Origin: Thermoflexales bacterium
GTDB taxonomy: Bacteria; Chloroflexota; Anaerolineae; J036; Brachytrichaceae
Reading direction: 5' to 3'
Length of the DNA stretch: 40,427 nt
Assembly (NCBI GenBank): GCA_044235195.1
Contig: JBIIIA010000001.1
Location: forward strand, 1-40,427
The notes beneath the pieces were generated by a model that did not search any database, had not been told where the DNA came from, and saw nothing but the letters and a program-made list of their open reading frames with translations. This document shows positions 1 to 40,427 of this stretch, in pieces (within the stretch, counting starts at the first letter, position 1; each line of letters starts with the position of its first letter). A program made the position numbers and the translations under genes.

Positions 1-374
1 CGGATGCGGCGCAGCGCTGCGGGCACGTCGGCGATGTGATGAATGACGCGCACCATGGTGGCGGCGCTGAGCACGCCCGGTGCGAACGGCAGGTTGTAGA
101 TGTCGGCGGCGACGAAGGTGAAGCGCGGATCGCCGCCCCATTTCTGCATGCCCTCCTCGAGCAGCGAGCGCGAGTAGTCGAGCAGCACGATCTGCTCGTA
201 GCCGGTGTAGAGCTCGGCGAGTCGTCCGAACCCGGCGCCGAACTCGACGATGCGGCGGCCGGACTGGGGAAGCAGGCGGCGGATGGCGACGCGTTCGACG
301 GCGTCTTCGTAGGCGCGGTCGGCGTTCTTCCAGAAGCGGCTCTGGTAGTCCGAGCCTTCGTAGTCGCAGATCAT
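1..374 (-). CDS. class I SAM-dependent methyltransferase (N-terminal ~124 aa; gene runs off the left edge)
   Basis: Absent from the ORF track because it is open to the window edge. Hand translation of the reverse strand from ATG at 374 gives MICDYEGSDYQSRFWKNADRAYEDAVERVAIRRLLPQSGRRIVEFGAGFGRLAELYTGYEQIVLLDYS... It has a motif-I-like glycine loop (VEFGAGFGR) and a downstream acidic LLD. Confidence 0.65.
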   Translation of the reverse strand, partial: MICDYEGSDYQSRFWKNADRAYEDAVERVAIRRLLPQSGRRIVEFGAGFGRLAELYTGYEQIVLLDYSRSLLEEGMQKWGGDPRFTFVAADIYNLPFAPGVLSAATMVRVIHHIADVPAALRRI

Positions 375-381
375 GGGCCGT

Positions 382-387
382 ATTCTC
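382..387 (-). promoter_or_regulatory. -10-like hexamer GAGAAT, 7 nt upstream of the methyltransferase ATG (putative leaderless promoter)
   Basis: Reverse strand reads GAGAAT-acggccc-ATG. It lies in the 16-nt gap after the S41 peptidase stop. Confidence 0.35.
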
Positions 388-390
388 GCA

Positions 391-1857
391 TTACGGGAAC
401 GTAGCCAGCGCGGCGGCGACGAGCGGATCGTTCGCTTCGTCGTATTCGTGCCACTGCGCTTCGATCGTCATATCGGGCTCGAGGCCGACGCCTTCCCAGC
501 TTTTGCCGGAGGGCAGGCGGAAGCTTTGTTCGGCGAGCCACAGGCGCGAACCGTCTTCGAACTGGTGCGAGCGCAGCGTTTCGATGTTGCCGGCGGTGCG
601 CTGGCCGATCAGCACAGCGCGTTCCTTTTCGCGCAGCGCGCCGGCGAAGACTTCGGCGTACGATTCGGTGGCCGGGCCGATCAGCACGACGATCGGCATG
701 CTTTGCGAGCGCCCGACGCCGCGCGCCTGCACGACGATCGTCTCCTCGGCGGCGCTGCGATCGTAGAGGCTGCCGATCGCGCCGCGTGTGAAAAAGCCGA
801 GCGTGGGCTGCAGCACGTCCAGCGCGCCGCCGCCGTTGATGCGCAGGTCGAGGATCAGCCCGGCGAGCGGCGCGTCGCGCTGCAGTTCCTCGAGAGCGGC
901 GCGCACCTGTTCGTCGATCGATTCCTCGAACAGCGTGGGGATGGCGATGTACCCGATCGGCCCGGCGCCGGCCGTGAGCAGGCGGTGCGTCACGCGTTCG
1001 TCGGCGCGCACTTCGGCGCGCACGAGTTCGACCGTGCGTTCGCGGCCGTCGGGCGTTCGAATGACGGCGTTCACCGGCGTGCCGATTTCGCCGCGGAAGA
1101 GCGAAGCGTTCGAATTGCCGTCGACGTCGACGGCCGGCTGATCATCGATGCGCACGATTCGTTCGTGCGGGCGAATGCCGGCGTTCGCGGCCGGGCTGTT
1201 CGGGTAGACCTGCAGCACGGCCAGCCCGTCGGTGTGGCTCAAGGGAAACGTGACGACGCCGACGCCGGCGTATACCAGTTCGCCGGAATATTCGGCATCT
1301 TCGTCTTCAGCTTCTTCGGGCGAGAGAAAGGCCGAGTGAGCGTCGCCGAGCTCGTCGATGCGATCGGCCAGCATGCGGTGAAAATCCTCGTCGCTCATGC
1401 CGCGGTGCGCGCGCATCGAGTCTTCACGCATCGCTGCGTCCCAGTTCATGCCGTTGAAATCGGCGTAGACGTAGCGCTGGCGCACGAGTTCGGCGAACGT
1501 ATCCTGCACGCGCAGCTGCCGTCGCGTATCGGCGGCGGGAATCGTGCGCGGCGCGGCGCTGGGCGTGGCCGTCGGTCGCGGTGTCGACGTGCGTTCTGGC
1601 GCGGGCGTAGGAATCATCGCCGTCGACGCGGGGGACGGCGGGGCAGCGGTCCGTGAGGTGAGCGCTTCCGATGGCGCCGACGTTTCGACGATGCGCACTG
1701 CGCCGCTGAACCACGCCGCGGCGCCGACGACGCCGCCGATGACGCAGGCGAGCAGCGCCGTCGTCAGCAGTGCGACGCCCAGGCGCCGGCGTCGCGGCGT
1801 CCGTTCGTCCGGGAGCGGCACCTCAGGAACCGGGGCGAGTTCGGAATCTTCGTTCAT
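391..1857 (-). CDS. S41 family C-terminal processing peptidase, membrane-anchored, with PDZ-like segment
   Basis: ORF 391..2580 trimmed to the in-frame ATG at 1857 (MNEDSELAP...). The upstream ~240 codons are Arg-rich and overlap the HAD gene out of frame. The product has a TM helix (LGVALLTTALLACVIGGVVGAAAWF), a Pro/Ala/Thr linker, and S41 signatures LILDLRINGGG and VVLIGPATESYAEVFAGAL. There is an ATGA overlap with the HAD stop. Confidence 0.85.
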   Translation of the reverse strand: MNEDSELAPVPEVPLPDERTPRRRRLGVALLTTALLACVIGGVVGAAAWFSGAVRIVETSAPSEALTSRTAAPPSPASTAMIPTPAPERTSTPRPTATPSAAPRTIPAADTRRQLRVQDTFAELVRQRYVYADFNGMNWDAAMREDSMRAHRGMSDEDFHRMLADRIDELGDAHSAFLSPEEAEDEDAEYSGELVYAGVGVVTFPLSHTDGLAVLQVYPNSPAANAGIRPHERIVRIDDQPAVDVDGNSNASLFRGEIGTPVNAVIRTPDGRERTVELVRAEVRADERVTHRLLTAGAGPIGYIAIPTLFEESIDEQVRAALEELQRDAPLAGLILDLRINGGGALDVLQPTLGFFTRGAIGSLYDRSAAEETIVVQARGVGRSQSMPIVVLIGPATESYAEVFAGALREKERAVLIGQRTAGNIETLRSHQFEDGSRLWLAEQSFRLPSGKSWEGVGLEPDMTIEAQWHEYDEANDPLVAAALATFP

Positions 1858-2561
1858 CGATTGGAAAGCTCGATGTAGGTCAATACGTCGCGCAGCCGGC
1901 GCACGCGCTTGTCGTGCATCCCGGCGAAGACGTTGCGCGGATCGATCAGCACGACGTCCATGCCGACGCCGCGGGCGCCGACGACGTCGGCGAAATAATT
2001 GTCGCCGACGTAGAGGACGGAGTGCGCAGCGAGGCCGCCGGCGAGCTCGAGCGCTTTTTCGAAAATGACGCGATCGGGCTTGAACGAACCGGCTGCCGTG
2101 GCCCACAGGTTGAAATGAAAGAACTCCTCGAAGCCGTAGCGGGCGATGATCGGCGCCAGGTCCGTGTCGCGGTTGGAGACCAGCCCGAGCGTATAACCGG
2201 CTTCGTGCAGCGTCTTGAGCACGGTGCGCGCGTCGCCGAAGACGATGTCTTCCGGGTCGTAGTGCTCGAAAAGATCTTGAATGCGATGCGCGCAGTCCGG
2301 GCAGTCGTGCACGCCGATGGCGGTCAGCAGCGTATGGTTGTAGTTCACCCAGAAATCGCGTTTGTCGAAGCGCGCCATGTCGTCGTCCACGCGGGGTGAT
2401 GCCCAGTAGCGGTGTGCTTCGCGTTCGCACGCGGCGGCCTGTTCGTCGGTCAGCGCGATTCCGACGCGGCCGGCGTATTCGATGAATGCTTCGAATCCCT
2501 CGGGAAGCGATGCACGCAGAGTGCCGTCGAGGTCGAAGAAGATGGCGGAGTACTTCGGCAT
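1854..2561 (-). CDS. HAD-superfamily hydrolase (subfamily IA-like)
   Basis: 235-aa ORF. Motif I FFDLDGTL, motif II LVSNR, motif IV VGDNYFADVVGARGVGM. Coding-like composition. Confidence 0.85.
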   Translation of the reverse strand: MPKYSAIFFDLDGTLRASLPEGFEAFIEYAGRVGIALTDEQAAACEREAHRYWASPRVDDDMARFDKRDFWVNYNHTLLTAIGVHDCPDCAHRIQDLFEHYDPEDIVFGDARTVLKTLHEAGYTLGLVSNRDTDLAPIIARYGFEEFFHFNLWATAAGSFKPDRVIFEKALELAGGLAAHSVLYVGDNYFADVVGARGVGMDVVLIDPRNVFAGMHDKRVRRLRDVLTYIELSNR

Positions 2562-2584
2562 GCGAGCGATACGCTACCACAGAA

Positions 2585-2626
2585 GGACGGCGGACGGCGG
2601 ACGGCGGACGGCAGACGGCGGACGGC
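2585..2626. repeat. six tandem copies of heptamer GGACGGC (fifth copy AGACGGC)
   Basis: Read directly: ggacggc x4, agacggc, ggacggc. It lies in the 70-nt spacer between the histidine-kinase stop (2632) and the HAD start (2561). A 17-nt core GGACGGCGGACGGCAGA recurs at 40282..40298. Confidence 0.9.
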
Positions 2627-2631
2627 CGTCG

Positions 2632-3795
2632 TCAGTTCTCCGCGCGCGGGACGGTGAACCAGAAGGTGGTGCCGGCGCCGAGCGTGCTGACGACCCAGAT
2701 GCGCCCGCCGTGCGCTTCGACGATGTGGCGAGCGATGGCGAGCCCCAGGCCGGTGCCGCTGCGGCCGCGGGCGCGGTCGACTTTATAGAAGCGCTCGAAA
2801 ATGCGCGGCAGTTCGTCGGCCGGGATGCCTTCGCCGGTGTCGCGCACGCCGATGCGGATGAAGTCCCCATCTTCGATTTCTGCGCCGACGGTGATGGAGC
2901 CTTTGGCGGTGAATTTGACGGCGTTGTGAATGAGATTGGACAACACGCGTTGAATCTGCGCCGGGTCGATGAGCACACGCAGGCTCGGATCGACGGTCGA
3001 TGTCAGCTGCAGGCCGGCGCGTTCGGCCTGCGGCGACAGACGGGTGAGCACAGCGGCGACGACTTCGTGCAGGTCGATCTCGATGAGGCGCATGGGAAGC
3101 TGGCCGCTCTCGATCTGTGCGAGATCGGAGAGCTCCTGGGTGAGCTGTGTCAGCGCGGTGGTCTGATCATCGATCTGATCGAGCGTGCGCGCGAGCGCGG
3201 CCGGAAGCGGCGTGTCCGTGCGCGCTGCGGCGCGCGCGCCGTCCAGAAGCAGGCGGATCGCCGTGAGCGGCGTGCGCAGCTCGTGGCCGATGTTGGCGAC
3301 GAAGTCGCGGCGAGCGCGGCCGAGTCGCGTCAGCTCGCTGATGTCGCGCAGGACGACCACGGCGCTGGCGCCGCCTTCGAGCAGCGTCGCGCGGCAGCGA
3401 TGCAGCTTGCCGTTGAGCAGCACGTTGCGGGGCAGGTCGAGCTGTTCGGTGAATGCTTCTTCGGCGAGAAGATCGAGCTCGAACGAGCGCGTGCTTTCGA
3501 TCAGGCTGCGCTCGAGCTCGAAGATGCCCATCGTCTGCGCGGCTGCGTTCATCGCCGTGACGCGGTGTGCGTCGTCGATGAAAATCGCGGGGTCGGTCAT
3601 GGCGTCGAAGAGCGCCTGACGCTGCACGTGCGCCGCGTCGCGTTCGGCGAGCGCCTGCGCCAGCTGCTGGCGCTGCCGCAGAAATTCCACGGTGATTTCG
3701 TCCGTGGTGCGCTCGGTGCGACGCAGCCGGACGAGGAGAACGATCGTGGTGATCAGCGCTACGACGAGTGAGACGACGGAAAGTTCGGTGGACAT
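2632..3795 (-). CDS. sensor histidine kinase (N-terminal TM, PAS-like, HisKA, HATPase_c)
   Basis: 387-aa ORF. H-box FVANIGHELRTPLTAI, N-box LSNLIHNAVKFT, G-boxes VRDTGEGI and GTGLGLAIARHIVEAHGG. Single N-terminal TM and no periplasmic domain. Confidence 0.9.
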   Translation of the reverse strand: MSTELSVVSLVVALITTIVLLVRLRRTERTTDEITVEFLRQRQQLAQALAERDAAHVQRQALFDAMTDPAIFIDDAHRVTAMNAAAQTMGIFELERSLIESTRSFELDLLAEEAFTEQLDLPRNVLLNGKLHRCRATLLEGGASAVVVLRDISELTRLGRARRDFVANIGHELRTPLTAIRLLLDGARAAARTDTPLPAALARTLDQIDDQTTALTQLTQELSDLAQIESGQLPMRLIEIDLHEVVAAVLTRLSPQAERAGLQLTSTVDPSLRVLIDPAQIQRVLSNLIHNAVKFTAKGSITVGAEIEDGDFIRIGVRDTGEGIPADELPRIFERFYKVDRARGRSGTGLGLAIARHIVEAHGGRIWVVSTLGAGTTFWFTVPRAEN

Positions 3796-3811
3796 GATGG
3801 GCCGCTCGTCG

Positions 3812-4063
3812 TCAGCGTGTGCGAGAGGACGGCGCCGATCGGCGTCGCATCAACAGCAGGAGTGCGGCGGCGAGTGCGCTGAATGCGAAGGCGACGGCGA
3901 GGAGTGTGGTCGGCGAACGCCGCGCCGCGGCAATCTCGGCATGCATGAGTTCGTCGTGGGCACGACTGACGAAGGCCGGATCGGGCCGCACGGCATCCGT
4001 TCGAACGGCGCGCTGCAGGCGCTGTTCGAGCCATTCGACGTCGTCGGGGGTGAGTCTGGTCAT
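3812..4063 (-). CDS. small single-pass membrane protein, putative anti-sigma factor
   Basis: 83-aa ORF with a 4-nt overlap to the upstream ECF sigma gene. C-terminal TM LLAVAFAFSALAAALLLLM. No zinc-binding HxxxCxxC motif. The call rests on position only. Confidence 0.4.
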   Translation of the reverse strand: MTRLTPDDVEWLEQRLQRAVRTDAVRPDPAFVSRAHDELMHAEIAAARRSPTTLLAVAFAFSALAAALLLLMRRRSAPSSRTR

Positions 4064-4755
4064 GGCTGTGAAATCATTCGCCGTGCGGCGTTCGTAGTAT
4101 TTTCGGGGCTCATCGCCGTGGCATTTCGTTCTTCGTCATCGAGCACTTCGCGCAGCTGCTGCAGTGTGCGATGGTAGAGCGACTTGACTGCACCTTCGCT
4201 GCGATTCATGATCTCGCCGATCTCGGCGTTCTGTTTCTGCTCGACGAACTTGAGCACGATCAGATGCTGTCGTTCTTCGGGCAGCTTGCGGATGGCGCGC
4301 ATGAGACGGATGCGGTCACGCTCGGCGTCGATGTCGTGATCGGCGTCGGAATGCTCCCCCGGATGTGCGTCGATTTCTTCGAAGGGGATCGCCGGATGTC
4401 GGCTGTTGTCGCGATGGAAGTTGGCCACGACGTTGTGCGCGATGCGATACAGCCATGCGGTGAACGGCAGCCCGCGGTCGCTGTAATTGTGAATGTGGCG
4501 CAGCGCGCGCGTGAAGACCTTGGCCGTCAGATCTTCGGCGTCGACGGAAACTCCGACGCGGTAATACACGTAGCGATAGATCGCGGCGACGTGTCGCTGG
4601 TAGAGCGCGCCGAACGCGTCGCGTTCGTGGCGTGCGCGCTGAGCGAGCGCCTGATCGTCGAGCGCATCGAGCGTGTCGAGCGCATCTAAGTCGCAGAGCG
4701 CGACGATGTGCGACGATTCATCGTCTGCGATGGTTCCGATGGATTCCTTGTCCAA
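4060..4755 (-). CDS. ECF-type RNA polymerase sigma-70 family factor
   Basis: Region 2 (FGALYQRHVAAIYRYVYYRV...FTAWLYRIAHNVVANFHRD) and region 4 (LPEERQHLIVLKFVEQKQNAEIGEIMNRSEGAVKSLYHRTLQQLR). The track start at 4755 is a TTG codon, so the true start is uncertain. Confidence 0.85.
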   Translation of the reverse strand: MDKESIGTIADDESSHIVALCDLDALDTLDALDDQALAQRARHERDAFGALYQRHVAAIYRYVYYRVGVSVDAEDLTAKVFTRALRHIHNYSDRGLPFTAWLYRIAHNVVANFHRDNSRHPAIPFEEIDAHPGEHSDADHDIDAERDRIRLMRAIRKLPEERQHLIVLKFVEQKQNAEIGEIMNRSEGAVKSLYHRTLQQLREVLDDEERNATAMSPENTTNAARRMISQP

Positions 4756-4781
4756 CGGGCGGTATTATCGCGGAATCTTCG

Positions 4782-5717
4782 ATGCGTATCTCGATCGTCA
4801 TCCCGAACTGGAACGGCGCGCGGCATCTGCCGGTGTGTCTGCAGGCGCTGCGTGCGCAGACGCTGCCGCCGCATGAAGTGCTGCTGGTCGACAATGCGTC
4901 GGCAGACGATTCTCTGGCGCTGGTTGCGCGCGAATTTCCGGAAGTGCGGGTGATTGCGCTGCCGAAGAATCTGCGCTTTGCGGGCGCCTGCAACGCCGGC
5001 ATTCGTGCGTCGAGCGGCGAGGCCGTGGCGCTGCTGAACAACGACACCGAAGCCGACGTGCACTGGCTCGAACGCGTGGCGGCCTGCTTCGCGGCGCACG
5101 ACGACGCCGGGTTCGTCGCCAGCAAACTGCGCTTGTTCGATCGCCGCGATCGGCTGCACAGCGCCGGCGACTCGTACTCGTCCGCGGGCACGCCCGGCAA
5201 TCGCGGCGTGTGGCAGATCGACGACGGACGCTTCGATGCCGAATATGTGTTCGGCGCGTGCGGTGCAGCATCGGTGTACCGTCGCAGCATGTTGGACGCC
5301 GTCGGCCTGCTGGACGAAGATTTCGAATTTTCGTGCGAGGACGTCGATCTGTCGTGGCGTGCGCAGCTGGCCGGCTATCGCTGCGCATTCGCGCACGATG
5401 CGATCGTGTATCACAAGGTCAGCGCGACGGGCGGCGGCGTGCTCAACAGCTATTACGACGGCCGCAATTTCCTGTGGCTGCTGGTCAAGGACGTGCCCGG
5501 GGAAATTCTGCGCGCGCGCTTCGGTGCGATCGCGGCTTCCCAGATCCGCATCGCGTTCGATGCGCTGCGGGCGTGGCGCGGCCAGGCGGCGCGCAACCGG
5601 CTGAAAGGGCAGCTGGCCGGGCTGCTGGGCATCCCGCGCATGCTGCGCGCGCGGCGCGCGGTGCAGCGCAGCCGCGTCATTTCGCGCGAACAGGTGTGGG
5701 CACTGCTGGATCGGTGA
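4782..5717 (+). CDS. family 2 glycosyltransferase
   Basis: ORF 4632..5717 trimmed to ATG 4782 (MRISIVIPNWNGARHLPVCLQALRAQT...VLLVDNASADDS...LLNNDTE), a typical GT2 N-terminus with a DxD-like NDT/DVD. The upstream codons overlap the divergent sigma gene. Confidence 0.85.
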   Translation: MRISIVIPNWNGARHLPVCLQALRAQTLPPHEVLLVDNASADDSLALVAREFPEVRVIALPKNLRFAGACNAGIRASSGEAVALLNNDTEADVHWLERVAACFAAHDDAGFVASKLRLFDRRDRLHSAGDSYSSAGTPGNRGVWQIDDGRFDAEYVFGACGAASVYRRSMLDAVGLLDEDFEFSCEDVDLSWRAQLAGYRCAFAHDAIVYHKVSATGGGVLNSYYDGRNFLWLLVKDVPGEILRARFGAIAASQIRIAFDALRAWRGQAARNRLKGQLAGLLGIPRMLRARRAVQRSRVISREQVWALLDR

Positions 5718-5726
5718 CGCCCGGGG

Positions 5727-6956
5727 CTACTCCGGCCAGGCGTATCCTTCGCGCTCGACCTGATAGCCGGCCGTAGTGAGGGTGTTGATCACTTCCTGCC
5801 CGTGCGCTTCGTCGCGCACTTCGAGCACGAGCTCGATGCCGACGCGTCCGAGCGGAGCCAGCCAGATGGCGCGCCGGTGGTACACGTCGATGACGTTGGC
5901 GCCGGCCGCGGCCACGCGGTCGATGAGTTTGGCGAGGTTGCCCGGCCGGTCGGCGACGGACATCTTCAGCAAGACGTAGCGCCCCTGGCGCACCAGCACC
6001 TGCTCGATGACGCGCGCCAGCAGGTTGCCGTCGATGTTGCCGCCGCACAGGGGCGCGCACACGACGTCGCCTGGCGCGACGCGCACGCGGCCGGCGAGCA
6101 GCGCTGCGATGCCGGCGGCGCCGGCCCCCTCGACGACGAGGTGCGCTCCCTGCACGCAATGGGCGATGCCGCGCGCGATCTCGTCTTCGCTGACTTCGAC
6201 GACGTCGTCGACGAGTGCGTGAATCATCGGCAGCGTGATGTCGCCCGGGCGTTTGACGGCGATGCCGTCGGCGATCGTCTGCGCGCGCGGCAGCGCCACC
6301 GGCTGCCCGGCGGCGAGCGACGGCTTCACCGCTGAACAGCCGGACGCCTGCACGCCGATGACGCGAATGGACGGGTTCATCGCCTTGGCCGCCGTGGCGA
6401 TCCCGGCGATCAGGCCGCCGCCGCCGATCGGCACGACCAGCACGGTGACGTCGGGCAGCGCCATCATGATCTCCAGCCCGAGCGTGCCCTGTCCGGCGAC
6501 GATGAGCGGATCGTTGAACGCATGTACGAACGTCAGGCCGCGCTGTTCCTGCAGATCGCGCGCGGTCATGCCGGCTTCGTCGAACGTGGCGCCGCTGAGG
6601 ACGACTTCGGCGCCGAGCGCGCGCGTGTTCACCACTTTCGTGAGCGGTGCGTTCTCCGGCATGACGATCGTGGCAGTCACGCCGTAGGCGCGCGCGGCGA
6701 ACGCCACGCCCTGCGCGTGGTTGCCGGCGGAATGGGCGATCACACCGCGTCGTCGCTCCTCTTCGGTGAGATGGGCGAGTTTGTTGTACGCGCCGCGCAC
6801 CTTGAACGAGCCGCCGCGCTGCAGGTTCTCCGCCTTGACGAAGGCGCGCGCGCCGAGTTCGCGCGACAGGGTGTCGTCGGCAAGAATCGGCGTCGGAAGA
6901 ATGACTCCGTTCAGCACACGTTGAGCGGCATGTATGTCCGCGATGGTGATCGACAT
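5727..6956 (-). CDS. ilvA: threonine ammonia-lyase (threonine dehydratase), short form with one C-terminal ACT-like domain
   Basis: 409-aa ORF. PLP-lysine motif GGSFKVRGAYNK, SAGNHAQGVA, and glycine loop PIGGGGLIAG. Confidence 0.9.
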   Translation of the reverse strand: MSITIADIHAAQRVLNGVILPTPILADDTLSRELGARAFVKAENLQRGGSFKVRGAYNKLAHLTEEERRRGVIAHSAGNHAQGVAFAARAYGVTATIVMPENAPLTKVVNTRALGAEVVLSGATFDEAGMTARDLQEQRGLTFVHAFNDPLIVAGQGTLGLEIMMALPDVTVLVVPIGGGGLIAGIATAAKAMNPSIRVIGVQASGCSAVKPSLAAGQPVALPRAQTIADGIAVKRPGDITLPMIHALVDDVVEVSEDEIARGIAHCVQGAHLVVEGAGAAGIAALLAGRVRVAPGDVVCAPLCGGNIDGNLLARVIEQVLVRQGRYVLLKMSVADRPGNLAKLIDRVAAAGANVIDVYHRRAIWLAPLGRVGIELVLEVRDEAHGQEVINTLTTAGYQVEREGYAWPE

Positions 6957-6963
6957 GCAGGAA

Positions 6964-6969
6964 ATACTA
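6964..6969 (-). promoter_or_regulatory. -10-like hexamer TAGTAT, 7 nt upstream of ilvA ATG (putative leaderless promoter)
   Basis: Reverse strand reads TAGTAT-ttcctgc-ATG inside the 18-nt gap after the glycerate kinase stop. Confidence 0.45.
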
Positions 6970-6974
6970 GTGGC

Positions 6975-8147
6975 TTACGGGGAAATTGCCACGATGACGT
7001 CGGCGACGTTGGTGCCCGTCGGCCCGGTGCGCAGCAGGTCCCCCAGTCGATCGAAAAGGACGTAGCTGTCGTTGCGCGCCAGGAAGTCGGCGGGATCCAG
7101 GCCGAGCGCGCGTGCGCGTGCGACCGTAGTCGGACGGGCGACGGCGCCGGCGGCGTCGGTCGGTCCATCCGTGCCGTCGGTGCCGAGTGCGGCGACCACG
7201 CAGTTGTTCGCCGCACCGCACTCGGCGAGCGCGATCGCTGCGGCGAGCGCGGCCTCCTGATTGCGGCCGCCCTTGCCGGAACCGCGCAGCGTGACGGTGG
7301 TTTCGCCGCCGTAGATCAGCGCCGTGCCCGGCGGCGCAGCGGCGATCTCGCCGGCGATCGCCGCGCCGACGTCGCGCGCTTCGCCGCGCAGCGTGGTGGT
7401 GACGACGCGCGCATGCAGGCCGAGCGACTCGGCTTCGGCGCGCGCGGCTTCGCACGCCTGCGGGTTGTTGCCGACGAGCACGTTGTGCGCGCGTGGTTCG
7501 AACGTCAATCCGGAGGCGATCACGTCGAGCGGGTCGCCGATGACGTCGGAAAGAATCAACGCCAGCACGCGGGCCGGCGTGGCGCGCCGCACCAGACCGC
7601 CGGCCTTGAGTCGGTCGATGCGCGAGCGCACTGCGTTCATTTCAGCGATGTCGGCGCCGCTGCGCAGCAGCGCATCGTTGACGGCCTGAATCGTGCGCAG
7701 CGAGATGCCAGGCTCCGGTGCGACCAGCAGCGCGCTGGCGCCGCCGGAGACGCAGGCGATGACGAGCGTGTGTTCGTCGGTGTCGGAGACGGCGGCTGCT
7801 ACGGCGGCCCCGCCGCGCAGGCTGCCTTCGTCCGGCACCGGATGCCCGGCTTCGATGACGGTGAGTGGAGAACAGTCGCTCGAGACGTGGCCGTGCTTGG
7901 TGACGACCACGCCGCTCACGCTGCGGCCGTGCAGCAGCGTGAGCATTTCGGCGGCCATCGGGGCGGCGGCCTTGCCGGCGGCGACCAGGCGCACGTCGTG
8001 GGGAAGCGCGACGCGCACGTCGTCGACGAACAGCGCGTCGCCGTCACGCCGCACGTGGCGACGGACGGCGACGCGCGGATCGGCGGCGCGCAGAGCGGCG
8101 TTCAAGATGCGATCGAGCAGAGCGTCACGCGAGTTCGAAGTCGGCAT
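6975..8147 (-). CDS. glycerate 2-kinase / hydroxypyruvate reductase-like protein (DUF4147 + MOFRL family)
   Basis: 390-aa ORF. VAAGKAAAPMA near the N-terminus and GGETTVTLRGSGKGGRNQEAALAAAIAL, characteristic of MOFRL glycerate kinases. Confidence 0.8.
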   Translation of the reverse strand: MPTSNSRDALLDRILNAALRAADPRVAVRRHVRRDGDALFVDDVRVALPHDVRLVAAGKAAAPMAAEMLTLLHGRSVSGVVVTKHGHVSSDCSPLTVIEAGHPVPDEGSLRGGAAVAAAVSDTDEHTLVIACVSGGASALLVAPEPGISLRTIQAVNDALLRSGADIAEMNAVRSRIDRLKAGGLVRRATPARVLALILSDVIGDPLDVIASGLTFEPRAHNVLVGNNPQACEAARAEAESLGLHARVVTTTLRGEARDVGAAIAGEIAAAPPGTALIYGGETTVTLRGSGKGGRNQEAALAAAIALAECGAANNCVVAALGTDGTDGPTDAAGAVARPTTVARARALGLDPADFLARNDSYVLFDRLGDLLRTGPTGTNVADVIVAISP

Positions 8148-8156
8148 GATGTGCGC

Positions 8157-9089
8157 CTACTGCTTCGCTTCCTCGCCCACCTGCGGCGCGGGTGAGGTGG
8201 CGATGCCATCGAGCTTGCGCTTGCGCGCTGCGCGCGAGACGGCGCGGATGATCAGCACGATCGGGGCGATGATCAGCACGAGCACCGGCAGGATGCCGAT
8301 GACGAAATAGATCAGGAAGTCGGCCAGCCCGCGCAGCAGCGTGACGAGCGTGTCGAGCGCGGTCTTGGCGGTGCCGAGCGGACGCCATGCCGGCGCTTCG
8401 ACGGGCTGCGAGGCTGCGTCGGACAACATCTCGACCGAGATGCGCGACAGCGCGGCCGATTCCGAGAGGAACTTCATGCGTCCCTTGATTTGTTCGATCT
8501 GTCCGCGGATCTGGGTGAGCTGATTGAACACGTTGAGCACGTCCTCGGTGCTCTTCGCCTCGTCCATGATCTTCTGCAGGCGCGCCTCGGCGGATTCGAG
8601 GTTCTTGAGCTGCGCGCCGAGGTCGACGAATTCACCGGTGACGTCTTCGCCGCTGCTGGATTCGGCGCGCACCTCGACGGCGAGCTGGCGCAGATCGGTG
8701 AGTGCGGCGTCGAGTTTTTCACTCTTGACGCGCAGCGTGACGTTGCCGCGGATTTCGCCGTCGTAGCGGCTGACGGCCGAAGAGACGACGAAGCCGTCGT
8801 GCTTGGCGGCGACGGCGGCGGCGGCCTCCATTCGGGCGGGCACGTCGTCGACGACCAGCGTCATGTCGGCGTTGCGTACGATGAGGCGTTCGGTGACGGC
8901 GGCGGAATCGGACGCGGCGACGTTGCCGGCCGGCGCGGAGCGCTCCATCATCGGGGCTTCGGCTGCGGGTGCGAAGTCTGGCGACGCCGCCGGCTGCGGC
9001 GCGGCAGCGCCGCAAGCGGTAAGGGAGCCGCACACGATCAGCGTGGCCAGCAGGCCACTCCAGGCGGATTTGCGCGCATCGGTTGTCAT
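8157..9089 (-). CDS. DUF4349-like lipoprotein
   Basis: Start moved from the GTG at 9095 to ATG 9089, which has GGAGG 5 nt upstream. Lipobox LTAC. Then the DUF4349-type pattern (RNADMTLVVDDV..., coiled-coil LKNLESAEARLQKIM, C-terminal TM helices). Confidence 0.7.
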   Translation of the reverse strand: MTTDARKSAWSGLLATLIVCGSLTACGAAAPQPAASPDFAPAAEAPMMERSAPAGNVAASDSAAVTERLIVRNADMTLVVDDVPARMEAAAAVAAKHDGFVVSSAVSRYDGEIRGNVTLRVKSEKLDAALTDLRQLAVEVRAESSSGEDVTGEFVDLGAQLKNLESAEARLQKIMDEAKSTEDVLNVFNQLTQIRGQIEQIKGRMKFLSESAALSRISVEMLSDAASQPVEAPAWRPLGTAKTALDTLVTLLRGLADFLIYFVIGILPVLVLIIAPIVLIIRAVSRAARKRKLDGIATSPAPQVGEEAKQ

Positions 9090-9233
9090 GTTCACCTCCG
9101 GAGCTTCAGATGATTTCGGATCGTTTCGCGGCTGCGTGAACCTTCGTGAGCGATGCAGCCGACGCAGAAGATTGTAGGACGCCTTGGCCTGTGCGTCACG
9201 ACGAGCAGCGGACGAGATGCTGACGTCACGAGG

Positions 9234-10223
9234 CTATTGCAGCGTGACGAGCAGGCCGGCGAGCAGGGCGACGAGGGAGGCGGCGAGCCAGGGCGCGTTG
9301 TCGCGCAGGATGTGCGGACGTGAATCGCCTGCAGCGGCCCGCGCTGCTTCGGCGCTGCGCGCGATCGCGAGGTCGGGAGTGCCGGTGAAGAGCTGCGCCC
9401 GGAACTCGGCGACGTTGACCGGTCGATCGTCGGGGTGCATGGCCATGGCGTCGAGGATGGCCTGTTCGACGGTCGGCGTGAGCGTCGGGTTGATGGCGGT
9501 CGGACGTTTCAGCGCGTCTGGGCGCAGAAACCGCTGCTTGGCTTCCGGCGGCGTGGTGTTCGTGAGCAGGTGGTACAGCGTGGCGCCGAGCGCGTAGAGA
9601 TCGGAACGGCCATCGGTGTGTGCATCGTCCTCACCGTACTGCTCCAGCGGCGTGTAGGCGGCGGTGCCGCGGCCCTGCAGAATCGTCACCGTCTGCGATC
9701 CATCGTCGGAGAGGAGTTTGACGAGGCCGAAGTCGACGAGTTTGATCAGCCCGCTGGGAGCGAGCTTGATGTTGCTGGGCTTGATGTCGCGATGCAGCAC
9801 CGGGTGTTGCTGCGAGTGCATGTATTCGAGCGCGTCGCACAGCTGGCGCGCCCAGCCGAGCACTTCGAACTCCGAGAGAAAGCGGCCGGTGCGGCGCGCC
9901 TCGTCCATGATCTCCTTCAGGTTTTGGCCGGAGACGTAATCCATGACGAGGAAGTCCCAGCCGTCCTCGGAAAAGTAGTCGGAGACCTTGGGCAGGTTCG
10001 GATGATCGAGGCGGGCGAGGATGGCTGCTTCGCGACTGAACTGACGCTGCAGCTCGGCGATGACGTCGGCCTGCATGGCGGCGTCGAAGCGCACGGCTTT
10101 GATCGCGCATTTGCGTCCTTCGAGGCGCATGTCTTCGGCGAGGTAGACCGACCCCATCCCGCCGTGGCCGATCGGCGCCTCGACGCGATAGCGACTGCGC
10201 AATACTGCGCCCTTCGAAAACAT
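9234..10223 (-). CDS. Hanks-type Ser/Thr protein kinase, C-terminal tail anchor, no extracellular domain
   Basis: GHGGMGSVY glycine loop, AIK lysine, HRDIKPSNI catalytic loop, DFG. C-terminal TM WLAASLVALLAGLLVTL. Start set to ATG 10223 (MFSKGAV...) because TACAAT lies exactly 7 nt upstream. ATG 10247 is the alternative. Confidence 0.88.
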   Translation of the reverse strand: MFSKGAVLRSRYRVEAPIGHGGMGSVYLAEDMRLEGRKCAIKAVRFDAAMQADVIAELQRQFSREAAILARLDHPNLPKVSDYFSEDGWDFLVMDYVSGQNLKEIMDEARRTGRFLSEFEVLGWARQLCDALEYMHSQQHPVLHRDIKPSNIKLAPSGLIKLVDFGLVKLLSDDGSQTVTILQGRGTAAYTPLEQYGEDDAHTDGRSDLYALGATLYHLLTNTTPPEAKQRFLRPDALKRPTAINPTLTPTVEQAILDAMAMHPDDRPVNVAEFRAQLFTGTPDLAIARSAEAARAAAGDSRPHILRDNAPWLAASLVALLAGLLVTLQ

Positions 10224-10230
10224 GCAGGAA

Positions 10231-10236
10231 ATTGTA
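10231..10236 (-). promoter_or_regulatory. -10-like hexamer TACAAT, 7 nt upstream of kinase ATG 10223
   Basis: Reverse strand reads TACAAT-ttcctgc-ATG. Confidence 0.45.
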
Positions 10237-10258
10237 GCGGTGCGCATACCCCTCTAGT

Positions 10259-10264
10259 TACAAT
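10259..10264 (+). promoter_or_regulatory. -10-like hexamer TACAAT, 7 nt upstream of FHA-regulator ATG 10272
   Basis: Forward strand reads TACAAT-gcagctg-ATG. It is a mirror arrangement to the kinase promoter 23 nt away. Confidence 0.45.
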
Positions 10265-10271
10265 GCAGCTG

Positions 10272-10937
10272 ATGCAGGACTCTCCGATGCTCATCATCGA
10301 AAACGGCCAACTGGCGGGACAGCGTTGGCTGATGGACTCCGACGTCGTCGTCATCGGGCGTGAGGTCGGGCTGGCCGATCTCTTGCTGCCGGAGCGGCAG
10401 GTGAGCCGGCGCCATGCGAAGATCGAGCGCACGCCCGAAGGATTTATTTTGTCGGATCTGGACAGCAAGAACGGCACGTTTCTAAATGGGCGTGAGGTGA
10501 AGGAGCCGCAGCGGCTGCAGGACGGCGATGAAATTCAGATCGCATTGTGCGTGAAAATTGCGTTCGTCGGCAGCGATGCTACTGCTCCGCTGAGCGCCCG
10601 CCCGATCAGCCGGGCGATGCGGCCGGTGGTGCGCGGTGTGCGCATCGACAAAGAGGGTCGGCGGGTGTATTTGGCGGAGCAGGAGCTGGATCCGCCGTTG
10701 AGCCTGCAGCAGTATCGCCTGCTCGAGCTGTTGATCGAAGCGAAGAACGCGCTGGTATCGCGCCACGACATCGTCGAGAAGGTGTGGGAAGGTGAAAATT
10801 CCTTCGGCGTGAGTGAACAGGCGATCGATGCGCTGGTGCGTCGCCTGCGCGATCGCCTGGCGGAGCGCGACCCCGATCACGAGTACATCGTGACGGTGCG
10901 CGGCCACGGTTTGCGTTTCAACAATCGGTTCAATTAA
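10272..10937 (+). CDS. FHA domain fused to OmpR/PhoB-type winged-helix DNA-binding domain (no receiver domain)
   Basis: ORF 9435..10937 trimmed; the upstream part is antisense to the kinase. FHA signature VVIGRE...RQVSRRHAKIE...LSDLDSKNGTFLNGREV. C-terminal Trans_reg_C-like LSLQQYRLLELLIEAKNALVSRHDIVEKVW...IDALVRRLRDRL...IVTVRGHGLRF. Alternative ATGs at 10263 and 10287. Confidence 0.85.
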   Translation: MQDSPMLIIENGQLAGQRWLMDSDVVVIGREVGLADLLLPERQVSRRHAKIERTPEGFILSDLDSKNGTFLNGREVKEPQRLQDGDEIQIALCVKIAFVGSDATAPLSARPISRAMRPVVRGVRIDKEGRRVYLAEQELDPPLSLQQYRLLELLIEAKNALVSRHDIVEKVWEGENSFGVSEQAIDALVRRLRDRLAERDPDHEYIVTVRGHGLRFNNRFN

Positions 10938-10939
10938 TT

Positions 10940-11866
10940 GTGTGGCGTCGACTGGCTGCGGCGATTCCGGCGCTCGCGCTGATTCATCTGCTCGGCTTCG
11001 CGTACGCTCTGTCGGCGATGCGAGTGCACGAGCAGCGCAGTCCGTTCGGGTCCCCGGGTGAAGGATCACTTATTGCCGAAGTGCGCGCGCACATCGACGA
11101 CGTGCTGCGCGGCGATTTCGGGGATCTTCCGCGCAGCCAGGGCGCGGTGTCGGACGTCACTGTTGCGGCGCTCGGTCGCAGCATGCTGGTGCTCGGCCCG
11201 GCGTTCGCGGTGAGTGCTTTCGTCGGACTTTATCTGGGTGCTGCGGCTGCTCGGCAGAATCCGACGCGCCTCGCCGGATGGCTTTTTCCCGTGGCCGTGC
11301 TGCTGCAGTCGCTGCCTTCTTTTTACATCGGCGCGTTGCTGACGGCTGGGCTGCTTGCGCTGGAATGGGCTGATGTTTCCGTGCAAGGGAACTGGATCTG
11401 GCCGGTGCTGGTGCTGGCGGCGCGGCCGACGGTGCAGGTGGCCCAGTTCGTCGCCAGCCTGATCATGGCGGAATCCGACAAGCAATACGTCGTCACCGCG
11501 CGGGGCGTCGGTCATTCCTTCGGCAGTGCGCGACGGGTGCACGTATTTCCGAATATTGCCGCGTCGGTCGTCGGCTGCCTGGCTGCGGCGTTTCGGCTGT
11601 CGGTCGCAGAACTCGTCGTGGTCGAATGGCTTTTCGACTGGCCCGGCATCGGACGACTGATGGGGATGGCGCTGATCGTGCCGCGCCGCACCGATGCTCT
11701 GGCGCCTTTCTTTTTACATCCTGAACTGACCGCGCTCGTGTTCACCGCGCTGGCTTTTCTTTTCATCGTCGCCGACGTCGTCGCGCGTGCGTCGACGAAG
11801 GTCGTCGATCCGCGGCTGCGCACGCCGCTCGAATCGGCTGCGAAGAACGGGAGGCTCTCGACGTGA
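10940..11866 (+). CDS. ABC transporter permease, DppB/OppB-like
   Basis: 308-aa ORF with a GTG start 2 nt after the regulator stop. Multi-TM. GDFGDLPRS segment and the EAA-like loop ESDKQYVVTARGVGHSFGSARRVHVFPN. Confidence 0.8.
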   Translation: MWRRLAAAIPALALIHLLGFAYALSAMRVHEQRSPFGSPGEGSLIAEVRAHIDDVLRGDFGDLPRSQGAVSDVTVAALGRSMLVLGPAFAVSAFVGLYLGAAAARQNPTRLAGWLFPVAVLLQSLPSFYIGALLTAGLLALEWADVSVQGNWIWPVLVLAARPTVQVAQFVASLIMAESDKQYVVTARGVGHSFGSARRVHVFPNIAASVVGCLAAAFRLSVAELVVVEWLFDWPGIGRLMGMALIVPRRTDALAPFFLHPELTALVFTALAFLFIVADVVARASTKVVDPRLRTPLESAAKNGRLST

Positions 11867-14055
11867 AGATGCGCAATGCTGCGCTGGTGAGCGGCGCTAT
11901 TCTGACGTCGGTGTGGTGTGCGGTAGCGTTGTTCGGTGCAGACCTCGCGCCGCGCAGCCCGACCGATTTCAACTACATCGCGGTCGTCGGCGATCGGTTC
12001 ATCGCACCGCCGTTTCCTGCCTTCGTCACGGCGGAATTCCCGCTCGGCTCGGATTCATTCGGGCGCGACACGCTGAGCCGCTTGCTGTGGGCGGTGCGGC
12101 CGACGCTGCTGCTGGCGTTCAGCATCGGCGCACTGCGCGTCGTCATCGGCGCGCTGCTCGGAGTGGCGGCGGGCTGGTTCGACGGCCGCATCGGGCGCGC
12201 GCTCGATGCGGCGGCGAGTGGCGCAGTGTCGCTGCCGGTGCTGCTCGTTGCACTGCTGGTCATCGCCGGCCTGCCAGTGCAGCTCGGCGCCGCAGCATTC
12301 TTCCTCGGCCTGACGATCACGGGCTGGGCGGAAACGGCGCAGTTCAGCGCCGACCAGACGCGCATCGTCCGGCGTGAAAAATTCATCGAGGCGGCGCGCG
12401 CGCTCGGGGCATCCGAGATGCGGATCGCACGGCGGCATGTGTGGCGGCAGCTGGCTCCGATGCTGCGGCTGATCTTCATCGTGGAAACGAGCGGCGTGCT
12501 CATGGCGATTGCAGCGCTGGGCTTTCTCGGCTATTTCGTCGGCGGGGCGAACTGGATCATGATCACCGATTTCGAAGCCCAGCGCATGGCCGGTGCGCCG
12601 GAGCTGGCGGAGATGTTGTCCAGCGCTGTGCGGTCGCGCGACGCTGCGCAGATCGGCATCGTCGGGGGGACGACGGGGCTGATCGTGCTCGGGCTGCGGC
12701 TGTTGGGAGAAGGGCTGCAGCAGCGGCTGACATCGGAGAAAAGCCGGCGCAGCGCAGTGGCGCGCACGGTGACCGATTTCGTGCAGTCCCAGCAGGATCG
12801 CCTGTCGGAGTCACTGTCACAGCGACGCATTCGCATACGTGTGGCCATCGGAATCGGTGTGACGTCGATCGCGCTGGCGATTGGGCTGGCGGCGCGAACG
12901 ATGCTGGATGAGCCCGTGCCGCCGCCGCTGGCGGTGACAGGGGGGCATGTCTGGGCCAGCGCGCGTCGTGATGCGGCGGGCAGCCGACGCGCGGCCGGGG
13001 ATCTGGCGGCGGGAGAGATGCGCATCGCGTGGGAGCGCACGCCGGGCGGCCGGCTGGGAGGCGTGGCCGTGGGACGGGACGGAACGATGTACGTGACCGA
13101 CCTCGATGGAAAGCTGCATGCACTCGATGCCGAGGGCCGCCTGCGATGGAGCGCGGCGCTGGACGAGTCGCCGGTCGGTGCGCCGGGATTGAACGCTCGT
13201 GGGGAGATTGCGGTGGCCGACGTCGCCGGCGCAGTGACGGTGTTCGACGGATCGGGCGTGCAGCTGCGGCGCACGACGATCGACGCCGGCCGGCGTGCCA
13301 TTTCCGGACCGGTGTACGACGATGACGGCAACAGCTATGCGGCGTTGGAGGGCATGCTCGGCTCGATCGATGCGCAGGGTGGTGTGCGCTGGCGTGCACA
13401 GTTGCCGTACGCGTATTTTCAGCCTGCGCTGCGCGTCAGCGACGGATTCATCTTTTTCAAGGACATGGCGTTTTCTGCGCGCAGCGGTGCGGTGTTGCTG
13501 AAGGAGTCGCGCGACGACCTCGATCAATTCGTCACGGGTGTGGACGGCGGCGTGTATTTGCTGTCGCAGTCGGCGCTGCTGGCGTGGCGGCGTGACGGTG
13601 AAAATGTGTCGCTTGCGCGCGTGGCGCAGCTGGATTGGGCGAAGGAATTTCCGGGTCGGATCGCCATGGATGCCGTGGTGTGGTTCGACGGCGGTATTTG
13701 GCTGCAAGTCCCCGGAGGCATGAACAGCACGCGCATCATCTGGCTCGATGGCGCTGGAGGGCTGTCGGGCGACGTCGCGCTGCCGTATGCGAACGCGAGC
13801 GTGATTGCCGTCGACGAACGTGGTGTGCAGGCGATCTGCGGTGAAGTCGATCGCGTGCGCGTGCGCTGCGACGGTCTGCCCCCGCGTGCCACTGCGCCGA
13901 TGTGGTCGGTGGAATTCGCAGTCGAACCGATTGCCGGCGATCGATATGGCGATGCGATGGTGGCCGGCGGCGCGCTCGTCGGCGATCGGCTGATCGTCGC
14001 CACGCGCACGGGGAAGATCGTGGCGATCGAACGTGAGCGGCGCGGGGAGCCGTGA
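11863..14055 (+). CDS. ABC transporter permease (DppC/OppC-like) fused to an extracytoplasmic PQQ-like beta-propeller domain
   Basis: 730-aa ORF with a 4-nt overlap to the upstream permease. N-terminal half has PLGSDSFGRDTLSRLLW and EKFIEAARALGASEMRIARRHVWRQL permease motifs. An extra TM (VAIGIGVTSIALAIGLAA) follows. Then about 380 aa of repeats such as GTMYVTDLDGKLHALDAEGRLRWSA, GEIAVADVAGAVTVFDGSG and DRLIVATRTGKIVAIE. Confidence 0.8.
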   Translation: MKMRNAALVSGAILTSVWCAVALFGADLAPRSPTDFNYIAVVGDRFIAPPFPAFVTAEFPLGSDSFGRDTLSRLLWAVRPTLLLAFSIGALRVVIGALLGVAAGWFDGRIGRALDAAASGAVSLPVLLVALLVIAGLPVQLGAAAFFLGLTITGWAETAQFSADQTRIVRREKFIEAARALGASEMRIARRHVWRQLAPMLRLIFIVETSGVLMAIAALGFLGYFVGGANWIMITDFEAQRMAGAPELAEMLSSAVRSRDAAQIGIVGGTTGLIVLGLRLLGEGLQQRLTSEKSRRSAVARTVTDFVQSQQDRLSESLSQRRIRIRVAIGIGVTSIALAIGLAARTMLDEPVPPPLAVTGGHVWASARRDAAGSRRAAGDLAAGEMRIAWERTPGGRLGGVAVGRDGTMYVTDLDGKLHALDAEGRLRWSAALDESPVGAPGLNARGEIAVADVAGAVTVFDGSGVQLRRTTIDAGRRAISGPVYDDDGNSYAALEGMLGSIDAQGGVRWRAQLPYAYFQPALRVSDGFIFFKDMAFSARSGAVLLKESRDDLDQFVTGVDGGVYLLSQSALLAWRRDGENVSLARVAQLDWAKEFPGRIAMDAVVWFDGGIWLQVPGGMNSTRIIWLDGAGGLSGDVALPYANASVIAVDERGVQAICGEVDRVRVRCDGLPPRATAPMWSVEFAVEPIAGDRYGDAMVAGGALVGDRLIVATRTGKIVAIERERRGEP

Positions 14056-14076
14056 TCGCAAGCGTCGGCGATCACG
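14051..14076. terminator. 9-bp perfect hairpin between convergent genes
   Basis: cgtgatcgc-aagcgtcg-gcgatcacg. It overlaps the TGA of the permease fusion. No U-tract. Confidence 0.35.
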
Positions 14077-14090
14077 GCCGATGCGTCGAA

Positions 14091-15596
14091 TTACGGCCGG
14101 CGCACGATGTACACCGGGTCGATGCCGATGTTCCAGTATGTGCTGCCACCGGCCTGATACGCGGGGGACAGTGCGTTGCCGTCGATGTCGTAGGCGGCGA
14201 TGAGCTTCGCCGTGGGGGCGTTGATCGTGTAAATATCATCCGTCCTCGCCCATACGATGTGCACCTGCTCATTACTGGAGCGGCGCAGCGCGAAAGCTTC
14301 AACTGCATCCGGATAGCCGGACGCCGTCGACAGATAAGTGGTGTTGCGGGTGAGGTTCGAGAAAGTGCGGAGCGCAGAATATGCGGGTCGCGGGTTGCCC
14401 ATCCAGTCGTACAGGCCTCCCTGACGCCAGCCGCCATTGTCGATCACGTACCATACGAAACTTTCGACATCGGCGTTCATCGCACGCAGTGGAGCCTTGA
14501 CGGCATAGTGCGCCTGTGCGATGAAGAATGCTTCCTCTGTCGGCTTGCAGTAGGGAGGCGGATTCTCCGTGTCATTCACGCACATCAGCGCCGATTCGTT
14601 GAGGTGCAGTGGTTTGGTCAGGCCGTACTCGGCGAGGATGCCACGTAGAAAATTGGCTTTGCCGACGATGCCGCCCTTATTAGGGTCAGTGTTCGCCACA
14701 GTGGCGTCGAAGCCGATCAACGAGTGGTCAATGGAAACTTTTCCTTGGTAGGGTGGGTAGAAATGGTACGGCACTGCATCGAAGTACAGACCGGCGCCGG
14801 CTTCGAGGATGCCTTTGAAAAACAGCTCCGGTCGTCCGTACCCCGGGCGGGTTTCATTTTCACGATCGAGCAGCAAGCCGCCGATCCATACTTGTGCATG
14901 CCGATCCGCAGCCCGTATACGAGGTGTGACGACTTTCAACATTTCGCCATAGTGTTCGCCACCATAGAACGGATCTGCGATGTTTCCCCAGCATCCGTAG
15001 ACCATGTCCTTCTTGTCGCCGAACCAATAAGGATCGACGTCCGGCTCATTGCCGAGCTCCCAGATCTTCACGTTGTATGGTGCGGCGCTGTATCGGTTGA
15101 CGAGCGCGACCACATACTCGGCGAATGCCTCGAATTTGTCCGCGCGGATCGCTGTGCAGCTATTCGTCGGATCGATGCTGGCCCATCTGGGATGGTCGTC
15201 GACGACCAGAATGGGGTGAATTCCGGCGGCATTCAGTGCGATCAATTCCTGCTCGAGCGTAAAGGCCGGAGTCCAGTCGATCGGATCGCCTTCCTTTGGT
15301 TGCATGGCGCGCCACGAGATGCGTCCGTTCAGACGCATGCGATCGACGCCGAGATCGAGCGTGCGGGTGAGCATTCGTGTTCCCGGTGTGATGGGGGCGT
15401 TGGCTTCGGCGCTGATGTATGGTCGCCATGGATATCCCGATGTCACGATGGGAACGTATGTGGACTGTGTTGCCTCCGTCCGTGCGGCATCCTGCGGCGC
15501 CACGCCTTGGCTGATGCTCGTGCGAGGTGCTGCGAACAGCACGAGCACGGCGACCAGCGCCGCGAACAGGGAATTCGTCCGATGGGCGTAATTCAA
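14091..15596 (-). CDS. secreted glycoside hydrolase, clan GH-A TIM-barrel (GH5/GH39-like)
   Basis: ORF 14091..15755 trimmed to TTG 15596, which has GAGGA 6 nt upstream and yields a signal peptide (NYAHRTNSLFAALVAVLVLFAAP). Catalytic-acid-type motif IWELGNEPD. Visibly lower GC than its neighbours. Confidence 0.7.
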   Translation of the reverse strand: MNYAHRTNSLFAALVAVLVLFAAPRTSISQGVAPQDAARTEATQSTYVPIVTSGYPWRPYISAEANAPITPGTRMLTRTLDLGVDRMRLNGRISWRAMQPKEGDPIDWTPAFTLEQELIALNAAGIHPILVVDDHPRWASIDPTNSCTAIRADKFEAFAEYVVALVNRYSAAPYNVKIWELGNEPDVDPYWFGDKKDMVYGCWGNIADPFYGGEHYGEMLKVVTPRIRAADRHAQVWIGGLLLDRENETRPGYGRPELFFKGILEAGAGLYFDAVPYHFYPPYQGKVSIDHSLIGFDATVANTDPNKGGIVGKANFLRGILAEYGLTKPLHLNESALMCVNDTENPPPYCKPTEEAFFIAQAHYAVKAPLRAMNADVESFVWYVIDNGGWRQGGLYDWMGNPRPAYSALRTFSNLTRNTTYLSTASGYPDAVEAFALRRSSNEQVHIVWARTDDIYTINAPTAKLIAAYDIDGNALSPAYQAGGSTYWNIGIDPVYIVRRP

Positions 15597-15631
15597 TTCG
15601 ATTCCTCGCTTCGGCGGCGTCTTGCAGCCAG

Positions 15632-18466
15632 TTATTTCGGCTCGGTGCACGGATGCGTGACGCCGAACCTTGCGGTTCCCTGCGGCAGCGTGAGCGACAT
15701 TACGTCGTCGCTGCCGCGGAGCGATTCTACGGATACGCGTCCGCGCTCCGTCCATGCCGACGCCACGTTCGCTGACCGCGGCATTCGCAGCTGTGCCGGC
15801 GCGTCGAGCCGCACGGTGAGTTCGGTGGCTTCACACGAGAGCCGCTTCCACGACACGTCGATGCTGCCGCCGTCGATCGGCACAGAACCATTAGCATAGT
15901 TCAAAACGTCCAGCGCTGGGGTGATGCTGAGATTGCCGGTTCGGTCGCGAGCGATGCCGAGCACGCGCGTGGAGAGGAACCACGTCGGCGCCGAACCCCA
16001 GCCGTGTGAGAGCGCGCTGGAGTAACGGTCGTCGGCGTCGAACGTCTCCCACCACGTGGTGGCGCCGCGGTCGAGCATGGCGCCGTACAAGCGACGGACG
16101 AGCGACAGGCCGTCGGCGGTGCGATCGGCGTTGGCCAGCCCCTCGAGGATCCAGTACGTGCCGTACGGCCCGAAGCCAGGAGCGCGCGGATCGGGGCCGA
16201 CGCGGGCGAGCAGGCAGTCGGCGACGGCGGTGCGCGATTCCGCGGGCGGCACGTCGTAGGCCAGCGCCCAGCCCTGTGCGTGCACGGTGGGGATGCCGCG
16301 GATGCCGGCGTAGATCGTCGAGGCGTAGCAGCCTGATCCGGCGTCGTAGAGCTGCGCGTGAATCGTGGTGCGCAGCTGGCTCGCTTCGAGATTCCATTGC
16401 TCGGCGTCGGCGCTTTTGCCGAGGCGCGCGGCGATGCGGGCGGCCGCGCGCAGCGTGCCGTAATACATGGCGTTGACCGGCGTGCTCAGACCGGCGGTGC
16501 CGCGGCCGCCGGTGCCGACGTCTGCGTAGAAGGCTGGGAAATCGATGAGCGCCGACTCGGACCAGTGCAGGTTGGGCACGTCGATCAATGTCGATCCGGC
16601 GGCGCGGTAGCCGGCGAGGAAGCGCAGGAAATCCTGCATCTTCGGATAGATGCGCTGCACGAATCCTTCCTCTGCGCTGCGCACAAGATACGAATCGAGG
16701 CTCTGCACCCAGAGCATGCCGTAATCGAGCAGCAGCGTGCCGTCGTTGTTCGGCGCGAACGCCGGCGGCCGGCCGTCGACGACGCCGTCGGCAAAGGCCT
16801 GCAGGCCGCGCCGCAGCAGCGCCGTGTCGGCGAAGGCGACTTCGTTGACGCGATCGACGACGAACGCATCGCCCCACCACTGCGCGCGTTCGCGCCACGG
16901 GTCGGCGTAAGCGTCGACCATGTTGATGCGCGCGGTGTTCACGCCGGTCTGCCAGATCGCGTCGAGCTGCGCATCGGCCGAGAACGAGCCGGTCTGCACA
17001 GCCGGGTAGCGTTCGTCTTCGAAGCGCACGTCGGCGAGCATGACCGGGCCGCCCCATGCGATCACCACGACGTAGCGGCCGGTGCGGGCGTCGATGGTGT
17101 GCACGGAGCGCTGCGTTCCGTCGAGCGTCCATGAATCGACCTGGCTCCATTCGCTGTGCAGCGGGCCGGGGTGCGGCAGGATCCAATCGGCGCCGGGCTG
17201 CAGTCGTTCGTCCCAGCCGACGTCGACGATCGTCCCGGACGGGCCGGAGACGTCGAAGATCAGGCGGCCGTGGCGCACCTGCCCGAGGTCGAAGAGCACA
17301 TAGGATGCGGCGCTGGGCAGGCGGTACGTATGCGGCGAGGAGGTGTCGATTTGAAAAATATCGGCGTCCGGCTGGGCGAGAGCGGCGCGGATGCCCGGGG
17401 CAGGGATGACCGATGCTGCCGGCGGAGCTACGGCAGCGTCGTCGAACGGCGCGTGCAGCAGTGCTGCGCGATCGACGAGCCCGTCGATGCGATGCTGGCC
17501 GGGGTCGACGAACGCTGTTGCAGAGTAGACGCCGGGGCGCGCGGGATCGGCGTTCCACGCGAGCGGCGCAGCATTCAGCGTCGCGGTGGGCGGCGCCGCA
17601 CCGAGGTCGCTGCCGAAGGCATCGATGACGATCGTTTGTGCGTTCGACACGGAGAAGGCGGCCGAGTCTTCCTTCGATTGCAGCAAGGTGGCGTACGGCG
17701 AAATGCGGCCGGCGTCGTGCAGGGCCGGGCGCATTTCGGAGTGATCGAGGAAGGGAATCGAGCGTGGGGCGTATGTCGGCGTTGCCTCGAGCGCGGGGAG
17801 GACGGCGGCGGCGGGCCAGGTGGAATCGTTGAAGTCCGGCGCCTGCCAGTTCGAGGGCAGGCTGCGCAGGTCGAGAATTTCGCTCGGCCCGATCAGGTCC
17901 CAGAGATGGATGCGGCGCGACGCGTACGACCATGCGTCCGGCGCGATCGCGCGCCACGATTCATTCGAGCGCGCGACGATCTGCGTGCGCCCGGCTGGAT
18001 CGCGCCCTTCGATGTGCGCGCGCAGCTCCGGCCGCAGCGATTCGGCGCGGCGTGTGTTCGGCGCCCACTGCACGAGCACGGCGATGACGTGTCGCCCGGG
18101 CGCGAGCGTGCCGAGATCGTGTCGGTCGTATTCGCGGCGCACGCGCGAAAAGCGCGCCGGGCCGCGGCCGACGAAGGCACCGTCGATCCACAGTTCGTAG
18201 CGCGTGTCGGCGAAGATGTGCAGCTGTGAAACGTCGAGCGTTTCGGTCAGGTCGAATGTCGTGCGCAGCAGGGCGATGTCGTTTCCGTCGACGGTTTCCT
18301 GGGCATGCCACACGGCGATGTCGTCCGCGATGAATTCATACGCAGCGACGAACGGGACATAGACGATCGTGCTCGACGAAGTGGCGATGTTCGGCTGCGC
18401 AGTTCTGGGTGTGAAGGATGGGAGGAGGGCAACCAGCGCAGCGAGAAAAGAAGCGAGCTTTCCCAT
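15632..18466 (-). CDS. GH78-like alpha-L-rhamnosidase family protein (six-hairpin glycosidase)
   Basis: 944-aa ORF with a signal peptide. N-terminal YELWIDGAFVGRGPARF resembles the rhamnosidase N-domain. DPWRERAQWWGD resembles the DxPxRE..W.GD motif. C-terminal GATTWWETF...SLSHGWGSAP. Confidence 0.65.
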   Translation of the reverse strand: MGKLASFLAALVALLPSFTPRTAQPNIATSSSTIVYVPFVAAYEFIADDIAVWHAQETVDGNDIALLRTTFDLTETLDVSQLHIFADTRYELWIDGAFVGRGPARFSRVRREYDRHDLGTLAPGRHVIAVLVQWAPNTRRAESLRPELRAHIEGRDPAGRTQIVARSNESWRAIAPDAWSYASRRIHLWDLIGPSEILDLRSLPSNWQAPDFNDSTWPAAAVLPALEATPTYAPRSIPFLDHSEMRPALHDAGRISPYATLLQSKEDSAAFSVSNAQTIVIDAFGSDLGAAPPTATLNAAPLAWNADPARPGVYSATAFVDPGQHRIDGLVDRAALLHAPFDDAAVAPPAASVIPAPGIRAALAQPDADIFQIDTSSPHTYRLPSAASYVLFDLGQVRHGRLIFDVSGPSGTIVDVGWDERLQPGADWILPHPGPLHSEWSQVDSWTLDGTQRSVHTIDARTGRYVVVIAWGGPVMLADVRFEDERYPAVQTGSFSADAQLDAIWQTGVNTARINMVDAYADPWRERAQWWGDAFVVDRVNEVAFADTALLRRGLQAFADGVVDGRPPAFAPNNDGTLLLDYGMLWVQSLDSYLVRSAEEGFVQRIYPKMQDFLRFLAGYRAAGSTLIDVPNLHWSESALIDFPAFYADVGTGGRGTAGLSTPVNAMYYGTLRAAARIAARLGKSADAEQWNLEASQLRTTIHAQLYDAGSGCYASTIYAGIRGIPTVHAQGWALAYDVPPAESRTAVADCLLARVGPDPRAPGFGPYGTYWILEGLANADRTADGLSLVRRLYGAMLDRGATTWWETFDADDRYSSALSHGWGSAPTWFLSTRVLGIARDRTGNLSITPALDVLNYANGSVPIDGGSIDVSWKRLSCEATELTVRLDAPAQLRMPRSANVASAWTERGRVSVESLRGSDDVMSLTLPQGTARFGVTHPCTEPK

Positions 18467-18477
18467 GACGTGCGGCC

Positions 18478-18483
18478 TAGAAT
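18478..18483 (+). promoter_or_regulatory. -10-like hexamer TAGAAT, 7 nt upstream of nagB ATG
   Basis: TAGAAT-atagccg-ATG. The whole divergent spacer to the GH78-like gene is only 24 nt. Confidence 0.45.
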
Positions 18484-18490
18484 ATAGCCG

Positions 18491-19258
18491 ATGTTCTCTA
18501 TGAAATTCGACCGTTTGACCGCTACCATCGATTTTTCGATGCAGGAGATGGGCACGCGCGCGGCAAACGACCTCGCCTCTGTGTTGAACGCCGAGCTTGC
18601 ATCGCGCGGTGAGGCGGCGCTGATCGTGGCGACCGGAAATTCACAGCTTGCGTTCATGCAGGCGCTGCGCGCGCGAACGGATGTCGCATGGGATCGCATC
18701 TCGATCTTCCACATGGACGAATACCTGGGGATGAGCGAATCGCACCCCGCCAGTTTTCGTCGCTATGTGCGGGAGAAGCTGGTCGATCATGTGCATCCGC
18801 GCGCGTTCTATGGGTTGCAGGGAGATGCTGCCGATGCGCAGGCGGAGATCGTGCGCTACACGGCGCTGCTGCGCGAGCATCGGCCGGTGGCGGTGGTGAT
18901 GGGCATCGGCGAGAACGGCCATCTGGCGTTCAACGATCCGCCGGCCGACTTCGAGACGCGTGAATTGGTGCACATCGTGCAGCTCGACGAGGCGTGTCGC
19001 CTGCAGCAGGTCGGCGAAGGGCATTTCGCCGATCTCGATGCCACGCCGACGCACGCGCTGTCGCTGACGATTCATGCGCTGCTGCAGCCGCAGCGCCTGT
19101 TCGTGGTGGTGCCTGAATCGCGCAAGGCGCGTGCCGTGCACGATGCGCTGCGCGGGCCGGTCACGCCGCTGTGCCCGGCGTCGATCCTGCGCACGTGCGC
19201 GCATGCGCATTTGTACCTGGATGCGGAGGCAGCTGCAGAAGTTGATCGTGATAGTTGA
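18491..19258 (+). CDS. nagB: glucosamine-6-phosphate deaminase/isomerase family protein
   Basis: 255-aa ORF. ATGNSQL, FHMDEY and GIGENGHLAFNDP match the NagB/6-phosphogluconolactonase fold signatures. Adjacent to nagA. Confidence 0.8.
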   Translation: MFSMKFDRLTATIDFSMQEMGTRAANDLASVLNAELASRGEAALIVATGNSQLAFMQALRARTDVAWDRISIFHMDEYLGMSESHPASFRRYVREKLVDHVHPRAFYGLQGDAADAQAEIVRYTALLREHRPVAVVMGIGENGHLAFNDPPADFETRELVHIVQLDEACRLQQVGEGHFADLDATPTHALSLTIHALLQPQRLFVVVPESRKARAVHDALRGPVTPLCPASILRTCAHAHLYLDAEAAAEVDRDS

Positions 19259-19299
19259 TCGTGGATAGTGTGCTTTCACTATCAACTATCAACTATCAC
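19248..19299. terminator. 23-bp imperfect hairpin (21/23 paired, loop tgcttt) built from GATAGT-type repeats; putative bidirectional terminator
   Basis: Left arm gtgatagttgatcgtggatagtg and right arm cactatcaactatcaactatcac. The arms contain the stop codons of both convergent genes nagB (19256..19258) and nagA (19289..19291). Confidence 0.55.
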
Positions 19300-20461
19300 T
19301 ATTCACTCTCCGACCCCCGCGCACTACCGCGCGCACAGTGAGGTCGTCGTTCCAGACGATGAAGTCGGCGTCTGCGCCGGGTTGGAGTGAGCCCTTGCGG
19401 CCGGCGAGCCCGAGCAGGGCGGCGGGCGCGGTCGAGGCGGCGTGAATGGCTTCGGCGAATGAGAGGCCGGCCAGAGTGACGGCGCGCTGCACAGCGTCGG
19501 CGAGTGCGATGGTGCTGCCGGCGAGCATCTGGCCGCCGCGCAGGCTGAGGGCGAAGCCGCGCGGGTCGACGCGTGCGACAAGGCCGCCTCCGTCGTAGTC
19601 GCCTGGCGGGCAGCCGGCGACGCTGGAGGCGTCGGACGTGAGGAAGAGATGGTCCGGCCCTTTGACCGTGAGCAGCGGGCGCAGCATGGCCGGGTGAAAG
19701 TGGAAGCCGTCCATGATGACGCTGCCGGCCAGCGCGGGGATGGCGAGCAGCGAACCGACGAGGCTGGGTTCGCTGCCCATGAAGCCCAAGTCGTTCACGG
19801 CGCGATGCGGCCAGTCGCTGGCGTTGCCGGCGTGCGTGATCGTGCGCAGGCCGGCGCGCACCGCGGCCTGCATCTCGTCGAAGCGCGCGGCCGAATGTCC
19901 GGCGGCGACGACGACGCCGGCGCGCGCGAACTGCTCGATGACGGCGGCGGCGCCGGGGAGTTCGGGGGCGACGGTCGTCATGCGCAGGAAGGAGCGGCCG
20001 TCGAGCGTGGCAGCGGCGAGGAAGCGATCGGCGAGCGCGGCGTCGGGCGGGCGCAGCGCGTTCGGGTCGTGGGCGCCGCTTTTGGCTGGTGCGAGGAACG
20101 GCCCTTCGAGATGAATGCCGGGCAGATCGGCGGCCGGCTGCGCAGCGCAGTACGCGGCGAGCGTGTGCAGCGAATCGCAGAGGACGTCGGCGGGGGCGGT
20201 GACGAGCGTGGGGAGCAGGCAGGTGGTGCCGCGGCGCAGGTGGAAATCGACGACCTCGTCGAAATGTGCGCGGTCGTGGGCCTGGAAGCCGTGGCCGAGC
20301 GCGCCGTTGACCTGGATGTCGACGAGGCCCGGGGAGACGACGCCGTCGCCGGCGTCGAGGAAGCCGGGAGGCGGAGTGGTGCGATGTTCGACGGATGCGA
20401 TGCGGCCGTCTGCGAACGCGAACGCGACGCCGCGGCTCCACAGGCCGGGTAGAGAGTGCAT
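19289..20461 (-). CDS. nagA: N-acetylglucosamine-6-phosphate deacetylase
   Basis: 390-aa ORF. Amidohydrolase motifs DIQVNG, HLEGPFL, AGHSAA, ITHAGN and FLTSDA. Confidence 0.85.
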   Translation of the reverse strand: MHSLPGLWSRGVAFAFADGRIASVEHRTTPPPGFLDAGDGVVSPGLVDIQVNGALGHGFQAHDRAHFDEVVDFHLRRGTTCLLPTLVTAPADVLCDSLHTLAAYCAAQPAADLPGIHLEGPFLAPAKSGAHDPNALRPPDAALADRFLAAATLDGRSFLRMTTVAPELPGAAAVIEQFARAGVVVAAGHSAARFDEMQAAVRAGLRTITHAGNASDWPHRAVNDLGFMGSEPSLVGSLLAIPALAGSVIMDGFHFHPAMLRPLLTVKGPDHLFLTSDASSVAGCPPGDYDGGGLVARVDPRGFALSLRGGQMLAGSTIALADAVQRAVTLAGLSFAEAIHAASTAPAALLGLAGRKGSLQPGADADFIVWNDDLTVRAVVRGGRRVNSDS

Positions 20462-20468
20462 GAGGGGA

Positions 20469-20474
20469 AGTGTA
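20469..20474 (-). promoter_or_regulatory. -10-like hexamer TACACT, 7 nt upstream of nagA ATG
   Basis: Reverse strand reads TACACT-tcccctc-ATG. Confidence 0.4.
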
Positions 20475-20501
20475 GAGCCTGTGATGATTGTTCGACCGCC
20501 G

Positions 20502-20709
20502 ACGCCTCACCCCCTGACCCCCTCTCCCCCTCAATTTCGCTCCAACTCTGACTGAGAAACGCTCATAACGGCGCGCGAAATTTCGGCGGAGAGGGGGCAA
20601 ACGCCGCCACGCTCCCCCTCTTCGCCGAGATTTCGCGCGCTTATCAGTCATTTGCTCGACAAAAACGTAAGCGAAATCGAGGGGGAGAGGGGGTCAGGGG
20701 GTGAGGCGT
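20502..20709. repeat. 208-bp nested palindrome: 40-nt terminal inverted repeats (1 mismatch) enclosing a second imperfect palindrome
   Basis: Outer arms 20502..20541 (acgcctcaccccctgaccccctctccccctcaatttcgct) and 20670..20709 (its reverse complement, with one A/G difference). Inner arms tgactga / tcagtca, plus gcgcgcgaaatttcggcggagaggggg (20571..20597) against ccccctcttcgccgagatttcgcgcgc (20614..20640), 2 mismatches. Confidence 0.85.
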
Positions 20710-20759
20710 GAGCAAGCGCCCCAAACGGCGGATGCACCCGAGGCGATAATCACTTCACT

Positions 20760-21635
20760 ATGGCCCAGATCATCGACGGCGTGCGAATCGCCGCAGACAT
20801 TCGCGAAGAGGTGGCGCGCGGCGTGGCGCAGTTGAAGCAGGCGCACGGGGTGATCCCCGGCCTGGCCACGGTGCTGGTGGGCGACGATCCGGCCAGCCAC
20901 GCCTACGTGCGCAGCAAGCGCAAGGCGTGCGCCGAGGCCGGCATCGCCTCGATTCACCATGAGCTGCCGGCCGATGTGTCGCAGGAGGATCTGATGGCGC
21001 TGCTGCATGAGCTGGCGGCGCGCGCCGATGTGCACGGCATTCTGGTGCAGCTGCCGCTGCCGAAGCATCTCGATGCGGACGCCGTCCTGGGCGCGGTGCC
21101 GGCGCACAAGGACGTGGACGGTTTTCATCCGGCCAACCTCGGCCTGCTCGGGGTGAAGGGCAAGCGCCCGCCGTTCGCGCCGTGCACGCCGGCCGGCTGC
21201 ATCGAGCTCATCGAGCGCAGCGGCCACGCCATCGCCGGGAAGCATGCGGTGGTGATCGGGCGCAGCACGATCGTCGGCCTGCCGGCGGCGATGATGCTGC
21301 TGGCGCGCGATGCCACGGTGACGATTTGCCACAGCCGCACGGCCGATCTGCCGGCGATGGTGCGGCAGGCCGACATCATCATCGCCGCGATCGGGCGCGC
21401 GCATTTCGTGACGGCCGATATGGTCAAGCCCGGCGCTGTGGTGATCGACGTCGGCATCAACCGCGTGGCGGACGCGCAGGCGGCGAAGGGATATCGCCTG
21501 ACCGGCGACGTCGACTACGCCGCGGTCGAACCGGTGGCCGGTGCGATCACGCCGGTGCCCGGCGGCGTCGGTCCGATGACGATCGCCATGCTGCTGAAGA
21601 ACACGCTGACGGCGGCGAGCAGGGGAGCGGAGTAG
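20760..21635 (+). CDS. folD: bifunctional methylenetetrahydrofolate dehydrogenase/methenyltetrahydrofolate cyclohydrolase
   Basis: 291-aa ORF. MAQIIDG..., PGLATVLVGDDPASHAYVRSKRKAC, GILVQLPLP, HPANLG and GRSTIVGLPAA match FolD throughout. Confidence 0.95.
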   Translation: MAQIIDGVRIAADIREEVARGVAQLKQAHGVIPGLATVLVGDDPASHAYVRSKRKACAEAGIASIHHELPADVSQEDLMALLHELAARADVHGILVQLPLPKHLDADAVLGAVPAHKDVDGFHPANLGLLGVKGKRPPFAPCTPAGCIELIERSGHAIAGKHAVVIGRSTIVGLPAAMMLLARDATVTICHSRTADLPAMVRQADIIIAAIGRAHFVTADMVKPGAVVIDVGINRVADAQAAKGYRLTGDVDYAAVEPVAGAITPVPGGVGPMTIAMLLKNTLTAASRGAE

Positions 21636-21701
21636 AGAAGAGAGTAAGAGTAAGAGTGAGAGTAGAGAGTAGAGAGTCATAGTCATAGTCATAGTGATGG
21701 T
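21636..21701. repeat. low-GC short-period repeat tract: six (A/G)GAGT units at 6-7 nt spacing, then CATAGT x3 and GATGGT
   Basis: GAGT cores at 21642, 21648, 21654, 21660, 21667 and 21674. Perfect CATAGT copies at 21678..21695. It starts immediately after the folD stop. Confidence 0.85.
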
Positions 21702-21720
21702 GAAGGCAGGGGGTGATGCA

Positions 21721-23859
21721 ATGAAGAAGGTGATTGCAGGAAAGGGGCTTTGCATGCTGGCGGCGCTGGCGCTGTTGAGCGGATGTGCGCGGCGCGCAGC
21801 GGCGCCGCAGCAGCTGGAACCGACGCGCACGGCGGCGCCGCGGGCGGCGGCTCCGGCACCGACGAAGACGCTGGATGCGGCGCAGGCGACCGTTGCCGCG
21901 TCGCGCGGCGGGCTGGCGCGCGAGAACGTCGACGCCTTCGCCGAGCGCTTCGTGCGCCGTGACCTGCTGCCGCGCCTGATCTACGGCGTCGCCGCCGATC
22001 GCATCTCGCTCTACAACCAGCGCGCGTTCGAGACGTACGATGCGCAGACGCTGCGTTCCCTCGTAGTGACGCCGGTGGAGATCGAGGAAAGCGTGGACCT
22101 GTACTGGTATGCGCTGTCGATCGACGGACGCCGCGGCGTGATCATGCAGAAAGACGGTGGCGTCGATGTATATGACCTCGACTCCGGTCGACGCATCGGC
22201 CGATTCGACGTCGGCCGGATCGGCGACGACGTCGCCGACATCGCGCTCGACGCGACGGGCGCGACGGCCGTCGTCGTCAACGACGGTCGGCTGCAGCGCT
22301 ACGAACTGATCACCGGCGCGGAAATCGGCGAGCCGCTCCCGTTGCCGAGCTCGATTGCGTTTCTCGTGTTCTCGCGCGACGGCGCTCGGCTGGCGCTGCA
22401 GACGATGCTGGGCGGCATCGAAGTGCACGACGCGAATACGGGCGCGGTGACGTCGCTCGCGCGCGAAGTGGACGGCGTGCAGCGCATCGCGTTCAGCCCG
22501 GACGGCCGGCGGATGGCGACGTCGAGCGCGAACGCCGTGCAGATCTGGGACACGGCCACGGGTGAAGAAATCTGGGGCATCACCGATCTCTCCGAGACGG
22601 TGTCGGTGGCATTCCCGCCGCAGGGCGACGTCGTCGCGTTGTACGGGTTGTCCGGCGGCGGCGTGTTCTACGACATCGAGAAGCGCGAGGCCGTCGATGA
22701 ATTCGCCCCGACCGGCGGTGGGCGCATCGCTTCCGCAGAATTTGCGACTGACGGCGGGTCACTTTTCATGCAGACCGGAAGCGCGCTCGAGCGGATCGAT
22801 GTGTCCACGCTGCGCGTCACGAGCTCGATGCGGCGCTTCGCGGCGACCGAGGCGGCATGGCTGCCGAGCGGCGATCTGCTGGCGTGGAGCGAGCGATTCG
22901 AAAACGGCGAGCTGCTGCTGCTCGACGGCGACGATGGCCGCACGCTGCGCGTCATGCAGCACGACGTGCCGCTGGCGCGCGTGATGCCCGGCCGCGGCGG
23001 CCGCTACGTCGCGACGTCGACGCAGGACGAATCGATCTACGTCTGGGATGCGGCGAGCGGCGACATGACGACGGCGATCGAAGACGAAGTGCAGGCGCGC
23101 ATCCTGCTGTGCATGAGCCCGGACGAGCAGTCGGTCATCTACTACGAAGACGGAGCGATCGTGTCCATGCCGCTCGATGAAGCGCAGGACGCGACCGACT
23201 TCGCTGCGCCGCTCGACGATCTCCTCGACATCTCGTACTGCGACAACGCGCGCGGCCGCCTGGCGTTCCAGAACGCGAGCAGCATCGAAGTCATGTCGCT
23301 GGACGGACGCACCGTGTCGACGATCGAACTGGGCGAGACGCTCACGCGGGCCGTCGGCCTGGCGATGAGCGCCGACGGCCGCTGGGTCGGCGGCGTGCTT
23401 GACGAATCGTTCATGGTGTGGGACGCGGAGACCGGCGAACCTGCGCTGGAGCGCGTGCTGCGCGAAGACGCCGAACGCGTGCAGTTCCTCTTCGACGCGC
23501 ATCAGCCGCGCGTGCTGCTGCGCGAAGGACAGCAGCACACGCTGATCGACGTCGTCGGCGGCGGCGAGCGTGCGATCGAAATCGCGGACGGGCGCATCTC
23601 GCGCTTCGAATTTCCCGTAAATGAACGGCTGCTGCTGGCGACTGCGCGCGTGGTCGATGAGGCGCGGCCGCTGGTGCGCGACGAATTGAATTTCACGGGC
23701 GGCGCGATCACGATCTGGGATGCCGAGAGCGGAGAAGCGCTGCGCGACATCGAATTGAAAGAGCCGGTGTATTCGTCGGCCATCAGCGCCGACGGGGCAC
23801 GGCTGGCGCTGCTCGGCTACGATGGGTCCCTGTCGGTCTGGGCGGCCGCCGGCGATTAG
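21721..23859 (+). CDS. WD40/beta-propeller repeat lipoprotein
   Basis: ORF 21694..23859 trimmed to ATG 21721 (MKKVIAGKGLCMLAALALLSGC, lipobox LSGC), with GGGGGTGA upstream. Repeats such as IAFSPDGRRMATSSANAVQIWDTATGEEIW and ISADGARLALLGYDGSLSVW. Confidence 0.75.
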   Translation: MKKVIAGKGLCMLAALALLSGCARRAAAPQQLEPTRTAAPRAAAPAPTKTLDAAQATVAASRGGLARENVDAFAERFVRRDLLPRLIYGVAADRISLYNQRAFETYDAQTLRSLVVTPVEIEESVDLYWYALSIDGRRGVIMQKDGGVDVYDLDSGRRIGRFDVGRIGDDVADIALDATGATAVVVNDGRLQRYELITGAEIGEPLPLPSSIAFLVFSRDGARLALQTMLGGIEVHDANTGAVTSLAREVDGVQRIAFSPDGRRMATSSANAVQIWDTATGEEIWGITDLSETVSVAFPPQGDVVALYGLSGGGVFYDIEKREAVDEFAPTGGGRIASAEFATDGGSLFMQTGSALERIDVSTLRVTSSMRRFAATEAAWLPSGDLLAWSERFENGELLLLDGDDGRTLRVMQHDVPLARVMPGRGGRYVATSTQDESIYVWDAASGDMTTAIEDEVQARILLCMSPDEQSVIYYEDGAIVSMPLDEAQDATDFAAPLDDLLDISYCDNARGRLAFQNASSIEVMSLDGRTVSTIELGETLTRAVGLAMSADGRWVGGVLDESFMVWDAETGEPALERVLREDAERVQFLFDAHQPRVLLREGQQHTLIDVVGGGERAIEIADGRISRFEFPVNERLLLATARVVDEARPLVRDELNFTGGAITIWDAESGEALRDIELKEPVYSSAISADGARLALLGYDGSLSVWAAAGD

Positions 23860-23891
23860 GTGAATTTGCTATCATCGCGAACTTCACAGCT

Positions 23892-25307
<1,416 letters not shown>

Positions 25308-25311
25308 CGAA

Positions 25312-25986
25312 ATGGCACGCAGGAACCGCAACAATGAATATGTCGTCATCGGTCTTGGGCGGTTCGGCAGCAGCCTGGCGCGCGAACTGACGAAGCGCGG
25401 CGCGTCGGTGCTCGGCATCGATCGCGACCCGGAGCTGGTGCAGCGCTACGCCGAGGAAATCACCGAGACCGTGACGCTCGACTCCACCGACGAGTCGGCG
25501 CTGAGCGAAGTCGATGTGTTTTCATACAAGACCGTCATCGTGGCGATCGGTGACAACTTCGAAGCCAGCCTGATCACCACCTCGATCCTCAAGCAGCACA
25601 ACGTGCCGCAGGTCATCGCCAAGGCGCTGACCGAGCGGCAGAAGGACATTCTCGGGCGCATGGGCGCCGATCGCGTGATCCTGCCGGAGCACGAGGCCGG
25701 CGAATGGCTGTCGCATCAACTGCTGCACCCGGGCGTCATCGAGTACTTCGACATCGGGCCGAATTTCACGATCAGTGAAGTGACTCTGCCCGAATCGTGG
25801 GTGGGCCGCATGCTGCAGGACCTCGATCTGCGGAAGCGGTGCAACGCCACGATTCTCGTGGTGAAGCGCGGCGCATCCGTGACTGTGGTCCCGCCTTCGG
25901 GATTCGTCTTCGAGAAAAATGACGTGATCGTGGTGTTCGGCCCGAACAAAATGATCGACGAGATCTACGAAAACGAAAACCGATGA
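25312..25986 (+). CDS. ktrA: K+ uptake system NAD-binding regulatory subunit (KtrA/TrkA-type, RCK N+C)
   Basis: ORF 25180..25986 trimmed to ATG 25312 (MARRNRNNEYVVIGLGRFGSSLAREL, a Rossmann GxGxxG). About 224 aa, typical of KtrA. Confidence 0.85.
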   Translation: MARRNRNNEYVVIGLGRFGSSLARELTKRGASVLGIDRDPELVQRYAEEITETVTLDSTDESALSEVDVFSYKTVIVAIGDNFEASLITTSILKQHNVPQVIAKALTERQKDILGRMGADRVILPEHEAGEWLSHQLLHPGVIEYFDIGPNFTISEVTLPESWVGRMLQDLDLRKRCNATILVVKRGASVTVVPPSGFVFEKNDVIVVFGPNKMIDEIYENENR

Positions 25987-27359
25987 ACCGGCTGCGACTT
26001 TTCATCTCGGCGCGATTCCCCATGCTGACGCGCATTCCCATACCGGTGCGGCTGGTGGGCGGCCTGGCGCTGCTGGTGACGACCGGCACGCTGCTGCTGC
26101 TGGCCACCGAGTGGGTATCCGATCGCCCGCTGACGTGGAACGAGGCGCTGTTCACCACGGTGTCCGCGCTGACGGTGACCGGGCTGTCGGTGATCGCCCC
26201 GGGCCGCGATCTGACGGCGGCCGGGCAAGTCGTGCTGCTGCTGCTGATTCAGCTGGGCGGCGTCGGGTTCATGGCGCTGGCGGTGGTGTTCTTCCAGCTG
26301 CTCGGCTGGCAGCTGGGCATGCAGAATCGCATCGCGCTGCGCGAAGCGCTCGGGCTGAGCAACCTCCGGGAAATCCTGCGCCTGACGCAGCGCGCGCTGC
26401 TGGTGCTGGCGGCGATCGAACTCATCGGCGCGGTCGCACTCTTCCTGCACTGGCGCACGTTCGTGCCGCTGCCGGAGGGACAGATCGCGTGGTATGCACT
26501 TTTTCACGCCGTGTCGGCGATGTGCAACGCCGGCTTCGATCTTTTCGGCGGCCTGCCGCAGTTCCCGAGCGGACCGCCGACCGACACGCTCACGCTGGTG
26601 ATCATGTGCACGCTGATCTTCCTCGGCGGCATCGGCATTCCGGTGATCACCAACCTGCTGCAGTTCTGGCGGGTGCGCAAGCTGCGCTTCCACGTGAAGA
26701 TCGCGCTCATCACCAGCGTCGTGCTGATCCTGTTCGGCGGCGTGGCGCTGATGATCGCCGAAGGGCAGCCGGGCGGCGTGCTGGCGGACGAACCTAGCCT
26801 GGTGCGACGATTCGTGCTGGCCACGGCGCAGTCGGTGTCGGCGCGCACGGCCGGATTCGCCTGGCTGCCGCGCTTCGACGAGATCACGCCGGCTTCGCAG
26901 TTCCTGCTGATGACGCTGATGTTCATCGGCGCCTCGCCGGCGTCGATGGGCGGCGGCATCAAGACGGTGAGCTTCGCGGTGCTGGTGCTGTCGCTGTTCG
27001 CCTACGTGCGCGGCCTGCGCGACGTGACGTTGTGGCGGCGCACCATCGGCGCGCAGAACATTCAAAAATCGGCGGCCGTGCTGACGGCAGCGCTGTTCGC
27101 GGTGGTGACGGCGACGTGGCTGCTGGCCATCACCCAGGACGTCGGCCTCGACCGTGCCATGTTCGAGGTGATCTCGGCGTTCGCCACGTGCGGCCTGACG
27201 CTGGCGTTCACCGCCGAGATGGATGTGTTCGGGCAGCTGCTCATCATGTTCGTGATGTTCTGGGGGCGGCTCGGTGCGCTGACCGTAGTGGCGGCGGTGG
27301 CCTGGCCGCGTCGTCGCCCGCTGGTGGCGTTCCCCGAAGACGAAGTGCTTATCGGGTGA
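25983..27359 (+). CDS. ktrB: TrkH/KtrB family K+ transporter membrane subunit
   Basis: 458-aa polytopic ORF with an ATGA overlap to ktrA. Selectivity-filter-like segments TVTGLS, NAGFD, SARTAGF and ATCGLT. Confidence 0.85.
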   Translation: MNRLRLFISARFPMLTRIPIPVRLVGGLALLVTTGTLLLLATEWVSDRPLTWNEALFTTVSALTVTGLSVIAPGRDLTAAGQVVLLLLIQLGGVGFMALAVVFFQLLGWQLGMQNRIALREALGLSNLREILRLTQRALLVLAAIELIGAVALFLHWRTFVPLPEGQIAWYALFHAVSAMCNAGFDLFGGLPQFPSGPPTDTLTLVIMCTLIFLGGIGIPVITNLLQFWRVRKLRFHVKIALITSVVLILFGGVALMIAEGQPGGVLADEPSLVRRFVLATAQSVSARTAGFAWLPRFDEITPASQFLLMTLMFIGASPASMGGGIKTVSFAVLVLSLFAYVRGLRDVTLWRRTIGAQNIQKSAAVLTAALFAVVTATWLLAITQDVGLDRAMFEVISAFATCGLTLAFTAEMDVFGQLLIMFVMFWGRLGALTVVAAVAWPRRRPLVAFPEDEVLIG

Positions 27360-27382
27360 AATCTGCAATAGACTAACCGCCC

Positions 27383-28396
27383 ATGCGCATACGAAATCTC
27401 GGCGCGACCGGCCTCAAGGTCACGGAAGTGTGTCTCGGAACCATGACGTTCGGCAACCAGGCCGATGAAGCGACGTCCTTTCAGATCCTCGATGCGGCGG
27501 AGGCGCGCGGCGTCAATTTCATCGACACGGCCGACGCCTATCCGCTCGGCCGGAACTGGGAGAGCGCCGGAGCGACAGAAGAGATCATCGGAAACTGGAT
27601 GCGCGAGCGCAAATCGCGCGATCGCATCGTGCTGGCGACGAAGTGTCGCGGCGCGATGGGGCCCGGCCCGAACGACGAGGGCCTCAGCCGCCGGCACGTC
27701 ATCGCCGCCTGTGAGGCCAGCCTGCGTCGCCTGAAGACCGACTACATCGACCTGTATCAGGCGCACGCGCCCGATCCGAGCACGCCGATCGAGGAGACGC
27801 TGCGCGCGTTCGACGACCTGGTGCGCGCCGGCAAGGTGCGCTACGTCGGCTGCTCGAACTTCCCGGCGCATCAGCTCGGCGACGCGATCTGGACGAGCCG
27901 CCTGCACGGACTGGCGCGCTTCGACAGCGCGCAGCCGCGCTACAACATGCTCTTCCGCATGATCGAGGACGAAATTCTGCCGCTGTGCCGCACGCACGGC
28001 ATCGGCGTGATCGTCTACAACCCGCTGGCCGGCGGCATGCTGACCGGGCGCTATCGCGGCATGCGTGAAGTGCAGGCCGGCACGCGCTTCGCGCTCGGCA
28101 ACAACAGCGGCGCGCTGTATCAGAAGCGCTACTGGAACGATGCCGTGTTCGATGCGATCGACCGCTTGTCGAATTTCCTGGCGGCGCGCGGCAAGAACCT
28201 GACGCACGTGGCGCTCAGCTGGGTGCTGCAGCAGGACGGCGTGACGAGCGCCATCGTCGGCGCCAGCCGGCCGGAACAGCTTGAGGACAGCCTGCAGGGC
28301 GTGAGCCTGGCGCTCGACGCCGAAGAGCTCGCGGCGTGCGACGAAATCTGGTTCGAACTGCCGCGCGAGCGCGACCCGCAGGTGGCGCGTCGCTGA
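27383..28396 (+). CDS. aldo/keto reductase
   Basis: 337-aa ORF. LGTMTFG, INFIDTADAYPLG, DYIDLYQAH and KVRYVGCSNF are typical AKR signatures. Confidence 0.9.
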   Translation: MRIRNLGATGLKVTEVCLGTMTFGNQADEATSFQILDAAEARGVNFIDTADAYPLGRNWESAGATEEIIGNWMRERKSRDRIVLATKCRGAMGPGPNDEGLSRRHVIAACEASLRRLKTDYIDLYQAHAPDPSTPIEETLRAFDDLVRAGKVRYVGCSNFPAHQLGDAIWTSRLHGLARFDSAQPRYNMLFRMIEDEILPLCRTHGIGVIVYNPLAGGMLTGRYRGMREVQAGTRFALGNNSGALYQKRYWNDAVFDAIDRLSNFLAARGKNLTHVALSWVLQQDGVTSAIVGASRPEQLEDSLQGVSLALDAEELAACDEIWFELPRERDPQVARR

Positions 28397-28468
28397 CGCA
28401 TGACGGCGCGGCGCCGCCGCATCTTCGGCCCGACGTCGCGCCCTCTTCGTGCTCATCCGTATGTTCAA

Positions 28469-28517
28469 GGCTGAGTCGCCATGCCCCGGCCGGAGGCCGG
28501 GGCATGGCGACTCAGCC
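28469..28517. terminator. perfect 23-bp GC-rich hairpin with 3-nt loop
   Basis: ggctgagtcgccatgccccggcc-gga-ggccggggcatggcgactcagcc, 73 nt downstream of the AKR stop. Only a weak T-run (gagttta) follows. Confidence 0.55.
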
Positions 28518-28578
28518 GGAGTTTACGGATTGGCTCTTAATGCGAATGCGGCATGATTCCGGCCGGAAATTAAAAACA

Positions 28579-29307
28579 ATGAGTACGAGACATCTGGACC
28601 TTCCCGACCTTCTGAATGCGCGCGACCTCGGCGGCCTGCCGACGCGCTCCGGCGGCGCGACGCGCTGGCGTTCCTTCGTGCGCACCGACGGGCTGCACAA
28701 CCTGAACGAAGTCGGCCGTGCGGCGCTGCACGGCTACGGCGTGCGCACGGTGATCGACCTGCGCATGCCGCACGAGCTCGAGCAGCTGCCGAACCCGCTG
28801 CAGAGCGACCCGAACATGAATTTCTTGCACGTGTCGCTGCTCGGCGCCGTGGGCGACGAGGTCTTCGAGCGCAACAAGCATCTGCCGCCGCACTCCGAAT
28901 GGGCGCTGGTGGTGCTGGAGGAATCGAAGGAAAACTTCCGCCGCGTTTTCTCCGGCATCGCCGATGCGCCGGAGGGCGTGGTGCTGTTTCACTGCTACGC
29001 CGGCAAAGACCGCACCGGCCTGGTGGCCGATCTGCTGCTGGATCTGGCCGACGTGCACGACGACCACATCGTCGACGACTACGACCTGAGCAACGCGCGT
29101 CTGTGGAAGCACGTCGAAGCGGTGAGCGACACCATCGAAGACCCGACGGCGCGTGCGCGTGCCGTCGACGCGTGGACGGTGCGCCGCGAGACCGCGGAAA
29201 CCGTGCTGTCGCACGTGCGCGCGCGCTACGGCGGCGCGGCCGGCTATCTGAAGGCCGTCGGCCTGAGCGACGAGGAAATCGCAGCCGTGCGTCGCCGGTT
29301 GCTATGA
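28579..29307 (+). CDS. protein tyrosine/serine phosphatase (Y_phosphatase3-like)
   Basis: ORF 28336..29307 trimmed to ATG 28579 (MSTRHLDLPDLLNARDLGG). CX5R active site HCYAGKDRTG. Confidence 0.8.
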   Translation: MSTRHLDLPDLLNARDLGGLPTRSGGATRWRSFVRTDGLHNLNEVGRAALHGYGVRTVIDLRMPHELEQLPNPLQSDPNMNFLHVSLLGAVGDEVFERNKHLPPHSEWALVVLEESKENFRRVFSGIADAPEGVVLFHCYAGKDRTGLVADLLLDLADVHDDHIVDDYDLSNARLWKHVEAVSDTIEDPTARARAVDAWTVRRETAETVLSHVRARYGGAAGYLKAVGLSDEEIAAVRRRLL

Positions 29308-29699
29308 TCGTGGGCATGAGTCCACGAGCAGAAGTTCACATCGGCGCGCAGAACTATCGCGCCGACATCACGATTCGCGAACACGCCCTGATCGCCGACG
29401 AGCCTGCCGCCGTCGGCGGCCAGGATCTCGGGCCGACGGCCATGGAGATGGTCGCCGGCGCGCTCGGCGCGTGCACGTCGGTGACGCTGCGCATGTACGC
29501 CCAGCGCAAGGGATGGGATTTGCAGACCGTCGACGTCCGCGTGGACATCGACTACAAGGCGTTCACGATCCGGCGCGAAATCGTGCTGGGGGGAGATCTG
29601 GATGCCGAGCAGCGCGCGCGTCTGATGCAGATCGCGGATGCGTGCCCGGTGCACAAGCTGCTGGCCAATGCCGTGCCGGTGACGACGACGGCGGCATAG
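29304..29699 (+). CDS. OsmC/Ohr family peroxiredoxin-like protein
   Basis: ORF 28899..29699 trimmed to ATG 29304, which makes an ATGA overlap with the phosphatase stop (alternative ATG 29316). Conserved cysteines in GACTSVT and ACPVHK. Confidence 0.85.
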   Translation: MIVGMSPRAEVHIGAQNYRADITIREHALIADEPAAVGGQDLGPTAMEMVAGALGACTSVTLRMYAQRKGWDLQTVDVRVDIDYKAFTIRREIVLGGDLDAEQRARLMQIADACPVHKLLANAVPVTTTAA

Positions 29700-29724
29700 C
29701 GACGCGGCACCGTCGTACATTGAA

Positions 29725-29768
29725 AATCACGCCGCATGCGCAGAATGAAAACAGCGCGCGGCGTGATT
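29725..29768. terminator. hairpin between convergent OsmC and acpP (15 bp with a 2-nt bulge, 12-nt loop)
   Basis: aatcacgccgc[at]gcgc - agaatgaaaaca - gcgcgcggcgtgatt. Confidence 0.45.
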
Positions 29769-29797
29769 CTCGGAATTGCAGGACGCAGCCTGCGCGA

Positions 29798-30037
29798 TTA
29801 CTGGCCGCGCGATTCGAGGTACTTGACGGCCTCGCCGACGGTCGTGATCTTCTGGGCGTCCTCGTCGCTGATCTCGCCGCCGAATTCCTCTTCGAACTTC
29901 ATGATCAGTTCGACGAGGTCGAGCGAGTCCGCCTCGAGGTCGTCGCGGAAGCTCGCTTCCATCACGACTTTGTCCTCGGACACGCCGAGCAGCTCCACGG
30001 TCAGTTTCTTCACGCGTTCAAAAGTAGACTCTGCCAT
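29798..30037 (-). CDS. acpP: acyl carrier protein
   Basis: ORF 29798..30229 trimmed to ATG 30037 ([19 protein letters not shown]...), with GGAG 10 nt upstream. Phosphopantetheine site [11 protein letters not shown]. 79 aa. Confidence 0.9.
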
Positions 30038-30307
30038 TGCTAATAAACTCCTTCTCTGTAGGACGCTGATTCTATAGCCAAGACCGGCCGCCCGGTGCCG
30101 CTTTCGCCGATTTCGTCCATGCGTCGCCTTGAACTGCGCCGCCGGGCGCGATTCAGCAGCGGAGCGTGCGAGTCGTCGAATCTGGTTGGAGAAACACCGC
30201 GTGCGGATGAGAGTTGCGCGTTTTTGCAATGTTCGTCCGGAGCGGGGCGTTCGGGGCTGGACATGCTCTTTCCGCGTCGATCTGGGTTAAAGTGTGACCA
30301 TACCAGC

Positions 30308-31342
30308 ATGAGCGAGCACATTCTCGAACGCCGCAAGGCGGACCACATCCGCATCAACCTCGATGAGAACGTCGCTTCCGGGCTGACGACCGGCCTCGAA
30401 CGCTATTGTTTCGAGCACGAGGCGCTGCCGGAGATCGACGCTGCGGCGATCGACCTCGGTGTGACTTTCCTGGGGCGGCGGCTGCGTGCGCCGCTGCTGA
30501 TTTCGTCGATGACCGGGGGGACGGAGCAGGCGCGCTGGATCAATCGCAACCTGGCGGCGGCGGCGCAGGAGGCGGGCCTGGCGATGGGCGTGGGCAGCAC
30601 GCGCGCGGCGGTGGCGCATCCCGAGCTGAGCGACACTTTTCACGTGCGCGACGTGGCGCCGGACATTCTGCTGATGGCGAACATCGGCGCGGTGCAGCTG
30701 AACTACGGGTTCGACCTCGACATGTGCCGGCGCGCGCTGGCGCTGATGCAGGCGGATGCGCTCATCCTGCATTTGAACCCGCTGCAGGAAGTGCTGCAGC
30801 CGGAAGGGGATACGAACTGGGCCGGCCTGCTGGACAAGATGGGCGACGTGGTGCGCGCGCTGCACGCCGACGGCATCCCCGTGGTCGTCAAGGAAGTGGG
30901 CTGGGGCATTTCGGCCCGCGCGGCGCGCGACCTGGCGTCCATCGGCGTGGACGCGATCGACGTGGCCGGCGCGGGGGGGACGTCGTGGTCGCAGGTGGAA
31001 ATGTATCGCGCGCACAACGACGTGCAGCGGCGCATCGCGGCCGGGTTCGCCGACTGGGGCATACCGACGGCCGAGTCGATTCGCACGACGCGACGCGAGG
31101 CGCCGGGAGTGCCGGTCATCGCCAGCGGCGGGCTGGCGAACGGCGTCGACGGTGCGAAGTGCATCGCGCTCGGGGCGACGCTCTTCGGCATGGCGCGGCC
31201 GCTGCTGCGGGCGGCGACGCTGTCGCACGACGCGGTCGCGGATGAAATCGCCGTGGCGCTCGGCCAGCTGCGGGCGGTCATGCTGTGCGTCGGCGCGGTG
31301 GATCTCGAGCAGCTCGGGCGTGTGGAGCTGCGGGCATGCTGA
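30308..31342 (+). CDS. fni: type 2 isopentenyl-diphosphate delta-isomerase (FMN-dependent)
   Basis: ORF 30095..31342 trimmed to ATG 30308 ([18 protein letters not shown]). [21 protein letters not shown] and [11 protein letters not shown] match IDI-2. Confidence 0.9.
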
Positions 31343-32091
31343 TCGATGCGGCGCGAGCCGAGATGGCGCCGCTGCAGCGCCGTCTGGCCGCCGATGCAGG
31401 AGCGTCGCTGTGCGCCGAATTCGGCGAAATTTTTCTGCGCGCGATGCTGCCGGAGCGCTACGGCGTGGCGCGCGGCCGAGCGTTCGCCGTGGACGGCGAG
31501 CCGTCGTGTGCGGACGGCGTGCTGATCTTCGACGCGCTGCATCGGCTTCCGCTGGGTGATCTTCATCCGGTGGAGCTCGTCTATGCGCTGAGCGTGGCGG
31601 CCGAATTCCTCGACCTCGGCGAATTCGACCGGCAGCTGCACGCGGTCGAGCAGTTCAAGCGCATGCGTCGCGAGAAGGCGACGGCCTACGACGTCACGCC
31701 GGTGCATCATCTGCGCATGTTCGGCGCGCGCTACGCGCAGTTGTCCGACGACCAGATCAACCCCTTGCTCAGCTACGTCTTCGCGATGGATGCGGTCGAC
31801 CCGGACGTAATCTTCGATTCCCTCAACGATGCACTGCGCCGCGATGCGCCGCGCGCCGAGCACAGCCCGGACGCCATTTTCTGCCTGCGCGGCGGCTGGT
31901 TGATCGCGCGGCAGACGCGCACCGGCGAGCTCGCCGTGCCGCGCAGCAGCTTCGGCAAATTCGGCATCTATCGTGTCGGCGACGACGTGCTCACCTGGGT
32001 GTATCTCCTGCTGAACACCGCGCTGTCGCAGATTCAGCTGCGCGCGCCCGATCTGCTGAAGCACCTGCAGCGATTGTCGAAGGCCGGCTGA
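31336..32091 (+). CDS. hypothetical protein; N-terminal half faintly resembles DUF6602 / PD-(D/E)xK-like proteins
   Basis: ORF 31285..32091 trimmed to ATG 31336, a 7-nt overlap with the fni stop. Coding-like composition. The segment [37 protein letters not shown] recalls, from memory only, the LP.rygv..G.i.D..g..S.q.DiiiyD pattern. Confidence 0.5.
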
Positions 32092-32097
32092 GCTGTA

Positions 32098-33354
32098 TCA
32101 CTGCGCGACCGTGCGCAGGCGCTGCAGGGTGCCGGAAACGTACGAGAGCATATACAGAGAGCCGTCCGGTCCCGAACGAATATTGACGATGGCACCGGCT
32201 TTCGTCGATACCGGCCGCACTCGGAACAGGCGCCCCTCGGCATCGACCGATGCGCGTTTCAGCCAGCCGCGGATGAAGTCGGCGAAGAAGAATTCACTGT
32301 AGGCGTCCTCCGGCAGCATGCGGCCGAAATTGAAATCGCCGGCGATGACGGCCGCCTCCGATCGATTGTGTTCGTACACGATGTCTCGTGCGCTGATTTC
32401 CGAAATGCGAAAACTGTCGCATCGCCGCAGAAATCGCGCGAACGGATGCGGCCTGATGCCGTCGAGACACGGCCAGCCGAAGCGTGCTCCGCGCGTGACG
32501 CGCACGATCGATTCGTAATGAAAAAGACCGACCTCGCCGACGTATGGTTCGTCCCTGAACGGATGCATCGCGAAGCGAAACGGGTAGCGCAAGCCGTATG
32601 CCCAGACGCGGGATCGCGCGCTGCGTGGATCGTTCGAATCGTAGAACGGATTGTTCGGCAGGCCGGCGCCCGTACGCGGATCGATGCGCAGGATCTTGCC
32701 GTTGACGGAATCCAGATCGTCGGCGCGGGCAGTGAGTAAATATTGATTTCTATCGGAATTCGCGCCGTCGCCGAACGAGACGAAGAGCATGCCGTCTCGT
32801 CCGAAGCGGATGTCCCCGATGGAATGGAAATTGCCGGGGATGATGAAATCGTCGACGATTACGAATGCGCTCTGTGGATCGACTCGGTCGTCGATGACCG
32901 TGTATCGGACGACCTTGCCTTTGCGTTCACGTGTTTTTTTGTCGCTGGGAAAGGATTCATTCGAGACGAATCCCAGGTAGATGAAACCGTTTTGCGAGAA
33001 GGCTGGATCGACCGCAGCGGCCAGCAGCCCGTGGAAATGGCCCGAGTAGATCTCGCTGCTCAAATCCAAAACAGGCTGCGGCTGTACTGCACCGTCGCGG
33101 GCAACACGCACCGTGCCGGACTTTTCAGCAAAAATTACGCGGCCGTCGGGCAGGAAGTCGAAGCTGGTGGGGCCGGTCAGGCCGGCGACGACGGTCTCGA
33201 GTGCGAAGCGCGGATCGTCTCCGGAGAGTGAGCGATGAATGTGCGCTGCGCTGCGCGCCGCGTCGACGACGGCGCGCCCGGCGCCCGACAACGGCTGCAG
33301 CAGCGACGCGCCGACGACGGCGGCGACAGCGACGATGAGTGTGACGGTCTTCAT
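32098..33354 (-). CDS. PQQ-dependent sugar (glucose/sorbosone) dehydrogenase-like beta-propeller, secreted
   Basis: 418-aa ORF with a signal peptide. DDPRFALETVVAGLTGPTSFDFLPDGRV, HSIGDIRFGRDG, GKILRIDP, RVWAYGLRYPFRF and FGWPC. ATGA overlap with the upstream paralog. Visibly lower GC. Confidence 0.8.
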   Translation of the reverse strand: MKTVTLIVAVAAVVGASLLQPLSGAGRAVVDAARSAAHIHRSLSGDDPRFALETVVAGLTGPTSFDFLPDGRVIFAEKSGTVRVARDGAVQPQPVLDLSSEIYSGHFHGLLAAAVDPAFSQNGFIYLGFVSNESFPSDKKTRERKGKVVRYTVIDDRVDPQSAFVIVDDFIIPGNFHSIGDIRFGRDGMLFVSFGDGANSDRNQYLLTARADDLDSVNGKILRIDPRTGAGLPNNPFYDSNDPRSARSRVWAYGLRYPFRFAMHPFRDEPYVGEVGLFHYESIVRVTRGARFGWPCLDGIRPHPFARFLRRCDSFRISEISARDIVYEHNRSEAAVIAGDFNFGRMLPEDAYSEFFFADFIRGWLKRASVDAEGRLFRVRPVSTKAGAIVNIRSGPDGSLYMLSYVSGTLQRLRTVAQ

Positions 33355-35348
33355 GGTGACGTGCGGATTTGCACGTCATGCATGATAGAGCCGTCGGGAT
33401 TCAGCACACGGGCCTTGAACTTCCAGTCGCCGCCGTTGCTGTCCACCTTGACGAGCAGCGCATTGCGGCCGGCGTCGAGCTCGATCGGCGGCAGGTCGAT
33501 GTCGCGCAGATCGTTCGGCATGCTGCGGCCGACTTTGTTGCGCCAGATTTCCTTGCCATTGAGCCAGGCGGCGATCCCGTCGTCGCTGTTCATGCCGAGC
33601 AGGCCGGTGCGGTTTTTCGGGACGTCGATCCATACGAACGCATAGACCGTGGCTTTGTCGGCCAGCACGCCGTACACGCCCGGGGCAGGGGAAATGTATT
33701 TCAGAAAATCGACGTCGTGCGATTCGCTGCGGATGAGCCACGCCCGAGGGTCGTCCGGCTTCAGCACGAAGCCGGCTTCGCCGCCGAGCGCGTCCATGTT
33801 CAGGTCGAACCACGGCGTGGAGCTGAGCAGCCACCACGAGCGAATGTAGCCGTCGGAGTGCGGTGCGTAGAGGCGCAGGCGCGCCGACTCGACGGCGCCG
33901 GCGGACGCGGCGGCGGCGATGACTTCGACGAAGCCGTCGTCCCCCAGATCGTTCGGCATGACGAACTCGACGCGCGGGCCGTCGGCGCGCACGAGCGATC
34001 GGCCGCGGCGGCCGGTGAACGCGGTGACCGACCACGCGGCGTTCGGCGCGGCGACGGTGAGCGTCACGCGCGCGCCGGGCACAAGCGCGTCTCCCTCGCC
34101 TGCGCCGGCGATACGCAGCGGCGGCTTTTGCGGAGCGGCGTTCGGTGCGCGCAGTGAACCGAGCGGCGCGTCCTTGGCGCGAACGCGCATGAAGCCGCGC
34201 GAATGATGCGAGAGCAGATAGAGAGCGCCGTCGCGGCCGAACTGCATGTCGACCGGCTCGCCGACGTTGCCGACGACGTCCGCGATTTTCACCACGCGGC
34301 CGGCGTCGTCTAGCACGGCGCGGCGCAGAAAAAACTTCGAGTAATCGGCGAAGAAAAAATTGCCGCGGGTGTCGGCCGGGAAATTGCCGCCCGGGTCGAA
34401 GTCTCCAGCGGTGACCGACGCCGGCGCGCCGTCGTGCGGGTACACGATGTCTTTGCGCGCGGTGGTGCGCGCAGTGACGCCGGCGCATTCGGGCATCTTC
34501 TGATACTCGGCTGCGTCGTCGGATCCTTCGACGCACGGCCAGCCGAAGTTGGCGCCCTTCTCGGCCACGACCACCCATTCGTACTTGTTCCATCCGACGT
34601 CCCCGACGTACGGCAGCCCGCTCGTCGGGTGCAGGCGGAAGCGAAACGGATTGCGCAGCCCGTACGCCCAAATGCGCGAGCGGGCGCTGCGCGGGTTCTG
34701 CGGATCGAAGAACGGGTTGTCGGGCAGGCCGTTGCCGAGGGCGTCGATGCGCACGATCTTGCCCTGCAGCGCATCGAGCGACTGCGCGCGCAGCGCCAGC
34801 GGCTGAACGCCCTGCGAGAGCGTGCCCTCGCCGAATGCAGCGAAGAGCGCGCCGTCGGCGGCGAAGTGAATCGAGCCGTTGGCGTGCTGCTGCGTGGTGG
34901 ACTCGAAATCGTCGAGGATCACGCGCGCGGAGTTCGGCCGCACGACGTCGCCGACGACGGTGTAGCGCACGATGCGGCCGGTGCGCGGCTCGGCACCGTC
35001 GCGCTCGGCGCCGGGCGGATCGTAGACGTACGACAGATACAGCCAGCCGTTCTGCGCGAACTGCGGATCGAGTGCGATGCCGAGCAGGCCGCGGTCGACG
35101 AACGAATTCACTTCATCGCGGATGTCGAGCAGCGGCCGGCCGTAGAGCACGCCGTCCTTCCAGATTTTGACGCGGCCGGCCTTTTCCATGAGGAAGATGC
35201 GTCCATCGGGCGCAATGGCGAGGCCGGTGGGCAGCTCGAGATTTTCGGTGAGCTTCTCGACGACGAAGCGCGGGTCATCGGCGGCATGCACCGGGGCCGG
35301 TGCGGCCAGCGCGAGCAGGGAGATCAGAGCCAGAAGAAAGCGACGCAC
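33351..35348 (-). CDS. PQQ-dependent sugar dehydrogenase-like beta-propeller with ~260-aa C-terminal beta-sandwich-like extension, secreted
   Basis: ORF 33351..35378 trimmed to GTG 35348, which gives (M)RRFLLALISLLALAAPAPVHA-ADDP and has GATAAT 7 nt upstream. Shares motifs with the downstream paralog (DDPRF, PDGR, RIWAYGLRNPFRF, FGWPC). The C-terminal domain is unassigned (..DDGIAAWLNGKEIW..). Confidence 0.8.
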   Translation of the reverse strand: MRRFLLALISLLALAAPAPVHAADDPRFVVEKLTENLELPTGLAIAPDGRIFLMEKAGRVKIWKDGVLYGRPLLDIRDEVNSFVDRGLLGIALDPQFAQNGWLYLSYVYDPPGAERDGAEPRTGRIVRYTVVGDVVRPNSARVILDDFESTTQQHANGSIHFAADGALFAAFGEGTLSQGVQPLALRAQSLDALQGKIVRIDALGNGLPDNPFFDPQNPRSARSRIWAYGLRNPFRFRLHPTSGLPYVGDVGWNKYEWVVVAEKGANFGWPCVEGSDDAAEYQKMPECAGVTARTTARKDIVYPHDGAPASVTAGDFDPGGNFPADTRGNFFFADYSKFFLRRAVLDDAGRVVKIADVVGNVGEPVDMQFGRDGALYLLSHHSRGFMRVRAKDAPLGSLRAPNAAPQKPPLRIAGAGEGDALVPGARVTLTVAAPNAAWSVTAFTGRRGRSLVRADGPRVEFVMPNDLGDDGFVEVIAAAASAGAVESARLRLYAPHSDGYIRSWWLLSSTPWFDLNMDALGGEAGFVLKPDDPRAWLIRSESHDVDFLKYISPAPGVYGVLADKATVYAFVWIDVPKNRTGLLGMNSDDGIAAWLNGKEIWRNKVGRSMPNDLRDIDLPPIELDAGRNALLVKVDSNGGDWKFKARVLNPDGSIMHDVQIRTSP

Positions 35349-35355
35349 GATTGCG

Positions 35356-35361
35356 ATTATC
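35356..35361 (-). promoter_or_regulatory. -10-like hexamer GATAAT, 7 nt upstream of GTG 35348
   Basis: Reverse strand reads GATAAT-cgcaatc-GTG. Confidence 0.35.
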
Positions 35362-35410
35362 GGACACCGTTCAACCACTGACCCCTAACCTCTAATCCCT
35401 GTCCCCTTGC

Positions 35411-35416
35411 TAGTAT
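35411..35416 (+). promoter_or_regulatory. -10-like hexamer TAGTAT (preceded by TGc), 7 nt upstream of ATG 35424
   Basis: ttgcTAGTAT-tcccccc-ATG. Confidence 0.45.
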
Positions 35417-35423
35417 TCCCCCC

Positions 35424-36560
35424 ATGACGAATTCGGCATCTCCCGACGTGCTGGTGATCGGCGGTGGAGTGATGGGGGCATCGGCGGCGTACCACGCAGC
35501 GAAGGCCGGCGCGCGCGTGCGGCTGCTGGAGCAGTTCCGCATCGGCCACACGCGCGGCAGCTCGCACGGTGAGTCGCGCATCATTCGCGTGGCGTATTCC
35601 GAAGCGGACTACGTGGCGCTGGCGCGCGCGGCCTATGCTGCGTGGCGCGAACTCGAGCAGGAAGCCGGCGTGCCGCTGTACTACAAGACCGGCGGCATCG
35701 ACTTCGGCGCGCCCGATGCCTACGAGCTGCGCACGCTGGCGGCCACGTATCGGGCGCTCGGCATCGAGCACGAAGAATTGACGGCGGCGGAGATCATGCG
35801 TCGCTACCCGCAGTTCCGGCTGCCGGAGGAGTACGTCGGCGTGATGCAGCCGGAGTACGGCATGCTGCACGCCGACCGCTGCGTCGCAGCATTCGCGGCG
35901 CAGGCGCGCCGGCACGGCGTGGAGCTCCATGAAGAAGAGCCGGTGACCGCGATCACGCCACTCGGCGACGGCGTGGAAGTGCGCACGGCGCGCGGTGTGC
36001 ACCGCGCGGCGCGCGTGATCATCGCGGCCGGCTCGTGGATGCGGCCGCTGGCGGCGCAGCTCGGCCTCGACCTGCCGCTGACGGTGCGCAAGGAGCTCGT
36101 CATGTACATGGCGGCCGAGCGTCCTGCGGAATTCGAAATCGGGCGCTTCCCGATTTACATTCATCGCCTGCCCGGCACGTCGTCCGGCGGCGCCGGATTT
36201 CCGCTGCTCGGTTCGGCGCATCCGAAATTCCTGTTTCACGCCGGCGGCCCGCAGGTGGAGCCGGAGGACGTCGATCGCACACCCGACCCGGCGCTGTTGG
36301 CGCGCACGCGCGCCGCGGCGCTCGACGTGGTGCGCGGATTGACCGGCGACGTCGTCGAGGCGATCGCGTGCCGCTACACGATGACGCCGGACGAAGATTT
36401 TCTGATCGACCGACATCCGGAGCATCGGCAGATCGTGCTGGCGTCGCCGTGCTCCGGACACGGCTTCAAGTTCGGCAGCATCGTCGGAAAAATTTCGTCC
36501 GACCTGGCGCTACGCGGGGAGACGGCGCACGAGATCGGACGCTTTCGCCTGCGCTGGTGA
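35424..36560 (+). CDS. monomeric sarcosine oxidase / N-methyltryptophan oxidase family flavoprotein, copy 1
   Basis: 378-aa ORF. Dinucleotide fold VLVIGGGVMGASAAYHAAKAG, HTRGSSHGESRIIR, and the covalent-FAD cysteine motif SPCSGHGFKF. Confidence 0.85.
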   Translation: MTNSASPDVLVIGGGVMGASAAYHAAKAGARVRLLEQFRIGHTRGSSHGESRIIRVAYSEADYVALARAAYAAWRELEQEAGVPLYYKTGGIDFGAPDAYELRTLAATYRALGIEHEELTAAEIMRRYPQFRLPEEYVGVMQPEYGMLHADRCVAAFAAQARRHGVELHEEEPVTAITPLGDGVEVRTARGVHRAARVIIAAGSWMRPLAAQLGLDLPLTVRKELVMYMAAERPAEFEIGRFPIYIHRLPGTSSGGAGFPLLGSAHPKFLFHAGGPQVEPEDVDRTPDPALLARTRAAALDVVRGLTGDVVEAIACRYTMTPDEDFLIDRHPEHRQIVLASPCSGHGFKFGSIVGKISSDLALRGETAHEIGRFRLRW

Positions 36561-36562
36561 TC

Positions 36563-36568
36563 TAGCAT
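36563..36568 (+). promoter_or_regulatory. -10-like hexamer TAGCAT, 7 nt upstream of ATG 36576
   Basis: TAGCAT-tcccccc-ATG, the duplicated counterpart of 35411..35423. Confidence 0.45.
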
Positions 36569-36575
36569 TCCCCCC

Positions 36576-37712
36576 ATGAAAAATTCGGCATCTCCCGACG
36601 TGCTGGTGATCGGCGGCGGCGTCATGGGCACCGCGGCGGCGCAGCATGCGGCGAAGGCCGGTGCGCGCGTGCGGCTGCTGGAGCAGTTCCGCATCGGCCA
36701 CACGCGCGGCAGCTCGCACGGCGCGTCGCGCATCATTCGCCTGGCGTACGCGCAGCCGGATTACGTGGCGCTGGCGCAGCGCGCCTACGAGCTGTGGCGC
36801 GAACTCGAACGCGAATCGGGTGAATCGCTGTACTACAAGACCGGCGGCATCGACTTCGGCGTCCCGGGCGCGCACGGGCTGGCCGACATCGAGCGGAACT
36901 ATCGCGAGCGCGGCATCGAGCACGAACGGCTGACGGCCGACGAGATCATGCGACGCTTCCCGCAGATGAACCTGTCGCCGGAGACGATCGGCTGCTATCA
37001 GCCCGACTACGGCATGCTGCACGCCGACCGCTGTGTGGCGACGCAGGCGGCGCAGGCGGTGCGGCACGGCGCACAGATCTGCGAAGACGAGCCGGTGATG
37101 GCGATTGCGCCGCGCGGCGACGGAGTGGAAGTGCGCACGGTGCGCGGCGTGCATCGCGCGGCGCGCGTGATCATCGCGGCCGGCTCGTGGATGCGGCCGC
37201 TGGCGGCGCAGCTCGGCCTCGACCTGCCGCTGGTCGTGCAGAAAGAGCAGGTGCAGTACATGCCGGCGCGCGAGCCGGAGTCGTTCGCGATCGGGCGCTT
37301 CCCGATATTCATTCATCGGTTCGTGGGCACGACTTCCCTGGGCGCCGGCTTCCCGGTGCTGGGCAACCCTGCGCCGAAATTCCTGATCGACCACGTCGGC
37401 GCGCACGTGGCGCCGGAGGACGAAGACCGCTCGGTCGACGAGCCGCTGCGCGAGCGTGTGCGCGCGTACGCCATGGACGTGGTGCGCGGCTTGACGGGCG
37501 AAGTGAGCGAGGCGGTGAGCTGTCGCTACACGATGACGCCGGACGAAGATTTTCTGATCGACCGGCATCCGGAGCATCGGCAGATCGTGCTGGCGTCGCC
37601 GTGTTCGGGGCACGGCTTCAAGTTCGGCAGCGTCATCGGGCAGATTCTGGCGGAGCTGGCGCTGCGCGGCGAGACGTCGCACGACATCGGACGCTTCCGA
37701 CTGCGCTGGTGA
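36576..37712 (+). CDS. monomeric sarcosine oxidase / N-methyltryptophan oxidase family flavoprotein, copy 2 (tandem paralog)
   Basis: 378-aa ORF, collinear with copy 1 without indels. 277/378 identical by hand alignment. Same FAD and SPCSGHGFKF motifs. Confidence 0.85.
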   Translation: MKNSASPDVLVIGGGVMGTAAAQHAAKAGARVRLLEQFRIGHTRGSSHGASRIIRLAYAQPDYVALAQRAYELWRELERESGESLYYKTGGIDFGVPGAHGLADIERNYRERGIEHERLTADEIMRRFPQMNLSPETIGCYQPDYGMLHADRCVATQAAQAVRHGAQICEDEPVMAIAPRGDGVEVRTVRGVHRAARVIIAAGSWMRPLAAQLGLDLPLVVQKEQVQYMPAREPESFAIGRFPIFIHRFVGTTSLGAGFPVLGNPAPKFLIDHVGAHVAPEDEDRSVDEPLRERVRAYAMDVVRGLTGEVSEAVSCRYTMTPDEDFLIDRHPEHRQIVLASPCSGHGFKFGSVIGQILAELALRGETSHDIGRFRLRW

Positions 37713-37735
37713 TCGTCGGGTGCGATTCGAGGGAG

Positions 37736-37741
37736 TAGCAT
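37736..37741 (+). promoter_or_regulatory. -10-like hexamer TAGCAT, 7 nt upstream of SDR ATG 37749
   Basis: TAGCAT-cgggcgc-ATG. Confidence 0.45.
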
Positions 37742-37748
37742 CGGGCGC

Positions 37749-38528
37749 ATGAACGCGGGATCGATGTTCGATATGAGCGGCCGGACGGCGTTGGTGGTCG
37801 GCGCTGCGGGGGGAATCGGCCGCGCGGCAGCGCTCAGCCTGGCGGAGCACGGCGCGCACGTGGTGTGCGCGGACGTGGACGAAGCGGGCAACGACGAGAC
37901 GCTGGCGATGGTGCGCGCGGCGGGCGGCGAGGGTGGAGCGATCGTGCTCGACGTATGCGACGCCGAGGCGATCGAGGAAGCACTCGAGGTGCTGCCGCCG
38001 CTGGACGTGCTGGTGTGCACGCCGGCGGTGAACGTGCGCGTGTCGCTGCTCGATTTGAGCGAAGACGATTTCGATCGCATGATCGAACTGAATCTTAAAG
38101 GAGCTTTTCTCGTGATGCGCGCGGTGGCGCGCGGCATGTCGCAGCGCGGCCGCGGCAGCATCATCGCGTTCAGCAGCGTGCGGGCGGACGTGGTGGAGCC
38201 CGGGCAGGGCGTGTATGCGGCGACGATGAGCGGGCTGCGCCAGTTGTGCCGCACGCTGGCCGCGGAGCTTGGCATGTACGGCGTGCGCGTCAACTGCATC
38301 GCGCCCGGCCCGGTCGAGACGCGCATGACCGAGCAGATTCGCGCGCGGGCCGAATGGTACGACGCGTACGCGGCCAAGACGATGCTGCAGCGCTGGGCGC
38401 GTCCGCAGGAGATGGCCGGCGCCGTGATCTACCTGGCGTCCGATGCATCGACGTACGTCACCGGGTCCGTGCTGTACGTCGACGGTGGATGGACCGCGGC
38501 GGACGGGCGGTTCCTGCCGCCTGTTTAG
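37749..38528 (+). CDS. short-chain dehydrogenase/reductase (FabG-like) with Met in place of the catalytic Lys
   Basis: 259-aa ORF. Cofactor loop VVGAAGGIGRA, NLKGAF, FSSV and YAATM (expected YxxxK), then VNCIAPGPVETRM. Confidence 0.85.
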   Translation: MNAGSMFDMSGRTALVVGAAGGIGRAAALSLAEHGAHVVCADVDEAGNDETLAMVRAAGGEGGAIVLDVCDAEAIEEALEVLPPLDVLVCTPAVNVRVSLLDLSEDDFDRMIELNLKGAFLVMRAVARGMSQRGRGSIIAFSSVRADVVEPGQGVYAATMSGLRQLCRTLAAELGMYGVRVNCIAPGPVETRMTEQIRARAEWYDAYAAKTMLQRWARPQEMAGAVIYLASDASTYVTGSVLYVDGGWTAADGRFLPPV

Positions 38529-39148
38529 AGCTCCAGAATGCGATAAGGATGCACGTTGATGACGAGCGTGTCGCCGACGCGGGTGTCGGCGGGGATGCGG
38601 TGGTCGTAGCTGCGGTGCTGGTGGCCGTGCAGGAAGAGGCGCGGGCGGAAGTGTGCGATGACCCAGTTGTGGGCGTGGAAGCCGGTGTGGGCGTGGTCGG
38701 GGCCGTTGTGGATGCCGAAGGGCGGGGCGTGCGAGACGAAGATGTCCGGGCGGCGCAGCAGCATGCGCGGCGTCAGGGCGAAGGCGCGCATCCATTGATC
38801 ATGCTGCGAGTACTGCGCTTCGGCGTGCGGCCGATAGCGCAGGCAGCCCTCGAGGCCGGCCAGCGCCACGGCACGCGCGCTGTGGCTGTGCATGCGCGAG
38901 ACGTGCACGTCGAGGTCGATCCAGCCCTCCGGGTGCGTCTTCACCGGGCCGTGGTCGCTGATTTCCGTGTGGTCATGATTGCCGCGCACGTAGAAGCACG
39001 GCCGGTTCAGCGTGGAGGCGATGAACTCCAGGTAGCCGAACGGCAGGTCCCCGCAGCTGACGACGAGATCGACGTCGCCGCAGCGATCCTGCAGCTGTGT
39101 GCTGTAGATCCAGGGGACCGGTTCGTCGCTGACGGCGAGGATTTTCAC
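38525..39148 (-). CDS. metallophosphoesterase
   Basis: 207-aa ORF with a GTG start 2 nt after the prfB stop. Motifs AVSDEP, SCGDL, GNHDH and GHQH. Confidence 0.8.
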   Translation of the reverse strand: MKILAVSDEPVPWIYSTQLQDRCGDVDLVVSCGDLPFGYLEFIASTLNRPCFYVRGNHDHTEISDHGPVKTHPEGWIDLDVHVSRMHSHSARAVALAGLEGCLRYRPHAEAQYSQHDQWMRAFALTPRMLLRRPDIFVSHAPPFGIHNGPDHAHTGFHAHNWVIAHFRPRLFLHGHQHRSYDHRIPADTRVGDTLVINVHPYRILEL

Positions 39149-39150
39149 GG

Positions 39151-40255
39151 CTACCCCATGCGCAGGAATGCTTCCATGAACGCATCCAGGTCACCGTCGA
39201 GGACGGCGGCGGTCTGGCTGGTTTCGTGCTCGGTGCGCGTGTCCTTGACGAGCTGGTATGGGTGCAGCACGTAATTGCGCACCTGATTGCCGAAGGCGGC
39301 GTCGACGTGTTCGCCCTTGAGCTGGCGCAGCTCGGCTTCGCGCTTGCGGTCCTCGATCTCCTGCAGGCGGACCTTCAGCACGTGCATGGCGCGTTCGCGG
39401 TTCTGCGTCTGGCTGCGCTGGTCCTGGCAGGTGACGATGATGCCGGTGGGAATGTGCCGAATGCGCACGGCGCTTTCGTTCTTCTGCACGTTCTGGCCGC
39501 CGGCGCCCTGTGAGCGGTACGTCTCGATTTCGAGGTCGGCCGGGTTGACGACCACGTCGAATTCGCTGTCGGACATATCGGGATAGACCTCGACGCGGGC
39601 GAAGCTGGTCTCGCGCGTGCCGCCCGAATTGAACGGCGACATGCGCACCAGGCGATGAATGCCGCGTTCGCCGCGCAGGTAGCCGTAGGCGCGATCGCCC
39701 TGAATCGAGACGGTGACGTTCTTGATGCCGGCTTGTTCGGCGGGCGTGTAGTCGATTTCGCCGACCTTGAAGCCCTTGCGCTCGGCCCAGCGCAGATACA
39801 TGCGGTACATCATCTCGGCCCAGTCCTGCGCATCGACGCCGCCGGCGCCGGGCTGAATCGAGAGGATGGCGTCGCTGTGATCATGCTTGCCGCTGAACAT
39901 GAGTTCGAGCTCGGCCTGCGCCAGGGCGGCGTCGAGCGCGAGGACTTCCTGTTCGGCGTCGGCGGCGGCGCCGTCGTCCTGCATCTCGACGGCGAGCTGC
40001 AGCATGACTTCGGCGTCGTCGGCGCGGCGCACGAGCTGCGCGTTCGCATCGACGACCGCCTTCAGCGTAGCCATTTCGCGCATGAGCGCCTGGGCGGCCT
40101 GCGCGTCGTTCCAGAAGTCGGGTGCGGCGGATTGTGTTTCGATTTGGGAGATGCGTGTTTCTTTGACCGCCAGGTCAAAGACGCCCCCGCAGGGCAGCGA
40201 TGCGCGCGCGCGCGTCGCCGATCCTGACTTGCAGATCCGGGATGATGGTCAGCAT
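39151..40255 (-). CDS. prfB: peptide chain release factor 2, requires programmed +1 frameshift (join 40255..40178, 40176..39151)
   Basis: The track shows only the body, 39151..40083. That frame stays open upstream to GAC at 40176. A 26-codon frame-0 ORF from ATG 40255 (MLTIIPDLQVRIGDARARIAALRGRL) stops at TGA 40177..40175 inside CTT TGA C, with GGGGG 3 nt upstream. The body has SPF and GGQ motifs. Confidence 0.92.
40174..40188 (-). other. RF2 +1 frameshift cassette GGGGG-CGT-CTT-TGA-C
   Basis: Read directly on the reverse strand. It has the same layout as the classical AGGGGG-TAT-CTT-TGA-C site. Confidence 0.9.
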
Positions 40256-40262
40256 AGGCAAG

Positions 40263-40268
40263 ATCATA
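40263..40268 (-). promoter_or_regulatory. -10-like hexamer TATGAT, 7 nt upstream of prfB ATG
   Basis: Reverse strand reads TATGAT-cttgcct-ATG. Confidence 0.45.
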
Positions 40269-40281
40269 GATCATTCGGTAC

Positions 40282-40298
40282 GGACGGCGGACGGCAGA
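40282..40298. repeat. GGACGGC GGACGGC AGA: second occurrence of the heptamer repeat
   Basis: Identical 17-mer to 2599..2615. It lies between the stop of the upstream gene (40308) and the prfB -10 box. Confidence 0.8.
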
Positions 40299-40307
40299 TG
40301 ACTTCCC

Positions 40308-40427
40308 TTACACGACGACCGATCCGAGCACATGCAGACTGCGGCGATCCTGATTGGCGCTCAACGACGAGGCGAGGACGGCGTACGGGCCGCGGCGCTG
40401 TGCGATGCGATCGTGCAGCGCGTGCTC
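40308..40427 (-). CDS. 3' end of an unidentified gene (last 39 codons; runs off the right edge)
   Basis: The reverse strand is open from the window edge to TAA at 40310..40308 (…EHALHDRIAQRRGPYAVLASSLSANQDRRSLHVLGSVVV*). No family recognised. Confidence 0.35.
   Translation of the reverse strand, partial: EHALHDRIAQRRGPYAVLASSLSANQDRRSLHVLGSVVV

Follow-up and report, generated by a model that had tools for sequence, protein, structure and literature searches.

The locus described here bears on a long-standing question, namely whether phosphothreonine (pThr)–FHA recognition can replace the receiver as the module that controls an OmpR/PhoB-type DNA-binding domain. It lies in a stretch of 40,427 nucleotides (hereafter the window; contig JBIIIA010000001.1 of the assembly GCA_044235195.1) from a Thermoflexales bacterium, where the gene for a Hanks-type Ser/Thr kinase is transcribed divergently from the gene for a regulator that consists of an N-terminal FHA domain and a C-terminal OmpR/PhoB-type winged helix (wHTH) (Table 1). 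To our knowledge, signalling from Ser/Thr kinases to transcription in bacteria is mostly a matter of pleiotropic kinases that modify ordinary regulators, and PknH–EmbR is the only paradigm involving an FHA domain. The cassette looks different, being a dedicated module of one kinase and one regulator that is held together across a bacterial class and occurs in paralogous versions.

Table 1. Features of the kinase–regulator locus and its flank, in positions of the window
Feature	Position	Strand	Basis and remarks
Hanks-type Ser/Thr kinase gene	9234..10223	-	329 aa from the conserved ATG; the longest ORF reaches 10247
C-terminal TM helix of the kinase, WLAASLVALLAGLLVTL	9240..9290	-	Translation; followed by one residue (Q) and the stop codon
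Activation-loop T-V-T of the kinase (T178, T180; 329-aa numbering)	9684..9692	-	Ortholog alignment
Divergent spacer with two back-to-back -10 boxes	10224..10271		48 nt
-10 box TACAAT (kinase)	10231..10236	-	Lies 7 nt ahead of the kinase ATG; mRNA predicted to be leaderless
-10 box TACAAT (regulator)	10259..10264	+	Lies 7 nt ahead of the ATG at 10272; mRNA predicted to be leaderless
FHA::wHTH regulator gene	10272..10937	+	221 aa from the translated ORF
FHA domain	10347..10541	+	Pfam envelope, residues 26-90; modelled fold about 5-99
Linker motif F-V-G-S-D-A-T104-A-P-L	10563..10592	+	Ortholog conservation; candidate phospho-acceptor Thr
OmpR/PhoB-type wHTH	10632..10925	+	Residues 121-218; Pfam 143-216
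Two ABC permease genes	10940..14055 (10940..11866; 11863..14055)	+	BPD_transp_1, E 2e-19 and 5e-11

The regulator and its two domains

The original prediction had described a complete FHA signature and an OmpR/PhoB-type wHTH in one polypeptide without a receiver, and had proposed profile searches with PF00498 and PF00486 as a check. The Pfam search found both domains in the same polypeptide well above the curated cut-offs, FHA (PF00498) at residues 26-90 with an E-value of 4.1e-20 and 72.4 bits (cut-off 20.7) and Trans_reg_C (PF00486) at residues 143-216 with an E-value of 2.1e-16 and 60.2 bits (cut-off 26.2), while it gave no match to Response_reg or to BTAD in the regulator, the N-terminus of which is the FHA domain. 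The FHA signature is complete as well: the motifs GR, SRRH and SKNGTFLNG are all present, and the residues G29, R30, S45, R46, H48, S65, N67, G68, T69 and N72 are conserved in 85 of 85 orthologs, five of them (G29, R30, H48, S65 and N67) being invariant also across 63 diverged representatives of the family. The domain keeps every phosphothreonine-binding residue, each invariant, and the reading of pThr itself is predicted.

The AF2 model of the regulator (mean pLDDT 91.4) consists of two confident domains (pLDDT >90) and, between them, a linker of low confidence at residues 101-120. The FHA domain is modelled as a beta-sandwich, with pLDDT 91-98 over most of the domain, and the closest PDB folds found by Foldseek are the FHA domains of GarA/OdhI (rmsd 1.1-1.5 Å, 33-34% identity, target-normalised TM-score 0.86-0.94). 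The wHTH has the expected topology of a beta-sheet, three helices and a C-terminal hairpin (206-216), with strands at 123-126 and 131-134, helices at 145-156, 164-171 and 182-199, and strands at 206-209 and 213-216 as assigned by DSSP to the model. Its sequence matches in the PDB are the DNA-binding domains of PhoB, ArlR, RegX3 and HP1043-like proteins, and the arginines R191, R193 and R210 of the recognition helix and the wing are invariant in the 85 orthologs. These domain matches and this degree of conservation are far beyond what is expected by chance.

The regulator shares with the OmpR/PhoB regulators the C-terminal DNA-binding fold including the arginines of the recognition helix and the wing, as well as the size of about 220 aa and the division into two domains, of which the N-terminal one is a phospho-dependent module (predicted here). 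In contrast to them, it has neither a receiver nor a phospho-acceptor Asp, and its partner is a Ser/Thr kinase instead of a histidine kinase. The NCBIfam response-regulator models match residues 114-220 only, far under their cut-offs (51 bits versus 296 for PhoB), and the regulator is not a response regulator.

The linker contains a conserved motif around T104, of the form FVGSxATxPL. Both T104 and P106 are kept in all 85 orthologs and L107 in 79 of them; among the 63 diverged representatives, which are 33-55% identical to the protein of the window, T104 is kept in 58 and the residue at +3 is hydrophobic (L, V, I or F) in 43. The threonine is always located exactly 5 residues after F98 of the FHA core, and this spacing is fixed, whereas the distance between T104 and the wHTH ranges between 24 and 51 residues. 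In the AF2 model, the region around T104 is of low confidence.

The architecture is not rare but defines a large family: it comprises about 70 clusters at 50% identity and more than 1,400 at 90% identity, and no fewer than 576 matches were counted in species genomes. Most members belong to Chloroflexota, and their entries in public databases carry generic names. The few diverged clusters with names are from Chloroflexota, together with two MAGs that carry the label Actinomycetota (as a label only). The idea of an unusual architecture, implied in the original prediction, thus has to be given up. The prediction had also stated that it would fail if the architecture were both common and already functionally characterised; common it is, while no functional study was found, since a full-text search of the literature, which most subscription journals lie outside, gave no paper on a protein with an N-terminal FHA domain and a C-terminal OmpR-type wHTH.

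The divergent kinase and the pairing of the two genes

The kinase was identified in the Pfam search by a Pkinase match with an E-value of 2.6e-37 (129 bits, cut-off 31.7), and across 65 orthologs there is no change in the glycine loop, the catalytic Lys, the Glu, HRD, the Asn and DFG. A TM helix is present at the C-terminus of 63 of these 65 proteins, with a median of 1 residue beyond the helix; the kinase is thus tail-anchored without an ectodomain, as had been claimed from the window, where a single residue follows the helix. Both T178 and T180 of the activation loop are kept in 65/65 orthologs, and the residue at +3 to the first of them is V or I in 63. By analogy to T171/T173 of PknB, the two threonines are likely autophosphorylation sites and candidate docking sites for an FHA domain. 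There is no gene for a PP2C phosphatase within the window.

When aligned with those of close relatives, the two genes have their conserved starts at the ATG at 10272 for the regulator and at the ATG at 10223 for the kinase, and the spacer therefore has the limits and the length of 48 nt given in Table 1, in agreement with the distance of about 50 nt claimed before; in the relatives it ranges from 41 to roughly 350 nt. Two other starts of the regulator were considered, one at 10263 (224 aa, the database call) and the other at M6 (10287, with AGGA upstream), and both were rejected, since at 10272 ATG-(N)-Q-D-S/A-P is conserved together with the -10 box 7 nt ahead of it. In all seven close loci, a TAnnnT hexamer is located 6-7 nt ahead of the conserved kinase start and another one 7-8 nt ahead of the conserved regulator start. 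Judging from these hexamers, the mRNAs of both genes appear to be leaderless and to arise from back-to-back promoters, which may compete for RNA polymerase in the window since no more than 22 nt separate the two -10 boxes. A generic sigma-70 scan of 9100..11100 reported a single promoter-like site, upstream of a DUF4349 gene, and overlooked such -10-only leaderless promoters; a generic terminator scan of the same region gave no terminator-like site.

A comparison of the divergent spacers from 65 loci, in which those of the closest relatives were aligned, revealed no conserved operator and no conserved direct or inverted repeat fit for a wHTH. The candidates that came up have other explanations. 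TGTCAAG is the reverse complement of the -35 box TTGACA; in loci of the Anaerolineales type, this box is spaced by 17 nt from a -10 box of the TATGAT type that belongs to the kinase gene. Both ATTATAAT and TAnAAT represent -10 boxes, and AAGGAGG is a ribosome-binding site.

Related loci were searched for with an alignment of narrower scope (A2) than the full, diverse family. Among the 78 Anaerolineae loci with enough flank, 63 have an orthologous tail-anchored kinase (49-69% identity) divergently upstream of the regulator gene, and according to the record titles these loci span Thermoflexales, Anaerolineales, Ardenticatenales, Promineifilaceae and Aggregatilineales. In the other 15, among them the Thermoflexus loci and a single Roseilinea locus, no kinase gene occurs within 6 kb, so the adjacency of the two genes is not obligatory. 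The pairwise identities of the kinase and the regulator are correlated (r = 0.76). Moreover, paralogous FHA-wHTH genes adjoin other Ser/Thr kinase genes in all six loci sampled, and in three of the six the neighbour encodes a PQQ-propeller sensor kinase, with an overlap of 4 nt between this gene and that of the regulator. Since the divergent ortholog recurs in most loci and the paralogous cassettes are consistently accompanied by other kinases, the link from kinase to regulator that the original prediction had proposed is well supported by comparative genomics.

Comparison with known kinase and FHA systems

The genes pknH and embR of Mycobacterium tuberculosis are adjacent, and PknH has an extracellular sensor domain, which the kinase here lacks. 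The two systems are alike in combining a Hanks kinase with a transcription factor in which an FHA domain and a winged helix of the Trans_reg_C class are both present, and the FHA domain of EmbR is required for the interaction with the kinase (PMC4601284; PMC6213207). However, EmbR has the order wHTH–BTAD–FHA in 388 aa (PDB 2fez), whereas the regulator here is an FHA–linker–wHTH protein of 221 aa with no BTAD match. The contrast drawn earlier, reverse order and an extra BTAD domain in EmbR, is thus correct: EmbR aligns only by its C-terminal FHA domain (query residues 26-91 to residues 308-372 of the 2fez chain), and the wHTH here groups with the response-regulator DNA-binding domains of PhoB and ArlR, not with that of EmbR. 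The kinase also differs from the PASTA/PknB-type receptor kinases in having no extracellular sensor domain after the TM helix, and the Stk1/PASTA model, with 205 bits against a cut-off of 450, covers its kinase domain only.

The closest FHA domains in both sequence and structure are those of GarA/OdhI, where the phospho-Thr motif is N-terminal and distant enough for binding in cis, whereas the conserved Thr here follows the FHA domain on its C-terminal side. Unlike the regulator with its C-terminal wHTH, GarA and OdhI lack a DNA-binding domain, and they are substrates that dock by the FHA domain on the autophosphorylated kinase (PknB–GarA complex, PDB 6i2p). The NCBIfam model of OdhI (NF041660) gives 63.3 bits on the regulator against a cut-off of 200. 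An N-terminal FHA domain followed by a winged-helix DNA-binding domain is also found in the eukaryotic FOXK/Fkh factors, and it is the FHA and forkhead arrangement of these factors that gave the FHA domain its name; however, the winged helix of the forkhead type and the OmpR/PhoB wHTH are not related, and the likeness is one of convergent architecture, not of whole-protein homology. DgcB of Bdellovibrio (FHA–GGDEF) and archaeal ArnA (zinc finger–FHA) are likewise output proteins that have an FHA domain as their input module. In DgcB, going by the titles of the crystal structures (PDB 6hc1 and 6hbz), this domain is bound to the phosphorylated N-terminal peptide of the same protein, and ArnA is an FHA-containing transcriptional repressor under the control of Ser/Thr kinases (PMC5007285; PMC10470591). 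Both differ from the regulator in their output or DNA-binding domains and in the taxa in which they occur, and their sequence kinship with it is limited to the FHA domain.

A proposed mechanism and its alternatives

We assume that the FHA domain of the regulator takes the place that the receiver domain has in the OmpR/PhoB regulators. The kinase would first autophosphorylate the invariant threonines of its activation loop, T-[IV]-T-[VI], and the FHA domain of the regulator would then dock at the membrane on the pThr-x-x-V/I epitope of the kinase, which would phosphorylate T104 in the motif A-T-x-P-L of the flexible linker. The resulting pT104 would be read in trans by the FHA domain of a second protomer, and the head-to-tail dimer would put two wHTH domains on repeated DNA sites and alter transcription, which would parallel the phospho-Asp-driven dimerisation of PhoB. 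The FHA termini lie opposite the pThr-binding loops in known structures. Reading in trans is suggested by this general topology, because T104 is located 5 residues past the FHA core, at an end of the domain that faces away from the pThr pocket. As a whole, together with the view that the two genes form a self-contained signalling cassette of a sensor-less kinase and its cognate transcription factor, we regard this model as plausible though not quite probable. Alternatively, T104 could have a structural role or be a phospho-independent contact instead of a phosphosite.

The conserved features could also be read in other ways. The FHA domain might bind the autophosphorylated kinase so that the regulator is held off the DNA at the membrane, or is freed on dephosphorylation, phosphorylation of the regulator itself not being the key. 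With a tail anchor in 63/65 orthologs and essentially no ectodomain, the kinase is a fixed membrane site, and the invariant T-x-T with V/I at +3 would suit recognition by the invariant FHA pocket. Such sequestration nevertheless leaves the invariant T104-x-P-L at its fixed spacing unexplained, and the paralogous cassettes use kinases of very different architecture, which suggests that the catalytic relationship is what is conserved; we consider it unlikely. In GarA/OdhI, the phospho-motif is about 25-30 residues from the FHA domain, whereas T104 is always exactly 5 residues beyond the last FHA strand, a tether that should not reach the pocket of the same protomer according to the established FHA topology. 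This makes it quite improbable that pT104 binds its own FHA domain and closes the protein, switching DNA binding off (or on) without dimerisation, even though the regulator FHA domain is most similar to those of GarA/OdhI in sequence and structure and these proteins work through intramolecular pThr–FHA binding (literature cited in PMC4601284). Finally, the adjacency might have no signalling meaning, with an FHA domain that is phosphorylation-independent or reads another kinase and a neighbouring kinase that has other substrates. The 15/78 orthologous loci without an adjacent kinase would fit this view, as would the pleiotropy often seen in bacterial Ser/Thr kinases (noted in PMC4601284), yet it is very improbable, given that the pairing outlasts extensive rearrangement of the flanks and that the paralogous regulators are paired with different kinases in 6/6 sampled loci, with reading frames that overlap in three of the six.

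The original prediction had named the regulator's own operon of permease-like genes as the first target, and such a local switch has to be judged from the downstream genes. The first permease gene starts 2 nt past the stop codon of the regulator gene, the second permease gene overlaps the first by 4 nt, and no terminator-like site was found, so the three genes are probably co-transcribed in this genome. However, tblastn detected the permeases at none of the 84 related loci searched, and they are missing as well, by the gene and Pfam listing, from the contig that encodes P0012, a regulator with 94% identity to that of the window; the upstream synteny is shared there, but a convergent gene is in the place of the permeases. 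Convergent genes follow most of the regulator orthologs (a gene for a CpXC protein in 27/73), and the regulator is 75-95% conserved among genomes with differing downstream genes. The permease linkage is lineage-specific and outside the conserved module, and we find it distinctly unlikely that the operon including the ABC permease genes is the primary target. The second permease is fused to a PQQ-type beta-propeller (PQQ_2, E-value 8.5e-12); a kinship of this propeller with the sensor propeller of the paralogous kinases was considered and rejected, the similarity being that of generic repeats only.

Coming back to the model of pT104 read in trans, its wider form is that Chloroflexota carry a widespread, undescribed two-component-like system, in which a Hanks kinase corresponds to the histidine kinase and the FHA::wHTH protein to the response regulator, a linker pThr read in trans by the partner FHA domain replaces the phospho-Asp-dependent dimerisation of receivers, and paralogous cassettes have diversified between tail-anchored, sensor-less kinases and PQQ-propeller sensor kinases. 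We hold this wider form with appreciably more reserve, as a possible reading. Because the architecture is minimal and offers a single obvious candidate phosphosite, the substitution of pThr–FHA recognition for the receiver is directly testable with two small soluble proteins. Anaerolineae are abundant in wastewater, sediments and hot springs, and in the present survey they are represented almost exclusively by metagenome-assembled genomes; the cassette would offer a first handle on gene regulation in this class.

Architecture and distribution of the FHA-wHTH regulator

The original prediction of an FHA module joined to an OmpR/PhoB-type winged helix (wHTH) in one polypeptide, with no receiver, is supported by the Pfam search, in which residues 26-90 of the regulator matched FHA (E 4.1e-20), residues 143-216 matched Trans_reg_C (E 2.1e-16) and no receiver domain was found. 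Response-regulator models of NCBIfam (RpaB and PhoB among them) cover only the C-terminal 100 residues, far under their cut-offs, and the OdhI and FhaB models only the N-terminal 90. An alignment of 63 diverged homologs yielded a confident AlphaFold2 model (mean pLDDT 91.4) that contains an FHA beta-sandwich (about residues 5-99), a PhoB-like wHTH (about residues 121-218) and a low-confidence linker (mean pLDDT 62 over residues 101-110, 51 over 111-120). Foldseek against the PDB gave single-domain matches only, with GarA/OdhI FHA domains at the top (rmsd ~1.5 A, 33-34% identity) and a query-normalised TM-score of at most 0.42 among the 50 matches listed. In the PDB sequence search, the FHA half matched OdhI, GarA, Rv1747 and FhaA, the wHTH half matched the DNA-binding domains of HP1043-like proteins, ArlR, PhoB, RegX3 and WalR, and EmbR was matched solely via its C-terminal FHA domain. 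Judged by these matches, the wHTH therefore belongs with those of response regulators and not with the SARP/EmbR type, and neither PDB search returned a solved structure with the FHA-wHTH architecture.

FHA and Trans_reg_C are both present in each of the best 120 homologs (73-95% identical), and the organisms named are Thermoflexales, Ca. Roseilinea and unspecified Anaerolineae or Chloroflexota, which puts the window in that lineage. A search of 1.84 billion representatives (50% identity clusters) gave 78 matches below 1e-30, and about 70 of the top 150 are full-length proteins (200-245 aa) with the FHA-wHTH layout. In GTDB species genomes, a pattern scan confirmed at least 576 relatives; the best 80, where named, belong to Chloroflexota, for the most part to class Anaerolineae (Thermoflexales, Anaerolineales, Ardenticatenales, Promineifilaceae, Aggregatilineales), and one record of the scan carries the label Patescibacteria. 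Searching with a profile built from the most diverged members gave 1,440 clusters (90% identity) below 1e-20; the few names attached to them are Chloroflexaceae, Chloroflexi, Anaerolineae and two Actinomycetota MAGs. The regulator is thus no oddity: of the possibility that its architecture is common and already functionally characterised, the first half proved right, while the literature search found no study of it. Public names are generic ('FHA domain-containing protein', 'DNA-binding response OmpR family regulator'). Some relatives (P0004, P0017, P0353 and others) are named 'predicted component of type VI protein secretion system' or 'Oxoglutarate dehydrogenase inhibitor', which look like mistakes propagated on the strength of the FHA domain alone.

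Linkage and expression of the kinase-regulator pair

The window kinase was compared by tblastn with 84 related loci. Of these, 78 have 1.3 kb or more of flank upstream, and 63 of the 78 carry an orthologous kinase (49-69% identical) directly upstream and divergent; the 15 others include Thermoflexus loci and one Roseilinea locus. Kinase and regulator pairwise identities correlate across loci (r = 0.76), as is expected of co-inherited genes and by itself no proof of interaction. In a sample of the broader family, a Ser/Thr kinase adjoins the regulator in all six loci, as a short divergent ortholog (two), a 506-aa same-strand kinase (one) or a PQQ beta-propeller kinase whose stop overlaps the regulator start by 4 nt (three). 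The pairing thus holds across kinase types and orientations, and no other evidence speaks as strongly for a functional link. The propeller loci (L087, L090, L092; kinase about 1600-4004, regulator 4001-4648) represent a second cassette type of the family, in which 700-800-aa kinases with PQQ beta-propeller sensor domains are translationally coupled to paralogous FHA-wHTH genes.

Glycine loop, Lys, alpha-C Glu, HRD-x-K-x-x-N and DFG are invariant in 65 kinase orthologs. A C-terminal hydrophobic helix is present in 63 of them, with a median of one residue beyond it (window kinase: WLAASLVALLAGLLVTL-Q-stop), so the predicted tail anchor without a sensor ectodomain is a conserved property.

Alignment with the closest relatives places the conserved starts at ATG 10272 (regulator) and ATG 10223 (kinase, 329 aa), leaving exactly the 48-nt spacer originally predicted (10224..10271). 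The corresponding spacer is 41 to 155 nt in seven close relatives and longer still in one more. A TAnnnT hexamer lies 6-8 nt before each start in 7/7 close loci, and in the window the two -10 boxes stand back to back, 22 nt apart. No Shine-Dalgarno sequence was seen before either gene in the loci compared (window, L001, L005-L008, L085, L086), which together with the box positions suggests that the Thermoflexales/Roseilinea clade uses leaderless mRNAs here. The more distant loci of Anaerolineales differ: ribosome-binding sites (AAGGAGG) are present, and the kinase gene has a consensus promoter (TTGACA-17-TATGAT). The compared spacers hold no conserved repeat fit to be a wHTH operator; recurring motifs in distant loci, considered as operators, resolve into -35/-10 boxes and ribosome-binding sites.

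Features of the window around the kinase-regulator pair
Feature	Position	Strand	Remark
HisKA/HATPase_c histidine kinase	2632..3795	-	
ECF-type sigma factor	4060..4755	-	
GT2 glycosyltransferase	4632..5717	+	
DUF4349 gene	8157..9095	-	beyond kinase
Hanks kinase, longest ORF	9234..10247	-	Pkinase E 2.6e-37
Activation-loop T-[IV]-T-[VI] threonines	9684..9692	-	both invariant, 65 orthologs
-10 box, kinase	10231-10236	-	TACAAT; TAnnnT hexamer before conserved start
-10 box, regulator	10259-10264	+	TACAAT; TAnnnT hexamer before conserved start
FHA-wHTH regulator	10272..10937	+	221 aa, translated ORF
Opp/Nik-type ABC permease gene 1	10940..11866	+	downstream of regulator
Opp/Nik-type ABC permease gene 2	11863..14055	+	fused to C-terminal PQQ-type beta-propeller, ~350 aa
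554-aa ORF and 944-aa alpha-L-rhamnosidase-like gene, adjacent	14091..18466	-	
Y_phosphatase3 (tyrosine phosphatase family) gene	28336..29307	+	

Neighbouring genes and the permease pair

The 2-nt gap after the regulator stop and the lack of a predicted terminator (scan of 9100..11100) indicate that the permeases are probably co-transcribed with the regulator. They had been proposed as its probable first target, a proposal that the comparison does not support: they occur in none of the 84 loci searched, and the contig of the 94%-identical regulator (L085) shares the upstream synteny (DUF4349, MOFRL, PALP) and has a convergent 512-aa gene in their place. A relative with a regulator 89% identical is different again. 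By this synteny the pair is a lineage-specific insertion, which looks recent given its absence from L085; a regulator that stays 75-95% identical across these genomes cannot have the permeases as its conserved function. The permease-propeller fusion is unusual, and the pair is an orphan, with no ATPase or substrate-binding protein genes nearby.

Otherwise the flanking genes vary; the gene 3' of the regulator is usually convergent (e.g. a CpXC protein, 27/73 loci), and a convergent GH3 hydrolase often lies beyond the kinase (29/51). DUF4349, with a promoter-like site of its own (GTGACG-17-TACAAT, 9199..9171), stays close to the pair in relatives at 89-94% and not in more distant loci. The arrangement from histidine kinase to glycosyltransferase is syntenic with L085. 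No PP2C-type Ser/Thr phosphatase was found among the scanned ORFs of the window, so an enzyme resetting the kinase signal is apparently not encoded nearby. The 554-aa ORF has no Pfam match, and its longest frame overlaps that of its 944-aa neighbour (15632..15755), leaving one start codon uncertain.

The linker threonine and a possible mechanism

The FHA pocket residues G29, R30, S45, R46, H48, S65, N67, G68, T69 and N72 are each kept in 85/85 orthologs. The linker motif F-V-G-S-x-A-T104-x-P-L is likewise invariant (T104 and P106 85/85, L107 79/85). In 63 diverged representatives (33-55% identical), T104 is retained in 58 and L, V, I or F stands at +3 in 43. T104 always lies exactly five residues past F98, the last conserved FHA residue, and 24 to 51 residues before the wHTH. 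T104 is a candidate phosphosite. A typical bacterial FHA ligand is pThr-x-x-(I/L/V); the first activation-loop Thr of the kinase also has V or I at +3.

We propose that the FHA domain would dock on the activation loop after its autophosphorylation, in the manner of GarA and PknB (PDB 6i2p), and that the kinase would then phosphorylate T104. A GarA-like closure in cis is one rival. FHA termini face opposite the binding loops, and with only five residues from the core to T104, pT104 should bind in trans. The resulting head-to-tail dimer would pair two wHTH domains on DNA, comparable to PhoB, where receiver dimerisation does so. Alternatively, the anchored kinase may sequester the regulator at the membrane, or the two may have no functional link at all. 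Given the pairing across the family, we regard a functional link as likely, and the T104 trans-dimer specifically as a tentative proposal, somewhat short of an even chance.

Among known systems PknH–EmbR comes closest, a Ser/Thr kinase paired with a regulator that has both FHA and wHTH domains. As originally noted, the window regulator differs from EmbR in its reversed domain order and lack of a BTAD domain, and also in wHTH subclass, three counts that place it outside that family. Lacking a receiver, it is no response regulator, and unlike GarA/OdhI it falls under the curated cut-off and carries an output domain. DgcB (FHA-GGDEF) and ArnA (zinc finger-FHA) are likewise output proteins with FHA input, and eukaryotic FHA-forkhead factors resemble it by convergence. 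For this common, uncharacterised family, the proposed kinase-to-regulator pathway would offer a clean and testable mechanism.

Follow-up and report, generated by a model that had tools for sequence, protein, structure and literature searches.

Analysis of a 40,427-nt stretch of DNA (hereafter the window) of a Thermoflexales bacterium (Chloroflexota; GCA_044235195.1, contig JBIIIA010000001.1, positions 1–40,427, forward strand) revealed two adjacent genes for a DppB-like and a DppC-like subunit, which together make up the heterodimeric membrane portion of a type I ABC transporter of the PepT (peptide/nickel) type, the second subunit being fused to an outward-facing beta-propeller. The pair forms a self-contained two-gene cassette, which in 48 related loci is never linked to an ATPase or a binding protein of its own; the subfamily to which it belongs is uncharacterised and spans the Chloroflexota. 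The best overall explanation, to which we give about an even chance, is that the complex works as an importer powered by ATP, in which the tethered propeller either stands in for the external receptor or docks it.

Table 1. Features of the permease-propeller cassette and of the adjoining regulatory genes (positions in the window)
Feature	Position	Strand	Evidence
Ser/Thr protein kinase	9234..10247	-	Pfam Pkinase 2.6e-37
FHA + OmpR-type winged-helix (Trans_reg_C) regulator	10263..10937	+	Pfam FHA 4.4e-20, Trans_reg_C 2.2e-16
Permease 1, DppB-like ABC transmembrane subunit, 308 aa	10940..11866	+	Pfam BPD_transp_1 2e-19
TM1-TM2 segment of permease 1 on the extracytoplasmic side, shortened, residues 24-57 (equivalent to the canonical DppB scoop motif)	11009..11110	+	
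EAA-type coupling loop of permease 1 (KQYVVTARGVG...HVFPN)	11480..11554	+	family consensus
Permease 2-propeller fusion, 730 aa	11863..14055	+	Pfam, homologues, AF2, Foldseek, PDB sequence match
EAA coupling loop of permease 2 (FIEAARALGASEMRIARRHVWRQLAP)	12382..12459	+	conservation in 26 diverse family members
Seventh TM helix (TM7), residues 325-343, returning the chain to the outside of the cell	12835..12891	+	hydropathy 2.03
Conserved pre-propeller motif, family consensus GGHLWASERRDPxGT (W364, D370, G373)	12943..12990	+	column identity
BamB/YxaL-like (PQQ_2-type) beta-propeller, about eight blades, residues 377-724	12991..14034	+	PQQ_2 8.5e-12, AF2, Foldseek

The preliminary description of this DNA had linked the FHA regulator and the two permease genes by a 2-nt gap followed by a 4-nt overlap, and the gene calls as well as the junction letters agree with this. 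The regulator gene starts with ATG at 10263 and ends with a TAA stop (10935–10937); after 2 nt (TT), permease 1 begins with GTG at 10940. Its TGA stop (11864–11866) shares the tetranucleotide GTGA with the GTG at 11863 from which permease 2 starts. An alternative in-frame ATG of permease 2 at 11869 corresponds to the database call and gives a product of 728 aa. A sequence scan of positions 10100–14200 detected no promoter-like sites, and terminator-like sites in this region were at chance level.

Permease 2 is composed of a DppC-like transmembrane domain (TMD), a cytoplasmic linker, TM7 and the extracytoplasmic propeller. Pfam analysis identified BPD_transp_1 at residues 96–240 (4.9e-11) and PQQ_2 at residues 388–515 (8.5e-12; 45.6 bits, cut-off 27.6). 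BPD_transp_1 exceeded the Pfam gathering score in both subunits (70.5 and 43.1 bits; cut-off 26.4). The N-terminal half of permease 2 has the DppC/OppC fold (Foldseek TM scores of 0.80–0.83; target-normalised 0.81–0.83 for the matches to 8z1w_B, 8z21_B and 8j5q_C) and matches the sequence of DppC in the PDB (8z1v_B) at 6e-15. None of the named NCBIfam equivalogs (DppC, OppC, NikC, Opp1C, CntC, SapC, GsiD) reached its curated cut-off: the best scores, obtained for the nickel/cobalt Opp1C (100.7 bits, cut-off 350) and NikC, were about 100 against cut-offs of at least 350, and that for DppC was 58 bits (cut-off 483). For permease 1, the partial, near-full-length NCBIfam matches were Opp2B, Opp1B and NikB, and the match to the E. 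coli DppB structure (8z1v_A) was weak. This subunit retains the DppB C-terminal motifs DPRLR and WPGLG, and a DppB-like partner is encoded immediately 5' of the fusion gene in all 48 related loci. The cassette thus resembles DppBCDF/OppBCDF (E. coli 8z1v and 8z21; M. tuberculosis OppABCD, 8j5q) in its B-type plus C-type heterodimer, the DppC/OppC fold, the EAA loops and the presence of BPD_transp_1 in both subunits, but its C-type subunit carries in addition TM7 and a propeller of approximately 350–370 aa.

Both coupling loops are well preserved. In permease 2, residues E176, A177, A180 and P199 were present in at least 90% of 26 diverse members of the family, and G182 and H192 were invariant; in permease 1 the consensus K.YV.AARS.G ... 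RN is kept (50 sequences).

An extra TM helix had been proposed to follow the second permease, and three lines of evidence support it: the hydropathy peak, an AF2 helix at residues 330–343 lying within that peak, and the nine Lys/Arg residues of the preceding loop (residues 283–324). The six-TM core together with TM7, the positively charged loop, a cysteine pair and the envelope-type domains added in some homologues (LysM, RodZ_C, DUF11, C-terminal to the propeller) place the propeller outside the cell, as the preliminary description had suggested. The pair comprises Cys659 and Cys669 (13837–13839 and 13867–13869), the former conserved in 96% of the sequences and the latter invariant.

That the BamB/PQQ-like repeats fold into a propeller was confirmed by the AF2 model of the fusion (mean pLDDT 80.2; mostly 80–95 for residues 380–730) and by a Foldseek search. 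The model contains about 30 strands, which fits eight blades, and the best structural matches (Cake8, YxaL, BamB and Rv3035; E-values of 1e-13 to 1e-15, TM scores of 0.65–0.77) are eight-bladed. The domain is a BamB/YxaL-like, putatively non-enzymatic propeller of about eight blades. BamB, YxaL and Rv3035 (1e-13 to 1e-14; 0.65–0.73) are likewise extracytoplasmic PQQ-like propellers and contain disulfides, but they are free-standing, lipid- or TM-anchored proteins, none of them fused to a transporter. Identity with BamB itself, an outer-membrane lipoprotein of the BAM complex, was ruled out, given a TIGR03300 score of 31 bits (cut-off 285) and the fusion to an inner-membrane permease. PQQ-dependent dehydrogenases, whose catalytic propeller of about 550–600 aa carries PQQ/metal-binding residues, gave only partial structural overlaps (target-normalised TM scores of 0.47–0.52); the domain studied here has about 350 aa.

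Conservation is unevenly distributed along permease 2. Mean column identity is 0.50 in the TMD and 0.33 in the propeller; it reaches 0.54 in the pre-propeller motif, where W364 and G373 are invariant, compared with only 0.20–0.22 in the flanking linker and TM7. Blades 1, 2 and 8 are better conserved than blades 3–7, and apart from the cysteine pair the propeller has few conserved polar residues. The model (pTM 0.58) does not fix where the propeller sits with respect to the membrane domain.

We identified 129 homologues of the fusion protein (31–88% identity), of which more than 115 were full length, with both BPD_transp_1 and PQQ_2. When 185,579 species genomes were scanned, the full-length matches among the best 80 loci were all from Chloroflexota, and the matches in other phyla were confined to residues 1–290. 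The cassette is also present in complete Chloroflexota genomes (e.g. CP070764.1 and CP070818.1). Several architectural variants were observed: permease 1, permease 2 and propeller united in one chain with two BPD_transp_1 stretches (P0018, P0034, P0092), tandem cassettes (three in L006), orphan permease pairs devoid of a propeller (L048, P0117–P0120) and free-standing propellers of the same subtype (399–440 aa). The database clusters of this family bear automated generic names only ('ABC transporter permease', 'PQQ-binding-like repeat protein'). We found no curated family that covers a permease-propeller module, nor a paper describing one in the literature on ABC importers, beta-propellers, PQQ and Chloroflexi, which upholds the earlier view of the module as undescribed; nor did we find anything relevant there on orphan permeases with shared ATPases in Chloroflexi.

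The reported lack of an ABC ATPase and of a family-5 solute-binding protein (SBP) in the 40 kb was corroborated in three ways. A six-frame motif scan detected neither Walker A nor LSGGQ in any ORF of the window longer than 102 aa, tblastn with Dpp-type ATPase and family-5 SBP queries gave no match in the window, and Pfam analysis of its approximately 35 genes identified neither ABC_tran nor SBP_bac_5. The survey of 48 related loci, with flanks of up to 10 kb on each side where the contig allowed, extended this result to the family, since no cognate operon adjoined any of the cassettes. In these counts, whose loci are not phylogenetically independent, a Dpp-type ATPase gene was adjacent in 1 of 48 fusion loci versus 28 of 37 ordinary DppC loci, and a family-5 SBP gene lay within the flanks in 2 of 48 versus 28 of 37. 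Both of these SBP genes belong to a separate operon on the opposite strand. The lone ATPase gene (L001) lies behind another DppC fragment, which is truncated by a run of N, in a convergent canonical operon, also on the opposite strand. A fragment located 5' of permease 1 in L041 was rejected as the cognate ATPase, being of the exporter type, and weak ATPase matches (25–31% identity) in seven loci represent other ABC classes.

ATPase genes are likewise missing from two canonical SBP-permease-permease operons, that of L004, a locus which also contains a fusion cassette, and that of L077 (Thermomicrobiales), so unlinked ATPases must exist in those genomes. The conservation of both EAA loops makes unlinked Dpp-type ATPases likely here too, and the fusion pair is, judging from its sequence, likely still ATP-driven by enzymes encoded elsewhere, which would dock on the conserved coupling helices. 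The term orphan applied to the pair in the preliminary description is thus correct as regards linkage, but the conserved loops speak against a true orphan, and 'ATPase unlinked' is the better reading.

The same description had suggested that the propeller replaces the binding protein. This is not proven, but it is indirectly supported by the rarity of SBP genes near the cassettes and by two further observations. Canonical DppB inserts its scoop motif into the binding protein DppA (PMC12136057). In permease 1 the corresponding TM1-TM2 segment has a median length of 40 aa (IQR 38–40; 49 family members), compared with 51 aa (IQR 51–51) in 31 canonical, mostly proteobacterial DppB proteins; it bears an 11-residue deletion and lacks the GDP...LGLDxP signature, which is retained in the canonical DppB of L004. 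Moreover, sequence change has been faster in the propeller than in the membrane domain, a pattern typical of receptors, which we count in favour of a receptor role. The covalently tethered propeller may accordingly be pictured as an external receptor or docking module in place of an operon-encoded binding protein. The conserved face formed by the pre-propeller motif and blades 8-1-2 might rest against the outer loops of the permeases, which are conserved too, in an arrangement that the pTM given above leaves tentative, and the variable blades 3–7 would set specificity.

It is also conceivable that an ordinary Dpp/Opp-type importer operates here with a conventional unlinked SBP and unlinked ATPases, the propeller being an accessory scaffold that tethers the complex in the cell wall or recruits hydrolases or the SBP. 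BamB-like propellers characterised to date, including the nearest structural relatives BamB, YxaL and Rv3035, are non-enzymatic protein-protein scaffolds; mycobacterial Rv3035 heterodimerises with FecB, a protein of the SBP fold, and also serves as a scaffold for AftB. As Rv3035 binds an SBP-fold protein, the propeller could dock an unlinked SBP instead of replacing it, and by this analogy either an unlinked SBP or such docking is possible. The scarcity of conserved polar residues suits a scaffold as well as a receptor, the LysM and RodZ_C additions point to cell-wall anchoring, and the propeller-less pairs are consistent with an accessory part. However, canonical operons keep their SBP gene despite unlinked ATPases, also in Chloroflexota (L004, L077), whereas none of the 48 fusion cassettes has one. 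In addition, the scoop that engages the SBP cleft is shortened throughout the family, and tandem cassettes duplicate the propeller but never gain an SBP. We therefore regard a purely accessory propeller as rather unlikely, though a serious competitor of the receptor or docking role.

The genes flanking the cassette provide further clues. When the 692 ORFs of 50 loci were clustered all against all, no neighbour beyond the pair itself proved to be conserved; the next most common clusters were GT2 (10 loci) and amidohydrolase (9 loci). Amidohydro_1 is encoded by the first ORF 3' of the cassette in 9 of the 50 loci, spanning 44–86% identity, and in six it lies on the same strand 0–16 nt 3' of the cassette; proline dehydrogenase is encoded 3' of the cassette in three loci. 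Subclade operons with these cytoplasmic enzymes would fit the import of peptide-like or amide nutrients by the proposed propeller-bearing importer. Wzy_C, a PASTA kinase and FtsZ are occasional neighbours.

The upstream regulatory genes had led to a second proposal, namely that the permease scaffold was recruited as a membrane sensor under kinase/FHA control. In such a scheme it would act as a sensor or co-sensor ('trigger transporter'), the propeller sensing an extracytoplasmic signal that is passed on to the kinase and the FHA regulator. The kinase, which gave only a partial PknB-like match in NCBIfam and is transcribed divergently from the regulator, is anchored by a C-terminal TM segment and has next to no extracellular part, its translation ending just after the hydrophobic stretch; the regulator has no receiver domain. 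A sensor-less kinase and a regulator located 2 nt from the cassette would suit such a scheme, as would the histidine kinase gene immediately 5' of the cassette in L017 and L019, preceded in L019 by that of an OmpR-type response regulator. Nevertheless, apart from the window this synteny was found in just one relative, which is 88% identical (L087; FHA orthologue of 224 aa, identical 2-nt gap). Relatives of 65–66% identity have a non-coding leader 5' of the cassette instead, and no FHA/kinase link was found in about 45 other loci. Furthermore, the conserved EAA loops and TMD argue for a working, ATPase-coupled translocator, and the catabolic enzymes fit nutrient import. The sensor proposal is thus not supported as stated, and we consider it improbable; the kinase and FHA regulator were rejected as family-level partners, and their linkage is a matter of local regulation.

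In M. tuberculosis the Ser/Thr kinase PknH controls EmbR, an FHA-containing winged-helix regulator. The present system resembles it in combining FHA and OmpR-type DNA-binding domains in one protein beside a membrane Ser/Thr kinase, but the domain order is different, BTAD is absent, the kinase lacks a sensor domain, and the link to a transporter is limited to the close relatives of the window. In this genome and its close relative the cassette appears to have been placed directly behind the regulator, which is paired with the sensor-less membrane kinase, and its expression here is therefore probably under phospho-threonine signalling control.

A third possibility is that ATP-driven motion of the TMD is passed to the propeller and thereby controls a cell-wall process, with no substrate crossing the membrane, as in FtsEX. 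The wall-binding LysM and RodZ_C additions, the conserved outer TMD loops and pre-propeller motif, and the occasional Wzy_C, PASTA kinase and FtsZ neighbours are compatible with it. Mechanotransmission is known, however, for ABC membrane proteins of the MacB/FtsX type, whereas the fold found here is that of a type I importer; a cell-wall enzyme is never a conserved neighbour, and the enzymes of the subclade operons are cytoplasmic and catabolic. We find this reading very improbable. Finally, an assembly or frameshift artefact, in which the genes of a permease and of an independent propeller were joined, can be practically dismissed. The preliminary description had itself named such an artefact as a threat to the fusion, and the free-standing propellers and the split ORFs at some MAG loci (e.g. 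L026, L045) might point to it, but the same continuous architecture recurs in more than 115 independent clusters, drawn from assemblies of NCBI, JGI, ENA and Logan, which align end to end, linker and TM7 included.

Type I ABC importers are held to need a bilobed protein of the periplasmic-binding-protein (PBP) fold, which delivers the substrate and switches on ATP hydrolysis. Tethering of the receptor to the TMD is a typical solution in bacteria without an outer membrane. To our knowledge, no role of a beta-propeller as the receptor of an ABC importer has been described. Without DppA, the E. coli DppBCDF translocator shows no activity (PMC12136057). In OpuA and GlnPQ of Lactococcus lactis, both type I importers, binding domains are fused to the permease (PMC7673798, PMC11065425, PMC8025302), and in these single-membrane bacteria they play the tethered-receptor part that we propose by analogy for the propeller; the fused domains there have the bilobed PBP fold, and here a propeller takes their place. 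That the cassettes constitute a new, Chloroflexota-wide class of type I ABC importers, with a tethered beta-propeller receptor, a deleted SBP-engaging scoop and shared unlinked ATPases, is a tentative possibility.

Uncultured Anaerolineae and their relatives are abundant in sludge, sediment and groundwater, and the analysis provides a first functional handle on a gene pair found in many of them. In this phylum-wide subfamily the linked SBP has been dropped, the SBP-engaging loop trimmed and a propeller welded to the permease; it would offer a test of whether a non-PBP fold can do the job of a binding protein, or would reveal the way in which propeller scaffolds bring order to transport at the cell wall.

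The window is GC-rich (0.61–0.71 per 2-kb block). The tight spacing that the preliminary description had taken as translational coupling was borne out: a TT spacer separates the TAA stop codon of the FHA regulator gene from the GTG start codon of permease 1 (DppB-like) at 10940, and the permease 1 and permease 2 (DppC-like) genes overlap by GTGA (11863–11866). An alternative ATG start of permease 2, at 11869, is the choice of the public gene call.

Genes of the permease–propeller cassette and other features of the window
Feature	Coordinates	Strand	Remarks
Kinase and DUF4349 genes	8157-10247	minus	DUF4349 gene next after kinase
Ser/Thr kinase	9234-10247	minus	divergent from FHA regulator
FHA + Trans_reg_C regulator	10263-10937	+	abuts permease 1
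Permease 1, 308 aa	10940-11866	+	BPD_transp_1
Permease 2-propeller, 730 aa	11863-14055	+	BPD_transp_1, residues 96-240; PQQ_2, residues 388-515
554-aa ORF	14091-15755	minus	convergent with cassette
GH78-like rhamnosidase	15632-18466
721-aa WD40-repeat protein	21694-23859
Two adjacent GSDH-type genes	32098-35378		PQQ-dependent glucose/sorbosone dehydrogenase family

The 554-aa ORF lies in the block where the GC content of the window is lowest (0.605) and matches neither Pfam nor NCBIfam; its product has a hydrophobic N-terminal segment and a motif (WELGNEPD) recalling clan GH-A glycosidases. As annotated, the 5' end of this ORF shares 124 nt with the rhamnosidase gene, and translation therefore probably begins further downstream. 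Synteny of these two genes is kept in the related locus L088, and homologous ORFs are also found downstream in L007 and probably L091. The window encodes other propeller proteins (WD40-repeat and GSDH-type), for which no connection to the cassette was found.

The structure of permease 2 was modelled with AF2 from a 26-sequence alignment (mean pLDDT 80.2). The model comprises six TM helices of the DppC type, the last of which runs on as a long cytoplasmic extension, followed by a basic linker of low confidence (residues 302–331), a seventh helix (330–343), a disordered stretch and approximately 30 strands (386–724). Foldseek matched the N-terminal half to DppC/OppC of E. coli and OppC of M. tuberculosis (TM 0.80–0.83), and the C-terminal half to the eight-bladed Cake8, YxaL, BamB and Rv3035 (E 1e-13 to 1e-15, TM 0.65–0.77); PDB sequence searches concurred. 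The C-terminal domain is thus a propeller, as initially proposed. DppC has an N-in/C-in topology, and TM7 therefore brings the chain back outside. This, together with nine K/R residues in the loop preceding TM7, a cysteine pair on neighbouring strands (Cys669, invariant; Cys659, 96%), and the LysM, RodZ_C, DUF11 or second propeller domains found C-terminal to the propeller in homologues, places the propeller outside the cell, also in line with the earlier proposal.

A protein search identified 129 homologues (31–88% identity), of which over 115 span the full length and contain both BPD_transp_1 and PQQ_2, and the alignment with permease 2-propeller extends from end to end, which shows that the fusion is a genuine, conserved family. 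In a genome scan (one genome per species, best 80 loci retained), every match that included the propeller came from Chloroflexota, i.e. Anaerolineae/Anaerolineales, Caldilineales, 'Chloroflexia' MAGs and Ca. Brachythrix; the non-Chloroflexota matches covered residues 1–290 only and therefore represent ordinary DppC. The complete Chloroflexota genomes CP070764.1 and CP070818.1 are among those with the cassette. The propeller alone, used as a query against 1.84 billion representatives, gave 153 matches at E ≤ 1e-30. About one third of the best 150 were fusions with a single full-length match at protein positions ~330–740, and the remainder included standalone 400-aa propellers and giant repeat proteins.

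The fusion gene was directly preceded by a DppB-like gene in all 48 related loci, and in some proteins (P0018, P0034, P0092) both permeases and the propeller form a single chain. When the 692 ORFs of 50 loci were clustered, no further conserved neighbour emerged; the conserved unit is the permease pair itself. As a possible hint to function, Amidohydro_1 is encoded by the next downstream ORF in nine of the 50 loci, in a clade spanning 44–86% identity (in six of the nine at 0–16 nt and on the same strand), and proline dehydrogenase is encoded downstream in another clade. Tandem cassettes were also observed (three copies in L006, 4997–15727, one with RodZ_C domains at its end; at least two in L011, 3699–13498), which suggests paralogous expansion with diverging propellers. 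Orphan permease pairs devoid of the propeller exist as well (L048, 8975–10852; proteins P0117–P0120). The second permease of an Ardenticatenaceae pair has only 304 aa, and other such relatives carry C-terminal extensions of 100–250 aa with no Pfam match; these pairs may be ancestral or degenerate forms.

The reported lack of an ATPase and a substrate-binding protein (SBP) in the 40 kb was upheld by three approaches: no Walker A or LSGGQ motif was detected in any window ORF >102 aa (six-frame scan), Dpp-type ATPase and family-5 SBP queries gave zero window matches in tblastn, and Pfam found neither ABC_tran nor SBP_bac_5 among the ~35 window genes. In the relatives, a Dpp-type ATPase gene adjoins the cassette in one of 48 loci (on the opposite strand, behind its own DppC fragment), and a family-5 SBP gene lies within the flanks (≤10 kb per side, as far as the contig reaches) of two of 48, both in separate opposite-strand operons. 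In contrast, among 37 ordinary DppC control loci from the same scan, DppD/F was directly adjacent in 28 and a family-5 SBP gene was found in 28 (Fisher p ~1e-13 and ~2e-12, respectively, for phylogenetically non-independent loci).

The scoop motif of E. coli DppB (residues 32–62) enters the DppA cleft, and DppBCDF without DppA is inactive (PMC12136057). The equivalent segment has 40 residues (IQR 38–40) in 49 members of the cassette family versus 51 (IQR 51–51) in 31 canonical DppB proteins, and its GDP...LGLDxP signature, kept by the canonical DppB of L004, is missing. In permease 2, conservation of the outer loops matches that of the TM core (0.49), the pre-propeller motif GGHLWASERRDPxGT reaches 0.54, and blades 1, 2 and 8 are better conserved than blades 3–7. 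Like the shortened scoop segment, this conservation is compatible with the propeller acting as a tethered receptor, which might dock through one conserved side, the other sides being variable; such docking fits the pattern and is not proven by it. A serious rival is that the propeller docks an unlinked SBP, since the known role of BamB-like propellers is that of scaffolds, and Rv3035, one of them, has the SBP-fold protein FecB as a binding partner (PMC13041763).

The other suggestion of the preliminary description, that the permeases serve as a sensor under kinase/FHA control, gains no evidence from the FHA/kinase link, which is local to the window and L087, an 88%-identical relative with the same DUF4349–kinase–FHA–cassette order, and is absent from all other loci surveyed. 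In our reading, the FHA regulator provides transcriptional control specific to this lineage. In L017 and L019 the gene next to the cassette on its upstream side encodes a HAMP histidine kinase, and in L019 this gene is in turn preceded by one for an OmpR-type response regulator. Three relatives of 65–66% identity share a non-coding leader upstream of permease 1 (...GTTCCAGATATCGCATGTAAGATCGCGGCGTGA), with no FHA gene there. Their contigs, L007 (positions 1–70), L088 (1–72) and L091 (1–110), derive from different samples or assemblies and all stop within ~110 nt upstream of permease 1; an inverted repeat, TTCGCC-N-TTTTGGCGAA, is located ahead of the leader in L088 and L091. That the break point is shared points to repetitive or variable sequence a short way upstream. 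The window kinase lacks an extracellular sensor domain, its chain terminating directly behind one TM helix. The DUF4349 protein, which begins with a lipoprotein-like signal and has a TM helix at its C-terminus, could be the external partner of the kinase; the pair is syntenic in L087.

The EAA (ATPase-coupling) loop of permease 2 is among its best conserved segments (G182 and H192 invariant; E176, A177, A180 and P199 at ≥90%), permease 1 retains K.YV.AARS.G, RN, WPGLG and the C-terminal DPRLR, and mean column identity is 0.50 in the membrane domain versus 0.33 in the propeller. Canonical SBP_bac_5–DppB–DppC operons whose locus sequence lacks ATPase genes occur near the cassette of L004 (605–4178, minus) and in L077 of Thermomicrobiales (1640–5000). 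Genomes of this kind must therefore contain unlinked ATPases, which suggests that Dpp/Opp ATPases of Chloroflexota are commonly unlinked and perhaps shared. We infer that the permease pair would likewise use ATPases encoded elsewhere in the genome.

Nickel/cobalt and staphylopine-type permeases surpass DppC as partial NCBIfam matches, all far below the cut-offs. OpuA and GlnPQ have tethered receptors, but of the PBP fold, whereas the tethered domain of the cassette is a propeller. Neither Pfam nor NCBIfam has a family dedicated to this architecture, the literature search found nothing on it, and the homologues bear generic database names; the module thus appears undescribed, as had been proposed. 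We class the cassette as a putative PepT-type ABC translocator in which the propeller is tethered, the scoop trimmed and the ATPases unlinked.
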